Source: Leptospira biflexa | GTDB taxonomy: Bacteria; Spirochaetota; UBA4802; UB4802 | NCBI GenBank assembly: GCA_020721905.1 | Contig: DYLU01000002.1 | Location: 11,314-75,313 of the forward strand | Reading direction: 5' to 3' | DNA: 64,000 nt | Shown: piece by piece, positions 1-64,000 of the stretch | Layout of the letters: every line of letters begins with the position of its first letter | How positions within the stretch are numbered: the stretch's first letter is position 1 | The notes under the pieces: generated by a model | Seen by the model: only the letters and a program-made list of their open reading frames with translations | Database searches by the model: none | Told to the model about the DNA's origin: nothing | Made by a program: the position numbers and the translations under genes

Positions 1-243
1 ATAAATTACTACTCTGTTATAGGAACTATAAAAAATGAATCATTTGAGCTGTATAAGCTTGCCCTGAAACTTAACAGTACCCTGGATTATGGCGCACTGG
101 CATTGCTCAATGACACGTTGATCTTAAGAAATACCCTTTTGCTCAAAGATTGTGATCCACAGCGATTTACGAAATCACTGTTTTATATTGCGGCGAAAGC
201 AGATGAACTAGAAGAGATGCTCATTACTAAAAATATTTATTAG
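1..243 (+). CDS. 3' end of a CDS whose start lies outside the window; hypothetical protein (YbjN-like C-terminus is only a guess)
   Basis: Frame 1 is open from base 1 to TAG 241-243 (...LNDTLILRNTLLLKDCDPQRFTKSLFYIAAKADELEEMLITKNIY*). It is absent from the ORF track because it has no in-window start. Confidence 0.4.
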   Translation: MNYYSVIGTIKNESFELYKLALKLNSTLDYGALALLNDTLILRNTLLLKDCDPQRFTKSLFYIAAKADELEEMLITKNIY

Positions 244-761
244 TTTAGTCTTCCCTTCAGTTTATGGCCTAACTCCGCAATATATTTATAATTATCAACA
301 TTATCAGCAAAAAGCAATAGCGCAATATTGTCTTTTGTAATGAGAACTATCCTGTCTTTGTTAAATTGATAATAATCCTGAAGCTTTTTTATCTCAACTG
401 AAGCTACTTTGCTGTCCTTAAATAAAAGCAAGTAGTACACCAGATCATCCCCATATGGCCTTGATTCAGTAGCCATGATGGCAATATACATGCTTTTTAT
501 GTTTGCAGCATTGCCATCAGGATATAGTTTGGAAGCAAGAAATCGTATACCATCTGAATTCACAATACAGGGATTTCCATTAAACACCTTCTTTGCAAAA
601 TTAGGTACTTTCCCAAATATAAAACCCTGCGGCACATCTTCAGGAGCTATCGCTAATTTTAAAAAAAGAGAATTATCATCCGAATACACCATCCCCATAG
701 CCATTCCCAATGCCATAACGACACTTACATATATGACTAATGCTACATTATGTACTCTCAT
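240..761 (-). CDS. hypothetical signal-anchored/secreted protein
   Basis: 173-aa ORF with a hydrophobic N-terminus (VALVIYVSVVMALGMAMGMV). No recognisable catalytic motif. It converges on the previous CDS with a 4-nt overlap. Confidence 0.5.
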   Translation of the reverse strand: MRVHNVALVIYVSVVMALGMAMGMVYSDDNSLFLKLAIAPEDVPQGFIFGKVPNFAKKVFNGNPCIVNSDGIRFLASKLYPDGNAANIKSMYIAIMATESRPYGDDLVYYLLLFKDSKVASVEIKKLQDYYQFNKDRIVLITKDNIALLLFADNVDNYKYIAELGHKLKGRLN

Positions 762-1036
762 AGCTTTACCTTTTATATTGTACTGTTTAACATCACTATA
801 CTATCGGAAAAATAATCAATTTTTAAAATTCATTTTTTCTTGACAAATAAATACCTACACAATTAAGCTAATATATGTATAGTAAATTATTTTTGTTATG
901 TCACATAAATGTTATTGACTTTTTTGTTTCAGTATGCCATTGTTTTATACAAATACCAAGTAGCAAACAATCCATAACCATTGCATGATATTTTTCTTCA
1001 TCATTCGTACTAATTCACCGTTTATGGAGTTTTTAT

Positions 1037-3112
1037 ATGGCAGATTCAAAAGATAGCCCCCAGTTTATCAGAAAACGGGATGGCAGGATAGTTCCTTTTA
1101 ATATTGAAAAGATTACAGAAGCAATATTCAAGGCTGCCCGTGCTGTTGGCGGCACTGACAGAAATACTGCAGCTCAAATTGCTAAATCAGTGGTTGATAT
1201 ATTGTCTTTATTATATAAAGGCGAGCATATTCCAACAGTTGAAAATGTTCAGGATTTAGTTGAAAAGATGCTCATAGAAAAAGGGCATGCAAAAGTTGCA
1301 AAAGCCTACATTCTGTACCGTGAACAGCACCGTAAAATACGTGAAGCGAAAAGCCTTTTCAGTGAAGGTATTCAGCTTATTGAAGATTACCTTGACAGAT
1401 CAGACTGGCGTGTAAACGAAAACAGCAATATGAGTTATTCTTTGCAGGGTTTAAACAATCATATTGCATCTGCAGTAACAGCTAAATACTGGCTTGAACG
1501 AATTTATCCTCCCGAAATCAGAGATGCACATGTTAATTGTGATCTTCATTTACATGATTTAGGATTGCTTTCTGCATACTGCGTTGGCTGGGATTTGCGC
1601 GACCTTTTGCTGAGCGGGTTTGGTGGTGTCCCCGGCAAAGTTGAAAGTAAACCTGCAAAACATTTCAGAAGTGCACTGGGACAGATAGTTAATTTTTTCT
1701 ATACCCTGCAGGGTGAATCGGCAGGTGCTCAAGCCTTTGCAAACTTTGATACGTATCTGGCTCCATTCATACGTTACGATAACTTAGATTATGCTGGCGT
1801 AAAACAGTGCCTGCAGGAATTTATTTTCAATATGAATATACCTACCCGTGTAGGATTCCAAACACCATTTACCAATATCACACTTGACCTTACTGTTCCC
1901 CGTTCTATAGCTGATGAACATGTTATCATTGGGGGACAATTCATGGTTGAGACATACGCACAGTTTCAAAAAGAAATGGATATCTTCAATACCGCCTTTG
2001 CTGAATGCATGCTTGAAGGTGATGCTCGCCACAGAATATTCACATTCCCCATACCCACATACAATATCACCAAAGATTTTGACTGGGAAAATCCTGCAAT
2101 AAACCTGCTATGGGAAATTACTGCTAAATATGGTATACCCTATTTTGCAAACTTTGTCAATTCTGACATGGATCCGGATGATGCACGTTCCATGTGCTGC
2201 CGTCTGCGACTTGATAACAGGGAACTACGCAAACGGGGTGGAGGTCTGTTTGGTGCAAATCCACTAACCGGAAGTATTGGTGTAGTAACCATTAATATGC
2301 CGCGTCTTGGATACCTTTCCAAAACAAAAGATGAATTTTTTGACAATCTTGCTCATTTAATGGATTTAGCTCGAAATTCATTGGAAATTAAACGTAAAGT
2401 TCTGGAAAACTTTACTGCTAATAATCTTTATCCTTATACTAGGGTTTATTTACGTGATGTATATCAACGATTCCAAAAATACTGGGTTAATCATTTCTCA
2501 ACTATTGGCCTTGTTGGGATGAACGAAGCCTGCCTTAATCTTTTAGGTCAGGACATAACAACTGAAGAAGGGAAAGAGTTCACTGCTCAGGTACTGGATT
2601 TTATGCGTGATAAAATTACCACCTATCAGCATGAAACGGGTAATTTATATAATCTGGAAGCAACACCTGCTGAGGGAGTAAGTTACCGCTTTGCGCGCCA
2701 TGATAAAAACAAATTCCCGGACATCATAACATCCGGTAAAAATGAGCCATATTATACCAACTCTATTCATCCACCGGTAGGATTTGCTCATGATATATTT
2801 GATTTGCTGGATCACCAGGATCAACTGCAGACAAAATTCACCGGGGGCACGGTAGTTCATTGCTTTTTAGGTGAAAAGATTGATGATCCGCAGATGGTTA
2901 AACTTCTGGTTAAAACCATTGCTTTTAACTACCATATACCATATTTTACCATTACGCCAACGTTCAGTATTTGTCCTGTTCATGGGTATATTCCGGGCAA
3001 TCATAAATTTTGTCCTTATGAGCATACAAAAGAAGAACTTGAGATGTTTGGCATAGATGTCGAAATTGAAGATAAAAAGCCATTGCAGATTGAAACACAG
3101 ATACAGCAGTAA
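1037..3112 (+). CDS. nrdD: anaerobic ribonucleoside-triphosphate reductase (class III RNR), main body, ending at an in-frame TAA before the glycyl-radical site
   Basis: N-terminal ATP-cone (IRKRDGRIVPFNIEKI...YILYREQH), thiyl-radical loop SMCCRLRLD followed by GGGLFGANPLTGSIGVVTINMPRLGY, and a C-terminal metal-ribbon remnant CPVH..CPYEH. GGAG lies 8 nt upstream of the ATG. Confidence 0.93.
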   Translation: MADSKDSPQFIRKRDGRIVPFNIEKITEAIFKAARAVGGTDRNTAAQIAKSVVDILSLLYKGEHIPTVENVQDLVEKMLIEKGHAKVAKAYILYREQHRKIREAKSLFSEGIQLIEDYLDRSDWRVNENSNMSYSLQGLNNHIASAVTAKYWLERIYPPEIRDAHVNCDLHLHDLGLLSAYCVGWDLRDLLLSGFGGVPGKVESKPAKHFRSALGQIVNFFYTLQGESAGAQAFANFDTYLAPFIRYDNLDYAGVKQCLQEFIFNMNIPTRVGFQTPFTNITLDLTVPRSIADEHVIIGGQFMVETYAQFQKEMDIFNTAFAECMLEGDARHRIFTFPIPTYNITKDFDWENPAINLLWEITAKYGIPYFANFVNSDMDPDDARSMCCRLRLDNRELRKRGGGLFGANPLTGSIGVVTINMPRLGYLSKTKDEFFDNLAHLMDLARNSLEIKRKVLENFTANNLYPYTRVYLRDVYQRFQKYWVNHFSTIGLVGMNEACLNLLGQDITTEEGKEFTAQVLDFMRDKITTYQHETGNLYNLEATPAEGVSYRFARHDKNKFPDIITSGKNEPYYTNSIHPPVGFAHDIFDLLDHQDQLQTKFTGGTVVHCFLGEKIDDPQMVKLLVKTIAFNYHIPYFTITPTFSICPVHGYIPGNHKFCPYEHTKEELEMFGIDVEIEDKKPLQIETQIQQ

Positions 3113-3154
3113 GAAATTTATAATTTTGTTACTATATTAAACGGGGGTTACATA

Positions 3155-3346
3155 ATGCAAAAGCACCACGAAAAAAAAATACCTGTTGAAGTATATTCAA
3201 GGGTTGTTGGGTATTTCAGACCAGTTAACCAATGGAATAAAGGAAAACAGGAAGAATTTCAAGAAAGAAAAGAGTTTATGAAAGATGAATTATTTAAGGT
3301 AGCCACACATGAATATTCGGGGTATTCAAAAAACCTCACTCATTGA
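3155..3346 (+). CDS. detached NrdD C-terminal glycyl-radical domain (63 aa)
   Basis: Contains the class III RNR radical motif VYSRVVGYFRPVNQWNKGKQEEFQERK. It is in the same frame as nrdD, separated by TAA 3110-3112 plus 14 sense codons. GGGGG 3143-3147 lies 7 nt upstream of ATG 3155. Confidence 0.75.
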   Translation: MQKHHEKKIPVEVYSRVVGYFRPVNQWNKGKQEEFQERKEFMKDELFKVATHEYSGYSKNLTH

Positions 3347-4004
3347 CTTTCCGCAGGTTATTAGCACTGTCCTTTTTACCGGTGGATGCAATTTACGCTG
3401 TCTTTACTGCCATAATGCATCATTGGCGTGCAATGACTGTAATTTGCAACAATATTCAAACCATGAGGTGCTGGAATTTTTACATAAACGAAAGCACCTT
3501 ATTGGTGGTGTTGTCATTACCGGTGGTGAACCAACACTTGCAAAGGGTATAATTCCCTTTTTAGAAAAGGTAAAAGAAACAGGATTAAAAGTAAAATTGG
3601 ACACTAATGGATTTCAGCCTCAGGTGTTAAAAAAAATACTGTCACAAAGGCTTGTTGACTACATAGCAATAGATATTAAAACATCACCAGAAAAATATCC
3701 AGTATTGACAAGAACAAAACTTTCATTTGATTTAATCATGAAATCTATTGCACTGCTCAAAGAACACCACGTAACATTTGAACTCAGGACAACCTGTGTA
3801 CCAGGGTTTGTAACCATTGAAGATTTTCAAGGTATAAAAGAGCGTGTGGGTAATGTTATGTATTATTATCTGCAGCAATTTGATAACCAGCACACACTGG
3901 ATGAATCGCTTCGCACAGTTAAACCTTACCCTAAAGATGTTTTATATTCATTCCAGCAGTTTGTAAAAACATTTGCTACCATTTGTGAAATTCGGGGATT
4001 ATAA
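3309..4004 (+). CDS. nrdG: anaerobic ribonucleotide reductase activating protein (radical SAM)
   Basis: N-terminus MNIRGIQKTSLIDFPQVISTVLFTGGCNLRCLYCHN carries the CxxxCxxC radical-SAM cluster. It sits directly after nrdD and overlaps the glycyl-radical ORF by 38 nt in another frame. Confidence 0.9.
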   Translation: MNIRGIQKTSLIDFPQVISTVLFTGGCNLRCLYCHNASLACNDCNLQQYSNHEVLEFLHKRKHLIGGVVITGGEPTLAKGIIPFLEKVKETGLKVKLDTNGFQPQVLKKILSQRLVDYIAIDIKTSPEKYPVLTRTKLSFDLIMKSIALLKEHHVTFELRTTCVPGFVTIEDFQGIKERVGNVMYYYLQQFDNQHTLDESLRTVKPYPKDVLYSFQQFVKTFATICEIRGL

Positions 4005-4075
4005 AAAATCTGTTGACATTACCTGATATCATTTTTTCTGTGTTATGTATTAATTTCAGGGAGGACAAATAATTT

Positions 4076-4171
4076 ATGAGCAAGCAGTATAGTCCACGCA
4101 TTAAGCGCAAACGTGCAAAACGAAGACTCAAAAGAAAGAAAAAAATGCTGGCAAAAAAGTTATCTAAATAG
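4076..4171 (+). CDS. candidate small, extremely basic protein (31 aa), below the ORF-track cutoff
   Basis: ATG 4076 is preceded by GGGAGG with about 9-nt spacing. My translation is MSKQYSPRIKRKRAKRRLKRKKKMLAKKLSK*. It lies downstream of nrdG on the same strand. Confidence 0.35.
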   Translation: MSKQYSPRIKRKRAKRRLKRKKKMLAKKLSK

Positions 4172-4173
4172 CA

Positions 4174-6855
4174 TTACTTATTTTTAGATTTCAGAATAAT
4201 CTCATCACCAACAACAAGCAGGATGTTATCAATATCAATTTTATCAGAAGAGGGATATGTAGCATTACAGGTAAGCCATATCCCTTTTTCATTACTAAGT
4301 GGTATATACAAGAGCACCGTATCAAAGTATAATCGATTATCCTTGTTCTTCTTGTCAATAAATCTGCTTGAATGGGAACAACCAAAGGCAATATATGACA
4401 TGATCCCATTTTTTGCAAGCATGTAGCGTAAATACAGTATTGCATCAAGCTGTGTGCCTTTCCCTGATCTAGAAAATTGCAAAAGCGATGTAGCTCTATA
4501 AGGGGTGGGATTTATGGTATATTGTTTCAGTTTCCCCATAAGCTCTGATATGATTTCTTCAAATGTCTTCCCGTTTAATTCAGTTTCAGTAAGAAAATAA
4601 TCTGCAATTTTAAAATGCAAACTTTCTTCATTAATCCATTCAATCAGGTTTTCAGATGTAAGCGCCATTATCATAAAATTCCTGTTATTATGTGCCGATA
4701 GTTCATAGGCATTAAATCTGATGTGCTGTATGCCATGCTCTTCTTTTGTAACATTGCCCTGCAATTCTGATACTATAACAGGCTCAACCTGTGAACCCAT
4801 AACAACAATATCCATATCAAATTGCGATAGATTATAATTCTGCTGGATGTGCACTACAGGAATTCCCTTGTTTATAATAAATGATAGTTCCACCAGGGCA
4901 TAGCTGTTCAGGTTTTTATCAAAACATGCCTTAATTCCCCTTTGCAGTGAATTGTTTAAATATTTTATTTTCTTTTTTTCAATCTTTCCGTTTTCACTAA
5001 CCAGGTATATTGTACATCCTGTTATTGTTACATCGCTACCAAAAGCATAATCATTTACCTGTGATGAACTGCCAGTATAATACAGGTCATAAATTGAACA
5101 ATATGCAGTATTATTAATAAATCGTAATGCATAACAAGAATACAGCAGGCCATTAGTTTTTCCTTGTATAGTTTCAAAGGCTAATCGTGAAAAAACATTT
5201 TGATACACATAATCATCAAAAGCATTCTTCAAATAATCACTATGCCATGGTATATCAGAAACTATCACCTCATGCTTCTTGCGGTACATGCTTCCATCAG
5301 ATTCTTCCAGATCAGCTATTGTTGCCAGCAATGCATATGCATGTGAATCAAATCCCCGGGCTATTCTTTTAAACAATACACTTTTTGCATCATTGTATCG
5401 CTTTAATGCCACGAGCGCATGTATATATTTATCAAAAAATCTACTTTCATTATTGTGCTCAACAACAGATACTATCGATCCAAACTGCTCATTCTGCTCA
5501 TAATATTGAATTAATAAAGCTGTAACTTTATCATCTGGGTCTGGTATTGATTCTAATATACTGATGGCTTTTTCAATGTCATGGTATGCTGTAATTTGAG
5601 CAACGATATAAGCAAGATCATTACTGTAAGGATACTCTTTTAACAAAGATTCAAGATTTGCTCTTTTATTAATCAGTACATCTTTTTCTCTATACAACAG
5701 ATAAATCAATAATGGTAGATAATGCCCTTGATTGGCATCAAAAGATTTCTTTAGATATATATAATCATAGTAGCTTTGCCATAATACTGATCTAAACTTT
5801 TCATTATTTTTTAGTAAACTTTGCATTACCAGCTCATATCCCAAAACCTTGTTTTCATATTTATATTTCATCAATAGAGATAAAAATCTGCAGGCTGCTA
5901 ACTCATTGTATGAGTGTAAAGCTTCTTTATAATATTTCAATGCTTCATAACTTTGCAGCGATTCATAAAAAAGCGCAAGTTTAAAAGCCGGATCATTGGA
6001 ACGCTGCTTATTATACTGTGTAAGCAATTGATTTTCATATTCATAATATGTTTCATACCATTGGACATCATGATAATATGAATTTTCTGTATCAGGTAAA
6101 TGTATACTCTGGTCAGTATCATCATAAAACTGTATTTTCAAAAACATGTCTTCTGCTAGTTTATAATATAGGGCAACTGTAAAGCCGCCTTCAGATTCTA
6201 TATGAAACATCCTGACCAGCTTTTTCTTATCCGTCAGAGCATTAACACATATTTTTTTCCCGTTAATATAACAAACATAATCCATATTTGAATAAATCCT
6301 GAGTGTAACGGGTACACTGGCTTTAAAAGACCCACTGCAAAGGCCAGTAGCGTTATACTCCTGAGTAAATTGCTTAACAGGGATAAAACCATTTTGATAT
6401 TGAAATACACGTACCTTGTTTTTACCTGATAAGAAATAAGGATTATTGGTGCATTGAAGAGCTGCAATGCTTTGCGGCATTTTTTCTTTGATATTATCGT
6501 ATATATCCCATCGATTGTTACCCTTAGTGGCGTCTTTTTGGTGTAACTCATCAATGAGAGTAACAATATCCTGAACATACAGCTTTTCAGCATCTGTATC
6601 AGCACTTCTGATTAATTCTTTAAGTAACAATACTGTCTTACTGACCCCTGCAACTTGTTGTATATGATGAATATCTGCCAGAATTAATGCAGGATCAGCT
6701 TTCCCTGATACTATTTCTTTTTCATACAGTTCTATTATATTGAGTGAATTGCCGTTACAGTATATTTGCTTACTGTCTTTACTGATAACAGGCAGAGCTT
6801 TTACAGGAACTATCGCCACCAGTACAATGGCCGTTACTATTAATAATTTATTCAT
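4174..6855 (-). CDS. large secreted hypothetical protein (893 aa); helical-repeat middle, possible DUF3857/pseudo-transglutaminase-like C-terminal part
   Basis: Signal peptide MNKLLIVTAIVLVAIVPVKALP, a Tyr/Leu-rich TPR-like helical region, and C-terminal GKGTQLDAILYLRYMLAKNGI. That segment resembles a transglutaminase-core helix but has Thr where the catalytic Cys would be. The gene starts 12 nt after the mnmE stop. Confidence 0.6.
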   Translation of the reverse strand: MNKLLIVTAIVLVAIVPVKALPVISKDSKQIYCNGNSLNIIELYEKEIVSGKADPALILADIHHIQQVAGVSKTVLLLKELIRSADTDAEKLYVQDIVTLIDELHQKDATKGNNRWDIYDNIKEKMPQSIAALQCTNNPYFLSGKNKVRVFQYQNGFIPVKQFTQEYNATGLCSGSFKASVPVTLRIYSNMDYVCYINGKKICVNALTDKKKLVRMFHIESEGGFTVALYYKLAEDMFLKIQFYDDTDQSIHLPDTENSYYHDVQWYETYYEYENQLLTQYNKQRSNDPAFKLALFYESLQSYEALKYYKEALHSYNELAACRFLSLLMKYKYENKVLGYELVMQSLLKNNEKFRSVLWQSYYDYIYLKKSFDANQGHYLPLLIYLLYREKDVLINKRANLESLLKEYPYSNDLAYIVAQITAYHDIEKAISILESIPDPDDKVTALLIQYYEQNEQFGSIVSVVEHNNESRFFDKYIHALVALKRYNDAKSVLFKRIARGFDSHAYALLATIADLEESDGSMYRKKHEVIVSDIPWHSDYLKNAFDDYVYQNVFSRLAFETIQGKTNGLLYSCYALRFINNTAYCSIYDLYYTGSSSQVNDYAFGSDVTITGCTIYLVSENGKIEKKKIKYLNNSLQRGIKACFDKNLNSYALVELSFIINKGIPVVHIQQNYNLSQFDMDIVVMGSQVEPVIVSELQGNVTKEEHGIQHIRFNAYELSAHNNRNFMIMALTSENLIEWINEESLHFKIADYFLTETELNGKTFEEIISELMGKLKQYTINPTPYRATSLLQFSRSGKGTQLDAILYLRYMLAKNGIMSYIAFGCSHSSRFIDKKNKDNRLYFDTVLLYIPLSNEKGIWLTCNATYPSSDKIDIDNILLVVGDEIILKSKNK

Positions 6856-6867
6856 AAAGTTTCAATA

Positions 6868-8235
6868 TCACTTGCCAATGCAAAAGCGTGAAAAAATAGA
6901 ATTCAGAACATCATCAACGGATATTTCACCAGTGACCGCTCCTATTGTATCAATAACATTTTGAAGTGCTGATGCAATAATTTCATGGGGGCTGCTTATG
7001 GCTATATGATGAAGCGCTTCCCGTGCATACTCAAGAGACTGCTCCAGTAATTGTATCATACGAATATCAGCAATAAAAGAATTTTTGTACTCAACATACT
7101 GTGACCTGATAAATTGATATACCGCATCCTCCAGTGCAGGGACACCATAGCCTGTTTTTGCAGAAAACACAATTCCTTTTTGTCCAATAGCATCCTGAAT
7201 TATTGCTATTGATTCTTGTGTTGCAATATCAGTTTTATTAATGACTGGTATAAACGGTTTATTGCTCATTAATTTCATGATATGCTCATCATCAGAAGTA
7301 AGACCCGTTACTGCATCAATGATAAAAATTATCAGTGATACCTCATCTATCAGTTTGTAGCTCCGCTGCACACCTAAAAGTTCAATCCCATCTGCATATT
7401 CATGTATTCCGGCAGTATCAAGCAGATTGCATTGCATACCCTTAATTGAAACCGATTCTTTTATCACATCCCGGGTTGTCCCCGGTGTATCCGATACAAT
7501 TGCCCGTTCATGATTGAGCATACAGTTTAGAAAGCTGGATTTACCTGCATTGGGTTTTCCTACAATTGCAATATCAATACCGTGAGAAAGATGCTGGCCA
7601 ATCCTACATCTGTTAAGTATTTCCTGTAGTTTATCAATGATAGCGAGCATTCTTTGATGTGCATTTTCAAACGATATAATCTCAATATCATCATCCACAA
7701 AGTCAATAGCACATTCAATATCTGCCTTCAATTCAATAATGTTATGTTTAATATCATTGATTGCATTTTTCAGTGACCCATGCTTTTGCTGTATTGCGGT
7801 TGCTATCTCCCATTCACTGCGTGCAGCAATAATATGGTTTATTGCTTCTGCTTCAGTCAGATCCATCTTGCCATGTAAAAATGCCCGTCTGGTAAACTCA
7901 CCCGGTTCAGCTATCCGTACATTCAGTGCAATAATACAATTCATTATTTTATTTACTATGATTGGATTGCCATGGCAGAATATTTCCACCATATCCTCAC
8001 CTGTATAACTTTGCGGGCGTTTATAATAAATGACAATACAATCATCAATTTCTTCATTGTTATCATGAATACTACCGTAATATGCATATCGGGGAATAAA
8101 TTCCCGGGTATGCCCTTGTAGCCTGAATATAGAAGAAGTGACCCGTAAAGAATCAGGGCCGCTTATCCGTATAATGGCTATTGGTGAATGTACTGGCGGG
8201 GTTGCCGGAGCACATATTGTATCATCCATCTGCAT
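6868..8235 (-). CDS. mnmE: tRNA modification GTPase MnmE (TrmE)
   Basis: G-domain motifs GKPNAGKSS and DTAG, C-terminal FCIGK motif, and the conserved position after jag. Confidence 0.93.
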   Translation of the reverse strand: MQMDDTICAPATPPVHSPIAIIRISGPDSLRVTSSIFRLQGHTREFIPRYAYYGSIHDNNEEIDDCIVIYYKRPQSYTGEDMVEIFCHGNPIIVNKIMNCIIALNVRIAEPGEFTRRAFLHGKMDLTEAEAINHIIAARSEWEIATAIQQKHGSLKNAINDIKHNIIELKADIECAIDFVDDDIEIISFENAHQRMLAIIDKLQEILNRCRIGQHLSHGIDIAIVGKPNAGKSSFLNCMLNHERAIVSDTPGTTRDVIKESVSIKGMQCNLLDTAGIHEYADGIELLGVQRSYKLIDEVSLIIFIIDAVTGLTSDDEHIMKLMSNKPFIPVINKTDIATQESIAIIQDAIGQKGIVFSAKTGYGVPALEDAVYQFIRSQYVEYKNSFIADIRMIQLLEQSLEYAREALHHIAISSPHEIIASALQNVIDTIGAVTGEISVDDVLNSIFSRFCIGK

Positions 8236-8873
8236 TACCTTTTTTCTACAGGCATAATTCTTACCTTTCTATAAATGCCCTGTCCCTCACTCCTTGTGGT
8301 AACCTTTGAATCATTCTGCAATGTCAAATGTATAAGCCTGCGTTCAAATGGATTCATGGGCTCTAATGCCCAGGGCTTGCCGGTTCGGGCAACTTTCAAT
8401 GCAATTTCTTTGGATAATTTTCGCAAAGCTTTTTCTCTTTTTGCCCTGTATGATTCAATATCAAGAATTATCTTTTTTTCTGAATTGGTCATTTTATTAA
8501 CCAGAAGGTTAACCATAAACTGCAATGCCTCCAGGGTTTTCCCTTTTTTACCTATAATTAAACCTGAACTAAAGCTTTCCAGTTCAACATATACCTTATT
8601 TTCGCTTTCCTTATAATCTTTAACCCTGGCTTCAACTTCCATCAACATCAAAATCTTTTCAATAATTTCTTTTACCTGTTGGCCAATATCATCTGCCTGT
8701 TGGTAATATACTCGTATTTTAGCAGGGCGTGATATGCCAAAACCAAAGATACCGCTTTTCCCTTCATCCAGCACTTCAATATTGATTTTGTTCATATCAT
8801 TAATTTTTAATAACGATAAGGCTTTCTTTGTTGCTTCTTCAACGGTCTTCCCTTCAATATCTAACACCTTCAT
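8235..8873 (-). CDS. jag: Jag/SpoIIIJ-associated RNA-binding protein (KH + R3H)
   Basis: KH motif LIIGKKGKTLEALQ and R3H motif ERRLIHLTLQ. I moved the start to ATG 8873 (MKVLDIEG) because GGAGG lies 6-7 nt upstream; the track start at 8912 is a TTG extension. Confidence 0.88.
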   Translation of the reverse strand: MKVLDIEGKTVEEATKKALSLLKINDMNKINIEVLDEGKSGIFGFGISRPAKIRVYYQQADDIGQQVKEIIEKILMLMEVEARVKDYKESENKVYVELESFSSGLIIGKKGKTLEALQFMVNLLVNKMTNSEKKIILDIESYRAKREKALRKLSKEIALKVARTGKPWALEPMNPFERRLIHLTLQNDSKVTTRSEGQGIYRKVRIMPVEKR

Positions 8874-9122
8874 GTTCACGCCTCCTACGAAACTTTGATA
8901 ATAATAGTTCAATGTTTTGTATGGTGATGTTTCTTCCCTCCTTTAATTTTTAATTTTCAATATTTCTTCTTCATGCATTTATCTCAATTACCGTATGAAA
9001 TCGATTGTTTACATAACCTTCCCAATATATTAGCCAGTTTGCATGGTCGTAGTTACAGCCATGTATAACTCTTCTGAAGATAATGTACTTATAAAGTCCT
9101 CACATTTCACACAAAATTTGTA

Positions 9123-10745
9123 TTACTTTTTCCTGCTTAATGTATTAATAAACATCTGATGGCCTATCTGTAATACATTTTGCATAATCCAGTACAACAC
9201 CAGCCCTGAAGGCATATTCCAGAAGATAACAATAAATATTAGCGGCATGAGCATCAACATCTTCTGTTGCTGGGTGGCTTCACCTGAAGACATCTTCTGC
9301 TGCAGATATGTTGTACCTGTCATAATCAGAGGCAATATATTAATATTAAACCCTGCTATCCTGTAAATTGTATCAGGCAATGACAGATCCTTTATCCACA
9401 GAATAAAAGGTGCCTGCCATAAATCTACAGAGTTCACCAACGCACTATAGAGAGCAAAAAAGAAAGGCATCTGCAAAAGCAACGGTAAACACCCGCCCAT
9501 TGGATTCACTTTATTTTTTTTGTATACTTCCATAATCTTTTTATTTAAAACATCAGGCTTATCTTTATACTTTTCACGCAATTCCTGAATTACAGGATTC
9601 AATTCCTGCATTTTCTTCATGGATTCCGTGGAGCGTTGCGTCAGTGGTAAAAACATTATTTTTGTAATAACTGAAAAAATTACCAGTGACCACCCTAAAT
9701 TCCCTACCAGCCTGTTTATTTCAAGCAGGCACCACATCATAAAGTCCCTGATAGGTTCAATCCACTTGCTGACATCTGCAGCATCACCAATGTGCTTATC
9801 AACAGCCAGTAGTTTATCTTTATTCTTTGGACCAACATATACTTTAAAATCATGTGTGATCGTTTCACCGGGTTTCAGTGGTTTGATTGGTACCACAATA
9901 CCCGTCCTGAAGCCAGACTGTTCCCTGTTATCATACACCACACCTGAACCTGCAAAACCCTGTGGTATCATAATTAAAAGATAGTACCTGCTCATTATGC
10001 CAGCCCATTGTACCACACCGTTTTCACGTTTAAGGTCTTCCGGTGTAGAAAAGAATCCGCCACCCTTTCGTGCTTTTTCAAAACTGTCATCTATATAATA
10101 AATACTGTATAACTCATTATATGAATTATCAAAATCCATTGATGGCCCTAAAAAATCAGACGGGGAAAATATTACACCCCCTTCAGGAAATGTAAATTCG
10201 TTTTGCCCTTTATTTGTGATAGCATACGATACAACAAAATATTGTCCTGTTTCGTTATACGTAAATTTCTTTGAAATTTCCAGTCGATTTTTTTGTACGA
10301 TAGCAACTGTGGAAAAGTGCACTGCCGATCCATCTTTTTGCATTTTCCATAATACTGGCGGTATATCCTTTGCATGCAAAAATTCCCCCGTTGAAAAATG
10401 AACAGGGAAATCAAAAAATCCTTTTGCATCAAATTTTGATTGAGTTACAATTAATTCAATCTTTCTTACTTTATCAATAAACGATGTACATTGCCCATCT
10501 TCATTGGAAAGTACTGCTGTATAGTATTTTGCATCAATAGTAACATCTTCCTTTTTTGAAGATGCTTGCTGAAGTTTTGAAACGACAGAAATTTCAGGTT
10601 TTTGTATTTCTTCAGTTTGCACTGTTTCAGGTTCAGCACTTTTTTCCGGGATTGGGGCTGTTTTTTCCTGTGGTTGAAAGAAATAAAACCACAGTATCCA
10701 TATTCCCAGTGATAATAACACAGCAATCAAAGCCCTTTTTTCCAT
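9123..10745 (-). CDS. yidC: membrane protein insertase YidC
   Basis: N-terminal TM segment, large periplasmic domain, and the conserved C-terminal core NPMGGCLPLLLQMPFFFALY. It sits between yidD and jag. Confidence 0.93.
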   Translation of the reverse strand: MEKRALIAVLLSLGIWILWFYFFQPQEKTAPIPEKSAEPETVQTEEIQKPEISVVSKLQQASSKKEDVTIDAKYYTAVLSNEDGQCTSFIDKVRKIELIVTQSKFDAKGFFDFPVHFSTGEFLHAKDIPPVLWKMQKDGSAVHFSTVAIVQKNRLEISKKFTYNETGQYFVVSYAITNKGQNEFTFPEGGVIFSPSDFLGPSMDFDNSYNELYSIYYIDDSFEKARKGGGFFSTPEDLKRENGVVQWAGIMSRYYLLIMIPQGFAGSGVVYDNREQSGFRTGIVVPIKPLKPGETITHDFKVYVGPKNKDKLLAVDKHIGDAADVSKWIEPIRDFMMWCLLEINRLVGNLGWSLVIFSVITKIMFLPLTQRSTESMKKMQELNPVIQELREKYKDKPDVLNKKIMEVYKKNKVNPMGGCLPLLLQMPFFFALYSALVNSVDLWQAPFILWIKDLSLPDTIYRIAGFNINILPLIMTGTTYLQQKMSSGEATQQQKMLMLMPLIFIVIFWNMPSGLVLYWIMQNVLQIGHQMFINTLSRKK

Positions 10746-10860
10746 GACAACCTCTTGATAAATTTTTTACTCAAATACAACAATATCACATATGTATACT
10801 ATCATACCGTGGAAAGGAGATAACAGGAAGGGAATATTTTTCCGTACTTAAAAATGATCA

Positions 10861-11082
10861 TCAGGGGACAGGGTCATACCCACCATCACAAAATGGATGA
10901 CAGCGAAGAATCCTTTTAACAGATAAAAAACCACCTTTCAAAAGACCATGTTTTGTCAATGCCTCAATTGCATATTGAGAACACGTTGGATAAAATCTGC
11001 ATGCATTGGGTAATACTGGTGAAATCACAAGTTTATATAATTTTATTAAAACTACCGGTATGGTAACAATATTTATCTTCAC
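10861..11082 (-). CDS. yidD: membrane protein insertion efficiency factor YidD
   Basis: 73 aa with [11 protein letters not shown]...HGLLKG...RILRCHPF. A 4-nt overlap links it to the rnpA stop. Confidence 0.9.
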
Positions 11083-11444
11083 TGTTTTAGTACTCCTGAT
11101 TTAAACAATACTTGTTTAACTGACACAACAAGATGATTATATCCCATAGCCTTACAGGTGGTATCCGGGAATATAATAACAGCAAAACCCTGCCGTATTT
11201 GGGGCATCAGAGCTAATAAAATAGAACGAATTTGCCTTTTAATTCTATTCCGTTCAACTGCATTCCCGTAGTTTTTGTTAACCACTATGGCAAAACAAGA
11301 TTGTAATGTGTTGCTCAAATACCCTCCTGCCTGTAATGGCTTCATATATACTATCATCTTCACTCCTTTGCCATATACCCTCTTACCGTTAACAATAGCT
11401 TCTTTAAATTTCTTCAGCCCCTTTAATGAATATCTCCTTTTCAC
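11079..11444 (-). CDS. rnpA: ribonuclease P protein component
   Basis: 121-aa basic protein with the RNR-type motif [12 protein letters not shown], immediately downstream of rpmH. Confidence 0.88.
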
Positions 11445-11466
11445 GGAATAATGATATTAACAAGAA

Positions 11467-11625
11467 TTACTTAGAATTTCGCTTTTCGTCAGAAACAGTT
11501 AATTTGTATCTACCCTTTTGTCTTCTCCTGCGCAATACTTCCTGACCTGCTCTTGTACTCATTCGTGCCCTGAATCCGTGTGTCCGTAATCGTTTGATTA
11601 CTCCTGGTTGAAATGTTCTTTTCAT
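11467..11625 (-). CDS. rpmH: 50S ribosomal protein L34
   Basis: My translation of the minus strand is [58 protein letters not shown] lies upstream. The ORF track missed it; it lists a wrong-frame ORF at 11510-11758 instead. Confidence 0.92.
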
Positions 11626-11797
11626 CATCCCACCTCATTATTAAGAATATTAGTTCAAAGTAGAAAAAATCGTATATAATTACAATAAAAGATATAAAAT
11701 GTTTAGCTATGTTACACGTATTTTTACAATAGCACAACTTTTTTTTAATACACAACAAAAATGCTATTTTAAACGTATTGTGTTTTGTGTCAAGAAT

Positions 11798-12607
11798 TTA
11801 TTGAGGCTTTTTTGATGCAATCACCAGTATAGTGTCAGAAAAACACAGTAAGTTAGCAAGAGTATTATATAATTTTTTATATTTTTGGGCGATAGTTCCA
11901 AAACGTTCAGGATGGTAACCTGAAGGAAAACATCTGATATTAGAAAATCCAATTTGCTGCAAAAGTTTTTTAATACTCCATGGTGCCACATCGATACGGT
12001 GATCCTGTGGATGAGACCTTACCCACTCTTTCCTGTGGCAATAAAATAATGGCCCAAAATACGACGGCAACGTACAGGCAAAAATGCCATAAACTTCAAG
12101 CATCTCATATATTTTGACAAACATAGCATACGGGTCACTAAAATGTTCAAGTACAAACCATGCGGTTATCACATCGTATTTCCTTACAGGAATAAAATCT
12201 TCAAATCCTGTACTATGAACCGGGATATTATATTTGTGTCTGCAATAGCTTGCAGCATATTCTGATATTTCCAGTCCTTCAACCTCGCCAAATCCTGTAT
12301 CTCTGGCAGCCTTGCAAAAAAAACCTAAAGCACATCCAATATCAAGAAGGCTTTTTGAAGAAAGGTTTTCCCTCAAATATTTTTTTATTATTGAAAGCCT
12401 GAAAAGGGATGCAGTATATATTGACTCAAAATCATCTTCATATGTCTTGCCATACTGTGCTTGATATTCCTGGCCAAAGTAATCAGTAGAGTATATTGCT
12501 GGCAAATGACTGGCATTATAAATAATGCGACACCTTGGGCATAGTAACAGATTCTCTGAAATTTTTCTATATTTTGATGATGTGCAGACAGGGCATTTAG
12601 ATGTCAT
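11798..12607 (-). CDS. class I SAM-dependent methyltransferase with N-terminal Zn-ribbon
   Basis: CPVC...CPRC ribbon at the N-terminus and SAM motif I LLDIGCALGFF. The start overlaps the upstream stop as ATGA. Confidence 0.8.
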   Translation of the reverse strand: MTSKCPVCTSSKYRKISENLLLCPRCRIIYNASHLPAIYSTDYFGQEYQAQYGKTYEDDFESIYTASLFRLSIIKKYLRENLSSKSLLDIGCALGFFCKAARDTGFGEVEGLEISEYAASYCRHKYNIPVHSTGFEDFIPVRKYDVITAWFVLEHFSDPYAMFVKIYEMLEVYGIFACTLPSYFGPLFYCHRKEWVRSHPQDHRIDVAPWSIKKLLQQIGFSNIRCFPSGYHPERFGTIAQKYKKLYNTLANLLCFSDTILVIASKKPQ

Positions 12608-13113
12608 TGTTTCTTTTTCTTTTTAGCTGGCTCTACAACAATAGGCACACCTTTTATCCGTGCTTTATCAAGTGACAATAACACCAGTTCTGCATATTGT
12701 TCCGGTATTTCGATAAATGAATATGTAGAATGTATATCAATCTTGCCAACGAGCTTCCCATCAATACCTGAACGTTTTGATATTTCCCTGATGAGGTCGC
12801 CGGGTGTTATCTTATGATTTTTACCAATGTTAATAAAAATTCTTGCCTTACCATCCTTAATATCTTCAAAGATAATAGTACCATCAGATGTTTTTGTAAA
12901 ATTTAATGCGGCAACCTCCGCCATATCAAGCTTTGAGATGTCCCCAATACATTCCTTCAGTAAGGCAGCAGTTATCCGTTTTGTTGATCCAAACCATGGT
13001 AAATGTTTTCTCATTGCTTTTACCAAAGCAAAATATGGTGTAAGATCTTCATGTAAGGCTGATTCCAGTATTTTTTCAATCTTTTTTAACTGATTCATGA
13101 CAGCTTCACTCAA
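12604..13113 (-). CDS. stand-alone DbpA/DeaD-type C-terminal RNA-binding domain protein (no helicase core)
   Basis: FINIGKNHKITPGDLIREISKRSGIDGKLVGKIDIHSTYSFIEIPEQYAE matches the DbpA RBD pattern, and the tail is Lys-rich. The start is ambiguous: TTG 13113 or ATG 13098. Confidence 0.65.
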   Translation of the reverse strand: MSEAVMNQLKKIEKILESALHEDLTPYFALVKAMRKHLPWFGSTKRITAALLKECIGDISKLDMAEVAALNFTKTSDGTIIFEDIKDGKARIFINIGKNHKITPGDLIREISKRSGIDGKLVGKIDIHSTYSFIEIPEQYAELVLLSLDKARIKGVPIVVEPAKKKKKQ

Positions 13114-13190
13114 TCCTTTCTACGTTATAAATAATAGATATTTTTCACATTAATTAGGGAATTTATATATTGGCAAGCATATTTCTACAA

Positions 13191-13838
13191 TTATTCTTTA
13201 CACTTATACCCAACATTTCGTATGGTTTCTATTATATTATTAAACTCATCCCCCAATTTAATTCTAAGCCTTCTTATATGAACGTCAACCGTACGAGTAC
13301 CCCCAATATACTCAACCCCCCATATTTGTGAAAGTAACTCCTGACGTGTAAAAACTATACCTTTATTTTCCATTAAAAATTTAAGTAATTCAAATTCTTT
13401 ATATGTTAGCAATATATTGTCATTGTTTACTGTTACCGAATACTTTTCAGGCTCTATGGTAATATTGCCAACTTTGATAACCGAATCCTTTAATTCAATT
13501 TCAGCACCTATCAGACGATCAATACGCGCTTTTAATTCACCTTTTCTGAAAGGGAACACAATAAAATCATCAAAAAACCAGTCCCTGTTTACTGATTCTA
13601 AATATCCAGCCCGTACAATAAGTATGACTGGCAATCGCTGAAAACGCTTTCGAAGCTTTGAAAGATAAAACTGTGTATCGCTGATATCAATTTGCTCAGT
13701 ATCAAATAATGCTATATCAAATCCTTCATCCTTTAGAGTATTAATAGTACCATGAACACTTACATCTAAAATCTGAAGCATTCTTACTTCAAGAACCAAT
13801 TCCTTATTTTGTGTAATGAGTGCCGTTTTAATTTTCAT
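13191..13838 (-). CDS. OmpR/PhoB-type winged-helix regulator with degenerate (pseudo-)receiver domain
   Basis: The C-terminus LTYKEFELLKFLMENKGIVFTRQELLSQIWG...TRTVDVHIRRLRIKL is typical of the family. In the receiver, the DD pocket is replaced by QN (ALITQNKE), the conserved Thr is missing (ILIVRAG) and Lys is replaced by Phe (DDFIVFPF). Confidence 0.8.
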   Translation of the reverse strand: MKIKTALITQNKELVLEVRMLQILDVSVHGTINTLKDEGFDIALFDTEQIDISDTQFYLSKLRKRFQRLPVILIVRAGYLESVNRDWFFDDFIVFPFRKGELKARIDRLIGAEIELKDSVIKVGNITIEPEKYSVTVNNDNILLTYKEFELLKFLMENKGIVFTRQELLSQIWGVEYIGGTRTVDVHIRRLRIKLGDEFNNIIETIRNVGYKCKE

Positions 13839-15001
13839 TTTTTATTAACTAATGTTAAAAAAATATTCATATACCGTTCTGCTACATTTTCGGCATAAAA
13901 GGTTGTAATCTTTTTTTTATTATTTACAGAACAGTATTGATAGAGCTTTTTATCATTATAAAATTTCATAATACTTTCAGCACACTTTTCCACATCACCA
14001 ACATTAATGAGCATTGCATTTTCACCATGGATAAGAAAATCAACCTGCCCCCCATGGTTGGTAGCAACAATAGGCAATCCGCAATACATGGCTTCCATAA
14101 ACACAATGCCAAATCCTTCATGCATTGATGTAAGTACAAACAAATCAGATTGCGATAGATAGGCAAATTTTTTCTCGTCGGCAACAAATCCCATAAACTG
14201 CACTCTATCGTGTAATGACAATTCTTTCACAAGTGATTCTAAGTATTCCCTTTCAGGACCATCTCCCATAATGAGAAGTTTGATGGCAGGATTATCAAAA
14301 AGAGCTATCGCCCTTATAAGAATATCAATTGATTTACGCTTTATCAATCTTCCAATAGTTATACAGATAAAATCTTTTTCATGCAGCCCCAATTTTTTCC
14401 GTGATGTTTTTGGTATTACTGGCGGATGGAATGCTAACGGTATAATCTGAATTTCTTTTTTTGGTGCATAGTATTCTATTGCGTTATTGCGGGTATTTGA
14501 TGATTGTGCCACAATTACATCAGCTCTGTTAAGGAGAAAACGAACAACAGATTTAAAAAATCGACTTCGGTGAGGTGATATTTTTTTACTTGGATCATAA
14601 ATATCACCACCATGCAATGATAAAACATTTGGAATGCCAAATAACTTTGAAATTACATACCCTAGAGGGCCTGATGGAACAACAAAATGCGTATTGATAA
14701 CATCAAACTTATATTTTAAGGCAAGCGATAGTGCCCGTATAAGCCCTGCAGGCAGGTAGCTAAGCATTGAAATAAATGTTGCTGCATCCCTTGATTTTCT
14801 GAAAAAAATCTTTACCCTGTGCACATGAATCCCATTAATATTTTCATAGGAGGGTAACCCTTTAAATGACGAAGTGATGACATGCACATTTGCTGACTTC
14901 ACCCACTCCAATGCCAGGTCATATGTTGCAACACCCCCACCCCCCCCTAATGGAGGAAATTCATAATTTATAATTAATATATTAATCTTTTTTTCTTTCA
15001 T
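13835..15001 (-). CDS. GT4-family glycosyltransferase
   Basis: N-terminal FPPLGGGGG and the C-terminal EGFGIVFMEAMYCGLPIVATNHGG (E-x7-E region). The stop overlaps the regulator start as ATGA. Confidence 0.88.
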   Translation of the reverse strand: MKEKKINILIINYEFPPLGGGGGVATYDLALEWVKSANVHVITSSFKGLPSYENINGIHVHRVKIFFRKSRDAATFISMLSYLPAGLIRALSLALKYKFDVINTHFVVPSGPLGYVISKLFGIPNVLSLHGGDIYDPSKKISPHRSRFFKSVVRFLLNRADVIVAQSSNTRNNAIEYYAPKKEIQIIPLAFHPPVIPKTSRKKLGLHEKDFICITIGRLIKRKSIDILIRAIALFDNPAIKLLIMGDGPEREYLESLVKELSLHDRVQFMGFVADEKKFAYLSQSDLFVLTSMHEGFGIVFMEAMYCGLPIVATNHGGQVDFLIHGENAMLINVGDVEKCAESIMKFYNDKKLYQYCSVNNKKKITTFYAENVAERYMNIFLTLVNKK

Positions 15002-15196
15002 ACAAAATACTCCATCTTTAACAAAAAAGGTTAAGTTTTTCTCACACTAAAACATGCCTTTTATATTTCAAATACTATTTAATCGCGCATAGCTAAAACA
15101 ATCTTCCCCCTGAACAAACTATGCATGCTATAAAAATACATTCTGGAATAAATATCCGATATAAATTAAAAAATAATGTTTTGTTAAAAATAATAT

Positions 15197-15226
15197 TTGC
15201 CAAAATACATTAGAAGAAGGTACTAT
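15197..15226 (+). promoter_or_regulatory. candidate sigma70-type promoter for the lipoprotein/barrel pair
   Basis: TTGCCA, 18-nt spacer, TACTAT, about 85 nt upstream of ATG 15313. Confidence 0.25.
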
Positions 15227-15312
15227 ACTATAAACGCTAATGGGGAAAAATTCTATTTTATTACTAAAGGAAAAGGTTTTATCTTAATACTATCAAAAAA
15301 AGGTGGTGAATT

Positions 15313-15933
15313 ATGAAATTCTTTCAATTTTTAGCTATTATTACCACACTATCTTCATTATTTGCCTGTTCAACTATCGATGTAGCTTCTACCAATAAAC
15401 AGGCAATACAAAAAAGAATGAAGCGGGTTGCAGTATTTCCCTTTGACATAAAAGGTGCCGGCTGGGGAGATGAATTTTCAGATGCTATCTCACATCAATT
15501 TTTTAAAAGCGGAAAAGTTACTACCATTGAACGTGAAGCCATACAAAAAATTCTGCAGGAACAGCAGCTTTCTGCCTCTGGTTTAATTGACGATAAACAG
15601 GCTGTAAAAATTGGTAAATTTTTAGGTGCAGATGTTATCATCATTGGCCGTGGCTCTGCTTTACAGGCATACAGAAACAATAAGTTTGAACCCAACTGTA
15701 TTGATACTTTTACATTAAAAGCCATTAATACTGAAAATGGCGAAATTTTGCTAACCGTTCGCAAAGAACCAGGAAGGGCATGGGACTGGCGTTACAGAGC
15801 AAAGTTTTGCTGTGGATTAACATTAATCTGGAATCTCAATGATATTTTAATAGAGAGTTCACAATATGATGACATTGCAAAACAGATAGTTAAGCAAATC
15901 CTTGGTATTTTACAAGAAGAAAATAAAAGATGA
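15313..15933 (+). CDS. CsgG/LpoB-like lipoprotein (copy A)
   Basis: Lipobox LSSLFAC. The core VAVFPFD...IEREAIQKILQEQQLSASGLIDDKQAVKIGKFLGADVIIIG follows the CsgG-family pattern. It is a clear paralog of 46076-46699. AGGTGG SD. Confidence 0.6.
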   Translation: MKFFQFLAIITTLSSLFACSTIDVASTNKQAIQKRMKRVAVFPFDIKGAGWGDEFSDAISHQFFKSGKVTTIEREAIQKILQEQQLSASGLIDDKQAVKIGKFLGADVIIIGRGSALQAYRNNKFEPNCIDTFTLKAINTENGEILLTVRKEPGRAWDWRYRAKFCCGLTLIWNLNDILIESSQYDDIAKQIVKQILGILQEENKR

Positions 15934-16709
15934 TATTTAAATGTACAACATATACCAGCCTTTTAATCCTGGTTAGTATTGTTGCTTTTTTTTCTTCTGC
16001 CTATTCATCCGAATTTGATGAGCTGGACAAGCCTCCTGAAGGTATACACAAAGATCAGATAATACTTACAGGCTCAGTTTCTATTGGCATTCCTTACGGC
16101 GATCTTATTTCAGCCGAAGAAAAATTTACTAAAACTTCAACCTACACCTTTGAGAATGAAATAACTAAACTTATTTATCTATCACATTTAGCTTTTGGAT
16201 TAACAATGTCAGGAGAATATCTTCCTATCGATTATATTGGTATTCGCTCAAAACTAAGGCGCAGTGTTATAGTTCAGAATACAAATTTTGGCGCTGACTA
16301 TCAATCCTGGAAAAAAACACTGTACAGCGATTATTCTGTTTATTTTGGCCCATCTTTTCATGTTACTAATAGAAAGCCATGGGACATTAGTTTATCACCC
16401 ATGCTTGGCTATGTATTTGCTACTTATAAGCCAACTCCTATAGCCCGCGTACTTATTGATGGGTATATACCACCGCCAACACAACAGTTTTCAAGTATGA
16501 CCTATGGTGTTGATGTTATGCTCAGCATATTTTTCAGCGGGGGGCTTGTTTTCCAGATTGGTGGGGAATGGATACGTAACAATATACTATTTTCATCAAT
16601 ACCAGATGCCGTTAATCCACAAACAAACCAGATTTTTTATACAAAGAAAGATGCCACCATTGATTCCGTTCTTTTCTGTGTTTCAGCAGGTTACGCCTTC
16701 TATAATTAA
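15930..16709 (+). CDS. putative outer-membrane beta-barrel protein
   Basis: Signal peptide (...VAFFSSAYS), alternating-hydrophobicity strands rich in Tyr/Gly, and an aromatic C-terminus AGYAFYN. ATGA overlap with the lipoprotein gene. Confidence 0.5.
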   Translation: MIFKCTTYTSLLILVSIVAFFSSAYSSEFDELDKPPEGIHKDQIILTGSVSIGIPYGDLISAEEKFTKTSTYTFENEITKLIYLSHLAFGLTMSGEYLPIDYIGIRSKLRRSVIVQNTNFGADYQSWKKTLYSDYSVYFGPSFHVTNRKPWDISLSPMLGYVFATYKPTPIARVLIDGYIPPPTQQFSSMTYGVDVMLSIFFSGGLVFQIGGEWIRNNILFSSIPDAVNPQTNQIFYTKKDATIDSVLFCVSAGYAFYN

Positions 16710-16831
16710 TATATTTCAATTGTAATCACACTATGCAAAGATACAAATTCAATTTTCTATACATTAGCTGGACTTTGTCATATAATGCATAGTATTTCTA
16801 TTGTTTGCATCTACAATTATTTACCCGCATC

Positions 16832-17821
16832 TTATTCTATTACAGCATTGCCTGTATTAACAAGCATTGAGACGACACGTGCTGTAGTTAATTTATCCTT
16901 AGTCTTCAACTTTACAGGTAACCGCAAAAACTGATGCATACATCCTCTTCGTCTGTGTTCTAATGGGAAACTTCCATCATCAAATTGCTTCTTTATACAC
17001 TGATTAAATAACCGTATCCTGAACGCTTCAGCTGTATCGTCTAAAAAAAGTGAAAACTGAATGGCATCGATGCTATCATAGTCTAAATAAAATGGGTATC
17101 CCAGCAATTCATGATTATATGCAACTCTGCACCTGCAACCAGCTTCTGTAAATATGGCATCATTGCGGAACATATAGGCGATAGCTCTTTGAAAACTATC
17201 ATTGCAATTCCTGGTATCTATTTTCATCAGGGCTTTTGCACACATGACAGTTGCAACCGCACAACTTGGAGCATCAGTATGCACTAATCCAAGTCCTTTT
17301 CCAGTACGTTTAAAAAGCAAATATTTCAGTGAATCACCAACTGAACCGATTGGGCAATACAGCCAGCCACCATCATCCCTCTGATGAGACAGAATCCATT
17401 CTATACCTTTCTCCACTTCCTTTCCCTGATATCCGCTTTCCAGCAGGTAATACACTAACTGTCCGGTAATACATGCCGTTGAACAGAAAGGTTTCCAGTT
17501 TAAAGTAAATCCGCCATCATCCTGCTGAAATTTTAGTATTTCTTTAAGAATTGAGTACACAATATTATCACTGACATTACATCCACTTTCAACAAATGAT
17601 GAAAAAAACCACATAATCCCAATACCCGGTGCATCAAAATAATCATAGGCTTTTTTATTGAGAGAATGCAAACTGATTGAATTTACTATTACTTTGCTGT
17701 CTTTTTGTACATTATTTTCTTTTAAGGCAGGAATACTTTTTAATAAAAAAAATAATGATACTGCATCATCTGCCAACCATTGGATTACATCACCATTTAA
17801 ATATTTTGATTGAATCTTCAC
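16832..17821 (-). CDS. prenyltransferase/squalene-oxidase-repeat (alpha/alpha-toroid) protein
   Basis: Three QxxDGG-type repeats (QQDDGGFTLNW, HQRDDGGWLY, QFDDGSFPLEH). No signal peptide. GTG start. Confidence 0.65.
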   Translation of the reverse strand: MKIQSKYLNGDVIQWLADDAVSLFFLLKSIPALKENNVQKDSKVIVNSISLHSLNKKAYDYFDAPGIGIMWFFSSFVESGCNVSDNIVYSILKEILKFQQDDGGFTLNWKPFCSTACITGQLVYYLLESGYQGKEVEKGIEWILSHQRDDGGWLYCPIGSVGDSLKYLLFKRTGKGLGLVHTDAPSCAVATVMCAKALMKIDTRNCNDSFQRAIAYMFRNDAIFTEAGCRCRVAYNHELLGYPFYLDYDSIDAIQFSLFLDDTAEAFRIRLFNQCIKKQFDDGSFPLEHRRRGCMHQFLRLPVKLKTKDKLTTARVVSMLVNTGNAVIE

Positions 17822-17836
17822 CTATAGTATAGTTGC

Positions 17837-18565
17837 TTATTTTTTTAAACTGGCAATGCGATTATAATTCTCTACAATGACGGGGTTATCCGGGGCAAGC
17901 TTTCTTGCCTTTTCAATGATTTCAACAGCTTTTTTTACATCACCAGCCTGAACATAACTCATAGCAAGATTATTGCAAATATACGCTGAAGAAGGTGCCA
18001 GTGCATATGCAGCCGAATATGCAGTCTGTGCCTGGGTAATCCTGCCTAAAGCCATAAGCACATTGCCCAATTCATTATATGCATAGTACATCTCTGGATC
18101 AAGTGAAATAGCTTTTTCTAAATACTCTTTAGCCTGCCAGTACGAACCAATTCCTGAATAGGCCAATCCCAGAATATAATATGCAACAGGTTCCTGCTTG
18201 ATCTGCAACGCTTTACGGGCCCACGTCATTGCATCTGTATAGCGCTTATAATCTATATATATGAAAGCAATATCAATGAGAGGATTCACGCTATCTTTTT
18301 GAATTTCTGCACAACGCTTTAAATGTTTTAGAGCCGATTCATAATTACCCTTCCTGCCATGGATATGACCGGCTAAATAGCGAAGATTATAATTTGGTGA
18401 ATTTGTCTCAAAATCTCTTGAAACATCCAGAACCGATGCTACTTCGGCTAATGCATCATCATATTTTCCTTGCTCAAACAGTTTCAAGGCTTTATCATAA
18501 TCTGCATATAGCACCACGGGGATTGTTAGTATAAAAGCATAAAGAAAAAATAATTTAATTTTCAC
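17837..18565 (-). CDS. TPR-repeat protein with signal peptide
   Basis: N-terminal MKIKLFFLYAFILTIPVVLYA and repeated TPR consensus (A..YLEKAISLDP, AY..LG, A...Y..A). GTG start with GGGGGA SD. Confidence 0.75.
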   Translation of the reverse strand: MKIKLFFLYAFILTIPVVLYADYDKALKLFEQGKYDDALAEVASVLDVSRDFETNSPNYNLRYLAGHIHGRKGNYESALKHLKRCAEIQKDSVNPLIDIAFIYIDYKRYTDAMTWARKALQIKQEPVAYYILGLAYSGIGSYWQAKEYLEKAISLDPEMYYAYNELGNVLMALGRITQAQTAYSAAYALAPSSAYICNNLAMSYVQAGDVKKAVEIIEKARKLAPDNPVIVENYNRIASLKK

Positions 18566-18596
18566 GTTTTATCCCCCATAAAATATAATGTATTTA

Positions 18597-18646
18597 CCTT
18601 ACCCTTAAGCCCATTATTGTATATAAAAACATGCTTAAGGGTAAGG
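18597..18646. repeat. 14-bp perfect inverted repeat with 22-nt AT-rich spacer
   Basis: CCTTACCCTTAAGC (18597-18610) and GCTTAAGGGTAAGG (18633-18646), between the ppdK stop and the TPR gene start. Confidence 0.7.
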
Positions 18647-18739
18647 GTGTAAATATTTTCATCATGTTTAAAAGCTACTTTATGCCCATTTATAGTAAAT
18701 AGTGTCATTAGATCAAGAGATCATTGCACAACCATACTT

Positions 18740-21454
18740 TTACCTGGGAAACCGTATTTCTGCTTGCGCTGCAGCCAGTCGGGCAATTGGTACTCTAAAT
18801 GGTGAACAGCTTACATAATCAAGCCCCACTATATGACAAAACTCCACTGAACTTGGTTCGCCACCATGCTCACCGCAAATACCAAGTTTGAGCCTGGGAT
18901 TTACGGATCGCCCTTTTTCAAAAGCCATCTTTATAAGCTGCCCAACTCCATCACGATCAAGAATTCTGAATGGATCATTTGGTAAAATTTTCTTATCAAC
19001 ATACTCTTTTAAAAATTTTCCTGCATCGTCACGGCTAAAACCAAATGTCATCTGTGTGAGGTCATTTGTACCAAATGAAAAGAACTCAGCAACCCCTGCT
19101 ATCTCATCAGCTGTTACTGCAGCTCGTGGGACTTCAATCATTGTGCCAACCATATAATCAACTTTCACTCCCATTTCTTTCATGACAATTTCAGCAGTTT
19201 TTACAATAATGTTTTTCTGTAGTATAAGTTCTTTAACATGACCCACCAGCGGAACCATAACCTCAGGCTTAACATCCACACCTTCCTTTACCAGCTGACA
19301 TGCTGCTTCAAATATTGCACGAGCCTGCATCTCTGTAATTTCAGGATAGGTAATGCCCAACCGGCAACCCCTGTGCCCTAACATGGGGTTAAATTCATGG
19401 AGTTCTTCAACCTTAGCTTTCACATCTTCAACTGTTATTCCTAATTCTTTTGCCATCTCTTTCTGTGATTCCAGATCATGTGGCAAAAATTCATGTAATG
19501 GCGGATCAAGTAGCCTGATAGTTACTCCCAATCCTTCCATTGCCTTGAATATTCCATAAAAATCCTCTCTCTGCATGGGTAGCAATTTATCCAGTGCTTT
19601 CTTCCTTCCTTCATAGGAATCAGCAAGTATCATTTCCCTGACTGCCTTTATTCTGTCACCTTCAAAGAACATATGCTCAGTACGACACAGTCCTATGCCT
19701 TCAGCTCCAAAATTTCGAGCAACCTTTGCATCATGGGGAGTATCTGCATTGGTCCTTACTTTAAGCTTTCTGATTTCATCAGCCCACTGCATAATGGTCC
19801 CAAATTTACCTGTTACTTCCGGTTCAACAGTTGCAACCTTTCCAAGCATTACCTCGCCTGTTGAACCATCTATGGAGATATAATCTCCTTCTTTTAATAC
19901 AACATCTTCAACTTTCATCACCCGCTTTGCGTAATCTATCTCCAGCACACCACAACCTGATACACAGCATTTGCCCATTCCCCTGGCAACCACAGCAGCA
20001 TGAGATGTCATACCACCACGGGCAGTAAGTATACCTTCAGCCGCGTTCATGCCCTTTAAATCCTCGGGAGAGGTTTCAATTCTAACCAAAATTACCTTCT
20101 CACCACGTTCTTTCCATTCATGGGCATCATCAGCATTGAAAACAATTTTCCCTGTTGCAGCACCCGGTGAAGCAGGAAGACCTTTTGCAATAACCTTGCG
20201 TTGTGCTTTGGGATCAAAAGTTGGATGGAGTAACTGGTCAAGTGATTGCGGATCCACTCTTAAAACAGCATCCTCTTTTGATATCAGGCCTTCTTCGACC
20301 ATATCAACAGCAATATTTATAGCAGCCCGTGCAGTTCGTTTACCATTTCGCGTCTGGAGCATCCACAACTTTTTGTTTTGTATGGTAAACTCTATATCCT
20401 GCATGTCGCGATAATGTTTTTCAAGAGTCATGTACACATCCACTAACTGCTTATATGCTTCAGGCATATACTCTTCCAGTGACGGATATTTTTGTTTACG
20501 TTCTTCCTCTGATACGCCATTTTCCCTGGCCCACCGGCGAGAACCTTCAAGTGTTATCTGTTGTGGTGTTCTTATTCCTGCAACCACATCCTCACCCTGA
20601 GCATTAATCAGGTATTCACCAAAAAATTCCCTTGCACCTGTGGCAGGATCCCTTGTGAAGGCAACACCCGTGGCACAGTCATTGCCCATATTGCCAAATA
20701 CCATTGCCTGAACATTTACTGCAGTGCCCCAGCTATCATCAATGTTATTCATTTTTCTGTACAGGATAGCACGCTCATTATTCCATGATCTGAAAACTGC
20801 TCCTATTGCTCCCCATAACTGCTCATAGGGATCATCAGGGAATGATACATTGAGCCTATCTTTTATAATTTTCTTAAATCGCGCTACCAGCTCTTTTAAA
20901 TCATCCACAGTAAGACCAAGGTCATTTTTAACTTTCCTTTTATCCTTAATTTCATCCATGATCACTTCAAATGGATCATGCTCATCCTTGCTTTCGGGCT
21001 TCAATCCCAATACAACGTCACCATACATCTGGATAAAGCGGCGGTATGAATCCCATGCAAACCGCTCATTCCCGGTTTTTCTTGCAAGGCCTTTTACCAC
21101 ATCCTCATTTATTCCTAAATTAAGAATGGTATCCATCATTCCCGGCATTGATGCCCGTGCACCCGACCTCACTGACACAAGTAAAGGATTGGAAGGGTCA
21201 CCAAACTTAGTGCCCATAATTTCTTCTACCTTATGTAATGCAGTAACTACTTCCTCTTTTAGCCCATCAGGCATTTTCTGATTGTTTGTATAATATTCAT
21301 TGCATACTTCTGTTGTAATTGTAAAGCCCGCAGAAACAGGAATGCCAATACGTGCCATTTCTGCTAAATTAGCACCTTTTCCACCTAAAAGGTTCTTCAT
21401 ATCAGCAGTTCCCTCCGTAACGTTACCACCAAACAGATACACACGCTTTGCCAT
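18740..21454 (-). CDS. ppdK: pyruvate, phosphate dikinase
   Basis: 904 aa with the phosphohistidine motif [19 protein letters not shown]-utiliser C-terminus GICGEHGG, and N-terminus MAKRVYLFG...[10 protein letters not shown]. Confidence 0.95.
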
Positions 21455-21645
21455 TGTTATTCTCCCTTTTTTCTTAAATTTATTCTATCGTTACCATAAA
21501 AAATGATAACATATCTCATTTTCATCATACATACACAGCAGGCTATTTTTACCAGCATTACCTAACGGTTTAACATCCTTATATTACTGCATTTCTATTG
21601 TAAAGATTAATTTCTCATTATGATTATCATTTTAATAATTATATG

Positions 21646-22575
21646 CTATTGTTTTAGCAAATCATTTACAATTTTAACAAAACATGCATCTCTATCAATA
21701 CAATTTTCACAATTATCTGACTCAAAAATACTCATATTGCAATCTACTGTATTTGTTTCAACCATAATTTCTTTATACCGTATATACTGCACTTCATCAT
21801 CTGTTAACGCTTGCTCACCCTGTTTGTATAATTTTTGTACGATAGTTTTTTGTAATTCAATCTCCTTTTTGTCTACAACATGCTCAGCTGGAATGTTTGT
21901 CTTTTTCTTCTGCAAAGCCACAAACCCTCTTGTTTTATATCTGATAGCATGTTTACGGGTAATTATGAAATAGAGTATACCAGTGGCAAGCCCGCCCAGA
22001 TGTCCTATATGTGAGATGTTATCAAATCCACCTGAAAGCTCCAGAAACAGTTCCAGAGCACCATATATTATCACCAGTGTCCGTGCTTTTACTGGTATAA
22101 TAAAAAAAAGTAAAATTTCAACATCCGGGAATAATATGCCAAAGGCCAGAAGAAGCCCAAATACTGCTCCTGAGGCGCCAATAGTAGGTATATAATATCC
22201 CGTTTTACCTGACAATAAAGCTATGATAAAAATTGCCGTGCCTGCCCCAACACCACAGGTTAAATAGTATATAATGAATTTTTTACTCCCCCACAATCTT
22301 TCAACAGGCATACCAAAGATATAAAGAGCATACATATTAAATACAATGTGTGCAAAACCTGAAGTACTGTGTAGAAACATATACGAAAATAGCTGCCATA
22401 GATAAAATTTATCAACTACCAGATAAGGAATTAAGCCCAGGTAATATGTAACAATATCCAAAGGTAAAACATTATTAGCAACAGTATATGGGACAAGTGT
22501 ATTACTCAACAAAAGTTGAATGAGAAAAATTATACCATTTGCTATTATAAGGGTAACAGCCCAGTTCTTATACAT
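21646..22575 (-). CDS. rhomboid-family intramembrane serine protease with Cys-rich cytoplasmic tail
   Basis: HxxxxHxxxN (HSTSGFAHIVFN), catalytic GASGAVFG and HLGGL. The ~90-aa C-terminal tail ends in C-x10-C-x2-C-x5-C. Confidence 0.85.
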   Translation of the reverse strand: MYKNWAVTLIIANGIIFLIQLLLSNTLVPYTVANNVLPLDIVTYYLGLIPYLVVDKFYLWQLFSYMFLHSTSGFAHIVFNMYALYIFGMPVERLWGSKKFIIYYLTCGVGAGTAIFIIALLSGKTGYYIPTIGASGAVFGLLLAFGILFPDVEILLFFIIPVKARTLVIIYGALELFLELSGGFDNISHIGHLGGLATGILYFIITRKHAIRYKTRGFVALQKKKTNIPAEHVVDKKEIELQKTIVQKLYKQGEQALTDDEVQYIRYKEIMVETNTVDCNMSIFESDNCENCIDRDACFVKIVNDLLKQ

Positions 22576-22609
22576 AAACGAATCCTGCTATATCCATTAC
22601 ATAGTTTTA

Positions 22610-22927
22610 TTACTGATCCTCATATTGAGGACACATTCTTGAAACACCAGGCTCAAAATTTCTGCAAACTGCCGGCCGTGTATCATAAATGGTGCAGCTA
22701 TACAGCCCATCATCATTCATAATTAAAAAAGGACATCGTTGAATTGAATGCCCATTTCGTGATGATACAAGATGGTCCCCTGCCCATACACTGCTTTCAT
22801 TCTCAATTATATGTAAGATATCATCCCTTCCTTCAGTGTGCCAGCGTTTAAAATCTTCTTCAGTGGCATAGGCAATCATATCTACAAAACAACACGCCCC
22901 ACACCGTTTACACTCTTTCCCTGGCAT
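22610..22927 (-). CDS. YkgJ-family (CxxCxxCC) cysteine-cluster protein
   Basis: CKRCGACCF at the N-terminus, later CPFL...CTIY..RPAVCR. Confidence 0.7.
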   Translation of the reverse strand: MPGKECKRCGACCFVDMIAYATEEDFKRWHTEGRDDILHIIENESSVWAGDHLVSSRNGHSIQRCPFLIMNDDGLYSCTIYDTRPAVCRNFEPGVSRMCPQYEDQ

Positions 22928-22950
22928 ACGTTATACTATTACAAAATTGA

Positions 22951-23541
22951 TTATGATAACCCTTTCAACGCAAACTGGAATATAAATTCAATTAAATCAT
23001 CTATGGTCATCCATTCTTCCGGAGAAAACCACAACCGTGTTCTAACAATCATTGAAGCAATAAGATTCAAAGTAATTTTCTCATCTACTTTTCTGAATAA
23101 TCCCTTTTCAATTCCACGCTTAAGTATAGTGTACCCTATACAATTATATTCATCACGCAGATCCAGAATAACTTTCCTCCTTTCAGGAGAAAGATTCCTG
23201 AGCTCTGTATCAAATAATAACTTTGAAGCTCTTTTTTCCCCCAAAGTAATTTTAACATGAGTTTCTATCAATAATCGTAATTGCTGCAGGGGATCTCCAT
23301 CTTCTTTTTCCAGATACCTGATAGGATTGACGATCTCTTCCATTTCCTCTTTTAAGATTGAGAACAGTATCTCTTCTTTACTTTCAAAAAAATTGTAAAT
23401 ATTGGCAGGCCTGAAACCACATTCATTTGCAATATCCTTCATACTGGTTTCAGCATACCCTTTTTCCCAAAAAAGTACCTGTGATTTTTGCATTATCAGT
23501 GTTCTCTGTTTACCATTTTCTTTTACTACAACATCAGGCAT
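22951..23541 (-). CDS. TetR/AcrR-family transcriptional regulator
   Basis: HTH region FWEKGYAETSMKDIANECGFRPANIYNFFESKEEIL. I set the start to ATG 23541 (AAGGAG 9 nt upstream); the track start at 23580 is a GTG extension. Confidence 0.85.
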   Translation of the reverse strand: MPDVVVKENGKQRTLIMQKSQVLFWEKGYAETSMKDIANECGFRPANIYNFFESKEEILFSILKEEMEEIVNPIRYLEKEDGDPLQQLRLLIETHVKITLGEKRASKLLFDTELRNLSPERRKVILDLRDEYNCIGYTILKRGIEKGLFRKVDEKITLNLIASMIVRTRLWFSPEEWMTIDDLIEFIFQFALKGLS

Positions 23542-23683
23542 CGATATTATCTCCTTAAACTGATAATAAATTGCTTCCACTCTACTTTAATAGCAAAGCA
23601 TTACGAATGAAATCATTGCACCATATCACAATGCTATATTCTTTAAATTTACCACATTAAAATACCATTATCGTAAATACAAG

Positions 23684-23718
23684 AAAAAAAACCTCGTACC
23701 ATATATACGAGGTTTTTT
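23684..23718 (-). terminator. rho-independent terminator (bidirectional shape) ending the minus-strand beta-oxidation operon
   Basis: AAAAAAAA-CCTCGTA-ccatata-TACGAGG-TTTTTT, 34 nt downstream of the crotonase stop. Confidence 0.75.
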
Positions 23719-23751
23719 AAAAAAAACAGGAGGTTCCTTATAACTTTATTT

Positions 23752-24522
23752 TTATTCACCCTTAAATTCAGGTTTTCGCTTTTGTGCAAACGCCATCATG
23801 CCTTCCATACAATCTTTGGTAGGAAATAGTTTTGCCAGTTCTTCCCGTTCCATTTTTAAATGCATTTCAGGAGACATTGAAGGACTGGCTGACAATACCT
23901 TCAAGATTGCTTTGACAGATAGCGGTGGCCTTTGAGCTAATTCTTCTGCAAATTTCAATACTGCACCCATAAAATCCTGTTCTTCAAAAACTTTATTTAC
24001 CAGACCTATTGCAAGTGCTTCTTCTGCCTCAAGTTGTTTTCCAAAAAGCATTAATTCTAATGCCTTTGCTCTTCCAACCAACCGAGGCAAACGTAATGTA
24101 CCGCCATAACCTGGCATAATACCTAAATTTGTCTCAGTTAAACCTATTCGTGCACCCTTTTTCATGAGCCGTATATGACATGCCATTGCCAATTCACAAC
24201 CACCACCTAAGGCATGCCCATTTAATGCAGCTATAACTGGTTTAGGATAATCTTCTATTTTGTTCCATACATCCTGGCCACGTTTCAAAAAATCAACTGC
24301 ACTGAAATCCCCAAATCCCTGTGAAAGATCCGCACCGGCACAGAAAATCTTATCGCCCGAACCCGTTATAACCAGCACACGAATATTTTTATCAATTTCC
24401 AGTGTATCCAGATACTTTCGCATAGTTTCAAAAACATCATGGCTCAGCTGATTAGCTTTAGGTTTATTAATTGTTAAAACACCAATCATCCCTTTTTGTT
24501 CTAATAATACTGCATCTGACAT
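23752..24522 (-). CDS. enoyl-CoA hydratase (crotonase family)
   Basis: FCAGADL and GHALGGGCELAMACH motifs. I set the start to ATG 24522 (MSDAVLLEQK) behind GGAGGTG; the track start overlaps the upstream gene. Confidence 0.88.
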   Translation of the reverse strand: MSDAVLLEQKGMIGVLTINKPKANQLSHDVFETMRKYLDTLEIDKNIRVLVITGSGDKIFCAGADLSQGFGDFSAVDFLKRGQDVWNKIEDYPKPVIAALNGHALGGGCELAMACHIRLMKKGARIGLTETNLGIMPGYGGTLRLPRLVGRAKALELMLFGKQLEAEEALAIGLVNKVFEEQDFMGAVLKFAEELAQRPPLSVKAILKVLSASPSMSPEMHLKMEREELAKLFPTKDCMEGMMAFAQKRKPEFKGE

Positions 24523-24532
24523 ATGACACCTC

Positions 24533-25696
24533 CTATCTCCCAATTGTTTTAAACGAACCATCTATAATTTCAGGTTCTGGTTTTAGAATGTCTAATTTAA
24601 AGCGCTGTGCCAGATAATTAAGGCAATCAGTTAATTGTTGTGGTTGGACTCCTGATGCCAGTGCAAATGGCCCAGCAAATGCATTCATCCCATATTTTAC
24701 ACCATCATCAATATCCTGAACACCAGCAGCAATACCTTCTTTATATACCTTTACTGCTTCATTAACCTGGACTGCCATAAGATGGAGCGGTGTTATTTCT
24801 TCAGTATCCGGCATCTCAGGAATAATAGCTTTACCATCCTTCCATTCATATATGCCTTTCCCGCTCTTCATCCCAAGATAGCCTTTTTCCAGGCATCCAA
24901 GCAAAAATTTTCCTGGTTTATACCGGGGCGATAGTGTCTGTGCATAATATTCCAGTGTATGGCAGAAAACATCCAGCCCAACAAAATCAGCTGTTTCAAA
25001 AGGAGCCATTTTAACACCCATTTTCTTCATTTTTCCATCTATTTGTGCGGGATGGATTTTTCCTTCATCTAAAATAGCACTAAGTAATGCCTGATTAGGT
25101 GCACTGATTCTGTTAACAATAAAACCCGGTCTATCTTTCAAAACTTTTACGGGGAATTTATCAATTTTCTTTGTTAATTCAAACAAAATATTAATCGTAT
25201 TCTCCGATGTCTTTGCGCCATAGATTAACTCAACCAGTTTCATCCTGGTTACAGGGTTGAAATAATGCATTCCAGCAAATCGCTCAGGATTTGTGACAGC
25301 GGTAGCTATTTCAGTAATGCTCATGGTAGAAGTGTTTGTTGCAAGTATTGCATCAGAAGCGCATGCGGATGAAGCTTTTGCAAATACATCCTTCTTCAAT
25401 TGCATATTTTCCGGTACAGCCTCAATGATTACATGAGCATCCGATACTCCTTTTTGTAAATCTGTTGTTATACTTATTTTTCCAAGAACTTCATCAACAG
25501 TTCCCTGCAATTTCCCTTTTGATGCAAGGAAATCTAAACTTTCCTTTACTTTTTTTATCGCATTATCAAGGAATTCCTGTTTAACATCTATCATAGTAAC
25601 CATGAACCCATTTTGAGCGCACACCTGTGCTATGCCATGACCCATTGCCCCCGAACCTATAACGGCAATTTTCTTTACATCATTAATATTTTTCAT
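24533..25696 (-). CDS. 3-hydroxyacyl-CoA dehydrogenase (long form)
   Basis: Rossmann motif IAVIGSGAMGHGIAQV and the NTS...HYFNPV region. I set the start to ATG 25696 (MKNIND) behind GGAGGT. Confidence 0.88.
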   Translation of the reverse strand: MKNINDVKKIAVIGSGAMGHGIAQVCAQNGFMVTMIDVKQEFLDNAIKKVKESLDFLASKGKLQGTVDEVLGKISITTDLQKGVSDAHVIIEAVPENMQLKKDVFAKASSACASDAILATNTSTMSITEIATAVTNPERFAGMHYFNPVTRMKLVELIYGAKTSENTINILFELTKKIDKFPVKVLKDRPGFIVNRISAPNQALLSAILDEGKIHPAQIDGKMKKMGVKMAPFETADFVGLDVFCHTLEYYAQTLSPRYKPGKFLLGCLEKGYLGMKSGKGIYEWKDGKAIIPEMPDTEEITPLHLMAVQVNEAVKVYKEGIAAGVQDIDDGVKYGMNAFAGPFALASGVQPQQLTDCLNYLAQRFKLDILKPEPEIIDGSFKTIGR

Positions 25697-25723
25697 AATT
25701 ACCTCCATTTATAAAAATAATAG

Positions 25724-26920
25724 CTATTTAAGCTCCTTACTTGACATTTCCAGTATGTTGCGAGCAATAATCAAATGCTGTATCTGTCCGGTACCTTCAA
25801 AAATATCCATAATCTTGCTATCCCTCATCCATTTTTCTGCTAAATAGTGAGTTGAATATCCCACCGGCCCAAGCAATTCACTGCATCGCTGGGTTATCAA
25901 GGTTGCATACCTGCCTGCTTTAGCTTTTGCCATTGATGCTTCTAAGTTATTAAACTGGTTATTATCAGCCATCCAGGCAGCACGCCAGGTTAAAAGTCTC
26001 ATAGCTTCAACATTAGCATCCATCAAATACCACTCACGCTCAACTGCAGAAACATTTGATAAATTCTTCTTATAATCAAAAGTATATCCTTTCTTTTCAT
26101 ATTGTTCCCGGGTAAATTCAACAGCTGCACGTGCAATACCTGTTGCCATTGAAGCAACCAATGGCCTGGTATTATCAAATGTTTTCATGACACCTTTGAA
26201 TCCCTCCGTGGACATTTTCACTTCAGGATCCCCCAATATGTTATTATAAGGAATTCTGCAATCGCTGAGCACAAAGGTACCAGTATCAGAACCCCTGATG
26301 CCTAATTTATGCTCTAAATGCTCCAGAGTAAAACCAGGAGTCCCTTTTTCCACAACAAATGATTTGATTCCAGATTTCCCGGCTTTTTTATCAACTGTCG
26401 CCCATACAACCACCACTTCACTTCTGTCTGCGCAGGTAACAAAAATCTTTTCTCCATTGAGTACCCAGTAATCGCCATCACGAGTAGCGGTTGTTGTAAT
26501 AGCTCCTGAATCAGAACCTGCGCCCGGTTCTGTAATTGCCATAGCAGCCCACTTATTACCAAAACGTTCCAGCTGTTCATCATTAGCAACTGCCAAAATG
26601 GCCGCGTTCCCTAAACCAGCATTTGGGAATGACAATAAAAGAGCTGCATCTCCCCAACACATTTCTTCAATGGTCACTACCATCCCCAGGTTTGCTCCGC
26701 GTTTTGGCTTCTTTACTTCACCCGAAGCAGAAGATTCACCCTCTTTCTTTTTCTTAGGGCGGGCCATTACCTTTATCCCTCTGAACATATCAAGTTCCTT
26801 AGGATATTCATGCTCGGCTTCATCATATTTCCTTGAGATTGGACGCAGAACACCTTCTGCCAGTTTATGCATGTTATCCTGTAATGTTTTTATATAATCC
26901 GGTGTTACTAATTGAATCAT
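25724..26920 (-). CDS. acyl-CoA dehydrogenase (canonical subunit)
   Basis: AITEPGAGSDSG and the C-terminal catalytic region DIFEGTGQIQ. I set the start to ATG 26920 (MIQLVTPDY) behind GAGGAGG; the track's 43-aa N-terminal extension overlaps the upstream gene. Confidence 0.88.
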   Translation of the reverse strand: MIQLVTPDYIKTLQDNMHKLAEGVLRPISRKYDEAEHEYPKELDMFRGIKVMARPKKKKEGESSASGEVKKPKRGANLGMVVTIEEMCWGDAALLLSFPNAGLGNAAILAVANDEQLERFGNKWAAMAITEPGAGSDSGAITTTATRDGDYWVLNGEKIFVTCADRSEVVVVWATVDKKAGKSGIKSFVVEKGTPGFTLEHLEHKLGIRGSDTGTFVLSDCRIPYNNILGDPEVKMSTEGFKGVMKTFDNTRPLVASMATGIARAAVEFTREQYEKKGYTFDYKKNLSNVSAVEREWYLMDANVEAMRLLTWRAAWMADNNQFNNLEASMAKAKAGRYATLITQRCSELLGPVGYSTHYLAEKWMRDSKIMDIFEGTGQIQHLIIARNILEMSSKELK

Positions 26921-26939
26921 TGTTGTCCTCCTCACACTA

Positions 26940-28037
26940 TTAAATAATTGCCATGGCTTCACTAATTGCAATACTACGCCCATTACGATAATATCGCTCA
27001 ACAGGATGATCCCTGATATACCCATGGCCACCAAGAATCTGAACCCCATAATCAGTAAGTTTCATAGTCATTTCTCCAGCATAAATCTTTGCAAGGAATG
27101 ACTCACGTTTTGCATCCATGCCTAACTCAATAGCTGATGCAGCCTTCCATGTTAATAGCCTCATTGCATCAACTTCATAAGCCATTTCAGCTATCATAAA
27201 AGCTATGGATTGCCTGCTGGCTATGGGATCACCAAACTGCTGGCGTTCTTTTGCATATTTCCTTGCGTATTCATATGAAGCACGTGAAATGCCTGTTCCA
27301 ATAGCAGCCATTGCAGTTCTTGTTCTCTGGATTAGCCAATGAAATGCTGTTTCATCCCCTAATTTGTTTCTTTCATGAATTGTACAATTTTCAAACGTAA
27401 CTTCAAAAGTTGGCAGTGCCCACCAACCGCAATTTTTTTCTTTTTCTCCAACAGATAGTCCTTTTTCATCTTTATCTACTATAAACAGATGTGGATTGCC
27501 CTCATAATTTGCTATAACTATCATATGCAACGCTTCATCAGCAAGGGGAACAAAGCACTTTTTCCCATTTATAACATACGAGTTAGCCTTCTTTTCAGCT
27601 TTTGTTTCACAATTCCATACATCAAAACCCACACTAAGTTCGTTAATTGCCAGTGATGCCGGAACAAATGAATCACTGGAAAATTCCGGAAGATACTTTT
27701 CCTTTTGCTCTTTTGAGCCTAAATGAACCAGGGGGAGTACAAAGAGAGCAGGCAGCATTGCATAGACTGCAAAGCTCATATCTCCAAAAGCCAGTTCCTC
27801 AAGAACTAAAGAATGGAGAATTGGTGAACTCCCCATACCATATCCACCATATTCTTCAGGGATCATTGACTGAATTATACCTAGTTCCCAGAATTTTTGG
27901 ACTGCCTGTTTATCCAATTGCCTTTTTTCATCCCATTGGTGAATAGAATCTATCACTGTAGCCTGAACAAGCTGTCGGACAGTATCCTGCATCATCTGCT
28001 GTTCTTCAGATAATGCAAAACTTATTTCTTCTACCAT
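26940..28037 (-). CDS. acyl-CoA dehydrogenase-like protein with degenerate signatures
   Basis: The overall ACAD pattern is present (GG.GYIRDHPVERYYRN), but the TEPxAGSD box reads INELSVGFD. The C-terminus is ISEAMAII* instead of YEGTxxIQ and is truncated. Confidence 0.75.
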   Translation of the reverse strand: MVEEISFALSEEQQMMQDTVRQLVQATVIDSIHQWDEKRQLDKQAVQKFWELGIIQSMIPEEYGGYGMGSSPILHSLVLEELAFGDMSFAVYAMLPALFVLPLVHLGSKEQKEKYLPEFSSDSFVPASLAINELSVGFDVWNCETKAEKKANSYVINGKKCFVPLADEALHMIVIANYEGNPHLFIVDKDEKGLSVGEKEKNCGWWALPTFEVTFENCTIHERNKLGDETAFHWLIQRTRTAMAAIGTGISRASYEYARKYAKERQQFGDPIASRQSIAFMIAEMAYEVDAMRLLTWKAASAIELGMDAKRESFLAKIYAGEMTMKLTDYGVQILGGHGYIRDHPVERYYRNGRSIAISEAMAII

Positions 28038-28054
28038 ATAATAACCTCCTTAAT

Positions 28055-28086
28055 AAAATAAGTACTGACATGTCAGTACTTATTTT
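28055..28086. promoter_or_regulatory. perfect 32-bp palindrome, candidate TetR operator and/or terminator hairpin
   Basis: AAAATAAGTACTGACATGTCAGTACTTATTTT lies between the TetR stop (28105) and the SD/ATG of the ACAD operon (28037). Its core ACTGACATGTCAGT recurs at 28838-28859. Confidence 0.55.
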
Positions 28087-28104
28087 ATTATTGAAATAAG
28101 TCAA

Positions 28105-28719
28105 CTATTTTTTATTAAAAATACCATGTGCAATAATGTTAGAGGCCTTATCAGATATTGCTTCTAAATCGCCAATTAGCATGTTGTCATCCATTGTTAT
28201 AGTCAAATAATAATGGGCTAACCGGAAGACTCCTCCAGCAATTAGATTGGCCATAAAATTTAGATCCATCTGTTTATCAATATTATTGAATTTCACTGCA
28301 ATATTAAGATCAGCAATAATCATATTAATTAATTTGTTTTCAAAATGCTGAATTTTTTGCTCAAAATGATCTGGCAAGCCTAAACCGGCACGTAAAATTA
28401 TATTTGCCCGGTCTCTATCTTCAAAGAAAAATCTGAATGCTTCATACAACCTTTTTTTAAGATACATATATGGAGAAATTGTTTCTAAATCTTCTTTAAC
28501 CGATAATTCATTGATATAGTTTTCCCATTCAATTAAAAATCTTTCCAGTAACGATATAAAAAGATGTTCCTTATTGGAAAAATATTGATAAACAGTTCCC
28601 CGACCAATTTTTGCCGATTCAATAATATCTGAAATTTGTGTTGCATAATAGCCCTTTCCCGAAAATAACCTTTTTGCATGAAGCAATATTTTATCTCTTG
28701 TATCATCTGCTCTGGTCAT
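28105..28719 (-). CDS. TetR-family transcriptional regulator
   Basis: HTH region FSGKGYYATQISDIIESAKIGRGTVYQYFSNKEHLF, flanked on both sides by the same palindrome. Confidence 0.88.
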   Translation of the reverse strand: MTRADDTRDKILLHAKRLFSGKGYYATQISDIIESAKIGRGTVYQYFSNKEHLFISLLERFLIEWENYINELSVKEDLETISPYMYLKKRLYEAFRFFFEDRDRANIILRAGLGLPDHFEQKIQHFENKLINMIIADLNIAVKFNNIDKQMDLNFMANLIAGGVFRLAHYYLTITMDDNMLIGDLEAISDKASNIIAHGIFNKK

Positions 28720-28837
28720 TATGCCTCCTTTGTTTTTTTCAACTCAATGACAATGAGTAGCAAAAAACAATTACATTCTTAAAAAGAAATTTAAAAAAAT
28801 TATTTTTTTTTAATAAATTATTCTTGACAAATCAAAA

Positions 28838-28859
28838 TAATACTGACATGTCAGTATTA
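28838..28859. promoter_or_regulatory. 22-bp palindrome, candidate TetR operator in the divergent promoter region
   Basis: TAATACTGACATGTCAGTATTA lies 9 nt downstream of a TTGACA hexamer (28824-28829), between TetR (minus) and the SCP2 gene (plus). Confidence 0.55.
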
Positions 28860-28921
28860 CAAGCAAATTTTTTATATTTGCAAAATATTTTACATAATAT
28901 TATTTTTTAAGGAGGATCAAC

Positions 28922-29479
28922 ATGGTTATTGCACCAAATACTTCAATTGATCAATTTCTCACAGAAATTATGCCAAAAGCAGCAACGGAAATGCTTCAAA
29001 ATTCCAATGCACCCAAAGAACTTGGTGGCACTGAAATCACCATGGTTGTTGAAGTTAATGGTAAATCCTATGGATTCAAAGTTAAAGATGGCAAAAATAT
29101 TGAAACATGTGGTGATATCGCAAAACCTATGCTGAGATTAAAAATATCCGAAGCTGATTTAAAGAAAATGATTGAAACCAATAATCTCGATATGCTGTTA
29201 GGCATGCAGAAGGATCTGACAAGAGCCCGATATAATGCTCTATCTTCTTTGAAAGGTAGTTTTATTGCCAAATTAAAAAATGACGATGGTTCTGAATTTA
29301 CCATTGAAGCAATACTTAACGGTGCAACATCACCACAATCAATTTTCCGTATGACAACAAAAGACTCAGCTGCTTTGATGAAAAAGGAAACAAATCCTGT
29401 TAATCTTTTCATGTCAGGTGCAATGAAAATCGAAGGTGATATGAGTTTTGCAATGGCAACCCAACCCCTATTCACTTGA
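28922..29479 (+). CDS. SCP2 (sterol-carrier-protein-2-like) lipid-binding domain protein
   Basis: The C-terminus NPVNLFMSGAMKIEGDMSFAMATQPLF matches the SCP2 pattern. AAGGAGG SD. Confidence 0.6.
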   Translation: MVIAPNTSIDQFLTEIMPKAATEMLQNSNAPKELGGTEITMVVEVNGKSYGFKVKDGKNIETCGDIAKPMLRLKISEADLKKMIETNNLDMLLGMQKDLTRARYNALSSLKGSFIAKLKNDDGSEFTIEAILNGATSPQSIFRMTTKDSAALMKKETNPVNLFMSGAMKIEGDMSFAMATQPLFT

Positions 29480-29492
29480 TAGATATGCTTTA

Positions 29493-29532
29493 CATCTCAA
29501 CCACATTTTTCATGTGGTTGAGATGTTTTTTT
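29493..29532 (+). terminator. rho-independent terminator/attenuator
   Basis: CATCTCAACCACAT-ttttc-ATGTGGTTGAGATG followed by TTTTTTT, between the SCP2 gene and the acyl-CoA ligase. Confidence 0.75.
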
Positions 29533-29554
29533 ATCGATCACATGGAGGACAACA

Positions 29555-31432
29555 ATGGAAACTTTACCCTGGTACAAAGAATATAAAGTTTTAGGTATAC
29601 CAAAAACATTTAAGCCTTATCCTGATAAACCTGTATATGATATTCTTGAAATAGCTGCAAAAAAATACAAAAATAATGGCCTTTTACAAAAGGATTATTT
29701 TATATCTTATCCGCAACTTCTTGAGTATGTAAACAGACTGGCTTCACGCCTACAGTCTTTTGGACTGATCAAAAATGATATTATTGCAACGATTTTACCA
29801 ACTTCTACAGAATTTATAATTGCTGATTACGCAATTTCAAAAGCAGGGCTCATCCATCTGCCATGCAGTTCACTTGAACCTGCTGAAGCTCTTGAACACA
29901 AATTTAAAGAAGGTAAGCCTAAAGCTATAATTTGTACCAGCAACGATATTAAAATTGTCACCCACTTAATAAAAAAGACCAGTGTCAGAGCTATCATCAT
30001 TGCAGACACACGTACCAGCAACTTTGTTCCAACTATCGATACCAATAAAATTAAAATACCAAGCTCCTCAATTTATGAGTTATACTCATTAATCCAGAAT
30101 TCTTCAGGAAACATTAATCCAGTTCCTATTAATGTAGAAACTGATATCGAAACATTAATTTTTACAGGTGGTACCACAGGTATTCCAAAAGGCTGTATGC
30201 TCACACATAGAAATATATATGCTAACTGTATACAGAATCTCCATGCATTAGGTGCCGGAGGATTGACATTCAAGGGGGCAATATCGGTTATATTGGGATT
30301 ACCATTTTTTCATACCTATGGGCATTGCCTTATGCATACAATGATGCTTTTTGGATTCAATATCATCATTATCAACGATCCACGTGATACTAAATCAATG
30401 GTTGAAAATATAAAGAAGCACTATCCGGTTATGCAGATAGGTGTACCAGCTCAATTCATGAAATTAGCTAAAGAAGATCTCAGCGGTATAGGCATAATTG
30501 GTCTTTCAGGATCGGCTCCTCTATCTGAATCGACACAGGAAGAATTTGAAAAACGTTCAAATAGCGGCATAATGGAAGGTTATGGTCTTTCAGAGATGTC
30601 CCCAGTGACACACCTTAATCCTTCAGTGATATACCGTATTTTAGGAGGGCGTTTTGGTGTCCGATTAGTATCTCTCTTATCATCAATTCCCGGAAATAGT
30701 TACTTAACCAATCAGCTCTTTCGTTTGATAGGGACAAGAAACTTTGGCTGGATTTTTACTAAAATTATTTCATATCGCATGAAAAAAACAAGTCAAAAGC
30801 CCGGAAAGAAATCTGTAGAAAAACGAAGAACAATTGGTGTTCCATTCCCCGACACTGAAGTACGTTTTCTTGATTTTGAAACTGGTAACATTCTGACAAT
30901 TGATGATATGCTGGCTGGAAAAAGAGCAGAGATGCTTTTAAAGGGACCACAGCGTATGTTAGGATACTGGCCAAAACCTGATAGTGGCTGTGATGCTGAA
31001 GGTTTCATTCATACCGGTGACATAGTACAGATAGACTCTAATGGTTATTTTTACATTGTTGATCGTTCCAAGGATATGATTAATGTCTCAGGTTTCAAAG
31101 TATATTCAAAAGAAATTGATGACATCGCTGGTGAACATCCACATGTTGAAGCAGCTGCAACTGTTGGAATACCTAATCCAGAAAAAGAAGGTAGCGAAGT
31201 AGTTGTTCTTTTTGTTCAGTTGTATCCACAATACAAAAACAAAACAAAAGAACAAGATATATTAAAATACCTTCAATCAAAAGTTGCAAAATATGCAGTA
31301 CCCAAATTTATACAACTGGTAGATGAACTTCCCCGAACAGCAGTTGAAAAAGTTGATAAAAAAATATTACGGCAAATGGCTATTGATCATTTTCTACTAT
31401 CAAAAAAGAAAGCAAAAATCAAAACAAAATAA
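29555..31432 (+). CDS. long-chain fatty acid-CoA ligase (AMP-forming) with internal insertion
   Basis: Motifs TGGTTGIPKG, EGYGLSE and TGD..., with a C-terminal ...PRTAVEKVDKK. An extra segment of about 70 aa (aa 357-425) lies between the GYGLSE motif and IGVPFP. Confidence 0.88.
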   Translation: METLPWYKEYKVLGIPKTFKPYPDKPVYDILEIAAKKYKNNGLLQKDYFISYPQLLEYVNRLASRLQSFGLIKNDIIATILPTSTEFIIADYAISKAGLIHLPCSSLEPAEALEHKFKEGKPKAIICTSNDIKIVTHLIKKTSVRAIIIADTRTSNFVPTIDTNKIKIPSSSIYELYSLIQNSSGNINPVPINVETDIETLIFTGGTTGIPKGCMLTHRNIYANCIQNLHALGAGGLTFKGAISVILGLPFFHTYGHCLMHTMMLFGFNIIIINDPRDTKSMVENIKKHYPVMQIGVPAQFMKLAKEDLSGIGIIGLSGSAPLSESTQEEFEKRSNSGIMEGYGLSEMSPVTHLNPSVIYRILGGRFGVRLVSLLSSIPGNSYLTNQLFRLIGTRNFGWIFTKIISYRMKKTSQKPGKKSVEKRRTIGVPFPDTEVRFLDFETGNILTIDDMLAGKRAEMLLKGPQRMLGYWPKPDSGCDAEGFIHTGDIVQIDSNGYFYIVDRSKDMINVSGFKVYSKEIDDIAGEHPHVEAAATVGIPNPEKEGSEVVVLFVQLYPQYKNKTKEQDILKYLQSKVAKYAVPKFIQLVDELPRTAVEKVDKKILRQMAIDHFLLSKKKAKIKTK

Positions 31433-31457
31433 TAATCAGAGAACAAGAGAGGTACCA

Positions 31458-32636
31458 ATGAGAGAATGTGTATTTATTGATGGTGTGAGAACACCCAACG
31501 GAAGAGCTCATCGTGAAAAAGGCTGGTTCAGAAACTTAAGGCCTGATGAGCTTTTAACACCAGTGTACAATGCACTATTTGAGCGAAACAGTAAAGTTGC
31601 CCCTGGTATGATTGATGCTGTTTTTGTTGGTTGTGCTAATCCATCAGGCATGCAGAACGATATCGGCAGGTTAGCATGGTTAGCATCTGGACTACCAGAT
31701 TCAGTCCCTACCAATACTTTGACCAATCAATGTCCATCCGGCATGTCTGCCACCATGCATGCCGCACGAGCAATTATGACCGGTGAAGCAGATATCATCA
31801 TAGCTGCTGGCATAGAGGATATGGAAAAAGTACCAATGGGTGCCAATATGGATTTCCCTCCACGCTTGTTGAAATACTATAATGGAGCGGATCTTTTAAT
31901 GGGAGCTACTGCCGAAAAAGTAGCTGAGAAATGGAATATATCTCGAGATGACATGGAAAATATGGCATACTGGTCAAATAAAAAGGCATGGGAAGCAACA
32001 CAAGCCGGCAAATTCAAAAAGGAGATAGTTCCAATAATGGGTCTTGATGATAATGGAAATGAATTCTTAGTAGATAGGGATCAATGGATTCGCGAAAAGG
32101 TAGATAGGGAAAAAATGAAAACCATGATGTCACCATTCAAGCCCAATGGCGTTGTAACAGCAGCAACATCATCACCGCTGACACAGGGTGCTTCAGCACT
32201 ACTTCTCATGAGTAGAGAAAAAGCTGATAAATTGGGACTCCCGTATACATATAAATACTCATATGGAGTATTAGCCGGATGTGATCCTACTGTAATGGGA
32301 ATTGGACCAATTCCTGCTATAAAGAAACTTGTTGCACGGACTGGTTTGAATCTAGACGAAGTGGGAGCAATTGAACTGAATGAAGCTTTTGCAAGTCAGT
32401 CATTAGCATGTATACGTGAACTTAAACTAGATAATGACAATGCTCCATTTAAGCGTGTGAATGTTTGGGGCGGTGCTATTGCTTTAGGTCATCCGTTAGG
32501 TGAATCAGGTGCACGTATTATTGTAACGTTGCTTAATGTGTTACAAACTGAATTCCCGAATGCGAAATATGGACTTGCTTCGCTATGTGGTGCTTTTGGC
32601 AATGCAGGAGCATTACTGGTTGAAAAAGTTAATTAA
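31458..32636 (+). CDS. acetyl-CoA C-acyltransferase (3-ketoacyl-CoA thiolase)
   Basis: Nucleophile region NQCPSGMSA, NEAFASQ, GHPLGESGAR, and C-terminal CGAFGNAGA. I set the start to ATG 31458 (MRECVFIDGVRTP); the track start is an overlap artefact. Confidence 0.88.
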   Translation: MRECVFIDGVRTPNGRAHREKGWFRNLRPDELLTPVYNALFERNSKVAPGMIDAVFVGCANPSGMQNDIGRLAWLASGLPDSVPTNTLTNQCPSGMSATMHAARAIMTGEADIIIAAGIEDMEKVPMGANMDFPPRLLKYYNGADLLMGATAEKVAEKWNISRDDMENMAYWSNKKAWEATQAGKFKKEIVPIMGLDDNGNEFLVDRDQWIREKVDREKMKTMMSPFKPNGVVTAATSSPLTQGASALLLMSREKADKLGLPYTYKYSYGVLAGCDPTVMGIGPIPAIKKLVARTGLNLDEVGAIELNEAFASQSLACIRELKLDNDNAPFKRVNVWGGAIALGHPLGESGARIIVTLLNVLQTEFPNAKYGLASLCGAFGNAGALLVEKVN

Positions 32637-32661
32637 CCAAATTATTTTATACTGAGTGTAC

Positions 32662-32688
32662 ATTTCCGCCGCCAGGTGCGGCGGAAAT
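32662..32688 (+). terminator. GC-rich terminator hairpin after the thiolase
   Basis: ATTTCCGCCGC-caggt-GCGGCGGAAAT stands out in an AT-rich context. The T-tract is weak. Confidence 0.6.
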
Positions 32689-32777
32689 TAAATCTTAATT
32701 TTAGTTCATAATTTATGTGCACATAAATAGTCATACCAAATAAATGTAACAATTTTAATTGCAAAAGGAGGTTTGTC

Positions 32778-33416
32778 GTGAAACGATTTTTAACTATCTT
32801 TTTAACAATTATTTTTGCAGGTATCTCAATCCTTGTTTTTTCACAACAATCAAACTGGAAATTAGTACATGAAAGTAAAGAAGATCAAGCTTTCTTACAA
32901 ATTTTCACTCGTGATATCCCCGGTTCGCCTTATAAAGAATTTAAGGGTGTAAGCTTTTCTGATATTCCTTTTGATATTGCTCTCAAAGTTATTCAGGACT
33001 ACAATAATTATCACAAATGGTATGGCATGTGTAAAGCATTGTATCCAATAAATGTGCGCAACCCAAAAGATCTTGATATGTATTTTATCCTTGACCTTCC
33101 TGTTGTTACAGATCGCGATGTTATTGTTAAAGTTGAATGCGGCTGGGATGAGAAAAAAGGGACCGCCTGGGTAAACATGACATCAGTAAATAATAGTACA
33201 TATAAAAATGACAGCGGTTTAGTGCGTATGACATCTTTAAAAGGAAGATGGGATATAATCAAAAAAGATGATAACCATGTAGAAGTTATTTATCAGGTAC
33301 ATGCTGAATTAGGAGGATCTCTGCCAGCCTGGGTGGTCAATATTGCAGCAAAAGATCAACCGTTAAAGACTTTAAAAGGTGTTTATAAATACAGTAAAAA
33401 GATACGCGATAAGTAA
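32778..33416 (+). CDS. secreted START/SRPBCC-like lipid-binding protein
   Basis: Signal peptide MKRFLTIFLTIIFAGISILVFS, with a length and pattern (YHKWYGMC...VTDRDVIV...W) compatible with a START fold. GTG start behind AAGGAGG. Confidence 0.45.
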   Translation: MKRFLTIFLTIIFAGISILVFSQQSNWKLVHESKEDQAFLQIFTRDIPGSPYKEFKGVSFSDIPFDIALKVIQDYNNYHKWYGMCKALYPINVRNPKDLDMYFILDLPVVTDRDVIVKVECGWDEKKGTAWVNMTSVNNSTYKNDSGLVRMTSLKGRWDIIKKDDNHVEVIYQVHAELGGSLPAWVVNIAAKDQPLKTLKGVYKYSKKIRDK

Positions 33417-33444
33417 AAATAAGAATATACTTATTGATAAAAAA

Positions 33445-33473
33445 GGGGCATTTTGATATATGCCTCTTTTTTT
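33445..33473 (+). terminator. rho-independent terminator
   Basis: GGGGCAT-tttgatat-ATGCCTC (one G-U pair) followed by TTTTTTT. Confidence 0.6.
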
Positions 33474-33560
33474 ATTATGAATAATCTTGACACATAATAC
33501 AATATAATTTTTTTAATGTAGAAATACTTATTTTAATTTTGCAACCAAACAGGATATCCT

Positions 33561-33950
33561 ATGGTAATGGTTTTTATACTGATAGTAGGCATTTATGTAA
33601 TCACCATTGGACTGTTAGAACTTGTAATACCTGCCCGCATGTTACAATTATGGATTAAAATTTCTTCAAGCAGGTTGTATTATCTTTATGGAATTCTATT
33701 AATAATAGCGGGATTCCCCCTAACTCAGGTACCATCATCCAACCCTTTATCTACCCCACTTTTCATTGTTGGATTAATAGTGGTCTTTTCTGGACCGTTC
33801 ATTCTAATTTATCCTGAAAAGATAAAAAACATTTTTTTTCAGGGACTTGAAGAACTTGGACAAAAAGGAAGCCGCTTTGCTTTGATTATTGATGCAATAG
33901 CTCGAATTGTCACAGGAATATTATGTATAGCTGCGTATTTGCTTAGTTAA
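33561..33950 (+). CDS. small integral membrane protein, hypothetical
   Basis: 129 aa with about four hydrophobic segments and no motif recognised. Confidence 0.5.
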   Translation: MVMVFILIVGIYVITIGLLELVIPARMLQLWIKISSSRLYYLYGILLIIAGFPLTQVPSSNPLSTPLFIVGLIVVFSGPFILIYPEKIKNIFFQGLEELGQKGSRFALIIDAIARIVTGILCIAAYLLS

Positions 33951-33956
33951 GATAAT

Positions 33957-36422
33957 CTAAATGACAATATTAACCAATTTTCCAGGCACAACTATTACTT
34001 TTCTGACTGTTTTTCCAGCTATCATCTCTTTAATTCTGTCATCATCAAGTGCTACCTTTTCAATTTCCTCTTTTGTAATATCAGCAGGCACATTGCGTTT
34101 TGACCGTATCTTTCCATTTATCTGGAAAACAACTTCTATCTCATCCTTTGCAATAAGCTCTTCTTTGAAATCAGGCCACGGCTCATCCAGAATAAAATTC
34201 TTATGTCCCAGCACCTCCCATAATTCTTCAGCAAGATGTGGCACAAACGGCCCAAGCATTGGCAATAATTTATCAAATAATTCGGATACTACCATCTTTC
34301 CGGTATCTGTTCGTATTATTTCTTCATTTACCTGATACAATGCATTTACCAATTCCATCATACGGGCAATTGCCGTATTAAACTGCATTCTGTTTTCAAT
34401 ATCGTGTGTCACTGCTTTTACGGTTCTGTGGATTTCCCCTCTAAGATTTTTTAAAGCTTTATCCAATACAATAGTATCAAAATTATATTCAGTATAACAA
34501 TCACCATATTTGTGAACAATTCGCCAAACGCGGTTAACAAACCGATAGCAACCTTCAACCCCCTTATCCGACCAGTCCAGATCCTTTTCAGGAGGAGCAG
34601 CAAAAAGCATAAATAATCGTACAGTATCAGCACCATATTTGTCTATGATATCATCAGGATCCACAATATTGCCTTTGGATTTGCTCATTTTGCTGCCATC
34701 TTTTATTACCATTCCCTGTGTCAGCAAACGAGTAAAAGGCTCCCGATATTGGAAAATCCCCAGATCATTCAGGACCATGGTAAAAAAGCGTGCATACAGC
34801 AAATGCATACAGGCATGTTCTATTCCGCCTATATACTGGTCAACCGGAGTCCAGTAATTGACCTCATCAAAGTCAAAAATGTCCTTTGAATGGGGAGAAG
34901 TAAACTTTGCAAAATACCATGAAGAATCAACAAAGGTATCCATGGTATCCGTTTCACGCTTTGCTTTACCCCCACAGTGTGGGCATGTAGTTTCATAAAA
35001 TTCAGGCATCATGGTAAGTGGTGAACGAGAATCACCATGAAAATCAACATTCGTTGGCAATATTACCGGCAAGGCATCATACGGTACAGGCTGTGCGCCA
35101 CACTTTTCACAATACACGATTGGTATAGGACAGCCCCAGTAGCGTTGTCGTGATATTAACCAGTCTTTGAGGCGGTAATTTACTTTTTTGTAACCAATAC
35201 CTTCTTTTTCAGCATAGTCTGATATTGCTTCAATGGCCTTCTTATTAGCCATACCTGTGAAGGGACCAGAATTCACACATATACCATCCTCAACATATGC
35301 ATCTTTCATTGATGCAACATCAATAGGGGAAGAAGGATTATCAATAACCAGCTTTACAGGAATCCCATATTTTTTTGCAAAAGCGAAGTCACGTGTGTCA
35401 TGTGCCGGGACAGCCATGATAGCACCCGTTCCATATTCCATAAGAACAAAATTACCAACATACAGAGGCACAATATCACCATTAAACGGATTTATGATTT
35501 TTATTCCTGTATCTATGCCTTCTTTTTCCTTTTCTTCAGAAAGTCTGTCTACCAGGGACTGTTCTTTGATCCTTTTAATAAATGCCTTTACTTTTGAATC
35601 TTTTACCCGCTCCAGAAATGGATGTTCAGGAGCTATTACCATAAATGTTACACCATAAATGGTATCTGGACGCGTGGTAAAAATTGAGAAATCCTCACCT
35701 GTATCAGCAACCTTAAAATTTACAACCAGTCCTGTTGAGCGGCCAATCCAGTTTCTTTGCATCACAATAACACGCTCAGGCCAGCCATCTTTTAGCATAT
35801 CATGACCATTCAAAAGATCTTCTGCATAATCGGTTATTTTTAAAAACCATTGCTCCAATTCTCTCTGCGTTACCTGCGTTTCACATCGCCAGCATAAGCC
35901 ATTTTCAACCTGTTCATTAGCAAGTACTGTATTGCATGTTGGGCACCAATTAACCGGTGCTTTGCGCTTGTAGGCCAATCCTTTCTCATACATCTTTATA
36001 AAAATATATTGATTCCATTTATAATATTCTGGTATATAGGTGGCTATCTCCCTTTCCCAATCATAAGAGTATCCTAACATTTTAAATTGCTTTTTCATGT
36101 AAGCAATATTGTCATCAGTCCATTTTTTAGGAGGAATATTATGCTTGATGGCAGCATTTTCTGCTGGTAAGCCAAATGCATCCCACCCCATTGGATGAAA
36201 AACATTGAATCCCTGCATTCGTTTATAGCGAGCTACAACATCTCCAATTGAATAATTGCGCACATGACCCATGTGTATTCTACCCGAAGGATACGGAAAC
36301 ATTTCTAATATATAATACTTTTTCCTGTTTTTATCACGTTTTGATAAAAATACCTGTTCTTTATTCCAACGCTCCTGCCATTTTTTTTCAATTTGTCTGG
36401 GATTATATTCTTTCTCATGCAT
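33957..36422 (-). CDS. leuS: leucine-tRNA ligase
   Basis: HIGH-type motif HMGHVRNY, KMSKSKGN, a Zn-binding CP1 region (WCPTC...CWRC), 821 aa. Confidence 0.95.
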   Translation of the reverse strand: MHEKEYNPRQIEKKWQERWNKEQVFLSKRDKNRKKYYILEMFPYPSGRIHMGHVRNYSIGDVVARYKRMQGFNVFHPMGWDAFGLPAENAAIKHNIPPKKWTDDNIAYMKKQFKMLGYSYDWEREIATYIPEYYKWNQYIFIKMYEKGLAYKRKAPVNWCPTCNTVLANEQVENGLCWRCETQVTQRELEQWFLKITDYAEDLLNGHDMLKDGWPERVIVMQRNWIGRSTGLVVNFKVADTGEDFSIFTTRPDTIYGVTFMVIAPEHPFLERVKDSKVKAFIKRIKEQSLVDRLSEEKEKEGIDTGIKIINPFNGDIVPLYVGNFVLMEYGTGAIMAVPAHDTRDFAFAKKYGIPVKLVIDNPSSPIDVASMKDAYVEDGICVNSGPFTGMANKKAIEAISDYAEKEGIGYKKVNYRLKDWLISRQRYWGCPIPIVYCEKCGAQPVPYDALPVILPTNVDFHGDSRSPLTMMPEFYETTCPHCGGKAKRETDTMDTFVDSSWYFAKFTSPHSKDIFDFDEVNYWTPVDQYIGGIEHACMHLLYARFFTMVLNDLGIFQYREPFTRLLTQGMVIKDGSKMSKSKGNIVDPDDIIDKYGADTVRLFMLFAAPPEKDLDWSDKGVEGCYRFVNRVWRIVHKYGDCYTEYNFDTIVLDKALKNLRGEIHRTVKAVTHDIENRMQFNTAIARMMELVNALYQVNEEIIRTDTGKMVVSELFDKLLPMLGPFVPHLAEELWEVLGHKNFILDEPWPDFKEELIAKDEIEVVFQINGKIRSKRNVPADITKEEIEKVALDDDRIKEMIAGKTVRKVIVVPGKLVNIVI

Positions 36423-36571
36423 ACATCATCCTCCAATAATACATTTACACACCAGATGCATCCAGTACATTAATAATATCTACCAATAGTTATTGATCAA
36501 ATACATATGCACATTATTCACACAGGTTTTATCGTCAAGTATTTTGTTACCAGACAGCTATCATACTTAAA

Positions 36572-38335
36572 TTATATGCCAAAATGTCCATACTGCTTTC
36601 CTTCAATCTGCACTATTATTTTATTGTACATACTGATGATATCCCTATACAGGACAATAGCTGTAACCTTATTTTCTTTTACTACAGGTAAAAAATCGAT
36701 TCCATATTCATCCATTCTTCGTAGAGCCTCTGCTGCAGAATAACTCTCAGTACAGGGATTAACATGTAACACTATATCCTGACAGATCAGCAATTCAACC
36801 ACATCACTGGAAAGCAGTGCCTGTCTTACTTCATTCAATGAAAGTATCCCTGTATACCCCCCTTTATCATCAACCACAACAAGCCTTTCAACTTCAATCA
36901 GTTTATCCATTGCAGATTTGAGTGGCGCTTTTGTAGTAATTGTCTGGAAATCCTTGCTCGCTATTGACCGGACATTAACCGATTCAAGAACATTAATTCG
37001 GCTTTTACGAACATCAATACCTTCTTCCAGCAACTCTAATTCATAAATGGTGCCTTTATTATAGTAGGTAACAGTCAGGTGCGATATAACCGAAGCAAGC
37101 ATAGAAGGAAGAATGATTCTATAATCATTGGTCAATTCAAATACCATCAATATGGCTGTAATTGGTATTGAGTTTAAGCCAGCAAGCATACCACCCATGC
37201 CTATAAGTGCATATGCAACAGGATCAAGTGTTACTCCAAAAAAAGAAAGCATTGAAGCAAACAAATAACCAACCAGTATGCCTATACATAACGATGGAGC
37301 AAATAAACCGCCATAAGCTCCTGTTTGAAAATACAGTGCTACAAATGTAATTTTTAATACAAACAGGATAAACAAAAAATTTACTGAAAATTCTTTTGCC
37401 AGAACTTTATTGATTAATTCATACCCTATACCATAAATATCTGTAAAAAACATAACCGCAATAGCAAATAAAAGCGATAATGGTAACACTATGGTTATCG
37501 TGTCATCCTTTATTACTTTTTTATAAAATTTTCTTATTATGTGCGATAGCTCCATAAATAAAAGCGCAATAATGCCACACACCATTGCCAGTAAAATAAA
37601 ATAAAACACTTCACCAGTATTAACCTGAAATTTTGGGATCTGTAACAATGCAACATTACCTAAATAAGCTTTTGAGACCATATCTGCAGATACAGACGCT
37701 ATTACCAGAGCACTCAATGACTCATTTTTTAAATCATTGAGTAATATTACCTCTATCCCAAAAAAGACCCCTGCAATAGGGGCATTGAATATAGCAGAAA
37801 TTGCAGCACCAGCTCCTGCAACTGTATAGGTAGTCATTTTACGGATATTCAAACGAAAAAGTGATGAAATATATGAACCAAGCCCGCCGCCAATTTTAGC
37901 AGAAGGCCCTTCAGGCCCCAGCGGTGCACCAGTACCCAATGTCACAGCAGAAGCTATCAGATGAAACAATGTTGTAAAAAATGGTATGGGGATTTTTTGC
38001 AACAGGACAGATTTTATAACATTTGTAACTCCTCGTTCGGACGCCTGCTGCGGGAATAATCGCGTTAAGCCTATAATCATCAACGCACCTATAACAGGAA
38101 CTATCGACATAACAAATGAAGGGATTTCAAGGTAGCCTGAAAAGTGAGAAGGATTAATTGCAAAGCGCATCCACTCAATAAGGGTATGAAAAACCATGGC
38201 ACCCAGGCCTGCAGCAGTTCCAATTACAAGGGAAATGCCAATCTGTAATATGTATTCTTTCAGGTCATATCTGGTAGTGAAAAATTTTTTTATACTATCA
38301 TAATAGTGCTGAATAATATGTAGTATATTGTCCAT
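36572..38335 (-). CDS. ClC-family voltage-gated chloride channel/transporter with C-terminal CBS pair
   Basis: Selectivity motifs GPEGPS, GIEVIL... and GGLFAPS, many TM helices, and a C-terminal tandem CBS-like region. Confidence 0.85.
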   Translation of the reverse strand: MDNILHIIQHYYDSIKKFFTTRYDLKEYILQIGISLVIGTAAGLGAMVFHTLIEWMRFAINPSHFSGYLEIPSFVMSIVPVIGALMIIGLTRLFPQQASERGVTNVIKSVLLQKIPIPFFTTLFHLIASAVTLGTGAPLGPEGPSAKIGGGLGSYISSLFRLNIRKMTTYTVAGAGAAISAIFNAPIAGVFFGIEVILLNDLKNESLSALVIASVSADMVSKAYLGNVALLQIPKFQVNTGEVFYFILLAMVCGIIALLFMELSHIIRKFYKKVIKDDTITIVLPLSLLFAIAVMFFTDIYGIGYELINKVLAKEFSVNFLFILFVLKITFVALYFQTGAYGGLFAPSLCIGILVGYLFASMLSFFGVTLDPVAYALIGMGGMLAGLNSIPITAILMVFELTNDYRIILPSMLASVISHLTVTYYNKGTIYELELLEEGIDVRKSRINVLESVNVRSIASKDFQTITTKAPLKSAMDKLIEVERLVVVDDKGGYTGILSLNEVRQALLSSDVVELLICQDIVLHVNPCTESYSAAEALRRMDEYGIDFLPVVKENKVTAIVLYRDIISMYNKIIVQIEGKQYGHFGI

Positions 38336-38346
38336 GAGGAAAAAAA

Positions 38347-38805
38347 TTACTTGGCATTACGAAGTATTTCAATAATATCTTTAGTGTTCTTGACCTGAAT
38401 CATTTCATTGCGTATTGTATCGTTTTTAAGAATCGACATTATTTTAGACAATAGTTTTAAATATTCTTTATGTTGACGTTCACCCGCAGCAACCAGTACC
38501 ACCAGATGTACCGGCATTCCGTCAATGGAATTAAAATCAATGCCGTTTTTAGAAATACCTATAGCAAATGAAATTTTATGTATTGATTCCAGTTTAGCAT
38601 GCGGAACAGCAATCCCAAAACCAATACCTGTTGTCATGATTTCTTCACGTTCCTTCAATGCAGTGATGAATGCTTTAATATCGGAACATACATCGGTGCC
38701 TTTGAATACATCCGCAAGCTCTTCTATAGCCTTATATTTGTTCTTTGATTTTAAAAACTTAATAAATTTGGTATCAGTAAACTCCAGTAATGAACTCACA
38801 ACCAT
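38347..38805 (-). CDS. PTS EIIA type-2 (PtsN/EIIA-Ntr-like) domain protein
   Basis: The TGIGFGIAVPHAKL active-site His region, 152 aa, 11 nt upstream of the ClC gene. The start may be GTG 38799 rather than ATG 38805. Confidence 0.75.
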   Translation of the reverse strand: MVVSSLLEFTDTKFIKFLKSKNKYKAIEELADVFKGTDVCSDIKAFITALKEREEIMTTGIGFGIAVPHAKLESIHKISFAIGISKNGIDFNSIDGMPVHLVVLVAAGERQHKEYLKLLSKIMSILKNDTIRNEMIQVKNTKDIIEILRNAK

Positions 38806-39222
38806 CTCCTGATGTTATATTGTAAAGTATTCAATTCATGACATCAAAAACATACTATATTTCATATACACTTGATTATCGAATACATAACCCATCATGA
38901 TAATCAATTTTCAATACTATCCGGCACAATATGCTTTTGTTTTTACTGACTTTTAGATATATTTTTAAAATATTTCATGTCAATGATTTAATTGGAAAAC
39001 TCAATTAATTTCTTAACTTAAATTTGTAAACAAAATAATAAAACTTGTACACTACTACCTCATGCAGTTGAGGCTTACAAACACATATCAGCAAAAATTA
39101 TTAATAATAAAGAGCAATTTTAGAAAAATTTTTTATTGACTTTAAAAAAATATTTATATGTTAAAATCTTAATGAACAATCAATAACAAATCCATATACA
39201 ATATTACATAGAGGGGGTTATT

Positions 39223-41037
39223 ATGGGTTACACACATCTATCTCAGGTGTTCTGGGATCAGGTTAAAAAGTATGGTGATAATAAGGTAGCTCTTCGATAC
39301 AAGCCAAAAGATGAGTGGATCGAGTATACCTGGAAGCAATTTGGTGATATGGTACATAATACCAGCAAAGCATTAATTGAATGCGGTATTGGCGAACAGG
39401 AAACAGTGGGAATATTTTCACAAAATATGCCCCAATGGTCAATAGCAGACATTGGTTCATTATGTATACGGGCAATCCCTGTCCCTATTTATGCAACCAA
39501 CACTGCAAAACAGGCCGAATACATCATCAACCATGCAGAAATAAAAGTGATATTTGTTGGAGATGCCGAACAATACTCCAAAGTCATGCAGATACTCCCT
39601 GAAAATACATTTTTGCAGAAGGTTATTGTATTCAAAGAGACTGTCCCAATACAAAAATCAGATAAAATAATGTATTTAAGCGATTTTTTGAAAATTGGGC
39701 AGCAGTCAACTAAAGATAATGAAGTCAAAGAAAGGATGAGCAGAGGGAAATTAGATGATCTTTTAACTTTAATTTATACATCTGGCACCACTGGTGAACC
39801 CAAGGGTGTAATGCTAACTCACTCAAATGCCCTTTTTCAAAGAGAACAGCATGATTTACGACTGATTGATCCAAATGAAAATGATATATCACTGGCATTT
39901 TTGCCATTAAGCCATGTATTTGAACGCATATGGACATACTATGTGTTTGCAAAAGGTATGACCAATAATTACCTGGAGGACCCGGCAAAGATTGTTGAAT
40001 TTATTCAGGAAGTCAAACCTACCATCATGTGTGCTGTTCCACGCTTCTATGAAAAGATTTATGCAACAGTATTTAACAGATTAGAAAGCGCTCCTCCTGC
40101 AAAGCAAAAACTTTTCAAATGGGCAGTTAAAGTAGGTTCTCAGCATAATAACAAAAAGAAAGATCAGCTTTTTATATCACCAATGTTGCGCCTGAAATAT
40201 AAAATAGCTGACGAACTTGTACTCAAAAAAATACGGGATGTTGTGGGCGGAAGAATAAAATTCTTCCCCTGTGCGGGAGCTCCCCTTTCACAGGAAATTG
40301 AGGAATTCTTCTATGCCTGTGGCATATTTATTTGTTATGGTTATGGATTAACGGAGACCACAGCAACCGTTACCTGCCATGAACAGTATAATTTTAAATT
40401 TGGTGCAGTAGGCAAACCGCTTCCCAATGTCGAGGTCAGGATTGATCCCAACAATGGCGAGATTTTAGTCCGTGGTGGCAATGTAATGAAAGGCTATTAC
40501 AAAAAGCCAGAGGCAACTGCTGAAGTGCTTTCATCTGATGGATGGTTCAGAACCGGTGATGCCGGATTCTTTGAAGAAAATGGTGAACTCAGAATTACTG
40601 AGCGAATCAAAGACCTCATGAAAACATCAGGCGGGAAATACATCGCTCCTCAGATGATAGAAAGTACCATTGGCGCCGACCACTATATTGAACAGATTGC
40701 TGTTATTGGTGATCAGCGTAAATATGTTACTGCACTGGTGGTACCTTCATTCCTGGCTCTGGAAGAATATGCAAAAGCCCATAATATATCATATACAAGT
40801 AAAGAAGACCTTATCTCAAAACCCGAGATTATTGAATTTTACCGGCAGCGTATAGAGGAAATGCAGAAGGAATTTGCACGCTTTGAAAAGATAAAAAAAT
40901 TTACCCTTCTCCCTCAGGAATTTACCGTTGAATCAGGTGAGATAACTCCAACATTAAAACTTAAACGCAAAGTTATTGCAGAAAAGTATAATGATATCAT
41001 TGATGAAATGTATAAGGATGATAAGGGTGAAAAATAA
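39223..41037 (+). CDS. long-chain acyl-CoA synthetase (AMP-forming)
   Basis: YTSGTTGEPKG, GYGLTETT, TGD and the ...TPTLKLKRK C-terminus. GAGGGGG SD. Confidence 0.9.
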   Translation: MGYTHLSQVFWDQVKKYGDNKVALRYKPKDEWIEYTWKQFGDMVHNTSKALIECGIGEQETVGIFSQNMPQWSIADIGSLCIRAIPVPIYATNTAKQAEYIINHAEIKVIFVGDAEQYSKVMQILPENTFLQKVIVFKETVPIQKSDKIMYLSDFLKIGQQSTKDNEVKERMSRGKLDDLLTLIYTSGTTGEPKGVMLTHSNALFQREQHDLRLIDPNENDISLAFLPLSHVFERIWTYYVFAKGMTNNYLEDPAKIVEFIQEVKPTIMCAVPRFYEKIYATVFNRLESAPPAKQKLFKWAVKVGSQHNNKKKDQLFISPMLRLKYKIADELVLKKIRDVVGGRIKFFPCAGAPLSQEIEEFFYACGIFICYGYGLTETTATVTCHEQYNFKFGAVGKPLPNVEVRIDPNNGEILVRGGNVMKGYYKKPEATAEVLSSDGWFRTGDAGFFEENGELRITERIKDLMKTSGGKYIAPQMIESTIGADHYIEQIAVIGDQRKYVTALVVPSFLALEEYAKAHNISYTSKEDLISKPEIIEFYRQRIEEMQKEFARFEKIKKFTLLPQEFTVESGEITPTLKLKRKVIAEKYNDIIDEMYKDDKGEK

Positions 41038-41071
41038 AAAAAACGGCGCTTTAAAAAGCGCCGTTTTTTTT
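41038..41071. terminator. bidirectional rho-independent terminator
   Basis: AAAAAA-CGGCGC-tttaaaaa-GCGCCG-TTTTTTTT between the convergent genes 39223-41037 (+) and 41082-43100 (-). Confidence 0.8.
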
Positions 41072-41081
41072 ATATCTTATG

Positions 41082-43100
41082 TTACACCTTTACCGCTTGT
41101 TGCAGATTAGCTATGGCTAAAAATGCTTCATGAATAGCATCATTTATTTTTCCTATCTTTTTACAATCGCCAATGACCGTATGCGAAATACCAGCTTTGT
41201 GCAATTCATTCCCCAGTGGATTAACTGATCTAGAGCCCACTGCAATAACCACATTATCAAATTCATGTGTTACAAAATCGTTATCCTTTGAAAAAACTAC
41301 TGCTTTATCAGTAATCTCAGTGACCCTTGCAGAAGTAATCACATTAACTCCAAATTTTTCCAATTCCAATTTCATTATCCATTTTGTTGATCTGCCAACA
41401 TCCTTCCCAATAGCAGGAAGCATCTCAATTATGGTAACATTACTTGTGCCTTGTGTCATAAATCCCTTCAATCGTTCTACAGGTTCTGCATCAAACAACA
41501 TCAAAAAATGCAGTGCTTCAGGAGACAATGTACCCTTATTTGCAATAAACAGTGCTGTTTCTATACCTACAGCACCTCCGCCTATCACCGCAACATTACG
41601 TCCTAATTTTGGATTATCACGCAAAATGTCCCAGGCTGAATATACATGATGCTGATGTATGCCCTTAATTGGTGGCATTATTGGCTCTGCACCTGTTGCC
41701 ACTATAACATGGTCAGGCTTGCTATTGCGTATTAAATCCATTGTTACCGTTGTATTTAGATGCACGGGGATATCATATTCCTCAATCATTGCTTTATAAT
41801 AACGGATAATTTCAAGAAGCTCATGTTTATGTGGAGGTGCAGCTGCGATTTCAAGCTGACCGCCAATTTCATGTTCTTTTTCATAAATTTCTACTTCATA
41901 CCCTGCCTCTTTTGCCCGTACTGCTGCTTCAAGCCCGGCAGGTCCAGCACCCACAACCATAATCTTCAATGGATGTGAAGTTTTTGCAATAGAACGTTCA
42001 AACTCATACCCTGCACGCGCGTTCAAAATACATCCTACCGGCATGCCACTGAACAATGTATCAGTACAACCCTGATTACAACCCACGCAAGGCCGTATCA
42101 ATTTTACTTTGCCCTGCATAGCTTTCCTGGGCCAGTATGGATCAGCAATCAGTACTCTTCCCAGGTTTACCATGTCTGCCATGCTGTCGCGCAGTATTTT
42201 TTCAGCTTCATCAGGTGAGCTTATTCTGTTGGACGCCATAACCGGCACGCTCACTGCTTTTTTAATAGTAGCAGCTAAATATGCATATCCTGCCCGTGGT
42301 AATTCCATAGGAAGCTGAGGAACCTTGGCTTCATGCCATCCACCAGTAACATTAATGATATCCACACCTGCTTCTTCATATACCCTGGCAAACAAAGGTG
42401 TTTCTTTGCTTGTGTTGCTTCCCGGAACAAAATCATTGCCCGCCATCCGTATGCTGATTGGAAAATCCTTCCCCACTGCCTGGCGCACCTTTTCAATCAC
42501 CTCTCTGGGGAAGCGTGTCCTGTTTTCAAATGATCCGCCGTATTTGTCTGTTCGTTTATTTGTTATGGGCGATAGAAACTGTGTAATGAGATATCCTGCC
42601 GATGCAATAATCTCAACGCCATCAAAGCCAGCTTCCTTTACACGCAGCGCAGCATCAACGAAAGCTTTCTGGACCATCTCAATATCTTCTAACGACATTT
42701 CCCTGGGTGTCTGTTTTGAGTAATTTGAATACACCGCTGAAGGGGCAATAGGCTGTACACCATCTGTCATCATTGAATAAGAATAAGCCCCTGCATGGAA
42801 CAATTGTACAAATGTTCGGGCACCTTCATTTTTTATTATCTGTGCTAATTTTGCAAAATCAGGAATCCTGTCATCTGATGCCAGCGATAAGGCAATCCTG
42901 CCTGAACCTACAATATCTATCCCTACCGGCCCCACAGTAACAAGGCCAGCGCCACCTTTTGCTTTTTCTTTGAAATATTCATAGTACCTATCATTCAAAG
43001 TACCATCGTATGAATACAATAATCCTAAAGAAGGATAAGCAATCCTGTTTTTGATTTCCAATGTATTGATGGTTATTGGTGTGAAAAGTAGTTGATACAT
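41082..43100 (-). CDS. 2,4-dienoyl-CoA reductase-like NADH:flavin oxidoreductase (OYE domain + FeS + FAD/NAD domain)
   Basis: OYE-type N-terminus (VQLFHAGAY), 4Fe-4S motif RPCVGCNQGC, and dinucleotide fold VVGAGPAGLEAA. Confidence 0.85.
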   Translation of the reverse strand: MYQLLFTPITINTLEIKNRIAYPSLGLLYSYDGTLNDRYYEYFKEKAKGGAGLVTVGPVGIDIVGSGRIALSLASDDRIPDFAKLAQIIKNEGARTFVQLFHAGAYSYSMMTDGVQPIAPSAVYSNYSKQTPREMSLEDIEMVQKAFVDAALRVKEAGFDGVEIIASAGYLITQFLSPITNKRTDKYGGSFENRTRFPREVIEKVRQAVGKDFPISIRMAGNDFVPGSNTSKETPLFARVYEEAGVDIINVTGGWHEAKVPQLPMELPRAGYAYLAATIKKAVSVPVMASNRISSPDEAEKILRDSMADMVNLGRVLIADPYWPRKAMQGKVKLIRPCVGCNQGCTDTLFSGMPVGCILNARAGYEFERSIAKTSHPLKIMVVGAGPAGLEAAVRAKEAGYEVEIYEKEHEIGGQLEIAAAPPHKHELLEIIRYYKAMIEEYDIPVHLNTTVTMDLIRNSKPDHVIVATGAEPIMPPIKGIHQHHVYSAWDILRDNPKLGRNVAVIGGGAVGIETALFIANKGTLSPEALHFLMLFDAEPVERLKGFMTQGTSNVTIIEMLPAIGKDVGRSTKWIMKLELEKFGVNVITSARVTEITDKAVVFSKDNDFVTHEFDNVVIAVGSRSVNPLGNELHKAGISHTVIGDCKKIGKINDAIHEAFLAIANLQQAVKV

Positions 43101-43111
43101 AGGGCCTCCTT

Positions 43112-43130
43112 AACATAACACTGTTATGTT
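43112..43130. promoter_or_regulatory. 19-bp palindrome just upstream of the reductase SD
   Basis: AACATAACA-C-TGTTATGTT, 12-30 nt upstream of ATG 43100 on the minus strand. Confidence 0.35.
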
Positions 43131-43328
43131 TAAATTTTATCACATCATCACTATATATTACAACTTTTTTTGCAGAATTAATAATAAAAAATTTTTACTA
43201 TCATTTACCAACATATCTGCCATTATGTGCTACTATATATTTTAATAGATTTTTATAATCATATATGTAAATTTTAATTTTTATTTTTGTAAATCAGTAT
43301 ACTATACGTCAATATTGGAATTCATAAA

Positions 43329-44189
43329 ATGATTACACCTCATACAAAAGGCATTCTGTATGTACTTCTTTCCGCAGTTACTTTTTCTTTATCAACGGTG
43401 TTTGCAAAATACATTACCAGTACATCCCCCATTCATGGTATTGAGGTATCTTTTGTAAGATTCCTCATTGGGTTCATTATCTCTTCAGGTTATATTGTAA
43501 TCCACAAAATGAGCATTTGCCCTAATAATGTACCTCTGGTGCTTACCCGTGCTGTATCAAACACCGTGGCTGTAATACTTTTTTTTGTCGGAGTTCAATA
43601 TACAACAGTTACCAATGCTAATATGCTCAATATGACATATCCTGTTTTTGTATTTGTGCTTGCTCCTTTATTTAATAAGGAACGCATTATAAAAATTAAT
43701 ATTTTGTATCTCATGATAACTCTGGCCGGCACCTATCTGGTGATACTGCCTCATTACAGTACCATCAATATTGGTGATGTATATTCATTTCTTTCGGCAA
43801 TCATTTCTGCTATTGCTGTGGTAGCTCTGCGTGAATCACGAAAATATGATAGCACATCAATAATTTTATTTCATCTTATGACTATTGGGCTTGTTATAAA
43901 TGGCATTGCCATGATCCCGGTATTTACAATTCCTGATAGTGTCACATTTGTTTATATGCTTTTTTCAGGTTTAAGTGCATATTTAGGACAGGCTTTTTTT
44001 ACTGCTGGATTTAAATTCATTGATGCAACAAGTGGTTCAATACTATCTTCAAGCAGGATATTTATTGCAGCAAGCATGGGAATATATTTTTTCAATGACT
44101 CATTTGCCACTAACATCATTATTGGCGGGTTATTAATCACGGTGGCTCTGATAGGTGTAAGTCTGGAGGAACACAAAGATATACATTAA
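43329..44189 (+). CDS. EamA/DMT-family transporter
   Basis: About 10 TM segments in two EamA-like halves, 286 aa. Confidence 0.75.
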   Translation: MITPHTKGILYVLLSAVTFSLSTVFAKYITSTSPIHGIEVSFVRFLIGFIISSGYIVIHKMSICPNNVPLVLTRAVSNTVAVILFFVGVQYTTVTNANMLNMTYPVFVFVLAPLFNKERIIKINILYLMITLAGTYLVILPHYSTINIGDVYSFLSAIISAIAVVALRESRKYDSTSIILFHLMTIGLVINGIAMIPVFTIPDSVTFVYMLFSGLSAYLGQAFFTAGFKFIDATSGSILSSSRIFIAASMGIYFFNDSFATNIIIGGLLITVALIGVSLEEHKDIH

Positions 44190-45136
44190 TCTTCTATAAA
44201 TCCCCGCATCACCATATCCACACTACCTGCCAGCGCTTCCAGGTCATAGCCACCCTCAAGGAACGCTATCATCCTGCCACCACTGAACTCATTTGCAACC
44301 TGTTTTAACAGGACTGTAAATTTATAGTATGATTCTGAAGCAAGCCCTATGTACGATAAGGGATCGGCATTGTGGGCATCAAAACCAGCCGAAATGAGGA
44401 TAATATCAGGTTCAAATTTTGTTAATGCAGGAACTATCTGATTTTTAAATACATCCAGATACTCAGGCTCACCACTACCTGCCGGCATTGGGAAATTCAG
44501 TGTGTATCCTTCACCCTCACCTTTACCCCGTTCACTGCGGGCACCGGTTCCAGGATAATGAGGATACTGATGTGTGCTGATATACAGTACAGTTTTATCA
44601 CGTTCAAAGGTATGCTGCGTTCCATTACCATGATGTACATCCCAATCAACTATCGCAACTTTCTTCAACCCATGCTCCACCTGCAAATATTTGGCTGCAA
44701 TTGCAATATTATTGAATATACAAAAACCTGCAGCATAATCATACTCAGCATGATGACCGGGCGGTCGCACTGCACAAAAGCCGCGTATTGCTTCACCTGA
44801 CATTATTGTATCACACATGTTGAGGCTGCCACCCACCGCAAATAGCGCCACCTCATATGAACGCTTACACACTGCCGTATCCATTGAATCTAAATAATGT
44901 ATGCCGGATTCTATCTCCTGCTTTACGCGTTCAATGTATTCCGGAGAATGCACAAGTTCTATATACCGTTTTGCTCCAATTTTAGGTTCAACTTTAATCA
45001 GGGATTTATAATATGTCTGCTGACGTAATCGCTGATCTATAGCTGCCAGCCGTTCAGGCCTTTCTGGATGACCCCATCCTGTATCATGATCCATATATAC
45101 AGGATCAAAAAGGTATGCAGTAGGTACCATATACAC
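44186..45136 (-). CDS. histone deacetylase-family (class II/AcuC-like) deacetylase
   Basis: RPPGHHA, DWDVHHGNGTQ and the FLEGGY region. The start is GTG 45136 or ATG 45130. Confidence 0.88.
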   Translation of the reverse strand: MYMVPTAYLFDPVYMDHDTGWGHPERPERLAAIDQRLRQQTYYKSLIKVEPKIGAKRYIELVHSPEYIERVKQEIESGIHYLDSMDTAVCKRSYEVALFAVGGSLNMCDTIMSGEAIRGFCAVRPPGHHAEYDYAAGFCIFNNIAIAAKYLQVEHGLKKVAIVDWDVHHGNGTQHTFERDKTVLYISTHQYPHYPGTGARSERGKGEGEGYTLNFPMPAGSGEPEYLDVFKNQIVPALTKFEPDIILISAGFDAHNADPLSYIGLASESYYKFTVLLKQVANEFSGGRMIAFLEGGYDLEALAGSVDMVMRGFIED

Positions 45137-45217
45137 CCCGCATATTCAATAATGGTTTTCCAAAACCAAATAAAATGTTTTATAAAAAGTCAAGTACTTT
45201 AAAATTGGGCAGGTAGT

Positions 45218-45853
45218 TTACAGAGGATACCTAACCCCTAACCGTATTACCAGCCCTGACATATCCAGCTCTAAATCGCCGCTTTTAAGAGGTAAACTGC
45301 GATATCCAGCTTCAGCATAAAAATCAACCTTTGAATCAGCAGCTGGTTTTAACGAAGCACCAAAAAACAATTCCCACGAAAGTCCGCTAAAAAGTTTGGT
45401 AATGGAATCTGCAGTATATGACTTGCCTGTATTTGAGTCAGTAAAATCGGGCTGTGAATAATGTAATATCATGAATGAATAGCCCAGGCCAATGGTTATA
45501 AAAGGTGTTACATACAGTTTATCCTTTAAGTTTGGCAAGCGCACCTGTGCGTTGAACATCATGGGGACAATATAAGCATTGGTATCAGCCTTAACATCAA
45601 CAAATACAGTACCTTCCTGCTTAACACCTATTTTCCTGTCCCATCGTACCCATACAAATCCCGACTCAATCCCTGTCACAAAATAAGGATCAAGGAGCCA
45701 ACTATAGCGCAACGAAAGATCAAATCCATATTTGGATGGATCACTTGCGTATGATGTTCCTAACGCGCCATTTAATTCAGTGTTTGCACTAAAACCATTT
45801 ACAGTAGTTCCTATTACTATAAGTGTAAAAAATATAATAATTATTCTTTTCAT
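45218..45853 (-). CDS. outer-membrane beta-barrel protein (OmpW/porin-like small barrel)
   Basis: Signal peptide MKRIIIIFFTLIVIGTTVNGFSA, alternating strands, and terminal strand LVIRLGVRYPL. Confidence 0.65.
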   Translation of the reverse strand: MKRIIIIFFTLIVIGTTVNGFSANTELNGALGTSYASDPSKYGFDLSLRYSWLLDPYFVTGIESGFVWVRWDRKIGVKQEGTVFVDVKADTNAYIVPMMFNAQVRLPNLKDKLYVTPFITIGLGYSFMILHYSQPDFTDSNTGKSYTADSITKLFSGLSWELFFGASLKPAADSKVDFYAEAGYRSLPLKSGDLELDMSGLVIRLGVRYPL

Positions 45854-46075
45854 AAAAAACCTCTCTTGCCAATGTTTTTATATATTGTATATATTGTATG
45901 GCCCTGTGTCAACATCAATATGTGTTGCTCCACTTCAAACTTGAACTTGCAATTTTTATTTATTATCAATACATAAAAATTGTTGATTATTTACTTGATT
46001 TAAATAAAGCTTGTTACATCATCTATTCAATAACCAAAAATGTCGTAATATATTATTTATTCAAGGAATATCATT

Positions 46076-46699
46076 ATGAAAAATTTAACACTGCTTTCAA
46101 TATTTCTTTTTATGCTTTCATGTACATCCGTAGACAAATCAGTGTACATAAAAGATAAACAGGCATTGCAAAAGCCAATACGCATTGCAGTTTTAACCTT
46201 TGTTGACGCACCCAAATACCCTGGATCGGGAATAAGTATTGCTGATGCATTGACCAATGAACTGGTTCAGATATCAAATTGGGATCTGGTGGAACGTTCA
46301 CAGATAGAGAAGATTTTAAAAGAAAAATCATTTGATATGACTGGATTAACCGATTCTCAGATTACCGATATTGGCAAATTAGCAAAAACTGACTATATCA
46401 TAGTGGGTAGTGTTTCAGATTATTATTATGACAGGCAATTTTATATTGTACCAAAAACAAAGATAGCATTCAATGCCCGCATTATCAATACACAAACAGG
46501 CAGCATTGTAGGCACTTTACGCTATAACCGTGAAACCAATAAGAATGCATGGTGCGGATGCTGTCTTTTAGGATGGTATTATCTGCCAGTGCTGTTGTTG
46601 ACTGATCAGAATATTAATACGGATGTAAGCAAAGCTGCTCGTGATGTGGTAAGAACTATCAATAAGGATGTGAGTGGCAAAAGGAGCTGTTGCATATAA
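46076..46699 (+). CDS. CsgG/LpoB-like lipoprotein (copy B)
   Basis: Lipobox FMLSC. IAVLTFVD...VERSQIEKILKEKSFDMTGLTDSQITDIGKLAKTDYIIVG aligns by eye with copy A along its whole length. Contains the WCGCCLLGWYY insert and ends ...RSCCI. Confidence 0.6.
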   Translation: MKNLTLLSIFLFMLSCTSVDKSVYIKDKQALQKPIRIAVLTFVDAPKYPGSGISIADALTNELVQISNWDLVERSQIEKILKEKSFDMTGLTDSQITDIGKLAKTDYIIVGSVSDYYYDRQFYIVPKTKIAFNARIINTQTGSIVGTLRYNRETNKNAWCGCCLLGWYYLPVLLLTDQNINTDVSKAARDVVRTINKDVSGKRSCCI

Positions 46700-46710
46700 A
46701 TCAAATCCTT

Positions 46711-46881
46711 TTACTGATAGCTATCTATCATAGTTCCCAGGCCTTCAACACTGACATGTGAAATTACATTTGCTTCTACCAGTTTCTCGCTTAATCCGGT
46801 ACGTACTGCTGCCAGTCCCTTAAGCAAATTGTTGAGCTGTTCTATACTCTGCTCTATTGCTGTTAGGTGTTGTGCCATCAT
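46711..46881 (-). CDS. small hypothetical protein (56 aa), possibly YjfB-like
   Basis: ATG 46881 behind AAGGAGGG; MMAQHLTAIEQSIEQLNNLLKGL...VEGLGTMIDSYQ. The track start at 46902 is a TTG extension. The family assignment is weak. Confidence 0.45.
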   Translation of the reverse strand: MMAQHLTAIEQSIEQLNNLLKGLAAVRTGLSEKLVEANVISHVSVEGLGTMIDSYQ

Positions 46882-47254
46882 GACACCCTCCTTTGTGTCC
46901 AACAGTAATTTCTATTTGCAATATCGACTAAACCTGCTATATTCTTAATATAATATTTTTGAAGAAATTTTTTGTATTTTTTAAATTATCTTCCCATCCT
47001 ATTCATTACCATAATGCCATAGTAAAACACAATACATTGACCATTTGTTGTCAATTGCTGAAAAGTAAACACAAACTGGCAAAATTTTTGCAACTTAACA
47101 CTCAATCCTTTCCCTTATATAGGGAAAGTCAAAAGGATCTATCCTTTTATTAAGGAAATGTTTGATGCGTTATCTAAAAACAGTTGCTATATTCCATAAT
47201 AAGGGGATAAGGGTTACATGAATACATTCCATTTTTTGAAGGAGACCATGCATT

Positions 47255-49075
47255 ATGAAAATTAGCAAATTCCTTTTTGCAACGTATATCTTCATTATAT
47301 TCATGATTTTTCCCACATTTTATGGATTCGCTGATACTACCATTGCAATCCATCTTGATCAGGAAATATTAAATGTAAAACCAAATACAAAAGCCTGTGC
47401 TATTGTACACATAGATTTGCCCACAAAAGGCTATATCTATGCCAACCCCAAAGGTGAGGGAACCGGAAAAGCAACAACCGCTAATGCAAAAGCAACCCAA
47501 CATATAGTACCAGGAAAAACGCGCTATCTTCCCGGAACCTTTTATATTTCACCTCTTGATAGCAAACCGGTGTATATTTATAAAAAGCACACCTCGCTCT
47601 GTATTCCATTCACAATAAATACAGCACAAGAAGGCTCATATTCTTTATCATTCATAATTGAGGCTTTATATTGCAATGATGTATCCTGCACCCCCGTACT
47701 GCAAACTGTTACCCAGATAATTAACGTTGATAAATCAGCACCTGATTTTGATACATCATTATGCACCACATATAAAGAGCCTGACGATATAATTCACACA
47801 GTAAATAAAGAAGACACGTCCGGTCATTTTAATATAATAGATGCAGGTGGTAGCTCAACACTGAGTTTGTTTCATGCAATCATTTTTGGAATTCTTGCAG
47901 GCTTTTTACTCAACTTTATGCCCTGTGTACTTCCTGTAATAAGCCTTAAAATTTTAAGTTTTATATCATATGGCAACAACAAACCAGGGAAGGTAAGGAT
48001 AATGGGATTGCTGTTTACCGCAGGGATATTAACATCTTTCTTGGCACTGGCTTCGCTTGCAGCATTTGCCGGTTATAACTGGGGTGAGCTTTTTCAACAT
48101 AAAATTTTTATTATTATCATGGCAGCCATAATTTTTGCACTGGCTTTATCGTTTTTTGGTGTGTATACATTCAATATTCCACAGCTCTCACTATTGCAAA
48201 GTGCCAATGTCTATTTAGATTCATATTTCAAAGGAATAGTTGCCACACTTCTTGCTACCCCCTGCAGTGGTCCTTTTTTGGGGGCTACACTGGCATGGTC
48301 ATTAACGCAGCATCCTGTAATAATTTTTATAATTTTTATTAACATTGGTCTTGGCATGTCACTTCCATACCTGCTTTTATCATTTTATCCGTCACTTATC
48401 AGATTCATCCCCAAATCCGGAGACTGGATGATAACATTTGAGCAGTTTATGGGATTTTTAATGGTTGCCACCACCATCTACCTTATATCATTACTTGATG
48501 CAGGTACATTGACAACAACTATCTGGTTTTTGTTACTTGTATCCATTGGATTATGGCAATGGGGGCGGTTTGGGAATATAACAAAACCATCAATACAGCG
48601 AATAATTTCATTTGTTGTGCTTGTGCTACTTGTTGTTTCTGCTAGCATGATATTTTCCAGCAAAAAAACATCAAAAGCTGAAATAACCTACAAGCCTTTT
48701 GACTGGGAGGAGATAGTTCATAACAATACATCACAGGTTTCAATGGTCATTTTTACTGCTGAGTGGTGCCCCAACTGCAAATTCGTTGAGGCTACAGCAT
48801 TATCATCTTCCAGTATTATTGAATTCATATATAAAAATAATATCTCTGTCTACAAAGCCGATATCACCACAAAGAATCCGCCAGCAGAGAGCATATTACT
48901 ACAACTTGGTTCACGATCGATACCGTTTGTGGCTATCTTCCCTTCAGGAGGTAATTTTTCACAGCCTGTTATACTGCGTGATATTTATACAGCAAAAGAT
49001 TTATTGAAGGCTTTGCAAAAAGCCCTGGAATTGAGTAAACAATCAGAGATCCCTCAACTGATGACTATCCCTTAA
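47255..49075 (+). CDS. dsbD: thiol:disulfide interchange protein DsbD-like (N-terminal domain + CcdA-type membrane core + thioredoxin-like domain)
   Basis: Membrane-core Cys motifs NFMPCVLPV and TPCSGPFLG, and a C-terminal thioredoxin motif AEWCPNC. GAAGGAG SD. Confidence 0.85.
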   Translation: MKISKFLFATYIFIIFMIFPTFYGFADTTIAIHLDQEILNVKPNTKACAIVHIDLPTKGYIYANPKGEGTGKATTANAKATQHIVPGKTRYLPGTFYISPLDSKPVYIYKKHTSLCIPFTINTAQEGSYSLSFIIEALYCNDVSCTPVLQTVTQIINVDKSAPDFDTSLCTTYKEPDDIIHTVNKEDTSGHFNIIDAGGSSTLSLFHAIIFGILAGFLLNFMPCVLPVISLKILSFISYGNNKPGKVRIMGLLFTAGILTSFLALASLAAFAGYNWGELFQHKIFIIIMAAIIFALALSFFGVYTFNIPQLSLLQSANVYLDSYFKGIVATLLATPCSGPFLGATLAWSLTQHPVIIFIIFINIGLGMSLPYLLLSFYPSLIRFIPKSGDWMITFEQFMGFLMVATTIYLISLLDAGTLTTTIWFLLLVSIGLWQWGRFGNITKPSIQRIISFVVLVLLVVSASMIFSSKKTSKAEITYKPFDWEEIVHNNTSQVSMVIFTAEWCPNCKFVEATALSSSSIIEFIYKNNISVYKADITTKNPPAESILLQLGSRSIPFVAIFPSGGNFSQPVILRDIYTAKDLLKALQKALELSKQSEIPQLMTIP

Positions 49076-49085
49076 AGGTATACCA

Positions 49086-49610
49086 ATGCAATCACTCAAA
49101 TATTACCATGAACTAATACAAAAAGTTGATGCATTTACAGACTCTGTCGTTTCAAAGTACGGCTACCAATTGCATTGCAGAGAGGGCTGCAGCAGTTGTT
49201 GTATACTGGAAAGTGTAATGCCCGTTGAACTTGTATCAATAGCACAATGGTTTGCAAAACAACCTGAATCAATACGATCTATAATTAAACAGGGAGATAC
49301 ACATTTCTGTATGTTTTTGCATAACAATAGATGCATTATCTATCCCATAAGACCTGTAATTTGCAGAACCCATGGCTACCCGGTCTTCATCCATAACAGT
49401 GTTGATATCTGCCCATTAAATAATAATATAAGCTTTGAACCAGAGTATATTCTTAATTTAGAGAACTGTAATACAATGCTTGCAGCTATTAATATTTTAT
49501 TCATTAAGGAAGTACAGATTCCTGCATTACAGACAGAACGCATTAATCTACGGGCGTTTTTTCAAAGCTCTGAAACCGATATCCTTTCTATAGTGCATAC
49601 CCTCAAATGA
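49086..49610 (+). CDS. YkgJ-family cysteine-cluster protein (second copy)
   Basis: CREGCSSCC, then CMFLHNNRCIIYPIRPVICRTHG. The 3' end overlaps the purD 3' end by 63 nt. Confidence 0.65.
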   Translation: MQSLKYYHELIQKVDAFTDSVVSKYGYQLHCREGCSSCCILESVMPVELVSIAQWFAKQPESIRSIIKQGDTHFCMFLHNNRCIIYPIRPVICRTHGYPVFIHNSVDICPLNNNISFEPEYILNLENCNTMLAAINILFIKEVQIPALQTERINLRAFFQSSETDILSIVHTLK

Positions 49611-50798
49611 TACTCTCGGTATAGCATTATATACTTTCTGGTAGGCTTCTTCTAAACTGTCAGCTATTGCCGTAATATTCAGCACTCTTCCGCCACTGGT
49701 AAGTAACTGTCCATCCCGTTTGGTACCTGCATGAAAAACAAGAATATCCTCCGGCAGCAGATCCAATCCTGTAATAGGCAAACCTGTTGTATATGAACCG
49801 GGATAGCCGCCTGAGGCAAGTACCACAGTAATAGCATGTTTATTCCTGAATGTAAGATTTATACCGGAAAGTTTCCCATCAATAGATGCCGTTATGTAAT
49901 CACCCAATTTACCGCTTAAAAGAGGTAACAGAACCTGTGTTTCAGGATCACCAAAGCGAACATTGAATTCCAGTACTTTAATATCATTGCCTTTAATAAT
50001 GAGGCCGGCATACAGTATCCCAACAAAAGGTATGCCCTCGTTTTTCATACCCAGAATCACCGGTTGAAGAATTTCCCTGTGCACCCTTTCCAGTATTCTG
50101 CTGGTAACTACCGGAGCCGGTGCATATGCACCCATACCGCCAGTGTTTGGTCCTTCATCATTATCATATACCCGCTTATGGTCCTGGGCAGCAATAAACG
50201 GCAACACTGTTGTACCGTCACTGATCCCCAGTACAGATGCTTCTTCACCATCACAAAAATCCTCAACAAAAACTTTTGCGTTATCTTTGACCATCTCATG
50301 AATAAACTGCAGTGCAGTCTCCCTTTCCCTGCACACCCCTACGCCCTTACCTGCAGCAAGTCCATCTAACTTTATGACAACCGGGAATACCGCTGAAGAT
50401 TCAATATAGCCTATCAGTGATTCTTTGCCTTTAAATTCCCTGAAATGAGCAGTGGGTACATTATATTTTTGCATGATATATTTTGCAAAAAGCTTGCTTC
50501 CTTCAAGCTGTGCAGCCTGAGTTGTTGGACCAAATACTGTAATGCCTCTATTCTGTAAAAAATCAACCACCCCATCAACAAGAGGGGCTTCAGGTCCAAT
50601 TATGACAATATCAATATTTTTTTGTTTACATATAGTATACAATGATTCAAAATCATTCACCGCAATCTGAATTCTGAACCTTTCATCAATACCACCATTA
50701 CCGGGTGCAACATATACCTCACTGGCACTGCCATCATGAAGTAACCTCCATGCAATGGCATGTTCACGCCCGCCAGATCCTACTACTAAATATCTCAT
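49548..50798 (-). CDS. purD: phosphoribosylamine-glycine ligase
   Basis: MRYLVVGSGGREHAIAWRL N-terminus, an ATP-grasp core, and C-terminal YRKDIG. Confidence 0.93.
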   Translation of the reverse strand: MRYLVVGSGGREHAIAWRLLHDGSASEVYVAPGNGGIDERFRIQIAVNDFESLYTICKQKNIDIVIIGPEAPLVDGVVDFLQNRGITVFGPTTQAAQLEGSKLFAKYIMQKYNVPTAHFREFKGKESLIGYIESSAVFPVVIKLDGLAAGKGVGVCRERETALQFIHEMVKDNAKVFVEDFCDGEEASVLGISDGTTVLPFIAAQDHKRVYDNDEGPNTGGMGAYAPAPVVTSRILERVHREILQPVILGMKNEGIPFVGILYAGLIIKGNDIKVLEFNVRFGDPETQVLLPLLSGKLGDYITASIDGKLSGINLTFRNKHAITVVLASGGYPGSYTTGLPITGLDLLPEDILVFHAGTKRDGQLLTSGGRVLNITAIADSLEEAYQKVYNAIPRVSFEGMHYRKDIGFRALKKRP

Positions 50799-50973
50799 TG
50801 ATTCCTCCTGTAATATGCTGGTCTTGTTGTAAACAAGAGATATAATTTTTCAATCATTTTATGCATACACCTTTCGTGCGTACAATATTTTTTATTTACT
50901 ATAAGAATAATTCTTGAACTTACACTATGTACAGTATATGAGATAACAACACTCTTGTATAAGGAGGTTTGCT

Positions 50974-51849
50974 ATGCGCCTTAGTAATGAAGCAAAAGTT
51001 GGGCTTCTGGTTATGACAAGCTTTACGCTTTTTATTGTACTGGTTGGACTGTTAACAAAATTTAACATTTCACAAAAAGGGTACCGGTTACATGTATATT
51101 TTGGATTTTTAAACGACCTTCGTGTTGGAGCTCCTGTCAAAATTGGTGGTGGCATTAAGATTGGATATGTTGACGAGATACGCCAGACAGGTGAAAAAAC
51201 TGATGTTATACTATGGATAGATAAGGGATACCGGTTATCAAAAGCAGCAACATTTTCAATCTTTACATCGGGCATGATTGGGGAAAAATATATTAATGTT
51301 GTCATTCCTCCAATCAGTGATGATGTTGGTTTTCTCAACGACGGGGATATGAAGTATGGTATTGATCCTGCAAGCTTTGACCAGATGATGCAGACCTTCC
51401 AGAGCTTTATGCAGGATAAAAGCGGTGCCCAGATCCTTGCAGAGATATTCCAGAATTCCAATAAATTTGTAGCAAACTTAAATAAAATGGTTGATGAAAA
51501 CCGCTATGATGTTCGACAGTCAGTTGGTACTGCACGTGCAGCTATTGTAACTTTTTCCCAGCAATTGCAGCAATTTATGAATCAGATGAACGTTATTTCC
51601 AAAAATATGGCATATATCTCTGAAAAAAACCGCGAAGATATTACCATTACATTGCAAAATCTTTCCGAACTTACATCAAGCATGAATAAAATTGCATACC
51701 GACTTGAAAAGGGCCGTGGAACAATGGGTAAGCTTTTATATGACGAAGAAATTTATACTAACATACGTGATGCATCTATTTCAGCAAAAGAACTTTTTTC
51801 AAGGCTTGAAAAAGATCCATCATTACTACTCTTTAAGCAGAAAAAATAA
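50974..51849 (+). CDS. MlaD/MCE-domain protein
   Basis: N-terminal TM segment, then an MCE-like barrel region (GYRLHVYF..LNDLRVGAPVKIGGGIKIGYVDEI) and a long helical C-terminus. No mlaE/mlaF genes nearby. Confidence 0.6.
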   Translation: MRLSNEAKVGLLVMTSFTLFIVLVGLLTKFNISQKGYRLHVYFGFLNDLRVGAPVKIGGGIKIGYVDEIRQTGEKTDVILWIDKGYRLSKAATFSIFTSGMIGEKYINVVIPPISDDVGFLNDGDMKYGIDPASFDQMMQTFQSFMQDKSGAQILAEIFQNSNKFVANLNKMVDENRYDVRQSVGTARAAIVTFSQQLQQFMNQMNVISKNMAYISEKNREDITITLQNLSELTSSMNKIAYRLEKGRGTMGKLLYDEEIYTNIRDASISAKELFSRLEKDPSLLLFKQKK

Positions 51850-51851
51850 CA

Positions 51852-53201
51852 ATGCCTAAAAAACAAAAAACAATATATGTTTGCAATGAATGCGGGGCAA
51901 CATTCCAAAAATGGTTAGGTAAATGCCCGGAATGCAGTGCCTGGAATACCATCGTTGAAGAAATACAGGATACTCCTGTTTCAAAAAGTGAAAAGCCTTT
52001 TGAAAATTCCATTCATCCCCTTTCACAGATGCTGTCAGAAACTATTCAGCGTATTCCAACCTGTATTGGCGAATTTGATCTGGTATGCGGCGGAGGAGTG
52101 GTCCCCGGTTCCATCATCCTGCTGGGTGGTGAACCAGGTATAGGTAAATCCACGCTGGCCTTACAGGTAGCTCAACACTGCAACACCCTGTACTGCTCCG
52201 GCGAAGAAACCCTGCAACAGATACACTTACGCTCACGCCGCCTCAATATCAAGCCTGATTCAATACATCTATCTTCAGTTACCGATATTGACCATATTGA
52301 AGCACTCATACGAACCAACATCCCTCAGCTTGTCATTATCGACTCTATCCAGACTCTGTATTCTAAAGATATAACGTCACCCGTTGGTTCCGTAAGCCAG
52401 ATTCGCTATACCGCCTCACGGCTTGCTGATATTGCAAGGCAAACGCAAACCTGCATACTGTTAATCGGGCATATCACCAAGGATGGCTCCATTGCTGGTC
52501 CAAAAATACTGGAGCATATGGTTGATACAGTACTCTACTTTGAAGGTGACTTTACTCGTGACTATCGCATATTACGTGCCTTTAAAAACCGTTTTGGCTC
52601 AATTAATGAGATTGCATTATTTACCATGACCGCCACTGGATTAACTGAAGTAAAGGACAAGAACAAACTATTTGTTCAATCACACGATGCAAGCTTCCCG
52701 GGAAGTGCTATCAGTGCCACCATAGAGGGAACGCGAACCATACTCTTTGAAGCGCAATCGCTTGTTACCGCAACAAGCTTTTCTAACCCTCGCAGGATGG
52801 CAGATGGTTTTGATGTTAACAGGCTTAATCTGCTTGTTGCAGTCATTGAAAAGCATGCAAAGATTTCATTAAGCTCCTTTGACATATTTATTAATGTTGC
52901 AGGCGGATTTACGATCGATGATACATCATGCGACCTTGCAATAGCAGCCGCCATTATATCAAGCTTAAAAAATATTGTCATTCCGCATTCAACCGGCATC
53001 ATTGGCGAATTATCGCTTTCCGGACAGGTCCGCTCTGCAAGCCACTCGGTACGCAGGCTATCTGAATTTTTAAACTCCGGGATAACTACCATCATTTTAC
53101 CCCGCAATAATGTAACTGAGGTTTCAAATACTGGCTTTGCAGGAACATTAATACCTTTAACCACTATCGCGGAGCTTACACAAATTTTACAGCATCTTTG
53201 A
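51852..53201 (+). CDS. radA: DNA repair protein RadA/Sms
   Basis: Zn finger CNECGATFQKWLGKCPECSAWNT, Walker A GGEPGIGKST, the KNRFG motif, and a Lon-like C-terminus. Confidence 0.93.
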   Translation: MPKKQKTIYVCNECGATFQKWLGKCPECSAWNTIVEEIQDTPVSKSEKPFENSIHPLSQMLSETIQRIPTCIGEFDLVCGGGVVPGSIILLGGEPGIGKSTLALQVAQHCNTLYCSGEETLQQIHLRSRRLNIKPDSIHLSSVTDIDHIEALIRTNIPQLVIIDSIQTLYSKDITSPVGSVSQIRYTASRLADIARQTQTCILLIGHITKDGSIAGPKILEHMVDTVLYFEGDFTRDYRILRAFKNRFGSINEIALFTMTATGLTEVKDKNKLFVQSHDASFPGSAISATIEGTRTILFEAQSLVTATSFSNPRRMADGFDVNRLNLLVAVIEKHAKISLSSFDIFINVAGGFTIDDTSCDLAIAAAIISSLKNIVIPHSTGIIGELSLSGQVRSASHSVRRLSEFLNSGITTIILPRNNVTEVSNTGFAGTLIPLTTIAELTQILQHL

Positions 53202-53249
53202 TTTTTAGGTTGATTATTGCAACATTGTACGTAATACTTATGCAAATAA

Positions 53250-53278
53250 TTGAAATATAGTATGCTCCATGCTATATC
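53250..53278 (+). promoter_or_regulatory. candidate sigma70-type promoter for guaB
   Basis: TTGAAA, 17-nt spacer, TATATC, about 58 nt upstream of ATG 53336. Confidence 0.3.
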
Positions 53279-53335
53279 TTATATAACACCACAGCACTAT
53301 AGAAAATATCATTCATTGACTCATAGAGGTAACAC

Positions 53336-54832
53336 ATGAAACCAAAAGACGGCTATTCAGCTGAAGAGCTTTTCAACTCCACACAGGGGCTATCATATAA
53401 CGATTTTATTATCTTACCCGGTTATATTGACTTTAACCCTGACGATGTTGATTTAGAAACACAATTAACCCGCAATATTAAACTCAAACGGCCTCTGGTA
53501 TCCAGCCCTATGGACACTGTGACTGAATCTAAGATGGCTATCAGTTTGGCATTATTAGGTGGTATTGGGATTATTCATTACAACAATACCATTGAGGAAC
53601 AGGTAGCTCAGGTACAAAAAGTTAAACGATTTGAAAATGGATTTATTACAGACCCGGTTGTTTTATCTCCTGAACATACTATTAGCCATATTGATGAAAT
53701 TAAGGAAAAATTTGGCTTTTCAGGCATACCCATCACTGTTGATGGCAAATTAGGTTCAAAACTGGTAGGCATTGTTACCAACAGGGATATCGATTTTGAA
53801 ACCGACAGGTCAAAAAAAATTAAAGATGTGATGACCACCGACCTGGTCACTGCAAAGATTGGTATTGTACTGGCACAGGCAAATGAGATACTTAAAAAAT
53901 CAAAAAAGGGCAAATTGCCGATAGTTGATAATGAAGGAAGACTTGTTGCTCTGATGAGCCGTAATGACCTTGTTACCAACAGAGAATATCCATTTGCATC
54001 AAAAGATGGCAATAAGCAGCTTATGGTTGGAGCAGCCATTTCCACCAAGGATGAATCAAAAGAGCGATTGCAGGAACTTGTTGAAGCTGGCGTCAATGTT
54101 GTGATCATAGATGCAGCACAGGGAAACTCCATCTACCAGATAGAGATGATTAAATATATTAAAAAGAAATACCCTGAACTTGATGTCATTGCAGGTAATG
54201 TTGTAACCATTGAGCAATGTGAAAACCTTATTAAGGCAGGAGCAGATGCATTGCGCATCGGCATGGGTCCAGGCTCAATCTGTACTACACAGGTTTCCAT
54301 GGCTGTTGGCCGTGCACAATCAACTGCGGTATACCGCTGCAGCAAGTTTGCAAAACAACATAATATACCAACAATTGCAGACGGCGGCATTGCCACAATG
54401 GGGCATATAGCCAAGGCACTAGCAATTGGTGCATCAACTGCAATGATGGGCTCCATGTTTGCCGGTACCGAAGAAGCCCCCGGGGAATATTTTTATGAAA
54501 ATGGTGTGCGCCTCAAACGCTATCGCGGCATGGCTTCACTGGAAGCAATGGAAAAAGGCGGTTCAAAGCGATATTTTGCTGAAGATTCCAAGATACTCGT
54601 TGCACAGGGAGTTTCCGGCGCTGTAGTTGATAAAGGGTCAATGTTTGATTATGTGCCATATCTGGTGCAGGGTTTGAAACACGCATTTCAGGATATGGGT
54701 GTGCGTACTATTAAAGAGCTTCACGAAAAGCTCTATAAACAAGACCTTCGCTTTGAATTGCGTTCTCTGTCAGCTCAAATCGAAGGTGGTGTGCACAACA
54801 TTTATTCATATAAAGAACCAAAGTATCTGTAG
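53336..54832 (+). CDS. guaB: IMP dehydrogenase
   Basis: Catalytic loop [11 protein letters not shown], an embedded CBS pair, and IADGGI. Confidence 0.95.
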
Positions 54833-54835
54833 CTA

Positions 54836-55501
54836 TTACATCACTGATGTAATAATTCGTATGATGTCACCGGGTGCGTGGGCTATTGCATTGGGATGAT
54901 GCTGCAAAAGTAACGTCACAGGTCTGTAACCCCAGCTTACGCCTATACTGTACATACCGCATGTATGAGCCATTTCAATATCCGTAACCGAATCACCAAT
55001 CATGGCAATGTGCGATGGTTCTATGCCCATGGTGCGTGCAATGAGCAGTCCACCATACGGATCAGGTTTACGGGGTATGGAATCCTGCAATCCTAAAATT
55101 ACGCTGAATGCAGTATCTGGAAAATAGTGTTCAGCCATCGCTACAGTAAACTCATGTGATTTATTGGAAAAAACGGCAATTGAAATTTTCTTGTTCGATA
55201 GTTCCTTTAAAAGGTCATGCACGCCCGGATACGGTTTTGTTTCCCTGTTCCAGTTTTTTGCATACTCATCCTTTAATTCAGCAACAAGTTTTGTAATTTC
55301 GTCTTCTGTACCGTTTGCCCCAGCCGCACGCTGGATGAGCATTGTCATTCCATCACCAATAAACTGCTTATATGCCTCTACCGGGTGTGTGCGATACCCA
55401 TAGTGTGTCAGGACAGTGTTTACACTGTATGCCAGATCAGCTATAGTATCCAGAAGTGTCCCATCCAGATCAAATATGATACCTTTAATTCCCATGTGCA
55501 A
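54836..55501 (-). CDS. HAD-superfamily hydrolase (phosphoglycolate phosphatase-like)
   Basis: Motif I IIFDLDGTLLDT, motif II SNK, and motif IV GDSVTD. Confidence 0.8.
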   Translation of the reverse strand: MHMGIKGIIFDLDGTLLDTIADLAYSVNTVLTHYGYRTHPVEAYKQFIGDGMTMLIQRAAGANGTEDEITKLVAELKDEYAKNWNRETKPYPGVHDLLKELSNKKISIAVFSNKSHEFTVAMAEHYFPDTAFSVILGLQDSIPRKPDPYGGLLIARTMGIEPSHIAMIGDSVTDIEMAHTCGMYSIGVSWGYRPVTLLLQHHPNAIAHAPGDIIRIITSVM

Positions 55502-56275
55502 TTATTTTTGCCCCGATGATTCAAGCCAGTTTTTAAATTTATACTGCTGGGCTTTGGCATAACACCACAGGGAAAACGGAAGAATCCTGTTTATAATCAT
55601 CATACATCTGAATATTTTTGAAGGGAACACATACCGTTTATTTTTCAGTATTCCTTTGACAACTTCTTGTGCAACCTTTTGTGGTGTTTGTGTGGGGAAA
55701 GGTACTGGTGTTCTTTCGCCTGCTGTTTTAAAAAATTCAGTTCTGGTTGCTATTGGATAAACCACTAAAAGGTGAATGTTTCTATCCTTTTCAAAATTAA
55801 ATGAATAAGCAAACCCGTCAAGAGCAGCCTTGGTAGCTGAATATAATGCATACCCCGGCAACGGTAGTTTTGCCATTGCAGAGGCAGTAAATACAATACA
55901 TGCTTCTTTCCCTTTACTTATCTCCATCAACTTCTCAAGAAAATAAATTGGGGCAATATAATTTACCGAAACTATTTTGTGGATATGATTGTAATCGGCT
56001 TTTTGTAATTTTTCAAAGTAGGCAAAACCAGCATTTGCAATACAAATATCTATCTTTCCCATAACGGCAAGTGCTTTCTTAAACAACATGTCTATATCTT
56101 TATGCTTGCTTACATCACAGCGCACCGCTTTTATATTTTTATTTTGTGCGATAGCTCCCGGATTAAGATCTCCAACCACAATTTTTGTATTGTATTTTGT
56201 TAACTCTTCCAGCAAAGCTTTCCCTATCCCGGATGAAGCACCTGTCAATACTATGCATTTATTGTTAAGATCCAT
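55502..56275 (-). CDS. SDR-family oxidoreductase
   Basis: TGASSGIGKA cofactor motif and the YSATKAA catalytic motif. Confidence 0.85.
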   Translation of the reverse strand: MDLNNKCIVLTGASSGIGKALLEELTKYNTKIVVGDLNPGAIAQNKNIKAVRCDVSKHKDIDMLFKKALAVMGKIDICIANAGFAYFEKLQKADYNHIHKIVSVNYIAPIYFLEKLMEISKGKEACIVFTASAMAKLPLPGYALYSATKAALDGFAYSFNFEKDRNIHLLVVYPIATRTEFFKTAGERTPVPFPTQTPQKVAQEVVKGILKNKRYVFPSKIFRCMMIINRILPFSLWCYAKAQQYKFKNWLESSGQK

Positions 56276-56380
56276 CCTGCACCTCTCTGTAAGATTTTTT
56301 AATTTTGGCTTAAACTATAGCAGAACTTAAATATTGCAAGAAGAATTCATTGGCTCATGAAACCCATTACATTTTGATAC

Positions 56381-56408
56381 TTGACAATTTTCATACAGCC
56401 ATTACAAT
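56381..56408 (+). promoter_or_regulatory. candidate sigma70-type promoter
   Basis: TTGACA, 16-nt spacer, TACAAT, ending 25 nt upstream of ATG 56434. Confidence 0.45.
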
Positions 56409-56433
56409 TTTTGAAGAATATGTATGAAAAGCC

Positions 56434-57039
56434 ATGGTTAAGCCACTGAAAACTATTGAAAAACTTAAAAATGGCCAGGCTGTCACCATAGTTGCTCTGG
56501 GCGATTCATTAACCTATGGGTGGATGGTTGATAAAGGTTATATTGATTATTTCCATGATTTTCTAACATCGCATTACCCAACAGCATCAATTACCATAAT
56601 CAATAAAGGCATACCGGGCGACACAGCCGATGGTGGATTACACCGTGTTTCGTATGATGTCATTTCATACAAACCTGATTGCGTGCTTATACAGTTTGCA
56701 TTGAATGATTACGCATGCGGGTATTCACCCCGTGTATTTGGGAACTACATACGGGCAATAATCAATGCTATACAGGCACAATTGCCATCTGATATTGTAC
56801 TGATAACTTCCGTTTGGTTTGGGGATTTTCCTGAAGCAAAAAATGCATATACATTATATGATACAATACTATCCATTGCTGATGAGTTTAAGCTTCCTGT
56901 ATCAAAAACACATGAATACTGGAAAAACGCTGTTACCAGGGGCACACCATTACAGGAACTTGTACAGTTTGATGGCGTACACCCAACCCAGGAAGGGTAC
57001 TATATAATGTCACAGGCATTACAGGATTTATTCAGTTGA
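56434..57039 (+). CDS. SGNH/GDSL-family hydrolase
   Basis: Block I VALGDSLTYG, block III FALND, and block V DGVHPT. Confidence 0.8.
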   Translation: MVKPLKTIEKLKNGQAVTIVALGDSLTYGWMVDKGYIDYFHDFLTSHYPTASITIINKGIPGDTADGGLHRVSYDVISYKPDCVLIQFALNDYACGYSPRVFGNYIRAIINAIQAQLPSDIVLITSVWFGDFPEAKNAYTLYDTILSIADEFKLPVSKTHEYWKNAVTRGTPLQELVQFDGVHPTQEGYYIMSQALQDLFS

Positions 57040-58306
57040 AGGGATATACTATTTCACCATTGCAGATAGTATATTCAACCTTACCAAAAAGCTCTCTTCC
57101 CATAAATGGCGTATTCTTACATCGCGAAATAATAAAATCTTCACTCACTGTAATCTTTTTATCAGGATTAATAACTGTAATATCAGCAACCGCACCTTCT
57201 TTTATATAGCCTCTATCAATACCAAGAATCTTGCAGGGATTTGTGGTCACCTTTTCAAATGCCTGTATAAAGCTAAAACCGTTCTCTTTAACAAGCACGG
57301 TAATAATTAATGGCACAGCAGTTTCAAGCCCTATAATGCCAAACGGTGCAAATGCTATCTCCTGCATCTTTTCATTGTGGAGATGAGGTGCATGGTCTGT
57401 AGCAATGACTTCTATAACGCCATTGCGCAACCCTTCAATAATTGCTTTTCTGTCCTCTTCCGTCCGTAATGGTGGGTTCATTTTTGCCATGGAAAGGTGT
57501 TCCGCTATGGCATCATCGGTCAGTGAAAAATAATGCGGTGCTGTCTCACAGGTTACCTGTATAGTATCCCTTTTAGCCATAGCAATAATCTCCAGTGAAC
57601 CTTTGGATGAAACATGTGCTACGTGCAATCTTCCTTTTGTTAGCCGTGTAAGCAATACATCGCGCGCAATCATAATCTCTTCAGCTTCACGGGGAATACC
57701 TTTTAAACCCAAAAAGATTGAATTGTTCCCTTCATTCATTATCCCATCACCAGATAATGTGATATCCTCTGCATGCGTTATGATTGGGACATTAAACATC
57801 CGGGAATACTCTAATGCGCGCCTCATAGTGGTTGAGTTCATAACGGGTTTACCATCATCGCTGAATGCAATTGCACCACCTTCAATCAGCTCACCCATCT
57901 CAGTAAGTTCCTGGCCCAGTGAACCTTTTGTTATAGCTGCAACAGGATAAACATTAATTGGTCCGGATTCAGCCTGCTTTTTTATGTATCGTACAAGCGC
58001 CTGATTATCAATCACGGGATTTGTATTTGGCATGGTACATACACTGGTGTACCCTGATTTAGCTGCAACCTTACAGCCCCCTGTGATAGTTTCAATATCC
58101 TCACGGCCGGGTTCTCTAAAATGTACGTGCATATCCACCAGCCCGGGAACCACAATGCAATCTTTTGCATTAATGAGCTGTGCATCATCCTTTGTAATAT
58201 TCTTATCTATCCTCATTACTTTGCCGTCTGCAATAAGAATATCAAATTCTTCATCAGTTTTAGAAGCAGGGTCAATTAATCTGCCATATTTAATTAACAA
58301 TTTCAT
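57032..58306 (-). CDS. pyrC: dihydroorotase
   Basis: DMHVHFREPG metal site and ATDHAPH. The start overlaps the pyrB stop by 1 nt. Confidence 0.92.
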   Translation of the reverse strand: MKLLIKYGRLIDPASKTDEEFDILIADGKVMRIDKNITKDDAQLINAKDCIVVPGLVDMHVHFREPGREDIETITGGCKVAAKSGYTSVCTMPNTNPVIDNQALVRYIKKQAESGPINVYPVAAITKGSLGQELTEMGELIEGGAIAFSDDGKPVMNSTTMRRALEYSRMFNVPIITHAEDITLSGDGIMNEGNNSIFLGLKGIPREAEEIMIARDVLLTRLTKGRLHVAHVSSKGSLEIIAMAKRDTIQVTCETAPHYFSLTDDAIAEHLSMAKMNPPLRTEEDRKAIIEGLRNGVIEVIATDHAPHLHNEKMQEIAFAPFGIIGLETAVPLIITVLVKENGFSFIQAFEKVTTNPCKILGIDRGYIKEGAVADITVINPDKKITVSEDFIISRCKNTPFMGRELFGKVEYTICNGEIVYPFN

Positions 58307-59253
58307 TACTCAACCTCTTTCTCATCCAGTGGAGCTCCGCCTGCCAGAAGATAAAAAATAGCCATTCTCACTGCTACCCCATTGGTGACCTGCTCATTTA
58401 TTATTGAATGGGAACTGTCGGCCACTTCACCATCTATTTCAATCCCACGGTTAATTGGTCCAGGATGCATCACAATAACATCTTTCTTACATCGTTTAAG
58501 GCGTTCATTGGTTAATGCAAAACGCTTATGATATTCCCGTATTGAAGGGAAAAATGATCCCTGCTGACGTTCACGTTGTATTCGCAACATATTAATGACA
58601 TTGAGCTTTGGAAGTATTTCATCAAATTCATAATAAATATCAACACCATACATCCTGAATTCATCAGGAACCAGCGTTGGAGGCCCAATCAGGCTGATCT
58701 TTGCTCCCAATCGCTTAAAAATCTCAATATCTGAACGAGCAACACGTGAATGAAGAATATCACCCACTATACCAATGTGCAATCCTTTGATATTGCCCAC
58801 TATATCCATCAGTGAATATGCATCAAGCAGAGCCTGGGTTGGATGGGCATGATTGCCATCCCCTGCATTAATAACAGATGATTTTATATTACGGGATAAA
58901 AAATGCGGCGCTAATGACGCCGCATGACGCATAACAATAAAATCTGCTTTATACGCCTCCAGCGTATGGACAGTATCAATCAGAGATTCTCCTTTGACTA
59001 CGCTTGATGTTTGTACCGCAATATTAATTAAATCTGCTGACAGGCGTTTTGCTGCCAGCTCAAAACTTATGCGCGTGCGCGTTGAGGGCTCATAGAATAA
59101 AAGGCAAACAGTCTTACCCCGTAAAACCGGCACTGTTTTAATTGATCGTGTAAAAAGGGCTTTGAAATATTTTGCAGAATTACATATTAATAAAATTTCT
59201 TCGGTAGTTAATGATTGTATATCCAGTAAGTCTTTTCTTTGTAAACCACTCAT
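58306..59253 (-). CDS. pyrB: aspartate carbamoyltransferase catalytic subunit
   Basis: STRTR, HPTQALLD and HPGPINRG motifs. Confidence 0.93.
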   Translation of the reverse strand: MSGLQRKDLLDIQSLTTEEILLICNSAKYFKALFTRSIKTVPVLRGKTVCLLFYEPSTRTRISFELAAKRLSADLINIAVQTSSVVKGESLIDTVHTLEAYKADFIVMRHAASLAPHFLSRNIKSSVINAGDGNHAHPTQALLDAYSLMDIVGNIKGLHIGIVGDILHSRVARSDIEIFKRLGAKISLIGPPTLVPDEFRMYGVDIYYEFDEILPKLNVINMLRIQRERQQGSFFPSIREYHKRFALTNERLKRCKKDVIVMHPGPINRGIEIDGEVADSSHSIINEQVTNGVAVRMAIFYLLAGGAPLDEKEVE

Positions 59254-59398
59254 ATCCTGTTTTACCTTTTATTAGTTACATATAATCCCAAATAGTTTAA
59301 ATATTTTCAATAATTTTTTTTAATATATTTTTGATTGAACTATTATGTATGTACTGTAGTTTTGTAATCTGAGTTTACATTGTAAAAAAGGAGAACAT

Positions 59399-60052
59399 AT
59401 GAACGACTATACTGCCTTTTATGACCTTGATCATACCATACTTGCATCAAGTTCAGGTACACTCATTGTCAGGGATCTTTACAAAAGGGGTATGATATCA
59501 CTATTACCTCTTATCAATGGCATGTTACTTTCACTGTTATATAAATCAGGTATTATCAATACACAATCACTGATAACAAATTGGGTTAGAAGATTAAAAG
59601 GTATAGAAGCGAAAACCATGGAACAGTTTTCTGAAATTTTTTTTGAAGAGACAGTTAAACATTACATTTATCCTCAGGCTCTTGAATCAATGTATATGCA
59701 TAAAGCTAAAGGAGCATCCATTGTTTTACTTTCTGCATCACTGGATTTCATATGTAAACCTATAGTAAAGCATCTTCACCTTGATGATCTTCTATGTACT
59801 GAAATGGAAGTAAACAATGGTTACTATACCGGTTCAATAAAAGGCAAGTACTGTTGCGGGATAGAAAAACTTAACCGGGCCATACAGTTTTGCACAGCTC
59901 ATAACATCGATATCAAATCTGCATATTACTATGCTGATTCTGTTGCCGATATACCTGTTCTTGAAGCGGTTGGATTCCCTCAATGTGTCAATCCTGATTC
60001 TGCTTTACGGAAAATAGCCCATATAAAAGGCTGGCCTGTGCACAGGTGGTGA
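59399..60052 (+). CDS. HAD-IB family hydrolase (SerB-like subfamily)
   Basis: Motif I FYDLDHTIL, an inserted cap domain, and C-terminal YADSVADIPVL. AAGGAG SD. Confidence 0.75.
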   Translation: MNDYTAFYDLDHTILASSSGTLIVRDLYKRGMISLLPLINGMLLSLLYKSGIINTQSLITNWVRRLKGIEAKTMEQFSEIFFEETVKHYIYPQALESMYMHKAKGASIVLLSASLDFICKPIVKHLHLDDLLCTEMEVNNGYYTGSIKGKYCCGIEKLNRAIQFCTAHNIDIKSAYYYADSVADIPVLEAVGFPQCVNPDSALRKIAHIKGWPVHRW

Positions 60053-60053
60053 T

Positions 60054-61700
60054 TTAATGCTTGAACCTCTGAACAATGGGTATACGCCTTCCAACACCAA
60101 AAGCCTTGGTAGTTACTTTCAATCCAACTGGTGCCTGTTTTCGTTTGTATTCATTTCTGTCGATAGTTCGCAAAACAGAATATACTATGTCAGGATCAAA
60201 TCCATCGTCAATAATCTGTTCTGCACTCATTTTCAATTCAACATACCGTTCAATAATCTGGTCTAATATCTCATATGGGGGAAGTGAGTCCTGATCTTTC
60301 TGATTTTCACGTAATTCTGCAGAGGGAGCCTTTTCAAGTATTGATCCGGGTATTATCTCTTTATCTCTGTTAATATAATAGGATAATGCATACACAAGGG
60401 TCTTAGGCATATCAGAAAGCACCGCCAGGCCCCCAGCCATGTCACCATATAAGGTACAGTAGCCCATTGATAATTCCGATTTATTCCCTGTTGTAAGTAA
60501 CAGCATACCAAATTTGTTGCTGAATGCCATCAATATATTCCCACGTATTCGTGCCTGTATATTCTCTTCTGCAATATCAAACGGCAAGTCTTTAAAGTAG
60601 GGGACTAATTCATGTATATAAGTGTTAAAAAGATTCTTTATTGGAATAGTATGGATTTCTATTCCTAAATTATGTGCCAATTCCACCGAATCATCAACAC
60701 TTCCCCTAGAAGAAAATATAGATGGCATGGTAATCCCCAACACATTCTGGGGACCTAAAGCTTTAACAGCCAGGCATGCTGTCAGTGCCGAATCAATTCC
60801 GCCACTTAACCCTAATACAACTTTTTTAAATCCTGATTTATATACATAATCCCGTATGCCTAAAATGAGTGCTTTTTCAATATCAGCAATGAAGTCCTCT
60901 TCACAGCTTATGTGCATATATTCTTTTTCTGTATCAAACACTATGCAATCTTCTTGAAAATCTTTAGCTTTGAGTATAAAATTCCCTGTTTTATCTATAA
61001 CAAAACTGTTTCCATCAAATATAAGACTATCATTGCCTCCAACCTGATTGACATAGATTACAGGCACCTTATATTTTTTTGCCACATGCTGGATTTTAGT
61101 CCATTTTATGGAATTTTTCCCCTTTACATACGGGGATGCTGAAATATTAACCAGTATATCAGCACCTTTTTTAATACAGTTTTCAATAGGGTCAACAGCA
61201 TAGTGCCTGAACTCCATAAACATATCCTCGCTTTGGCTCATGTCATTCCATATATCTTCACATATGGTAACACCAATATTAGTGCCTTTATAGGTAATGA
61301 TTTCCTGAGATGGTGCAGGTGAAAAGTACCGTAATTCATCAAATACATCATAGGTGGGGAGTAAGGTCTTATAATGCTTTGACTGTAATTTTCCACCATA
61401 CATAAAGGCTGCAGCATTATACAGCATAGGAGGATTGTCATAATTATAATCCACATATCCGCAAATGATACCGCAATCACTGCTCAGAGGAGCTATCGCA
61501 TCCAACGCTCTAAGATTATCATCAATGAGTTTTTTATGCTCCAATAAATCCATAGGAGGGTACCCAATTGTTGCCATCTCAGGGAAAATAACTAAATCTG
61601 CACCCTTTTTTTTTGCAAGAGTAACAAACTGAGAAATCTTATTACAATTTCCCTCAATATCTGCAATGATTGGATTCACCTGAGCTATCGCAATCTTCAT
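60054..61700 (-). CDS. nadE: glutamine-dependent NAD+ synthetase (CN-hydrolase + NAD synthetase domains)
   Basis: Nitrilase-type N-terminal domain (IAIAQVNP..., catalytic ICEDIW) and the PP-loop GLSGGIDSAL. Confidence 0.92.
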   Translation of the reverse strand: MKIAIAQVNPIIADIEGNCNKISQFVTLAKKKGADLVIFPEMATIGYPPMDLLEHKKLIDDNLRALDAIAPLSSDCGIICGYVDYNYDNPPMLYNAAAFMYGGKLQSKHYKTLLPTYDVFDELRYFSPAPSQEIITYKGTNIGVTICEDIWNDMSQSEDMFMEFRHYAVDPIENCIKKGADILVNISASPYVKGKNSIKWTKIQHVAKKYKVPVIYVNQVGGNDSLIFDGNSFVIDKTGNFILKAKDFQEDCIVFDTEKEYMHISCEEDFIADIEKALILGIRDYVYKSGFKKVVLGLSGGIDSALTACLAVKALGPQNVLGITMPSIFSSRGSVDDSVELAHNLGIEIHTIPIKNLFNTYIHELVPYFKDLPFDIAEENIQARIRGNILMAFSNKFGMLLLTTGNKSELSMGYCTLYGDMAGGLAVLSDMPKTLVYALSYYINRDKEIIPGSILEKAPSAELRENQKDQDSLPPYEILDQIIERYVELKMSAEQIIDDGFDPDIVYSVLRTIDRNEYKRKQAPVGLKVTTKAFGVGRRIPIVQRFKH

Positions 61701-61741
61701 AATAATTACCCTTTTATTGTGACCCTTTATAAATATCCATC

Positions 61742-63019
61742 CTAATATTGTCGTATGTTTTTTGTAATGATATGCTGTATAGCGCTGCTTAACATCATTT
61801 TCAAAACCATATCCTGCTCCTTTGTATAAATAACAAACAATTTTTGTAATGAACCTGCATCACATATTCTTTTTAATGAGAAAACAATTGCTGTTTTGAC
61901 ATACAGTTCCTTTTCTTTTGGGTAGTGCTCGAGTAACGGAATCACTACATTTTTACCTTTAAATTGTGATAAGGCCGCTGCTGCTTCAGCGCGCATTCTC
62001 AAATCTTCATCATCTAATGACCCTACAATCAGCGGTACTGTGCGCTCATCACGAATTACTCCCAGGGCATATACTGCATAAATGCGCAGGCTCCTGTTTT
62101 CTTCATTGTTCACAATATGCTGTAATCCACGGATATCACCTGCATTTTTAGCATTTATAAGCGCTTTTATTATCTTACGTTTTATATAGACTTCTCGTTC
62201 AGTTAACAACTGTCGTGATAAATACATGGTACTTTCTTTAGTTAGTAATGCTGACAGAGCATCTACTGCAGCATCCCTCACAAGATCAGAGTAATCTGAT
62301 AATGCACGGACAAAAATATAATACGCTGCCCTATCATGCAATGCTGATAAAACATTTATTGCCTTTACCCGTACTTCCTCATTTTCATCACCCGAGGCAA
62401 TCGAGCGCACATATGGCAAAGCAGCGCTGATATCATTATGAACAACACAATCAAGGGCAAAATACCGTACCGATTTATTGGTATCCTGAAGCAGCCCGAC
62501 AATAATTTCATAAAACCTGTTATCATAGAGATGGTAGAGTGATTCCAATGCATATATTCTGTAGATTACTTCATCACTTCTGGCTAAACGTATAATAAAC
62601 GGGTACATTCTATCATCACCATTCTTTTTTAGAGCCAGTATGACTGATTCCCTTACTGCAAAAAATGGTGACGATAAAAACTCAATTATCACCGGCAATA
62701 CTTTTTTATCATGCATATCAGCAAGTATCTCAATAACCATTTTCTGTACTGTTATTGAATGTACTGAATGCAATATATCCTTAAAAAATTCTATATTGGT
62801 TCTCATTTTACTTTTTTTCAGTATCTGTAATGCCTGTATCTTTTGGTCGTTATCTTTACCTTTAACAATTAACTCTTTTAATTTCAGGATGCATTCATCA
62901 GAAAGGTCAATATGACTAACATCAACATTATGAGCAAATGCATTTATACATTCATTATTTGCAAAACTAAGTGTATAAGCAATAAACACAAAAGTCAGTA
63001 TAATACCTATTTTTTTCAT
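61742..63019 (-). CDS. HEAT/PBS-lyase-type repeat protein with signal peptide
   Basis: MKKIGIILTFVFIAYTLSFA, then about 10 repeats of the type D..VR..A..AL (for example EEVRVKAINVLSAL, DLVRDAAVDALSAL, LRMRAEAAAALSQF). Confidence 0.7.
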   Translation of the reverse strand: MKKIGIILTFVFIAYTLSFANNECINAFAHNVDVSHIDLSDECILKLKELIVKGKDNDQKIQALQILKKSKMRTNIEFFKDILHSVHSITVQKMVIEILADMHDKKVLPVIIEFLSSPFFAVRESVILALKKNGDDRMYPFIIRLARSDEVIYRIYALESLYHLYDNRFYEIIVGLLQDTNKSVRYFALDCVVHNDISAALPYVRSIASGDENEEVRVKAINVLSALHDRAAYYIFVRALSDYSDLVRDAAVDALSALLTKESTMYLSRQLLTEREVYIKRKIIKALINAKNAGDIRGLQHIVNNEENRSLRIYAVYALGVIRDERTVPLIVGSLDDEDLRMRAEAAAALSQFKGKNVVIPLLEHYPKEKELYVKTAIVFSLKRICDAGSLQKLFVIYTKEQDMVLKMMLSSAIQHIITKNIRQY

Positions 63020-63080
63020 GAAAATGACACCACCTGTGTATAGTCAGGTTACAGTAAAATAGTTCAGAATTATAATCAAT

Positions 63081-63106
63081 AAAAAAACCCGACCCCCAGG
63101 GCCGGG
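63081..63106 (-). terminator. rho-independent terminator after the TetR gene
   Basis: On the minus strand: CCCGGCC-ctggg-GGTCGGG (one G-U pair) followed by TTTTTTT. Confidence 0.65.
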
Positions 63107-63134
63107 ATTTAAAGGACATACTATATCAAAAGCA

Positions 63135-63743
63135 CTATTTCAATACACCACTGAAATAATGGGTTACCAGTGAATTAATAACCTCTTTGTCAGTGACATT
63201 CTTTTTCTCCTTATCAAACTGGTATACCAAAAACATTACCGAGCCAATAAGCATAATTGCAGTAATTTCTGCATTCAGCGTTTTTTTGTATAGGCCTTTT
63301 TTCTTTATCTCTTCTATATCCCGTGCAACAATATTAATCAAATGTTTTAAAAACTGGTCAACACGTTCAACTACCTCTTCATCTATGCCCACAATATCTT
63401 TAAATATGAGCTTTATTACTATTGGCTCACTTAGAATAGCTTTGATACATTCAGTTATTCTATCAGTATTGAATTTAATTATATCTTTCTGTGACGGGTT
63501 TTCTTTTAAAAGATCCCTGAGATCATCAGGGTCAAGAATATCATCAATACTTTCTTCAATAGATTCAAGAATTGCATAAAGGATTTCTCTTTTATTACCA
63601 AAATACTGATATACTGTGCCCCGGGCAATATTCAATTCTTCACAGACCTGCCCTATATGGGTGCTCTGGAAACCTTTGTCTATAAACATCTTTTTAGCGA
63701 TATCTACAATTTGTTGTCGCCGTTTTTGTCCTTTTGCTGGCAT
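63135..63743 (-). CDS. TetR-family transcriptional regulator
   Basis: HTH region FIDKGFQSTHIGQVCEELNIARGTVYQYFGNKREIL. Confidence 0.88.
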   Translation of the reverse strand: MPAKGQKRRQQIVDIAKKMFIDKGFQSTHIGQVCEELNIARGTVYQYFGNKREILYAILESIEESIDDILDPDDLRDLLKENPSQKDIIKFNTDRITECIKAILSEPIVIKLIFKDIVGIDEEVVERVDQFLKHLINIVARDIEEIKKKGLYKKTLNAEITAIMLIGSVMFLVYQFDKEKKNVTDKEVINSLVTHYFSGVLK

Positions 63744-63766
63744 TTGTATACCCCTTTAAATAAATT

Positions 63767-63874
63767 CTATTTTATTTCACCTTTTGCACGAAGCAACTCT
63801 TCTTTGATTGGTTGCAAAGCTTCCTGAAGTTCCTTAATCATTCTTTCAGCTTTTTCCTGCAATTCTTTACTCAT
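63767..63874 (-). CDS. candidate 35-aa coiled-coil sORF upstream of the TetR gene
   Basis: My translation is MSKELQEKAERMIKELQEALQPIKEELLRAKGEIK*. It ends 23 nt before the TetR ATG. The only SD is a weak AAGGAA 11 nt upstream. Confidence 0.25.
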   Translation of the reverse strand: MSKELQEKAERMIKELQEALQPIKEELLRAKGEIK

Positions 63875-64000
63875 ATACCATATATTCCTTTATTTTCAAT
63901 AATCATATATGCTTACTATACATATCGTTAACATTTTCATTATTTTATATAAAAAAAGATTTTTTGTTATAAACGTTATACATAGCATACTTTTTTGCGT

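Follow-up and report, generated by a model that had tools for sequence, protein, structure and literature searches.

Glycyl radical enzymes are the textbook example of single-chain radical carriers, in which the radical loop must exit the barrel for activation and is destroyed by oxygen through chain cleavage. The closest described relatives of the enzyme reported here are the single-chain class III (anaerobic) ribonucleotide reductases (RNRs) of the T. maritima and N. bacilliformis type (NrdDh in RNRdb; NrdD2 of Wei et al.), which produce DNA precursors in the absence of oxygen. They belong to the same fold family (PRK08270 and PF13597) and have the same ATP-cone, SCCR-type loop, ribbon His, RVVGY motif and adjacent nrdG. 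Small free-standing radical-glycine modules are also known, namely E. coli GrcA/YfiD and phage T4 Y06I. GrcA shares homology with the radical domain of pyruvate formate-lyase (PFL) and rescues the full-length enzyme after oxygen cleavage, and according to a 2026 review such spare-part proteins are known only for formate lyases (PMC13450708).

RNR genes that are divided in two or more pieces have been described in other settings. The class II NrdJa/NrdJb of Pseudomonas aeruginosa and relatives is a catalytic chain encoded by two adjacent genes with the C-terminal module on the second (PMC9669993), and the same paper considers split domains to be possibly distinct to class II. In phages, RNR genes are found in pieces due to mobile elements, such as the group I intron of T4 nrdD, the Aeh1 nrdA-a/nrdA-b pair split by mobE and the fragmented nrdD of phiAS4, and the enzyme can stay active (PMC3653736). 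These phage splits are lineage-specific, lie at other positions and stem from introns, inteins or homing endonucleases. Our search of the literature found no description of a split NrdD or of a spare part outside PFL. Here, we report an nrdD with its catalytic chain in two adjacent genes, as in NrdJa/NrdJb but in a different RNR class; the split is real, conserved in dozens of related bacteria and also found in phages, and apparently undescribed as an enzyme architecture.

Organization of the nrdD Locus

In the window (the whole 64-kb stretch of DNA that was analyzed), the gene order is nrdD core, small glycyl-radical subunit and nrdG, with the nrdG start overlapping the end of the small open reading frame (ORF) by 38 nt (Table 1). 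The first-pass annotation had described a class III RNR split by a single in-frame TAA and had offered four readings: a genuine two-polypeptide NrdD, a recent nonsense mutation, stop read-through or a base-call error. On recomputation, the ORF coordinates, the TAA at 3110-3112, the shared frame of the two ORFs ((3155-1037)/3 = 706) and the 14 stop-free codons between them were all correct, as was the GGGGG at 3143-3147, 7 nt ahead of the ATG at 3155. No promoter-like or terminator-like site that could uncouple the core from the small ORF was detected when the spacer (3113-3154) was scanned.

Table 1. Features of the split nrdD locus (positions are those of the window)
Feature	Position	Strand	Remarks
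nrdD core gene, 691 aa	1037..3112	+	ATP-cone, 10-stranded barrel, Cys loop, metal ribbon, 28-aa tail; no radical glycine
Cys387-Cys388 codons in SMCCRLRLD loop	2195..2200	+	C388 is the presumed thiyl-radical cysteine; role inferred
Metal ribbon C646-P-V-H649 ... C659-P-Y-E-H663	2972..3025	+	Candidate ligands, by sequence pattern
Core C-terminal tail TKEELEMFGIDVEIEDKKPLQIETQIQQ	3026..3109	+	Tails of 78 loci compared
TAA stop of core gene	3110..3112	+	Kept in L003-L006; stop at the same point in every relative
Untranslated spacer, 42 nt	3113..3154	+	Carries the Shine-Dalgarno GGGGG at 3143-3147
Small glycyl-radical subunit gene, 63 aa	3155..3346	+	Radical glycine G19 is the GGG codon 3209-3211, within VYSRVVGYFRPVNQWNKGK
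nrdG activase gene, 231 aa, radical SAM	3309..4004	+	TIGR02495 NrdG2, E = 1e-60

The two ORFs partition the NrdD profiles between them. The core covers positions 1-530 of the 562-position Pfam NRDD profile and the small ORF positions 531-562, and PRK08270 is likewise divided into positions 4-652 and 651-682 (of 684), respectively. An NrdG lies alongside, since ORF 3309-4004 matches TIGR02495 with 204 bits (cut-off 131). The catalytic chain of this class III RNR is very likely encoded by two adjacent, separately translated genes in an nrdD-core/small-subunit/nrdG operon.

The Core Protein Ends After the Metal Ribbon

Pfam searches place the ATP-cone (PF03477) at core residues 10-99 and the NRDD domain (PF13597) at residues 128-665 (E = 1.2e-181). 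By profile match the core is a member of the NrdD family, with 1055 bits against PRK08270 (cut-off 548) and 524 bits against TIGR02487 (cut-off 326). A finger loop with a candidate thiyl-radical cysteine is present, SMCCRLR spanning residues 385-391 and CCRLRLD residues 387-393, and both C387 and C388 are invariant in the core alignment (A3). The equivalent loop is SCCR in T. maritima NrdD and MGCR in T4 NrdD (PMC4493059). C388 is presumed to be the thiyl-radical cysteine and C387 the "third Cys" of NrdD2/3-type enzymes. The radical glycine (RVxGY) is not on the same polypeptide and is found only when the core and the small ORF are taken together. The profile matches and sequence positions therefore back the first-pass assignment of the ATP-cone, the CCRLRLD loop and the ribbon to the core, and the absence of the radical motif from it.

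The ribbon of the core, C646-x2-H649...C659-x3-H663, is a putative metal site. It had been called unusual because two of the four usual Cys ligands appear as His, but only one of the two is unusual. T. maritima NrdD binds Zn via CxxxHx6CxxC (PMC4493059) and the ribbon of fused relatives of this NrdD clade is CPxH...CPxC, so that the first His is normal for the clade. In contrast, the fourth candidate ligand is a His at +4, versus a Cys at +3 in every characterized NrdD, and CPxxH in place of CPxC is special to the subfamily. The CP[VI]HGY...CPxxH ribbon is kept in 77 of the 78 loci for which the core C-terminus was found, the exception being L072 with CxxC...CxxC.

Fused relatives are 50-60% identical to the core. 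In these proteins the radical strand comes directly after the ribbon, whereas here a new conserved tail follows the ribbon and closes the chain, the radical loop being made as a separate product. The tail is 14-31 aa long across loci, and its first part, (T/S)xEEL..(F/Y/H)G(I/V)(E/D)V, is a conserved feature of the family that fused NrdDs lack. Counted from the first Cys of the ribbon, the RVxGY Arg lies a constant 25-27 residues away in the 55 fused representatives scored, and 49 and 40 residues away in two further fused representatives (P0172 and P0252, respectively). What had been taken for a long linker between ribbon and glycine is really the 28-residue core tail plus a 10-residue lead of the small protein, with untranslated DNA in between.

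The Small ORF Encodes a Glycyl-Radical Module

Residues 8-42 of the small ORF align with residues 610-644 of T. maritima NrdD, which equates G19 with the radical glycine G621. The match to PF13597 has an E value of 3.3e-10, and all Pfam and NCBIfam matches of the small ORF are to NrdD models (PF13597, TIGR02487, PRK08270 and two further NrdD equivalogs). Across the six frames of the window, the RVxGY-type motif is unique to this ORF. The ORF is far beyond what chance would produce, given its 701 database homologues, the best 120 of which are all stand-alone proteins of 44-96 aa. An alignment of 43 homologues (A1) contains 21 invariant columns, dN/dS is 0.02-0.2 for the part of the ORF that is not overlapped, and the lead before the radical strand is about 8-12 residues. 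There is no family for the small protein in PHROGs.

With its own Shine-Dalgarno (SD) and ATG, the 63-aa ORF is a small autonomous radical-glycine module of the GrcA/YfiD type, and as for GrcA/YfiD and Y06I there are phage copies. To this extent the analogy with GrcA drawn in the first-pass annotation stands. It does not extend further: the small ORF is homologous to NrdD and has no PFL-type homology, and its partner core never has a radical loop of its own.

Conservation of the Split in Close Relatives

The relatives examined are metagenome-assembled genomes (MAGs) or metagenomic contigs, and the 80 best genome loci all belong to Spirochaetota/Leptospirales MAGs. In every one of these 80 the radical motif resides in an ORF of 46-71 aa behind in-frame stops, and in all loci examined the radical glycine is absent from the partner core. 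The small ORF has its own ATG in nearly all loci and an SD-like motif ahead of the ATG in all but two, in support of the glycyl-radical part being encoded by a distinct ORF with a dedicated SD. In 68 of 84 small ORFs examined, the nrdG start overlaps the small ORF by 23, 38 or 50 nt. Both ORFs are entered as separate CDS in the NCBI annotation of related MAGs.

One in-frame TAA followed by further open frame has the look of a fresh nonsense mutation, that would make this nrdD a decaying pseudogene and the downstream ORF a leftover. However, all 80 relatives have the stop, including those with a small-ORF identity of only about 55%, and a sense codon at the stop was not found in any relative examined. 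Furthermore, strong purifying selection acts on the small ORF, which keeps an SD and ATG for itself, the core carries a family-specific conserved tail after the ribbon, and the spacer evolves as noncoding DNA with frame-breaking indels. A recent nonsense mutation is refuted by these comparisons and is scarcely credible.

The shared frame and the 14 stop-free codons could also be read as a signature of stop read-through, frameshifting or ribosome hopping, that would yield one fused NrdD chain. Against this, the frame of the small ORF relative to the core stop in 78 loci is the same in 24, +1 in 31 and +2 in 23, as expected for independent ORFs. Across loci, core and small ORF are 16-371 nt apart, with stops in the gap; the 370-nt spacer of L007/L008 is AT-rich and noncoding in all six frames, with no remnant ORF. 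Even among the nearest relatives (94-98% identical), spacers are 41, 43, 39 and 37 nt versus 42 nt here (indels of 1, 1, 3 and 5 nt), yet the TAA, SD and ATG are kept. In other lineages two genes lie between the core and the small ORF, the small gene occurs alone in phages, and an Rfam scan of the whole window returned no RNA element and no recoding element. The frame statistics and spacer indels refute production of a single chain by recoding, and we consider it highly improbable. The in-frame arrangement here is, as judged from these comparisons, due to chance; since frames differ in about two thirds of relatives, the shared frame is coincidental and not a sign of a recent event.

All that speaks for a base-call or assembly error having made the stop is the a priori possibility, the window being from a metagenome-type assembly. 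An identical copy of the small ORF, along with the same TAA and a 42-nt spacer, is present in the Logan assembly of SRR1559028 and in JGI assembly 3300000227, and 80 genomes from many different assembling groups share the stop. The chance of such an error is therefore close to nil. The one reading of the first-pass annotation that is supported by the conserved stop and by the differing frames of relatives is a genuine two-polypeptide NrdD.

We also considered whether the spacer holds a group I intron or another kind of RNA element, and rejected this because the spacer is only 42 nt (16-371 nt in relatives) and Rfam is empty over the window.

Split NrdD in Other Lineages, Viruses and Prophages

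The same split point is found in other NrdD lineages, in which gene order can differ. For example, the order is core, 45-aa ORF and nrdG at L083, and core, DUF7487, nrdG and 61-aa ORF at L114, while at viral loci L120 and L166 the small ORF lies 1.3-2 kb downstream. For two cores without the Gly motif (L112 and L113), no small ORF was found within 2.5 kb, and any partner would be located elsewhere. Among the nearest 150 representatives (50% identity), 55 are fused and 54 terminate past the ribbon and have no Gly motif. A rough neighbor-joining tree of 138 representatives shows split and fused forms intermingled; built with simple distances from an intein-laden alignment, it is too crude for counting split events. 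Unlike the splits of phage RNR genes by mobile elements, the split described here has a plain noncoding spacer and its break is at one domain boundary across many lineages.

This NrdD clade is very intein-rich, with many relatives of 1000-1880 aa that have 2-4 matched stretches, and Pfam Intein_splicing matches are on record. A split intein could conceivably join the two chains after translation and so restore an ordinary fused NrdD. However, the core tail (14-31 aa) and the lead of the small protein are much shorter than N- and C-intein halves would have to be, neither ORF has a match to an intein family, and the small ORF as read from its sequence lacks a terminal His-Asn followed by Cys/Ser/Thr at plausible junctions. 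Protein splicing of this kind is extremely improbable.

Twenty-six viral contigs carry the small gene as a stand-alone copy, as do prophage-like regions in the same MAGs. There is neither a core nor nrdG closer than 5 kb to any of the 26 viral copies, and the prophage-region copies, searched to about 4 kb, gave the same result. Of 316 viral contigs with a core, the best 80 include none of these 26. The existence of viral and prophage copies with no core or nrdG within these distances indicates that the small protein behaves as an independent genetic unit.

Such extra copies away from nrdD, together with a tandem duplication of the small gene in L026 and two nrdD loci in some MAGs (for example, L051 and L067), would also fit a small protein that is purely a GrcA-like spare part for a full-length NrdD encoded elsewhere, with the truncated core inactive or in another role. 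The view of the source genome is 64 kb, and a second, fused nrdD could lie outside it. Nevertheless, none of the 80 best genome matches to the small protein is a fused NrdD, and the core shows high conservation and has kept its catalytic motifs. In addition, the fixed order of core, small gene and nrdG and their translational overlap indicate that the three genes work together. A spare-part role alone is consequently unlikely by a wide measure.

Structure Model of the Two Chains

An AlphaFold2 (AF2) model was made of an artificial fusion of the core and the small protein. The alignment behind it includes fused homologues, and the model therefore speaks to compatibility of the two chains and not to their assembly. 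Residues 10-40 of the small ORF form a hairpin followed by a helix with high confidence (pLDDT 92-95), and the junction between the two chains has a pLDDT of 54-65. Core-tail residues 665-670 are helical (pLDDT about 84), the rest of the tail being of low confidence, as is the Cys loop (pLDDT 46-58). Compared with known structures, the model has only class III RNRs among its top-ranked matches.

A Probable Separate Radical Subunit and Its Possible Roles

Taking the locus as a two-polypeptide NrdD, the small protein is predicted to be an obligate subunit and not a back-up, as the core itself lacks a radical domain. The core would provide the ATP-cone, the barrel, the Cys387-Cys388 loop and the Cys2His2-type ribbon, and the 63-aa protein would provide only the radical-glycine (G19) hairpin and the helix that follows. 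We infer that NrdG, probably under translational coupling with the small gene, removes the G19 hydrogen of the small protein, and that the small protein sits noncovalently in the barrel at the site taken by the C-terminal radical loop of an ordinary NrdD. The glycyl radical would then generate the thiyl radical on C388, and nucleotide reduction would proceed as in fused enzymes, with the CC pair suggesting disulfide/thioredoxin-type (NrdD2-like) chemistry. A likely benefit is that the oxygen-labile, self-cleaving part would become a cheap, replaceable 7-kDa chain that may be activated off the enzyme.

Building on this arrangement, we tentatively propose, with somewhat less than even confidence, that the small protein is an exchangeable and consumable radical carrier: NrdG would activate it off-enzyme, it would dock into the radical-less core, and it alone would be replaced after cleavage by oxygen, with phages of these bacteria carrying a copy to keep or take over the anaerobic dNTP supply of the host. 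Release of the small chain could also be the way in which the ATP-cone switches the enzyme off. With its phage-borne copies, the small gene may represent a new type of auxiliary metabolic gene.

Roughly half of the nearest NrdD sequence clusters have no radical domain, and the small partners carry either the label "hypothetical protein" or the name of the full enzyme. Given these radical-less clusters and mislabeled partners, annotation pipelines could score genomes with a split nrdD as having a truncated or nonfunctional gene.

A natural and widespread NrdD with its radical loop on a separate protein of 5-8 kDa offers an experimental handle on substrate recognition by the activase, on entry of the loop into the barrel and on cellular repair of oxygen damage. 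The split NrdD also bears on the question raised in the 2026 review of whether spare-part radical proteins exist outside PFL, and if the small protein is indeed a consumable carrier, it would be the first case beyond that enzyme of an autonomous radical subunit or "spare part".

NrdD partitioned between two genes

The nrdD locus of the window holds three ORFs (table). The first, which we call the core, matches NCBIfam PRK08270 (positions 4-652 of 684) with a score of 1055 bits, and the second, a small ORF, covers the rest of both family profiles, namely PF13597 positions 531-562 (E = 3.3e-10) and PRK08270 positions 651-682. Comparison with solved structures aligns small-ORF residues 8-42 to residues 610-644 of T. 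maritima NrdD and sets G19 (codon 3209-3211) onto G621, the radical glycine of that enzyme (PMC4493059). The NrdD profile is partitioned exactly between two separately translated genes. The first-pass annotation had described a core stop codon (TAA, 3110-3112) followed in the same frame by 14 stop-free codons up to the ATG at 3155, with GGGGG at 3143-3147, 7 nt 5' of that ATG; all of this, together with the ORF coordinates, was borne out on the sequence. A second RVxGY-type motif was not found in any frame of the whole 64-kb window, and Rfam returned no family at gathering score across positions 1-64000. Convergent to nrdG lies a conserved ORF of 893 aa (4174-6855, minus strand), for which Pfam records no match and a hydrophobic N-terminal segment is predicted; the ORF adjoins mnmE (6868-8235, minus strand) and is the same neighbor in relatives' loci L001, L007 and L008.

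Features of the split nrdD locus and free copies of the small gene in relatives' loci
Feature	Location	Strand	Remarks
nrdD core ORF	1037-3112	+	691 aa, TAA stop at 3110-3112
Small glycyl-radical ORF	3155-3346	+	63 aa; next in-frame ATG after core stop
nrdG ORF	3309-4004	+	activase NrdG, TIGR02495, E = 1e-60; overlaps small ORF end by 38 nt
ATP-cone	core residues 10-99		PF03477
NrdD barrel	core residues 128-665		PF13597, profile positions 1-530 of 562
Free small-gene copy	L049:3992-4165		adjoins Mu-type transposition ATPase, Gam, phrog_286 protein
Free small-gene copy	L066:1831-2007		adjoins endolysin, transglycosylase
Free small-gene copy	L072:3944-4159		adjoins DNA methyltransferase

Conservation of the split among Spirochaetota

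Searching with the 63-aa protein returned 701 homologues. The best 120 all stand alone, at 44-96 aa, and many come from Spirochaetota MAGs (56-87% identity). Alignment of 43 homologues gave 21 invariant columns, centered on PxExYSRVxGYFRPxNQWNxGKxEEFxxR. A genome scan with one genome per species yielded 140 matches; the best 80, which we analyzed, are all in Spirochaetota/Leptospirales MAGs, and in 80/80 the radical motif lies in a short reading frame bounded on its 5' side by stops. Small ORFs at these loci encode 46-71 aa, with an ATG available in nearly all and an SD-like motif 5' of the start at all loci but two. The gap from core to small ORF is 16-371 nt. Of the 78 loci with a locatable core end, 24 have the small ORF in the frame of the core stop, 31 have it in +1 and 23 in +2. 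At L007:3630-4000 and L008:3632-4000 the spacer of about 370 nt is AT-rich and non-coding with short CTGAA/TTCAG-type repeated motifs, and may be an inserted small repeat element. Locus L026 has two tandem small ORFs between core and nrdG, at 3764-3943 (59 aa) and 3998-4171 (57 aa), each with an ATG and an SD-like motif upstream.

In the four closest relatives (L003-L006) the small ORF is 94-98% identical and the spacers measure 41, 43, 39 and 37 nt, compared with 42 nt in the window. The first-pass annotation had proposed such an alignment as a check, and TAA, GGGGG and ATG are all kept, while the spacer differs by indels of 1, 1, 3 and 5 nt and carries more substitutions than either coding flank. 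The in-frame layout in the window is a matter of chance, because relatives' spacers vary by such indels around the conserved TAA, GGGGG and ATG. Codons 1-51 of the small ORF, the part free of nrdG overlap, have dN/dS of 0.02-0.2 among these relatives. A recent nonsense mutation, one of four readings offered initially, is excluded by the conserved stops, the spread of frames, the spacer indels and these dN/dS values; read-through of the stop is excluded by the conserved split, the frame spread and the frame-breaking indels, and the same comparative results dispose of frameshifting as a route to one chain. The remaining alternative, a base-call error, is excluded because the small ORF recurs unchanged, behind the same TAA and spacer, on two other assemblies, one from Logan (SRR1559028) and one from JGI. 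The split is real and conserved, and the small ORF is under purifying selection and linked to nrdG. Conservation of the separate small ORF across relatives bears out the first reading, a genuine two-polypeptide NrdD, which we regard as a novel form of a known enzyme and not as a system of a new type.

Among 84 small ORFs, 68 share their last 23, 38 or 50 nt with the beginning of nrdG (3309-3346 in the window). The overlap accounts for the YEYxG that seems conserved at the small protein's C-terminus, probably the NrdG N-terminus (M.IRGIQK) seen in another frame, and it suggests translational coupling. No promoter-like or terminator-like site was found in the spacer between core and small ORF, so core, small gene and nrdG most probably belong to a single operon.

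Candidate metal ribbon and cysteine loop

Both His residues of the ribbon had been flagged as unusual. The pattern CP[VI]HGY...CPxxH is present in 77 of 78 loci with the core C-terminus found, the candidate ligands in the window being C646, H649, C659 and H663. T. maritima NrdD binds Zn via CxxxHx6CxxC (PMC4493059), and fused relatives, with the radical motif on the same chain, have CPxH...CPxC. By this comparison the first His is normal for the clade, and only the last candidate ligand stands out, a His one residue later replacing Cys. Past the ribbon, the core has an extension with a conserved (T/S)xEEL..(F/Y/H)G(I/V)(E/D)V and a variable end. The 55 fused representatives described below do not have it, and their first ribbon Cys stands at a fixed 25-27 residues from the Arg of RVxGY. 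The core loop SMCCRLR is the counterpart of SCCR in T. maritima NrdD and of MGCR in T4 NrdD; as the extra Cys marks NrdD2/3-type enzymes (PMC4493059), a thioredoxin-type reductant is plausible.

Split NrdD in other lineages

A search without profiles, with the core as query against 1.84 billion cluster representatives, produced 8757 matches. Among the best 150, 55 are fused, 54 end 5-45 residues past the ribbon with the Gly motif absent (ribbon CxxxH in 12, CxxC in 38, other in 4), 10 end at the ribbon, possibly cut by contig ends, and 31 are uninformative. Other NrdD lineages are truly split as well: representatives in L083, L114 and viral L120 and L166 have an ordinary CPxC ribbon and are cut at the same domain boundary, with variable gene order. 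P0125 (L083:3001-6584) belongs to an operon of nrdR, core with intein, a 45-aa ORF (...VYSRVVGW...) and nrdG, and P0218 (L114:2501-6523), in a phage-like context (MazG, DnaB), is followed by DUF7487, nrdG and a 61-aa Gly-motif ORF. On some viral contigs (L120, L166) the small ORF is 1.3-2 kb 3' of the core. Among the best 80 of 316 viral contigs bearing a core of this clade, 63 are fused, 5 are split, their small ORF 0-2 kb from the core, and 7 scored as having neither Gly motif nor small ORF within 3 kb, 2 of which look like scoring artefacts. Cores at L112:1935-5070 and L113:2501-6317 have no Gly motif, and a small glycyl-radical ORF was not found within 2.5 kb; 3' of them lie a 325-aa Cys/Gly-rich ORF (L112) and an unrelated 95-aa ORF (L113), and any radical partner of theirs must come from another locus. 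In two fused representatives, P0172 and P0252, a CxxxH ribbon occurs together with Cys-to-Arg distances of 49 and 40 residues (versus 25-27); these may be intermediates toward the split or re-fusions. Split and fused forms are interleaved in a rough tree that is too crude for counting events.

Inteins are unusually frequent in the nearest relatives of the core (P0121-P0270), which match in as many as four stretches and reach 1879 aa (P0135; also P0130 at 1753 aa, and P0125). The matches are repeatedly broken close to query residues 388 (the CC loop), 274, 175 and 225-250; the core in the window is intein-free. With inteins so common among relatives, we also considered that a split intein might join the two chains by trans-splicing; this is excluded because the core tail, at 14-31 aa, and the small-protein lead, at 8-12 aa, leave too little room and intein models gave zero matches to either ORF.

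Small-gene copies apart from the core

On 26 IMG/VR viral contigs (L086-L111) a gene near position 5000 of the locus codes for a protein closely related to the small one (53-75 aa), with no core or nrdG found within 5 kb. Three Spirochaetota MAGs with a split operon hold a further copy in phage-like surroundings (table). These free copies and the tandem pair of L026 indicate that the small gene behaves as an independent, mobile unit, and of all the comparative findings this mobility hints most strongly at a product acting in trans. The free phage-borne genes resemble phage T4 Y06I, a GrcA homologue.

Structural model and proposed mechanism

We modeled an artificial fusion of core and small protein with AlphaFold2, using a 66-row alignment that included fused relatives (mean pLDDT 89.4, pTM 0.84). 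Small-protein residues ~10-40 are predicted as a beta-hairpin with G19 at its tip, plus a helix (pLDDT 92-95), while pLDDT is 54-65 at the junction of core tail and small-protein start and 46-58 in the Cys loop, the equivalent of which is disordered in the T. maritima crystal structure. The top of a PDB search with the model consists of class III RNR structures only. The two pieces are compatible in the model with normal NrdD architecture, the fusion being forced and so not an independent test of assembly.

We propose that NrdG would make the radical on G19 of the small chain, free or loosely bound, that this chain would fill the barrel position of the ordinary C-terminal loop, and that the radical would be transferred from G19 to C388 for the usual catalysis to follow. 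In P. copri NrdD, cryo-EM and HDX found the radical domain highly mobile and disordered once dATP binds the ATP-cone (PMC11226230), which makes an NrdD with a wholly untethered loop structurally plausible. Chain dissociation could serve regulation. The selective advantage is likely cheap repair, because oxygen breaks the polypeptide where the glycyl radical sits (PMC13450708) and here the loss would be a 7-kDa chain only.

Relation to known systems

The closest enzyme is the fused T. maritima-type NrdD, and the closest concept is that of GrcA/YfiD and T4 Y06I for pyruvate formate-lyase (PFL). Unlike GrcA/YfiD, which is PFL-type, our small protein is of the NrdD type, and the core it would partner never has a radical loop of its own. 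The split class II RNR NrdJa/NrdJb is a precedent for an RNR in pieces, but with another split site and cause (PMC9669993), as are phage RNR genes broken by introns, inteins and homing endonucleases, again at other sites and from other causes (PMC3653736). A 2022 survey of RNR extensions considered split domains perhaps distinct to class II (PMC9669993), and a 2026 review describes spare-part proteins as known for formate lyases only and undetermined for other glycyl radical enzymes (PMC13450708). Our full-text literature search found no published account of a two-gene NrdD architecture, and NCBIfam, Pfam and PHROGs have no dedicated small-protein family. Public annotation gives both ORFs as separate CDS (e.g., MGB4269537.1 and MGB4269536.1), the small one labeled 'hypothetical protein' or 'anaerobic ribonucleoside-triphosphate reductase'. 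Split NrdD is widespread and apparently undescribed, and it lends itself to direct experimental test.

Follow-up and report, generated by a model that had tools for sequence, protein, structure and literature searches.

A lipoprotein and a predicted outer-membrane beta-barrel encoded by overlapping genes in an uncultivated Leptospirales-like spirochaete, compared with PelC, CsgG and LpoB

LpoB (PF13036, TIGR02722), which binds PBP1b and activates it via the UB2H domain, is an outer-membrane lipoprotein with a long disordered N-terminal linker, which lets it reach PBP1b across the periplasm. CsgG and HfaB (PF03783) are lipoproteins as well, serving curli and holdfast secretion, and CsgG builds a 36-stranded channel to which each subunit contributes two transmembrane beta-hairpins. 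In LptE/LptD and RcsF/OmpA, a lipoprotein is encoded or assembled with a barrel; the 26 strands of LptD enclose the LptE plug, and RcsF carries a long threading linker. In Pel exopolysaccharide export of Pseudomonas, the small lipoprotein PelC, which forms a dodecameric ring, is paired with PelB, which combines a TPR scaffold with a 16-stranded porin (PDB 5t0z, 5t10, 5t11, 9h80), and a conserved membrane-immersed Trp of PelC (Trp-149) is essential for its assembly on PelB (PMC12141448). Here, we describe a spirochaetal lipoprotein–barrel pair for which PelC–PelB is the nearest named analogue, at the level of fold only.

The lipoA–barrelA locus and its products

The window, that is, the whole 64,000-nt stretch of DNA that was analysed, belongs to an uncultivated Leptospirales-like spirochaete and carries at 15313–16709 a two-gene operon, lipoA and barrelA, encoding two outer-membrane proteins. 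A sequence-only reading of the window had described these genes along with a second lipoprotein gene and a second barrel gene, and all four open reading frames, the LFAC lipobox and the ATGA overlap are present in the sequence where that reading had placed them. The features are as follows.

15299–15312, plus strand: ribosome-binding region of lipoA, AAAGGTGGTGAATT, with the Shine-Dalgarno-like AGGTGG, as read from the sequence
15313–15933, plus strand: lipoA, a 206-aa outer-membrane lipoprotein with signal peptide residues 1–18 and lipidated Cys19
15781–15852, plus strand: C-terminal aromatic/basic Cys-Cys element of lipoA (W157-D-W-R-Y-R-A-K-F-C-C-G-L-T-L-I-W-N-L-N-D-I-L-I), from alignments
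15930–15933, plus strand: ATGA start/stop overlap, the barrelA ATG overlapping the lipoA TGA
15930–16709, plus strand: barrelA, a predicted 259-aa 8-stranded outer-membrane beta-barrel
16014–16043, plus strand: periplasmic N-terminal peptide of mature barrelA, F-D/E-E-L-D-K-P-P-E-G, residues 29–38, invariant in the alignment
45218–45853, minus strand: barrelB, a 211-aa probable small outer-membrane barrel
46076–46699, plus strand: lipoB, a 207-aa lipoprotein with lipobox MLSC, a paralogue of lipoA

A Shine-Dalgarno-like AGGTGGTGA lies 4 nt 5' of the lipoA start codon, and a 311-nt divergent intergenic region, common to lipoA and a GT4 glycosyltransferase gene, ends at the lipoA ribosome-binding region. 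No Shine-Dalgarno sequence precedes the barrelA ATG in the window. A promoter scan of 14900–16950 returned 12 sites; because this count does not exceed that of shuffled sequence (9.2 ± 3.4 expected), no promoter was assigned to lipoA. The sole terminator-like hairpin in the same interval sits within lipoA, and no Rfam family or tRNA was detected anywhere in the window. Besides the glycosyltransferase, the neighbouring genes encode a response regulator, a DbpA-domain protein, an SHC-like protein, a TPR protein and PPDK. The convergent neighbour at 16832–17821 was considered as a member of the system and rejected, its product lacking a signal peptide and looking like a cytoplasmic squalene-hopene-cyclase-like protein. 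This neighbour is conserved beside the pair. Homologues form 65 clusters for lipoA and 53 for barrelA, nearly all from Spirochaetota MAGs, and the two are therefore genuine genes, not chance open reading frames.

The LFAC lipobox closes the signal peptide of lipoA, and the codon of Cys19 occupies 15367–15369. In the AlphaFold2 (AF2) model (pLDDT 81.2), a compact alpha/beta core of about residues 20–151, with the PelC/LpoB/TolB-N/CsgG-core fold, is followed by a C-terminal helical extension. The first predicted beta-strand (residues 22–26) begins three residues past the lipidated cysteine, and the CSTIDVA motif is conserved throughout the family alignments. Profile searches bore out the earlier description of lipoA as CsgG/LpoB-like: Pfam CsgG scored 39.9 bits (cut-off 20.8), aligning profile positions 36–97 of 210, and Pfam LpoB scored 30.9 bits (cut-off 22.3), with the match ending at residue 146. 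A PDB search with the lipoA family profile gave no meaningful sequence match; the nearest folds, PelC, LpoB, TolB-N and FlgT, are all periplasmic.

The same earlier reading had drawn attention to a Cys-Cys insert. The cysteines (C166-C167, nt 15808–15813) are real and conserved, but they belong to a C-terminal extension beyond the end of the LpoB match and not to an insert. Of 35 family members, at least 90% keep C166, W157 is invariant across 37 sequences, lipoB included, and an AW...GCC pattern with a hydrophobic stretch is common to the lipoA and lipoB families. We propose that this Trp/Cys-Cys element may lie at the membrane interface and, by analogy, infer that W157 could be the counterpart of the membrane-immersed Trp-149 of PelC.

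The 259-aa product of barrelA had been predicted to be a small outer-membrane barrel, and structure modeling agrees. Its AF2 model (pLDDT 90.9, pTM 0.80) has a signal peptide of about residues 1–27 and eight long strands, at 44–56, 84–100, 103–118, 128–144, 151–166, 185–201, 206–220 and 241–257. Foldseek matched the model to OmpA-TM, Ail, OprG, OmpW, NspA and OmpX with E values of 5e-7 to 1e-4, a probability of 1.00 and TM scores to the target of 0.55–0.67. By sequence, neither Pfam nor NCBIfam gave a match at E up to 1 (OmpA_membrane, OmpW, OMP_b-brl and Ail_Lom included), and a PDB search with the barrelA family profile found no meaningful similarity. A profile search against 1.84 billion representatives recovered 45 relatives; the family is very small and confined to Spirochaetota MAGs.

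Across 68 barrels, the most conserved long stretch is residues 29–43 (mean top-residue frequency 0.91), which includes the N-terminal peptide (variants in relatives are FEELELPPEG and DFAELDKPPEG); only the 4-residue turn T3 stands higher (0.94). The barrelA C-terminus is SAGYAFYN. In the family, the final residues of the last strand are G-Y-A-F-(S/Y)-N, with G254, Y255 and A256 invariant and F257 kept in at least 90%. The motif is rich in aromatic residues, but it closes with N or H where the beta-signal has F or W.

Linkage of lipoprotein and barrel genes in relatives

Our preferred reading, held with moderate confidence, is that lipoA and barrelA constitute a lineage-specific operon of an accessory lipoprotein and a barrel, and we infer that the two products form a physical complex. 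In the principal alternative, which we regard as plausible if somewhat doubtful, the two are merely co-transcribed and function independently, the lipoprotein gene having been inserted before an existing barrel gene and kept there by inheritance and a shared promoter. Gene linkage bears on both.

From the side of the lipoprotein, linkage is close to complete. Of 24 informative metagenome loci, 23 have a barrel gene next downstream of the lipoA homologue, and five of seven further look-ups show one adjoining it, the other two having no barrel neighbour. In the case of an orphan homologue (P0044), pelG and a pelF-like gene are about 3 kb away, in a different transcription unit. The pair also stays joined where the flanks on both sides have changed: at two loci (L067 and L069) it is followed by acylphosphatase-pta-ackA, and a third (L070) lacks the upstream glycosyltransferase gene. 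That lipoA genes are nearly always followed by a barrel, even with differing flanks, speaks for association over independent functions. The 4-nt overlap, without a separate Shine-Dalgarno sequence, points the same way, as it ties translation of the barrel to that of the lipoprotein; it recurs at 16 distinct loci (the window and 15 others), other linked loci being spaced −1 to +85 nt.

From the side of the barrel, the evidence is more favourable to independence. Only 19 of 63 species loci, all in one barrel clade and with the window locus additional to them, have the lipoprotein gene; the remaining 44 do not. The conserved adjacency envisaged in the sequence-only reading holds for lipoA, but it is not obligate for the barrel. 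In favour of association, a neighbour-joining tree of the barrels places the linked loci in one major clade, where they account for 26 of the 31 tips, with two loss lineages. The five lipoprotein-less barrels inside this clade keep the same flanks and show no obvious change. Furthermore, most of the linked loci belong to related genomes whose gene order is broadly conserved, and the adjacency is therefore partly a matter of inheritance.

In another clade, the barrel gene lies directly downstream of a 3-hydroxyacyl-CoA dehydrogenase gene; this arrangement occurs in 14 species, with a spacing of −4 to +9 nt in the 12 species with a clear barrel start. Because the barrel can follow the gene of a cytoplasmic, unrelated enzyme this tightly, tight coupling alone is not proof of partnership. 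An apparent tandem duplication of the barrel in about 14 loci was rejected: the upstream gene is the 3-hydroxyacyl-CoA dehydrogenase, mis-joined through a fused open reading frame in single-linkage clustering. The N-terminal peptide and the periplasmic turns of the barrel are equally conserved with and without the lipoprotein gene, and comparison of the linked and unlinked clades revealed no lipoprotein-specific signature on the periplasmic face, which may fit independent functions; the few positions conserved in the linked clade only, which are phylogenetically non-independent, map to the outer half of the barrel.

The paralogue lipoB likewise speaks for independence, being found in wholly different contexts. 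It is 30% identical to lipoA over 186 aa (E 9e-19), confirming the paralogy noted earlier, and carries AWCGCC, the hydrophobic stretch WYYLPVLLL and, at the C-terminal end, SCCI; Pfam CsgG matches it with 45.3 bits (cut-off 20.8) at profile positions 10–101 of 210. Its neighbour barrelB scores 23.6 bits against Pfam OMP_b-brl, under the 28.7 cut-off, and direct comparison of barrelA with barrelB found no sequence similarity, in keeping with the earlier impression that the two barrels are not obviously homologous. The claim that the lipoprotein–barrel module is duplicated in the window did not survive. The lipoB and barrelB genes are divergently transcribed, 222 nt apart, and hence not an operon. 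Their adjacency is kept only in a congener (L076; P0129, 85% identity) and is absent from each of the three more distant homologues of lipoB that were examined (P0132, P0134 and P0136); every genomic context examined for lipoB relatives is different. Only the lipoprotein is duplicated: barrelB is a chance neighbour of lipoB, and 45218–46699 does not repeat the module.

Proposed arrangement and further alternatives

If lipoA is a clade-specific accessory partner of barrelA, as we prefer, its acyl chains and the Trp/Cys-Cys element would hold it flat on the outer membrane's inner leaflet, and it could associate with barrelA, possibly as an oligomer, much as PelC sits beneath PelB. The two might then form an envelope-structural or tethering complex. 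A secretion pore is disfavoured, since eight strands leave a barrel without a usable lumen. A bolder version, which we consider unlikely, is that a PelC-like ring of lipoA, held by acyl chains, Trp and perhaps inter-subunit Cys-Cys disulfides, captures a poreless barrel, an arrangement of ring plus anchor barrel unknown outside spirochaetes, with FEELDKPPEG docking a second, universal periplasmic partner. Such an assembly could serve to tether or organise the outer membrane, which is unusually loose in spirochaetes.

Spirochaetes send many lipoproteins to the cell surface, and lipoA itself could potentially be surface-exposed, with barrelA as its export or tethering partner in the manner of RcsF threaded through OmpA/OmpC, of a Slam-type system or of an LptE/LptD-type lock. 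The barrel positions 85, 89, 134, 138, 192, 216, 230 and 244, conserved solely where the lipoprotein is linked, map to the outer half of the barrel and its loop L4, as this would suggest, but they are phylogenetically non-independent. Given that an 8-stranded barrel is essentially without a lumen for threading a chain, that lipoA has no long N-terminal linker before its first strand, and that its closest folds are all periplasmic, we regard surface exposure as very unlikely.

Two further readings take the Pfam matches at face value, and both are extremely improbable: lipoA is very probably not a CsgG curli channel, nor does it look like an LpoB-type activator of penicillin-binding proteins. 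A true CsgG/HfaB-type oligomeric secretion channel, with barrelA as an accessory, would fit the CsgG scores above the gathering cut-off for both lipoA and lipoB and the names given to lipoA homologues at NCBI ("curli assembly protein CsgG" and "CsgG/HfaB family" among them); however, the lipoA match covers a limited part of the profile, and the AF2 model lacks transmembrane beta-hairpins, so that lipoA could not build the 36-stranded channel. At the level of predicted structure, this extremely improbable reading is effectively refuted. A role like that of LpoB in activating a class A penicillin-binding protein, suggested by the Pfam LpoB score, is just as hard to credit, since the NCBIfam LpoB equivalog TIGR02722 fails (30.5 bits, cut-off 110.55), the fold starts at residue 22 without a long disordered linker, no PBP gene adjoins lipoA and the steady genetic partner is a barrel gene.

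As it stands, the pair is a lineage-specific envelope pair from organisms that cannot yet be grown, and its practical impact is modest. If the complex is true, it would be the second case, after PelBC, of a PelC-fold lipoprotein on a barrel, here a poreless one, and would offer a handle on the poorly understood architecture of the spirochaetal outer membrane.

Comparison with known systems

With the OmpA N-domain, OmpW/OprG, OmpX/Ail and NspA, the barrelA model has in common eight antiparallel strands, short periplasmic turns, longer external loops and a signal peptide. It differs from these small barrels in its length (259 aa), its strands of 13–17 residues, its structured loops L1 and L3 and its invariant FEELDKPPEG peptide, which is not known from the OmpA, OmpW, OmpX and NspA families. 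On the predicted structure, it belongs to a new, small family of 8-stranded outer-membrane proteins that had not been filed before, marked by a strikingly invariant N-terminal peptide and found in uncultivated Leptospirales-like spirochaetes only. A literature search on CsgG-like lipoproteins in Leptospira or spirochaetes, or on LpoB, PelC, CsgG and TolB jointly, returned nothing on the lipoprotein family.

The pair resembles LptE/LptD and RcsF/OmpA as a lipoprotein and barrel encoded or assembled together, but neither of those is encoded as such an overlapping operon. Enclosing a plug as LptD does is impossible for an 8-stranded barrel, and RcsF differs from lipoA in its fold as well as in its threading linker. 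LpoB is, like lipoA, an outer-membrane lipoprotein; judging from the model, lipoA lacks its linker, and the genetic partner differs.

CsgG/HfaB and lipoA are alike in being lipoproteins with the same alpha/beta core and in the Pfam score over the cut-off, but lipoA matches only about 30% of the CsgG profile. CsgG did not emerge as the closest structural relative of lipoA, the lipoA family profile found no CsgG chain in the PDB, and there are no csgA/B/E/F-like or hfaA/D genes near lipoA and no curli or holdfast genes in the neighbourhood. The CsgG-derived labels on spirochaetal homologues are an over-call; these proteins are PelC/LpoB-fold lipoproteins of the periplasmic face, not secretion channels.

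The earlier statement that the pair matches no nameable module was half right: PelC with PelB is nearest, although the resemblance is one of fold only. The lipoA family profile retrieved no PelC chain from the PDB at E up to 1, nor was PelC among the Pfam or NCBIfam matches at E up to 1, and pelA, pelD, pelE, pelF and pelG are all absent from the neighbourhood of 15313–16709. Compared with the PelB porin and its scaffold, barrelA has 8 strands and no TPR domain, and lipoA exceeds PelC by a helical Cys-Cys extension of some 50 residues. Nevertheless, the model gives lipoA a PelC-type fold, and the two are alike as small lipoproteins with a fold that sits, as predicted for lipoA, right against the outer membrane's inner leaflet, with a conserved Trp close to the C-terminus (PelC Trp-149, lipoA W157) and with an outer-membrane barrel as genetic partner.

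The lipoA–barrelA operon and its supposed duplicate

All four open reading frames described in the sequence-only reading were confirmed at their coordinates:

15313–15933, + strand: lipoA, 206-aa lipoprotein, signal peptide ending in L-F-A-C
15930–16709, + strand: barrelA, 259-aa barrel protein
45218–45853, − strand: barrelB, 211-aa barrel protein
46076–46699, + strand: lipoB, 207-aa paralogue of lipoA

The first two genes form an operon; one encodes a lipoprotein in the PelC/LpoB fold class, the other an eight-stranded barrel. lipoA, with its lipidation site at Cys19, is preceded by a good Shine-Dalgarno sequence (AGGTGG); barrelA has none of its own in the sequence, and its ATG overlaps the lipoA stop codon in an ATGA, as originally read. 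We also confirmed that lipoB is clearly paralogous to lipoA (30% identity, E 9e-19), and direct comparison found no sequence similarity between barrelA and barrelB, in line with the earlier view that the barrels are not obviously homologous. No extra paralogues of any of the four genes were found within the window, and scans of the window for Rfam families and tRNAs were negative. In two places, long ORFs on the same strand overlap by ~110 nt (25724–27049 and 26940–28037, − strand; 29555–31432 and 31323–32636, + strand), probably because the mechanical ORF list sets their start codons too far upstream.

The proposal that the lipoprotein–barrel pairing recurs at lipoB did not hold. lipoB and barrelB lie on opposite strands, 222 nt apart, so that the pair is divergent and not an operon. 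Three lipoB homologues (57%, 54%, and 61% identity) each occur in a different, unrelated gene context that lacks a neighbouring barrel, and the arrangement of the window is kept only in a congener at 85% identity. Because adjacency is lost in all of these homologues but the congener, the recurrence is a chance proximity of two types of envelope gene that are both common.

For an exported protein, lipoB has an unusually high Cys content (CGCC at residues 160–163, C-terminal SCCI), and ~550 nt downstream (47255–49610) are genes for a DsbD-like thiol-disulfide transporter (DsbD_TM plus thioredoxin, 606 aa) and a CxxCxxCC-domain protein, an arrangement repeated in the congener locus L076. In another related locus, L070, a DsbD_TM gene lies ~3.7 kb from the lipoA–barrel pair.

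Fold and family of the two proteins

The Pfam models CsgG and LpoB both match lipoA above cut-off (39.9 and 30.9 bits), as the sequence-only reading had led us to look for; the CsgG alignment is limited to profile positions 36–97 of 210, and the NCBIfam LpoB equivalog falls far under its threshold (30.5 vs 110.55). The AlphaFold2 model of lipoA (pLDDT 81.2) has a compact alpha/beta domain, starting three residues past the lipidated cysteine, and then three helices at the C-terminus; it contains neither the long hairpins of CsgG-type channels nor an LpoB-type linker. These features place lipoA, as a new family, within a broad, well-known fold class of outer-membrane-associated, often ring-forming lipoproteins, in which its nearest solved relative, judged on the model, is PelC. 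Public names of homologues such as “curli assembly protein CsgG” are over-annotations, given the partial profile match and the missing channel hairpins.

The Cys-Cys feature reported earlier is present; it is not an insert but part of a C-terminal extension, A-W157-D-W-R-Y-R-x-K-F-C166-C167-x-L-T-L-I-W. W157 is invariant, lipoB included, and C166 is found in ≥90% of the family; lipoB-family proteins retain A-W-x-G-C-C and, after it, hydrophobic W-Y-Y-L-P-V-L-L-L, plus a C-terminal K-G-C-(C/L). The aromatic, basic, and hydrophobic composition of the element suggests a location at the membrane interface. The PelC ring cannot assemble on PelB without a conserved C-terminal residue, Trp-149, which reaches into the bilayer, sandwiching the acyl anchors (PMC12141448); the parallel with W157 is suggestive.

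barrelA has no sequence match in Pfam, NCBIfam, or PDB. Its AlphaFold2 model, built from a 36-sequence alignment, is confident (pLDDT 90.9, pTM 0.80) and shows eight strands of 13–17 residues, connected by short turns at one end of the barrel and by long loops at the opposite end. Foldseek against PDB retrieved the eight-stranded barrels of the OmpA transmembrane domain, Ail, OprG, OmpW, NspA, and OmpX (E 5e-7 to 1e-4; TM to target 0.55–0.67). Model and search thus agree with the predicted outer-membrane barrel, all structural statements on both proteins resting on AlphaFold2 models, and barrelA is a new sequence family inside a well-known structural class.

Asymmetric conservation of the pairing

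Searches of a 5.8-billion-protein database gave 65 clusters of lipoA homologues and 53 of barrelA homologues, one of the latter 100% identical to the window protein; the named sources are, nearly without exception, Spirochaetota MAGs. A full HMMER search with the barrelA profile recovered only 45 relatives among 1.84 billion 50%-identity representatives (26 at E ≤1e-30), hence a small, lineage-restricted family. Scanning one genome per GTDB species with the degenerate motif F[ED]ELDKPP located relatives of barrelA in 63 species, each represented by an uncultivated Spirochaetota, Leptospirales, or Leptospiraceae MAG, a barrel-centred count biased by missed variants such as FEELELPPEG in loci L067 and L069.

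Conservation of the pairing is asymmetric. From the lipoprotein side, the link is nearly obligatory, and the adjacency proposed earlier is indeed conserved in relatives: a barrelA homologue lies immediately downstream for five of seven lipoA-family proteins from outside the initial set of loci (the other two, P0044 and P0057, have no barrel neighbour) and directly downstream in 23 of 26 loci from a metagenome scan with the lipoA alignment, the remaining three being two loci cut at the contig end and one distant partial relative. The ATGA-type 4-nt overlap occurs in 16 distinct loci. The pair is kept despite rearranged flanks: L067 and L069 have acylphosphatase-pta-ackA downstream, and L070 lacks the upstream glycosyltransferase. 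The barrel-less P0044 has pelG and a pelF-like gene (DUF3492 glycosyltransferase) at a distance of ~3 kb (L066:5001–10639), on the other strand and with three genes between; since PelC is the best structural match of lipoA, this proximity is notable, but the link is weak.

From the barrel side, a lipoA homologue is present at only 19 of the 63 species loci, always directly upstream on the same strand. Such loci fall in one major clade of the barrel neighbour-joining tree (26 of 31 tips, a count that includes extra loci from later look-ups), inside which two lineages (L018; L014/L023/L032/L033) have the same flanking genes and no lipoprotein. In the other major clade no barrel locus has the lipoprotein; the barrel gene is either solitary or, in 14 species, immediately follows one for a 3-hydroxyacyl-CoA dehydrogenase (Pfam 3HCDH_N + 3HCDH):

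~5100–6000 in each of L009, L013, L016, L017, L022, L028, L031: dehydrogenase–barrel locus
~5100–6000 in each of L039, L048, L049, L051, L055, L057, L061: dehydrogenase–barrel locus

The spacing is −4 to +9 nt in the 12 of these species whose barrel start is clear. An outer-membrane protein gene is here thus translationally coupled to that of a cytoplasmic fatty-acid enzyme; tight or overlapping spacing alone is therefore no evidence of physical partnership. Taken from both sides, the lipoprotein is evolutionarily dependent on the barrel, but not the barrel on the lipoprotein.

Among the neighbours of the barrel gene, the best conserved is a convergent gene directly downstream in ~50 of the 63 species loci, present across all upstream contexts and far more constant than the lipoprotein. 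In the window (16832–17821, − strand), it encodes a 329-aa protein with no signal peptide, QW-type motifs (QQDDGGF, QRDDGGW, QFDDGSF), and weak squalene-hopene cyclase matches (PDB 2sqc, E 7.6e-8; Pfam SQHop_cyclase_C under cut-off). Upstream, the GT4 glycosyltransferase gene divergent from lipoA adjoins an OmpR/PhoB-type regulator (13191–13838, − strand) matching Trans_reg_C; the only match of its N-terminal half is to the atypical GlnR-type receiver (PF21695), and the protein is possibly an orphan response regulator independent of phosphorylation. The linked clade keeps both genes upstream of the lipoprotein gene.

Partnership, independence, and known systems

We regard as an even prospect that the lipoprotein is a clade-specific accessory of the barrel. 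Its acyl chains and the Trp/Cys-Cys element would hold it flat against the outer membrane on the periplasmic side, where it would associate with the barrel, possibly as a PelC-like oligomer. As an eight-stranded barrel has no usable pore, such a complex would be structural or tethering, not a secretion conduit.

A serious, somewhat less probable alternative is that the two are co-expressed yet independent outer-membrane proteins, for which the conservation of the barrel argues. The top conserved stretch beyond a few residues follows the signal peptide directly:

16014–16043, barrelA residues 29–38: F-(D/E)-E-L-D-K-P-P-E-G peptide, directly after the signal-peptide cleavage site

This peptide is near-invariant or invariant although the 68 family members are otherwise only ~40% identical; the mean top-residue frequency is 0.91 over residues 29–43, exceeded only by periplasmic turn T3 (F-S-G-G, 0.94). 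Peptide and periplasmic turns are equally conserved in barrels with and without the lipoprotein. Eight positions (85, 89, 134, 138, 192, 216, 230, and 244; ~16182–16663) are at least 90% conserved only in linked barrels, a phylogenetically non-independent sample, and they map to the outer half or loop L4, not the periplasmic face. The sequences thus give no sign of a periplasmic interface specific to the lipoprotein.

A PelC-like ring on a poreless anchor barrel, acting as a spirochaete-specific envelope organiser, is improbable, and a surface-exposed lipoprotein locked to the barrel more so. A true CsgG channel or an LpoB-like PBP activator, whose defining features failed, is in either case very hard to credit.

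The closest named system is PelC–PelB. PelC and lipoA have in common the lipoprotein fold, a conserved C-terminal Trp (immersed in the membrane in PelC, putatively at the membrane in lipoA), and a barrel encoded as partner. However, lipoA has no sequence relationship to PelC, pel genes are absent at lipoA–barrelA, and barrelA has eight strands and no TPR domain, whereas PelB combines a 16-stranded barrel with a TPR scaffold. As a variation on the theme of lipoprotein plus barrel, the pairing is lineage-specific, and the complex is a putative one.

Follow-up and report, generated by a model that had tools for sequence, protein, structure and literature searches.

The alpha2beta2 heterotetrameric architecture of acyl-CoA dehydrogenases (ACADs) was reportedly defined in 2013 by Thomas & Sampson and by Wipperman et al. 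FadE24-FadE23 of Mycobacterium tuberculosis (Rv3139-Rv3140) is a SigE-controlled, isoniazid-induced pair, and what was shown for it is reported here from secondary citations. One such paper (PMC11980559, citing Wipperman 2013) calls FadE23-FadE24 a complex belonging to the alpha2beta2 family. Two papers state that the mycobacterial pair may be active in some way other than acyl-CoA dehydrogenation (PMC11980559, PMC12323669), and probe studies reportedly suggest that both FadE23 and FadE24 bind ATP (PMC12323669). In heterotetramers of the ChsE4-ChsE5 type, one subunit carries the substrate site and the catalytic Glu and holds the isoalloxazine of FAD, and the other contacts the ADP-ribose of that FAD (PMC11153573, PMC8399759). 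CasC of Rhodococcus jostii RHA1 has the same division of labour inside one polypeptide (PMC8399759), and PimC/PimD of Rhodopseudomonas palustris is suspected to be a heterotetramer by its likeness to ChsE1-ChsE2 (PMC12543098).

The window, the whole 64,000-nt stretch of DNA that was analysed, contains two ACAD genes arranged in tandem on the minus strand, beta (28037..26940) before alpha (26920..25724). The database label of both proteins is only "acyl-CoA dehydrogenase family protein". Next on this strand, after a gap of 15 nt, comes a gene for 3-hydroxyacyl-CoA dehydrogenase, which an enoyl-CoA hydratase gene overlaps by 29 nt.

26940..28037, minus strand: beta gene, a predicted FadE24-type non-catalytic ACAD paralogue (365 aa; ORF with Pfam ACAD N, M, and C domains)
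26921..26939, minus strand: spacer of 19 nt between beta and alpha, containing GGAGG (read from the sequence)
25724..26920, minus strand: alpha gene, a predicted FadE23-type catalytic ACAD (398 aa; ribosome-binding site and homologue lengths)
24533..25708, minus strand: 3-hydroxyacyl-CoA dehydrogenase (HCDH) gene of the same operon (Pfam 3HCDH_N and 3HCDH)
23752..24561, minus strand: enoyl-CoA hydratase (ECH) gene of the same operon (Pfam ECH_1; synteny)
23686..23718, minus strand: terminator-like hairpin closing the beta-alpha-HCDH-ECH operon

A GGAGG ribosome-binding site stands before each ACAD gene. The longest alpha ORF begins at 27049, but the ATG at 26920 (MIQLVTPDY...) is taken as the true start because GGAGG precedes it and the resulting length fits the homologues (396-401 aa). 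The first-pass annotation had described a canonical ACAD downstream of a degenerate paralogue, 19 nt apart in a shared operon, and these observations hold. The distance from the beta stop (26940) to the alpha ATG is exactly 19 nt, and alpha contains both ITEPGAGSD (aa 129-137) and IFEGTGQIQH (aa 373-382) as well as the Lys-rich loop RPKKKKEGESSASGEVKKPKRG at aa 54-75. Beta has INELSVGFD (aa 131-139) and the short ...AISEAMAII* end. The nearest loci are found in Spirochaetota MAGs, with amino-acid identities of 92-98%. GC content is about 37% and NrdD/NrdG genes are present, and the host is probably an anaerobic, low-GC spirochaete.

The surrounding genes form a fatty-acid beta-oxidation regulon under TetR control, which also includes lipid-binding proteins of the SCP2 and START types.

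28105..28719, minus strand: TetR-family regulator directly upstream of beta (Pfam TetR_N; position conserved in Spirochaetota loci)
28051..28090, no strand: perfect 40-bp palindrome with core TACTGACATGTCAGTA, between tetR and beta
28838..28859, no strand: another palindrome sharing that core, between the divergent tetR and SCP2 genes
28922..29479, plus strand: SCP2-domain lipid-carrier protein, divergent from the ACAD operon (Pfam SCP2)
29555..31432, plus strand: long-chain-type acyl-CoA synthetase (Pfam AMP-binding)
31455..32636, plus strand: 3-ketoacyl-CoA thiolase (TIGR01930, 378 bits, above the cut-off of 240.55)
32778..33416, plus strand: START-domain lipid-binding protein with hydrophobic N-terminus (Pfam START)
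22951..23580, minus strand: second TetR regulator with YsiA/FadR-like C-terminal domain (Pfam TetR_C_24 and TetR_C_4)

The 40-bp palindrome is a probable operator. Its core occurs exactly twice in the window (0.32 expected), and the 14-bp core is found in 44 of 84 related loci, including Desulfobacterota, mostly within about 100 nt upstream of beta. The SCP2 gene adjoins beta-alpha in Spirochaetota, Smithella, and D. oleovorans, and START genes are also present in related loci and D. oleovorans. A FadH-like dienoyl-CoA reductase gene lies 13 kb away, and no genes for ETF or another electron acceptor were found within the window.

The pair belongs to the FadE23/FadE24 lineage, whose design is already known from M. 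tuberculosis. Alpha matches FadE23 of M. tuberculosis over its full length (52% identity in 400 aligned residues, E 2e-139), and beta matches FadE24 with 35% identity and the same end position. Since the latter identity is low, the assignment of beta rests on shared derived characters and synteny. FadE24 and beta both have F at column 142, P at 168, and Glu at 376 with the stop exactly five residues later, and R281, Q349, G352, and G353 are intact in both. FadE23 and alpha have the same 23-residue tail after the catalytic Glu, and FadE23 has lost the partner-side residues as alpha has (E, Y, D, E, and T). The gene order is also the same: on the M. tuberculosis contig (L085) fadE24 at 6001-7407 precedes fadE23 at 7428-8633, with a spacer of 20 nt compared to 19 nt here. 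Among more diverged beta-type proteins, F is likewise found at column 142 of the clusters, and P at 168 and the five-residue tail occur in 13 and 16 of 17 representatives. A convergent lineage without known heteromeric kin had been considered, as no NCBIfam model scored above its cut-off and homotetramers came first among PDB matches. This idea was dropped because an exhaustive profile search recovered FadE24 among the beta-type proteins and because of the match to FadE23.

The residues that contact FAD are divided between the two subunits in a complementary pattern. Columns are numbered on human MCAD (a fragment identical to 1ege residues 132-396), and the aligned orthologues, which come from Spirochaetota and Desulfobacterota, number 70 for alpha and 74 for beta. 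Contacts were assigned to the same or the adjacent monomer from the human SCAD structure, in which R297 (MCAD R281) binds the FAD of the adjacent monomer and Q365/G369 are supplied by the adjacent monomer (PMC13027082).

26510..26536, minus strand: alpha ITEPGAGSD, intact own-subunit FAD box with T130, G135, and S136 (70/70; PROSITE signature 1)
26432..26446, minus strand: alpha IFVTC (aa 159-163), flavin contacts F160/T162, equivalent to MCAD W166/T168
25775..25804, minus strand: alpha IFEGTGQIQH with the catalytic base Glu375, T377, and Q379
26066..26095, minus strand: alpha KKGYTFDYKK (aa 276-285), degenerate partner-subunit motif with a 3-residue insertion (R281 to T280, F284 to Y283, G285 to K284)
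25856..25882, minus strand: alpha SELLGPVGY (aa 347-355), degenerate partner-subunit motif (Q349 to E348, G353 to P352)
26696..26761, minus strand: alpha Lys-rich loop, in place of the canonical PEEYGGxG loop
27621..27647, minus strand: beta INELSVGFD, degenerate own-subunit FAD box (MCAD T136 to N132, S142 to F138)
27543..27557, minus strand: beta CFVPL (aa 161-165), in which the flavin-N5 contact of "WITN" is substituted (T168 to P164; P in 74/74 orthologues)
27222..27248, minus strand: beta ERQQFGDPI (aa 264-272), intact partner-subunit contact (R265/Q267/F268/G269, equivalent to MCAD R281/T283/F284/G285)
27018..27044, minus strand: beta VQILGGHGY (aa 332-340), intact partner-subunit contact (Q333/G336/G337, equivalent to MCAD Q349/G352/G353; invariant in 74/74)
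26943..26969, minus strand: beta C-terminus AISEAMAII*, Glu360 at the catalytic-base column and stop five residues on

At the own-subunit columns 136, 142, 168, 378, and 380, alpha has T, S, T/S, T, and Q in 69-70 of 70 orthologues, while beta has N, F, P, M, and no residue. At the partner-subunit columns 281, 285, 349, and 353 the situation is reversed: beta has R, G, Q, and G in 74/74, and alpha has K/T/A, E/K/N, E/D, and P. The single motifs agree with this. The alpha IFVTC columns have F in 70/70 and T or S in 70/70; in IFEGTGQIQH, which aligns with YEGTSE of Bcd and SCAD, E and T are present in 70/70 and Q in 69/70. The KKGYTFDYKK columns vary among alpha orthologues (K/T/A/Q and E/K/N/H), and those of SELLGPVGY have E/D in 69/70 and P in 68/70. 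In beta, R, Q, and G of ERQQFGDPI are found in 74/74 and F in 70/74. The partner-side columns of alpha vary and those of beta are invariant, a pattern that points to relaxed selection. Because the losses are reciprocal, an alpha-beta dimer would have a single complete FAD site, the other being degenerate in what both subunits contribute, as in the architecture published for enzymes of the ChsE4-ChsE5 type (PMC11153573, PMC8399759).

The PROSITE signatures of the family are divided in the same way. Signature 1 (PS00072) is found only in alpha and signature 2 (PS00073) only in beta, both in the window and in nearly all orthologues. Signature 1 is present in 0/74 beta orthologues, being matched otherwise only by excluded distant ACADs and one truncated locus. 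Signature 2 was found in 74 of 78 beta ORFs before cleaning, and it is missing from the window alpha and from almost every true alpha orthologue. Both signatures occur together in four distant ordinary ACADs of the same scan.

Beta has all three Pfam ACAD domains, and its AF2 model has the full ACAD fold (pLDDT 91.7). The first-pass annotation would have given up the heteromer if this 365-aa protein kept all FAD and catalytic residues. Its own-subunit flavin contacts are lost, however (T136N, S142F, T168P, T378M), with Q380 and the helix K missing. The degenerate box and short end recur in all 74 orthologues examined, so these features are not due to chance or sequencing artefacts. The replaced pocket residues N132, F138, and P164 are themselves conserved across orthologues, and therefore the beta pocket may have a function of its own.

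Alpha is closest to SCAD and Bcd among solved structures, the best match being C. difficile Bcd of the EtfAB/Bcd complex. The lowest confidence in its AF2 model is in the FAD loops. The Lys-rich loop begins with KKK(K), and K57/K58 are invariant in the alpha alignment. The loop pattern is found in 44 of 70 alpha orthologues (22-29 aa, about 35% K+R in those), recurring in both Spirochaetota and Desulfobacterota, and AF2 gives it a pLDDT below 50. Pro99 of alpha is invariant, and the model breaks a helix at residues 96-102. A proline of this kind unwinds helix E in LCAD and is associated with a large pocket, but alpha Pro99 is four columns away from LCAD Pro132 (in a verified LCAD fragment) and gives only a weak hint.

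The order of the two genes is conserved. In 68 loci, which come from Spirochaetota, Smithella, Desulfobacterales, Desulfatibacillum, and Desulfosudaceae, alpha lies directly downstream of beta in the same orientation, with spacers of 10-208 nt across these orthologous pairs. The exceptions are contig ends (two loci and one with a cut alpha start) and one internally deleted alpha. When the search starts from alpha, beta is directly upstream in D. oleovorans Hxd3 and a Thermodesulfobacteriota contig, and the genes are never apart wherever the contig permits a test. The HCDH gene follows alpha in most Spirochaetota loci and D. oleovorans, and in Desulfatibacillum the pair stands alone without other beta-oxidation genes. 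Beta has evolved about 1.4 times faster than alpha, and the pairwise distances correlate with r 0.71, a value that is not discriminating because any adjacent genes would give it. A literature search for a description of the beta-alpha family in Desulfobacterota or Smithella returned nothing specific.

Overall it is quite probable that alpha and beta are subunits of one alpha2beta2-type ACAD of the FadE23/FadE24 lineage. The reciprocal FAD-site pattern, the order of the genes in 68 loci, and the fadE24-fadE23 counterpart all favour the heteromer that the first-pass annotation had proposed. Alpha would be the catalytic subunit, holding the isoalloxazine, ribityl, and pyrophosphate of FAD via T130, G135, S136, F160, T162, T377, and Q379 and supplying the catalytic base Glu375 and the acyl pocket. 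Beta would be the non-catalytic partner, with its own pocket altered (N132, F138, P164) and its C-terminal helix missing. In ordinary ACADs the equivalents of beta R265/Q267/F268/G269 and Q333/G336/G337 reach over the dimer interface and clamp the ADP half of the neighbour's FAD, and the beta residues may do the same for the FAD of alpha. The corresponding alpha residues are T280, K284, E348, and P352, so that alpha would be unable to return the clamp, and with a one-sided clamp there would be one FAD and one active site per alpha-beta dimer and two per tetramer. The physical heteromer and this stoichiometry are predicted from sequence. The enzyme would carry out the first oxidative step of the regulon's fatty-acid beta-oxidation and presumably pass electrons to an ETF encoded elsewhere. 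The gene neighbourhood suggests that the substrate is a long-chain or bulky lipid.

Part of the earlier proposal, that only one subunit type has the full active site, needs qualification. The own-subunit flavin residues are indeed confined to alpha, but Glu is at the catalytic column in both subunits (alpha E375 70/70, beta E360 72/74), so that this feature of alpha2beta2 enzymes is lacking here. Two others are present, namely adjacent ACAD genes in one operon and, as predicted by the reciprocal columns, one FAD site per heterodimer. FadE24 also has Glu at 376; the beta Glu is therefore a trait of the FadE23/24 lineage and not a ground for exclusion.

Other explanations fit this pattern less well. 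Tandem ACADs are frequent and common in beta-oxidation operons, and both proteins have complete ACAD folds, a Glu at the catalytic column, and homotetramers as their best PDB matches, as would be expected of two independent homotetramers with different chain-length preferences. However, both flavin sites of a beta homodimer would be without T136, S142, T168, T378, and Q380, and neither ADP site of an alpha homodimer would have R281, G285, Q349, or G353. These losses are reciprocal and conserved across phyla, the genes are never separated where the contig allows a check, and the literature regards the orthologous mycobacterial pair as a complex (PMC11980559), leaving very little chance of two separate enzymes. 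There is little chance, too, that beta is an ACAD-fold protein with its own function (a ligand- or nucleotide-binding regulator, a lipid binder, or an enzyme with another cofactor) that is merely co-expressed with a self-sufficient alpha. The strictest positions of beta (74/74) are those that bind the neighbour's FAD, which is understandable only in a protein paired with an ACAD subunit that holds flavin, and alpha lacks the partner-side residues and therefore needs a donor. This is so even though N132, F138, P164, and Glu360 show conservation and not drift, probe studies reportedly point to ATP binding in FadE23 and FadE24 (PMC12323669), and ACAD-fold proteins of other chemistries exist. A partly independent extra role of the beta pocket is compatible with a two-subunit enzyme.

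It is highly improbable that the heteromer works in reverse, as an enoyl-CoA reductase of the Bcd, CarC, or AcrC type with bifurcating EtfAB. The probable anaerobic lifestyle of the host, the match of alpha to Bcd of the EtfAB/Bcd complex, and the fact that AcrC, the clostridial acryloyl-CoA reductase, is the best-scoring NCBIfam model for both subunits would fit such a role. However, the AcrC-type scores are 218-221 bits compared to a cut-off of 640, there are no adjacent etf genes, and no Etf domains were found among annotated neighbours in four related loci. The neighbours (acyl-CoA synthetase, degradative-type thiolase, FadR-like TetR, and FadH-like dienoyl-CoA reductase) point to degradation, and the aerobe M. 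tuberculosis carries the same pair.

Within the two-subunit enzyme, it is conceivable, though unlikely, that an additional, non-redox site in beta binds a ligand, such as CoA, ATP, or a long or bulky acyl chain, and thereby gates or extends the substrate range of alpha. Several observations point in this direction: the conserved pocket (N/x132, F138, P164, Glu360) with its fixed five-residue tail, the linkage to SCP2 and START in two phyla, the KKKK loop of alpha in the anaerobe clade, and the reported adenine-nucleotide binding and absence of ordinary ACAD activity in the mycobacterial proteins. If such a site is real, the anaerobe operon would reveal the physiological substrate class of the isoniazid-induced FadE23-FadE24.

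The division of the FAD site has consequences for annotation. Counting alpha and beta as two enzymes would overstate ACAD redundancy when metabolism is reconstructed for Smithella, Desulfatibacillum, Desulfococcus/Desulfosudis, and uncultured Spirochaetota. Such pairs can be recognized by the split of the PROSITE signatures, one subunit carrying signature 1 and its partner signature 2, with a stop five residues past the Glu column as an additional marker of the FadE23/24 lineage. The range of FadE23/FadE24-type two-subunit ACADs appears to reach well past Actinobacteria, and the setting among beta-oxidation and lipid-carrier genes in an anaerobe provides a testable lead on their role in M. tuberculosis.

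The steroid heterotetramers to which the first-pass annotation had likened the pair are not closely related to it. Those compared were ChsE4-ChsE5 (FadE26-27), ChsE1-ChsE2 (FadE28-29), IpdE1-IpdE2, Tcur3481-3483, and Scd1AB. They share with the window adjacent genes and, as predicted here, one FAD site per heterodimer, but they have the Glu in one subunit only, while the window beta keeps it. Beta matches 6wy8_A with E 3e-28 and homotetramers with 1e-54, and the IpdE2 model gives 42 bits against a cut-off of 450. Neither curated models nor the nearest solved relatives place the pair in the ChsE1/2, ChsE4/5, or IpdE1/2 clades; its kinship is with FadE23/24 instead. A steroid catabolic context (KstR regulon, MaoC hydratases, Ltp2 aldolase, and the like) was not found either: the neighbourhood consists of fatty-acid beta-oxidation genes (crotonase-type ECH, HCDH, thiolase, acyl-CoA synthetase) with SCP2 and START. 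PimC/PimD resembles the pair as a two-gene ACAD in an anaerobic acyl-CoA degradation pathway, but neither subunit belongs to its families (TIGR03204/TIGR03203). Beta scores 83 bits with PimD and 56 with PimC, and alpha 49 and 41, compared to cut-offs of 624-653.

The canonical homotetramers, namely SCAD (rat, human), C. difficile Bcd, T. thermophilus MCAD, and B. thailandensis 4m9a, are the top sequence and fold matches of both subunits, and both subunits resemble them in the three-domain fold and in where the catalytic Glu lies. In a canonical subunit the two halves of the FAD site occur together, as do the two PROSITE signatures, whereas in the window each half is found in one subunit only, and neither alpha nor beta has PS00072 together with PS00073. 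Proteins with the ACAD fold can also bind flavin by different residues, as in nitroalkane oxidase and group D monooxygenases. The window has two separate genes in place of the single fused polypeptide of the CasC type. Two profile-search matches of 740-800 aa (P0291, P0313) have by eye alpha-like and beta-like halves, but they are distant. Fusions were set aside as Rosetta-stone evidence, since most of the proteins of this size that were examined consist of two canonical ACAD domains, each with a TEPxxGSD box, and many also retain the YEGT Glu motif.

The closest counterpart, FadE24-FadE23, differs from the window pair in several respects. About 100 aa at the N-terminus of FadE24 have no counterpart in the window beta, and an acidic loop of FadE23 stands in the place of the Lys-rich loop of the window alpha. 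The gene after the pair in M. tuberculosis encodes a zinc-ADH-type oxidoreductase, while here the pair is accompanied by a complete fatty-acid beta-oxidation set with SCP2, START, and TetR. M. tuberculosis is an aerobe, whereas the host here is a low-GC and probably anaerobic spirochaete.

Two adjacent acyl-CoA dehydrogenase (ACAD) genes, described in the first-pass annotation as a tandem, were confirmed in the window. Every string quoted from them (INELSVGFD, ...ISEAMAII*, TEPGAGSD, FEGTGQIQ and RPKKKKEGESSASGEVKKPKRG) was located where expected. The upstream gene is termed beta and the downstream gene alpha:

28037..26940, minus strand: beta ACAD gene, an ORF of 365 aa
ATG at 26920, minus strand: alpha ACAD gene, preceded by GGAGG, 398 aa

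The longest alpha ORF begins at 27049, but the ATG at 26920 was taken as the start because of the GGAGG upstream of it and because the resulting length fits that of homologues (396-401 aa). The beta stop and the alpha start are 19 nt apart. Alpha is followed by genes for 3-hydroxyacyl-CoA dehydrogenase (HCDH) and enoyl-CoA hydratase (ECH) and then by a terminator-like hairpin, and a TetR gene lies upstream of beta. A gene group divergent from this operon codes for an SCP2 protein, an acyl-CoA synthetase (ACS), a thiolase and a START-domain protein. The longest thiolase ORF, from 31323, overlaps the end of the ACS gene by 110 nt. Translation probably does not include its Lys-rich N-terminal extension (31323-31454); starting from the Met at 31455, the protein has 393 aa and aligns to FadA models from residue 2.

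The FAD-contact residues of the two proteins suggest that they depend on each other. A genome scan with beta gave 80 loci, from which 70 alpha and 74 beta sequences were taken. The alignment of these sequences also included five solved ACADs, one of them a human MCAD fragment checked to be identical to 1ege residues 132-396, and columns are numbered by human MCAD. In human SCAD the flavin contacts from the same monomer are F152, L154, S155, T187, G160, S161 and E396, and those from the adjacent monomer are R297, Q365 and G369 (PMC13027082). These correspond to MCAD 133, 135, 136, 168, 141, 142 and 380, and to 281, 349 and 353, respectively. The alpha and beta families mirror each other at such columns.

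Table. Residues at FAD-contact columns (MCAD numbering) in 70 alpha and 74 beta sequences
Own-subunit side
136: alpha T (70/70); beta N (64/74)
142: alpha S (70/70); beta F (66/74)
168: alpha T/S (70/70); beta P (74/74)
378: alpha T (70/70); beta M (57/74)
380: alpha Q (69/70); beta lost
Partner-subunit side
281: alpha K/T/A; beta R (74/74)
285: alpha E/K/N/H; beta G (74/74)
349: alpha E/D (69/70); beta Q (74/74)
353: alpha P (68/70); beta G (74/74)

The partner-side columns of alpha vary between orthologues, as expected if no ligand is bound there. The replacement residues of beta at the altered flavin columns are conserved rather than drifting. PROSITE ACAD signature 1 is kept in alpha only and signature 2 in beta only, in the window and in nearly all orthologues, and both are present in four distant ordinary ACADs from the same scan. 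With this reciprocal pattern, an alpha-beta dimer would have a single complete FAD site, its other site being defective from both sides; an alpha-alpha or beta-beta dimer would have two defective sites. The earlier proposal of a heteromeric, alpha2beta2-type enzyme is thus supported as far as sequence can reach. The alignment it had called for shows that the 365-aa protein does not keep the full set of FAD residues, having N, F, P and M at columns 136, 142, 168 and 378 and losing column 380.

The gene order is also conserved. In 68 loci an alpha gene comes after beta on the same strand, at a distance of 10-208 nt; the loci belong to Spirochaetota/Leptospirales-like MAGs, Smithella, Desulfobacterales, Desulfatibacillum alkenivorans DSM 16219 and Desulfosudaceae. 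There are four apparent exceptions: two contigs end just past beta, one alpha start is cut by a contig end, and one alpha is internally deleted. Searches begun from alpha found a 364-aa ACAD directly upstream in Desulfosudis (Desulfococcus) oleivorans Hxd3 (CP000859) and in one Thermodesulfobacteriota contig. A full set of beta-oxidation genes surrounds the pair in the Spirochaetota loci. Smithella has a TetR gene and SCP2-beta-alpha adjoining an ABC transporter, and in Desulfatibacillum the pair stands alone. Since the neighborhood varies while the pair persists, beta-alpha is a conserved unit, within which beta has evolved about 1.4 times faster than alpha. The deleted alpha belongs to a Desulfobacteraceae MAG (UBA5616; L056, 9123-9474), where only the first ~90 and last ~37 codons remain downstream of a complete beta gene, through either a genuine deletion or an artefact of assembly. 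An unexpected neighbor in D. oleovorans Hxd3 (L081, 10650-12608) and two other loci (L083, L084), representing Desulfosudis and related Thermodesulfobacteriota, is a RACo-type gene after beta-alpha-HCDH. It encodes a reductive activator of corrinoid proteins with Fer2 and RACo domains.

Two palindromes flank the TetR gene:

28051-28090: perfect 40-bp palindrome between tetR and beta
28838-28859: second, 22-bp copy in the tetR/SCP2 intergenic region, sharing the core TACTGACATGTCAGTA

Within the 64 kb this core has exactly two occurrences, where 0.32 would be expected. A 14-bp core, ACTGACATGTCAGT, is found in 44 of 84 related loci (L001-L084) spread over two phyla, D. oleovorans Hxd3 among them, mostly within ~100 nt upstream of beta. 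The adjacent TetR regulator probably uses the palindrome as its operator, and the copies on both sides of tetR link the two divergent operons as one regulon.

The gene neighborhood points to a role for the pair in fatty-acid beta-oxidation. In addition to the HCDH, ECH, ACS, thiolase, SCP2 and START genes and a second TetR gene, which is YsiA/FadR-like, two further genes lie 11-14 kb from the pair:

39223-41037, plus strand: second acyl-CoA synthetase gene
41082-43100, minus strand: FadH-like 2,4-dienoyl-CoA reductase gene (Oxidored_FMN plus Pyr_redox_2)

Both would fit a pathway that oxidizes unsaturated fatty acids. Genes for SCP2 and START proteins are found repeatedly beside the pair in Spirochaetota and Desulfobacterota, which suggests long or bulky lipid substrates. 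No ETF genes are found within the 64-kb window. Elsewhere in the window, an anaerobic ribonucleotide reductase gene, nrdD (1037-3112, plus strand), is followed by a radical-SAM gene (3309-4004, plus strand) that is likely the NrdG activase, and the two support an anaerobic or facultative lifestyle of the host. Two large ORFs lack any Pfam match at E <= 1e-6 (4174-6855, minus strand, 893 aa; 16832-17821, minus strand, 329 aa). Two small genes for CsgG-like proteins of ~206 aa each lie 30 kb apart (15313-15933 and 46076-46699, both plus strand).

Individually, both subunits resemble ordinary homotetrameric ACADs, which are the top matches in sequence and in predicted fold. Beta is closest to 4m9a and 1ukw (E ~1e-54), and its predicted model (pLDDT 91.7) has a TM-score of ~0.88 to MCAD and SCAD. 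Alpha is closest to C. difficile Bcd and rat SCAD (E ~1e-57), and the two proteins share only 26% identity. Neither reaches the cut-off of any NCBIfam model. Beta scores 83 bits with PimD and 56 bits with PimC (cut-offs ~620-650), the IpdE2 model gives 42 bits against a cut-off of 450, and the best match, still below threshold, is the homomeric AcrC at ~220 bits. Solved steroid heteromers rank under homotetramers in structure-database matches. From these ranks the pair was at first taken as an independent lineage, a view overturned when a profile search reached M. tuberculosis FadE24.

The exhaustive profile search, made with the beta alignment, found many diverged clusters of beta type, whose members have F at column 142, intact R281, Q349, G352 and G353, a 5-residue tail and, in most, P at 168; some have an N-terminal extension of 75-100 aa. 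FadE24 (Rv3139) is one such cluster. It is 35% identical to the window beta and ends at the same position, and on the M. tuberculosis contig the gene for a 401-aa ACAD, fadE23 (Rv3140), lies 20 nt downstream of fadE24. FadE23 is 52% identical to the window alpha over 400 residues (E 2e-139) and has the same partner-side losses, with E at column 281, Y at 284, D at 285, E at 349 and T at 353. Wipperman et al. reportedly include fadE23-fadE24 in their list of alpha2beta2 gene pairs. The window pair therefore belongs to the FadE23/FadE24 lineage within the alpha2beta2 family. This lineage is distinct from ChsE, IpdE and PimCD, so the steroid FadE/ChsE heteromers named in the first-pass annotation are not its closest model. 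Among the other proteins found, P0291 and P0313 are natural fusions of ~750-776 aa resembling the fused CasC type; one half looks alpha-like, with the own-subunit FAD box kept and partner motifs lost, and the other beta-like, with the reverse. Other long proteins, such as P0256, P0259 and P0260, have two canonical ACAD domains.

Reviews describe a conserved Glu in only one subunit of heteromeric ACADs (PMC8399759). In contrast, beta has Glu at the catalytic-base column (E360) in 72 of 74 sequences, as does FadE24. The beta chain stops five residues past this column in all orthologues, and the constancy of this tail suggests that its length is structurally constrained. The tail (26943-26969, beta aa 357-365) has 5 residues in every beta-type protein examined, including FadE24 and clusters from Moraxellaceae, Nannocystaceae and Deltaproteobacteria MAGs, apart from one diverged outlier with 2. 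In alpha, a disordered Lys/Glu-rich loop starting KKK(K) (aa 54-75, 26696-26761) replaces the canonical PEEYGGxG loop. It is 22-29 residues long where measurable and is conserved in the Spirochaetota/Desulfobacterota clade, whereas the corresponding loop of FadE23 is acidic.

The literature describes a 'FadE23-FadE24 complex' under SigE control, induced by isoniazid and connected with the recycling of fatty acids or mycolic acids (PMC11980559, PMC4334782; with reference to Wipperman et al. 2013 and Voskuil 2013). Two papers also refer to probe data that suggest ATP binding by FadE23 and FadE24, and to an activity beyond dehydrogenation as a possibility (PMC12323669, PMC11980559). The result is of modest interest in that it corrects the annotation of the ACAD pair. 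It also extends the FadE23/FadE24 lineage to anaerobic Spirochaetota and Desulfobacterota, where the gene context provides a lead on the function of the mycobacterial FadE23-FadE24.
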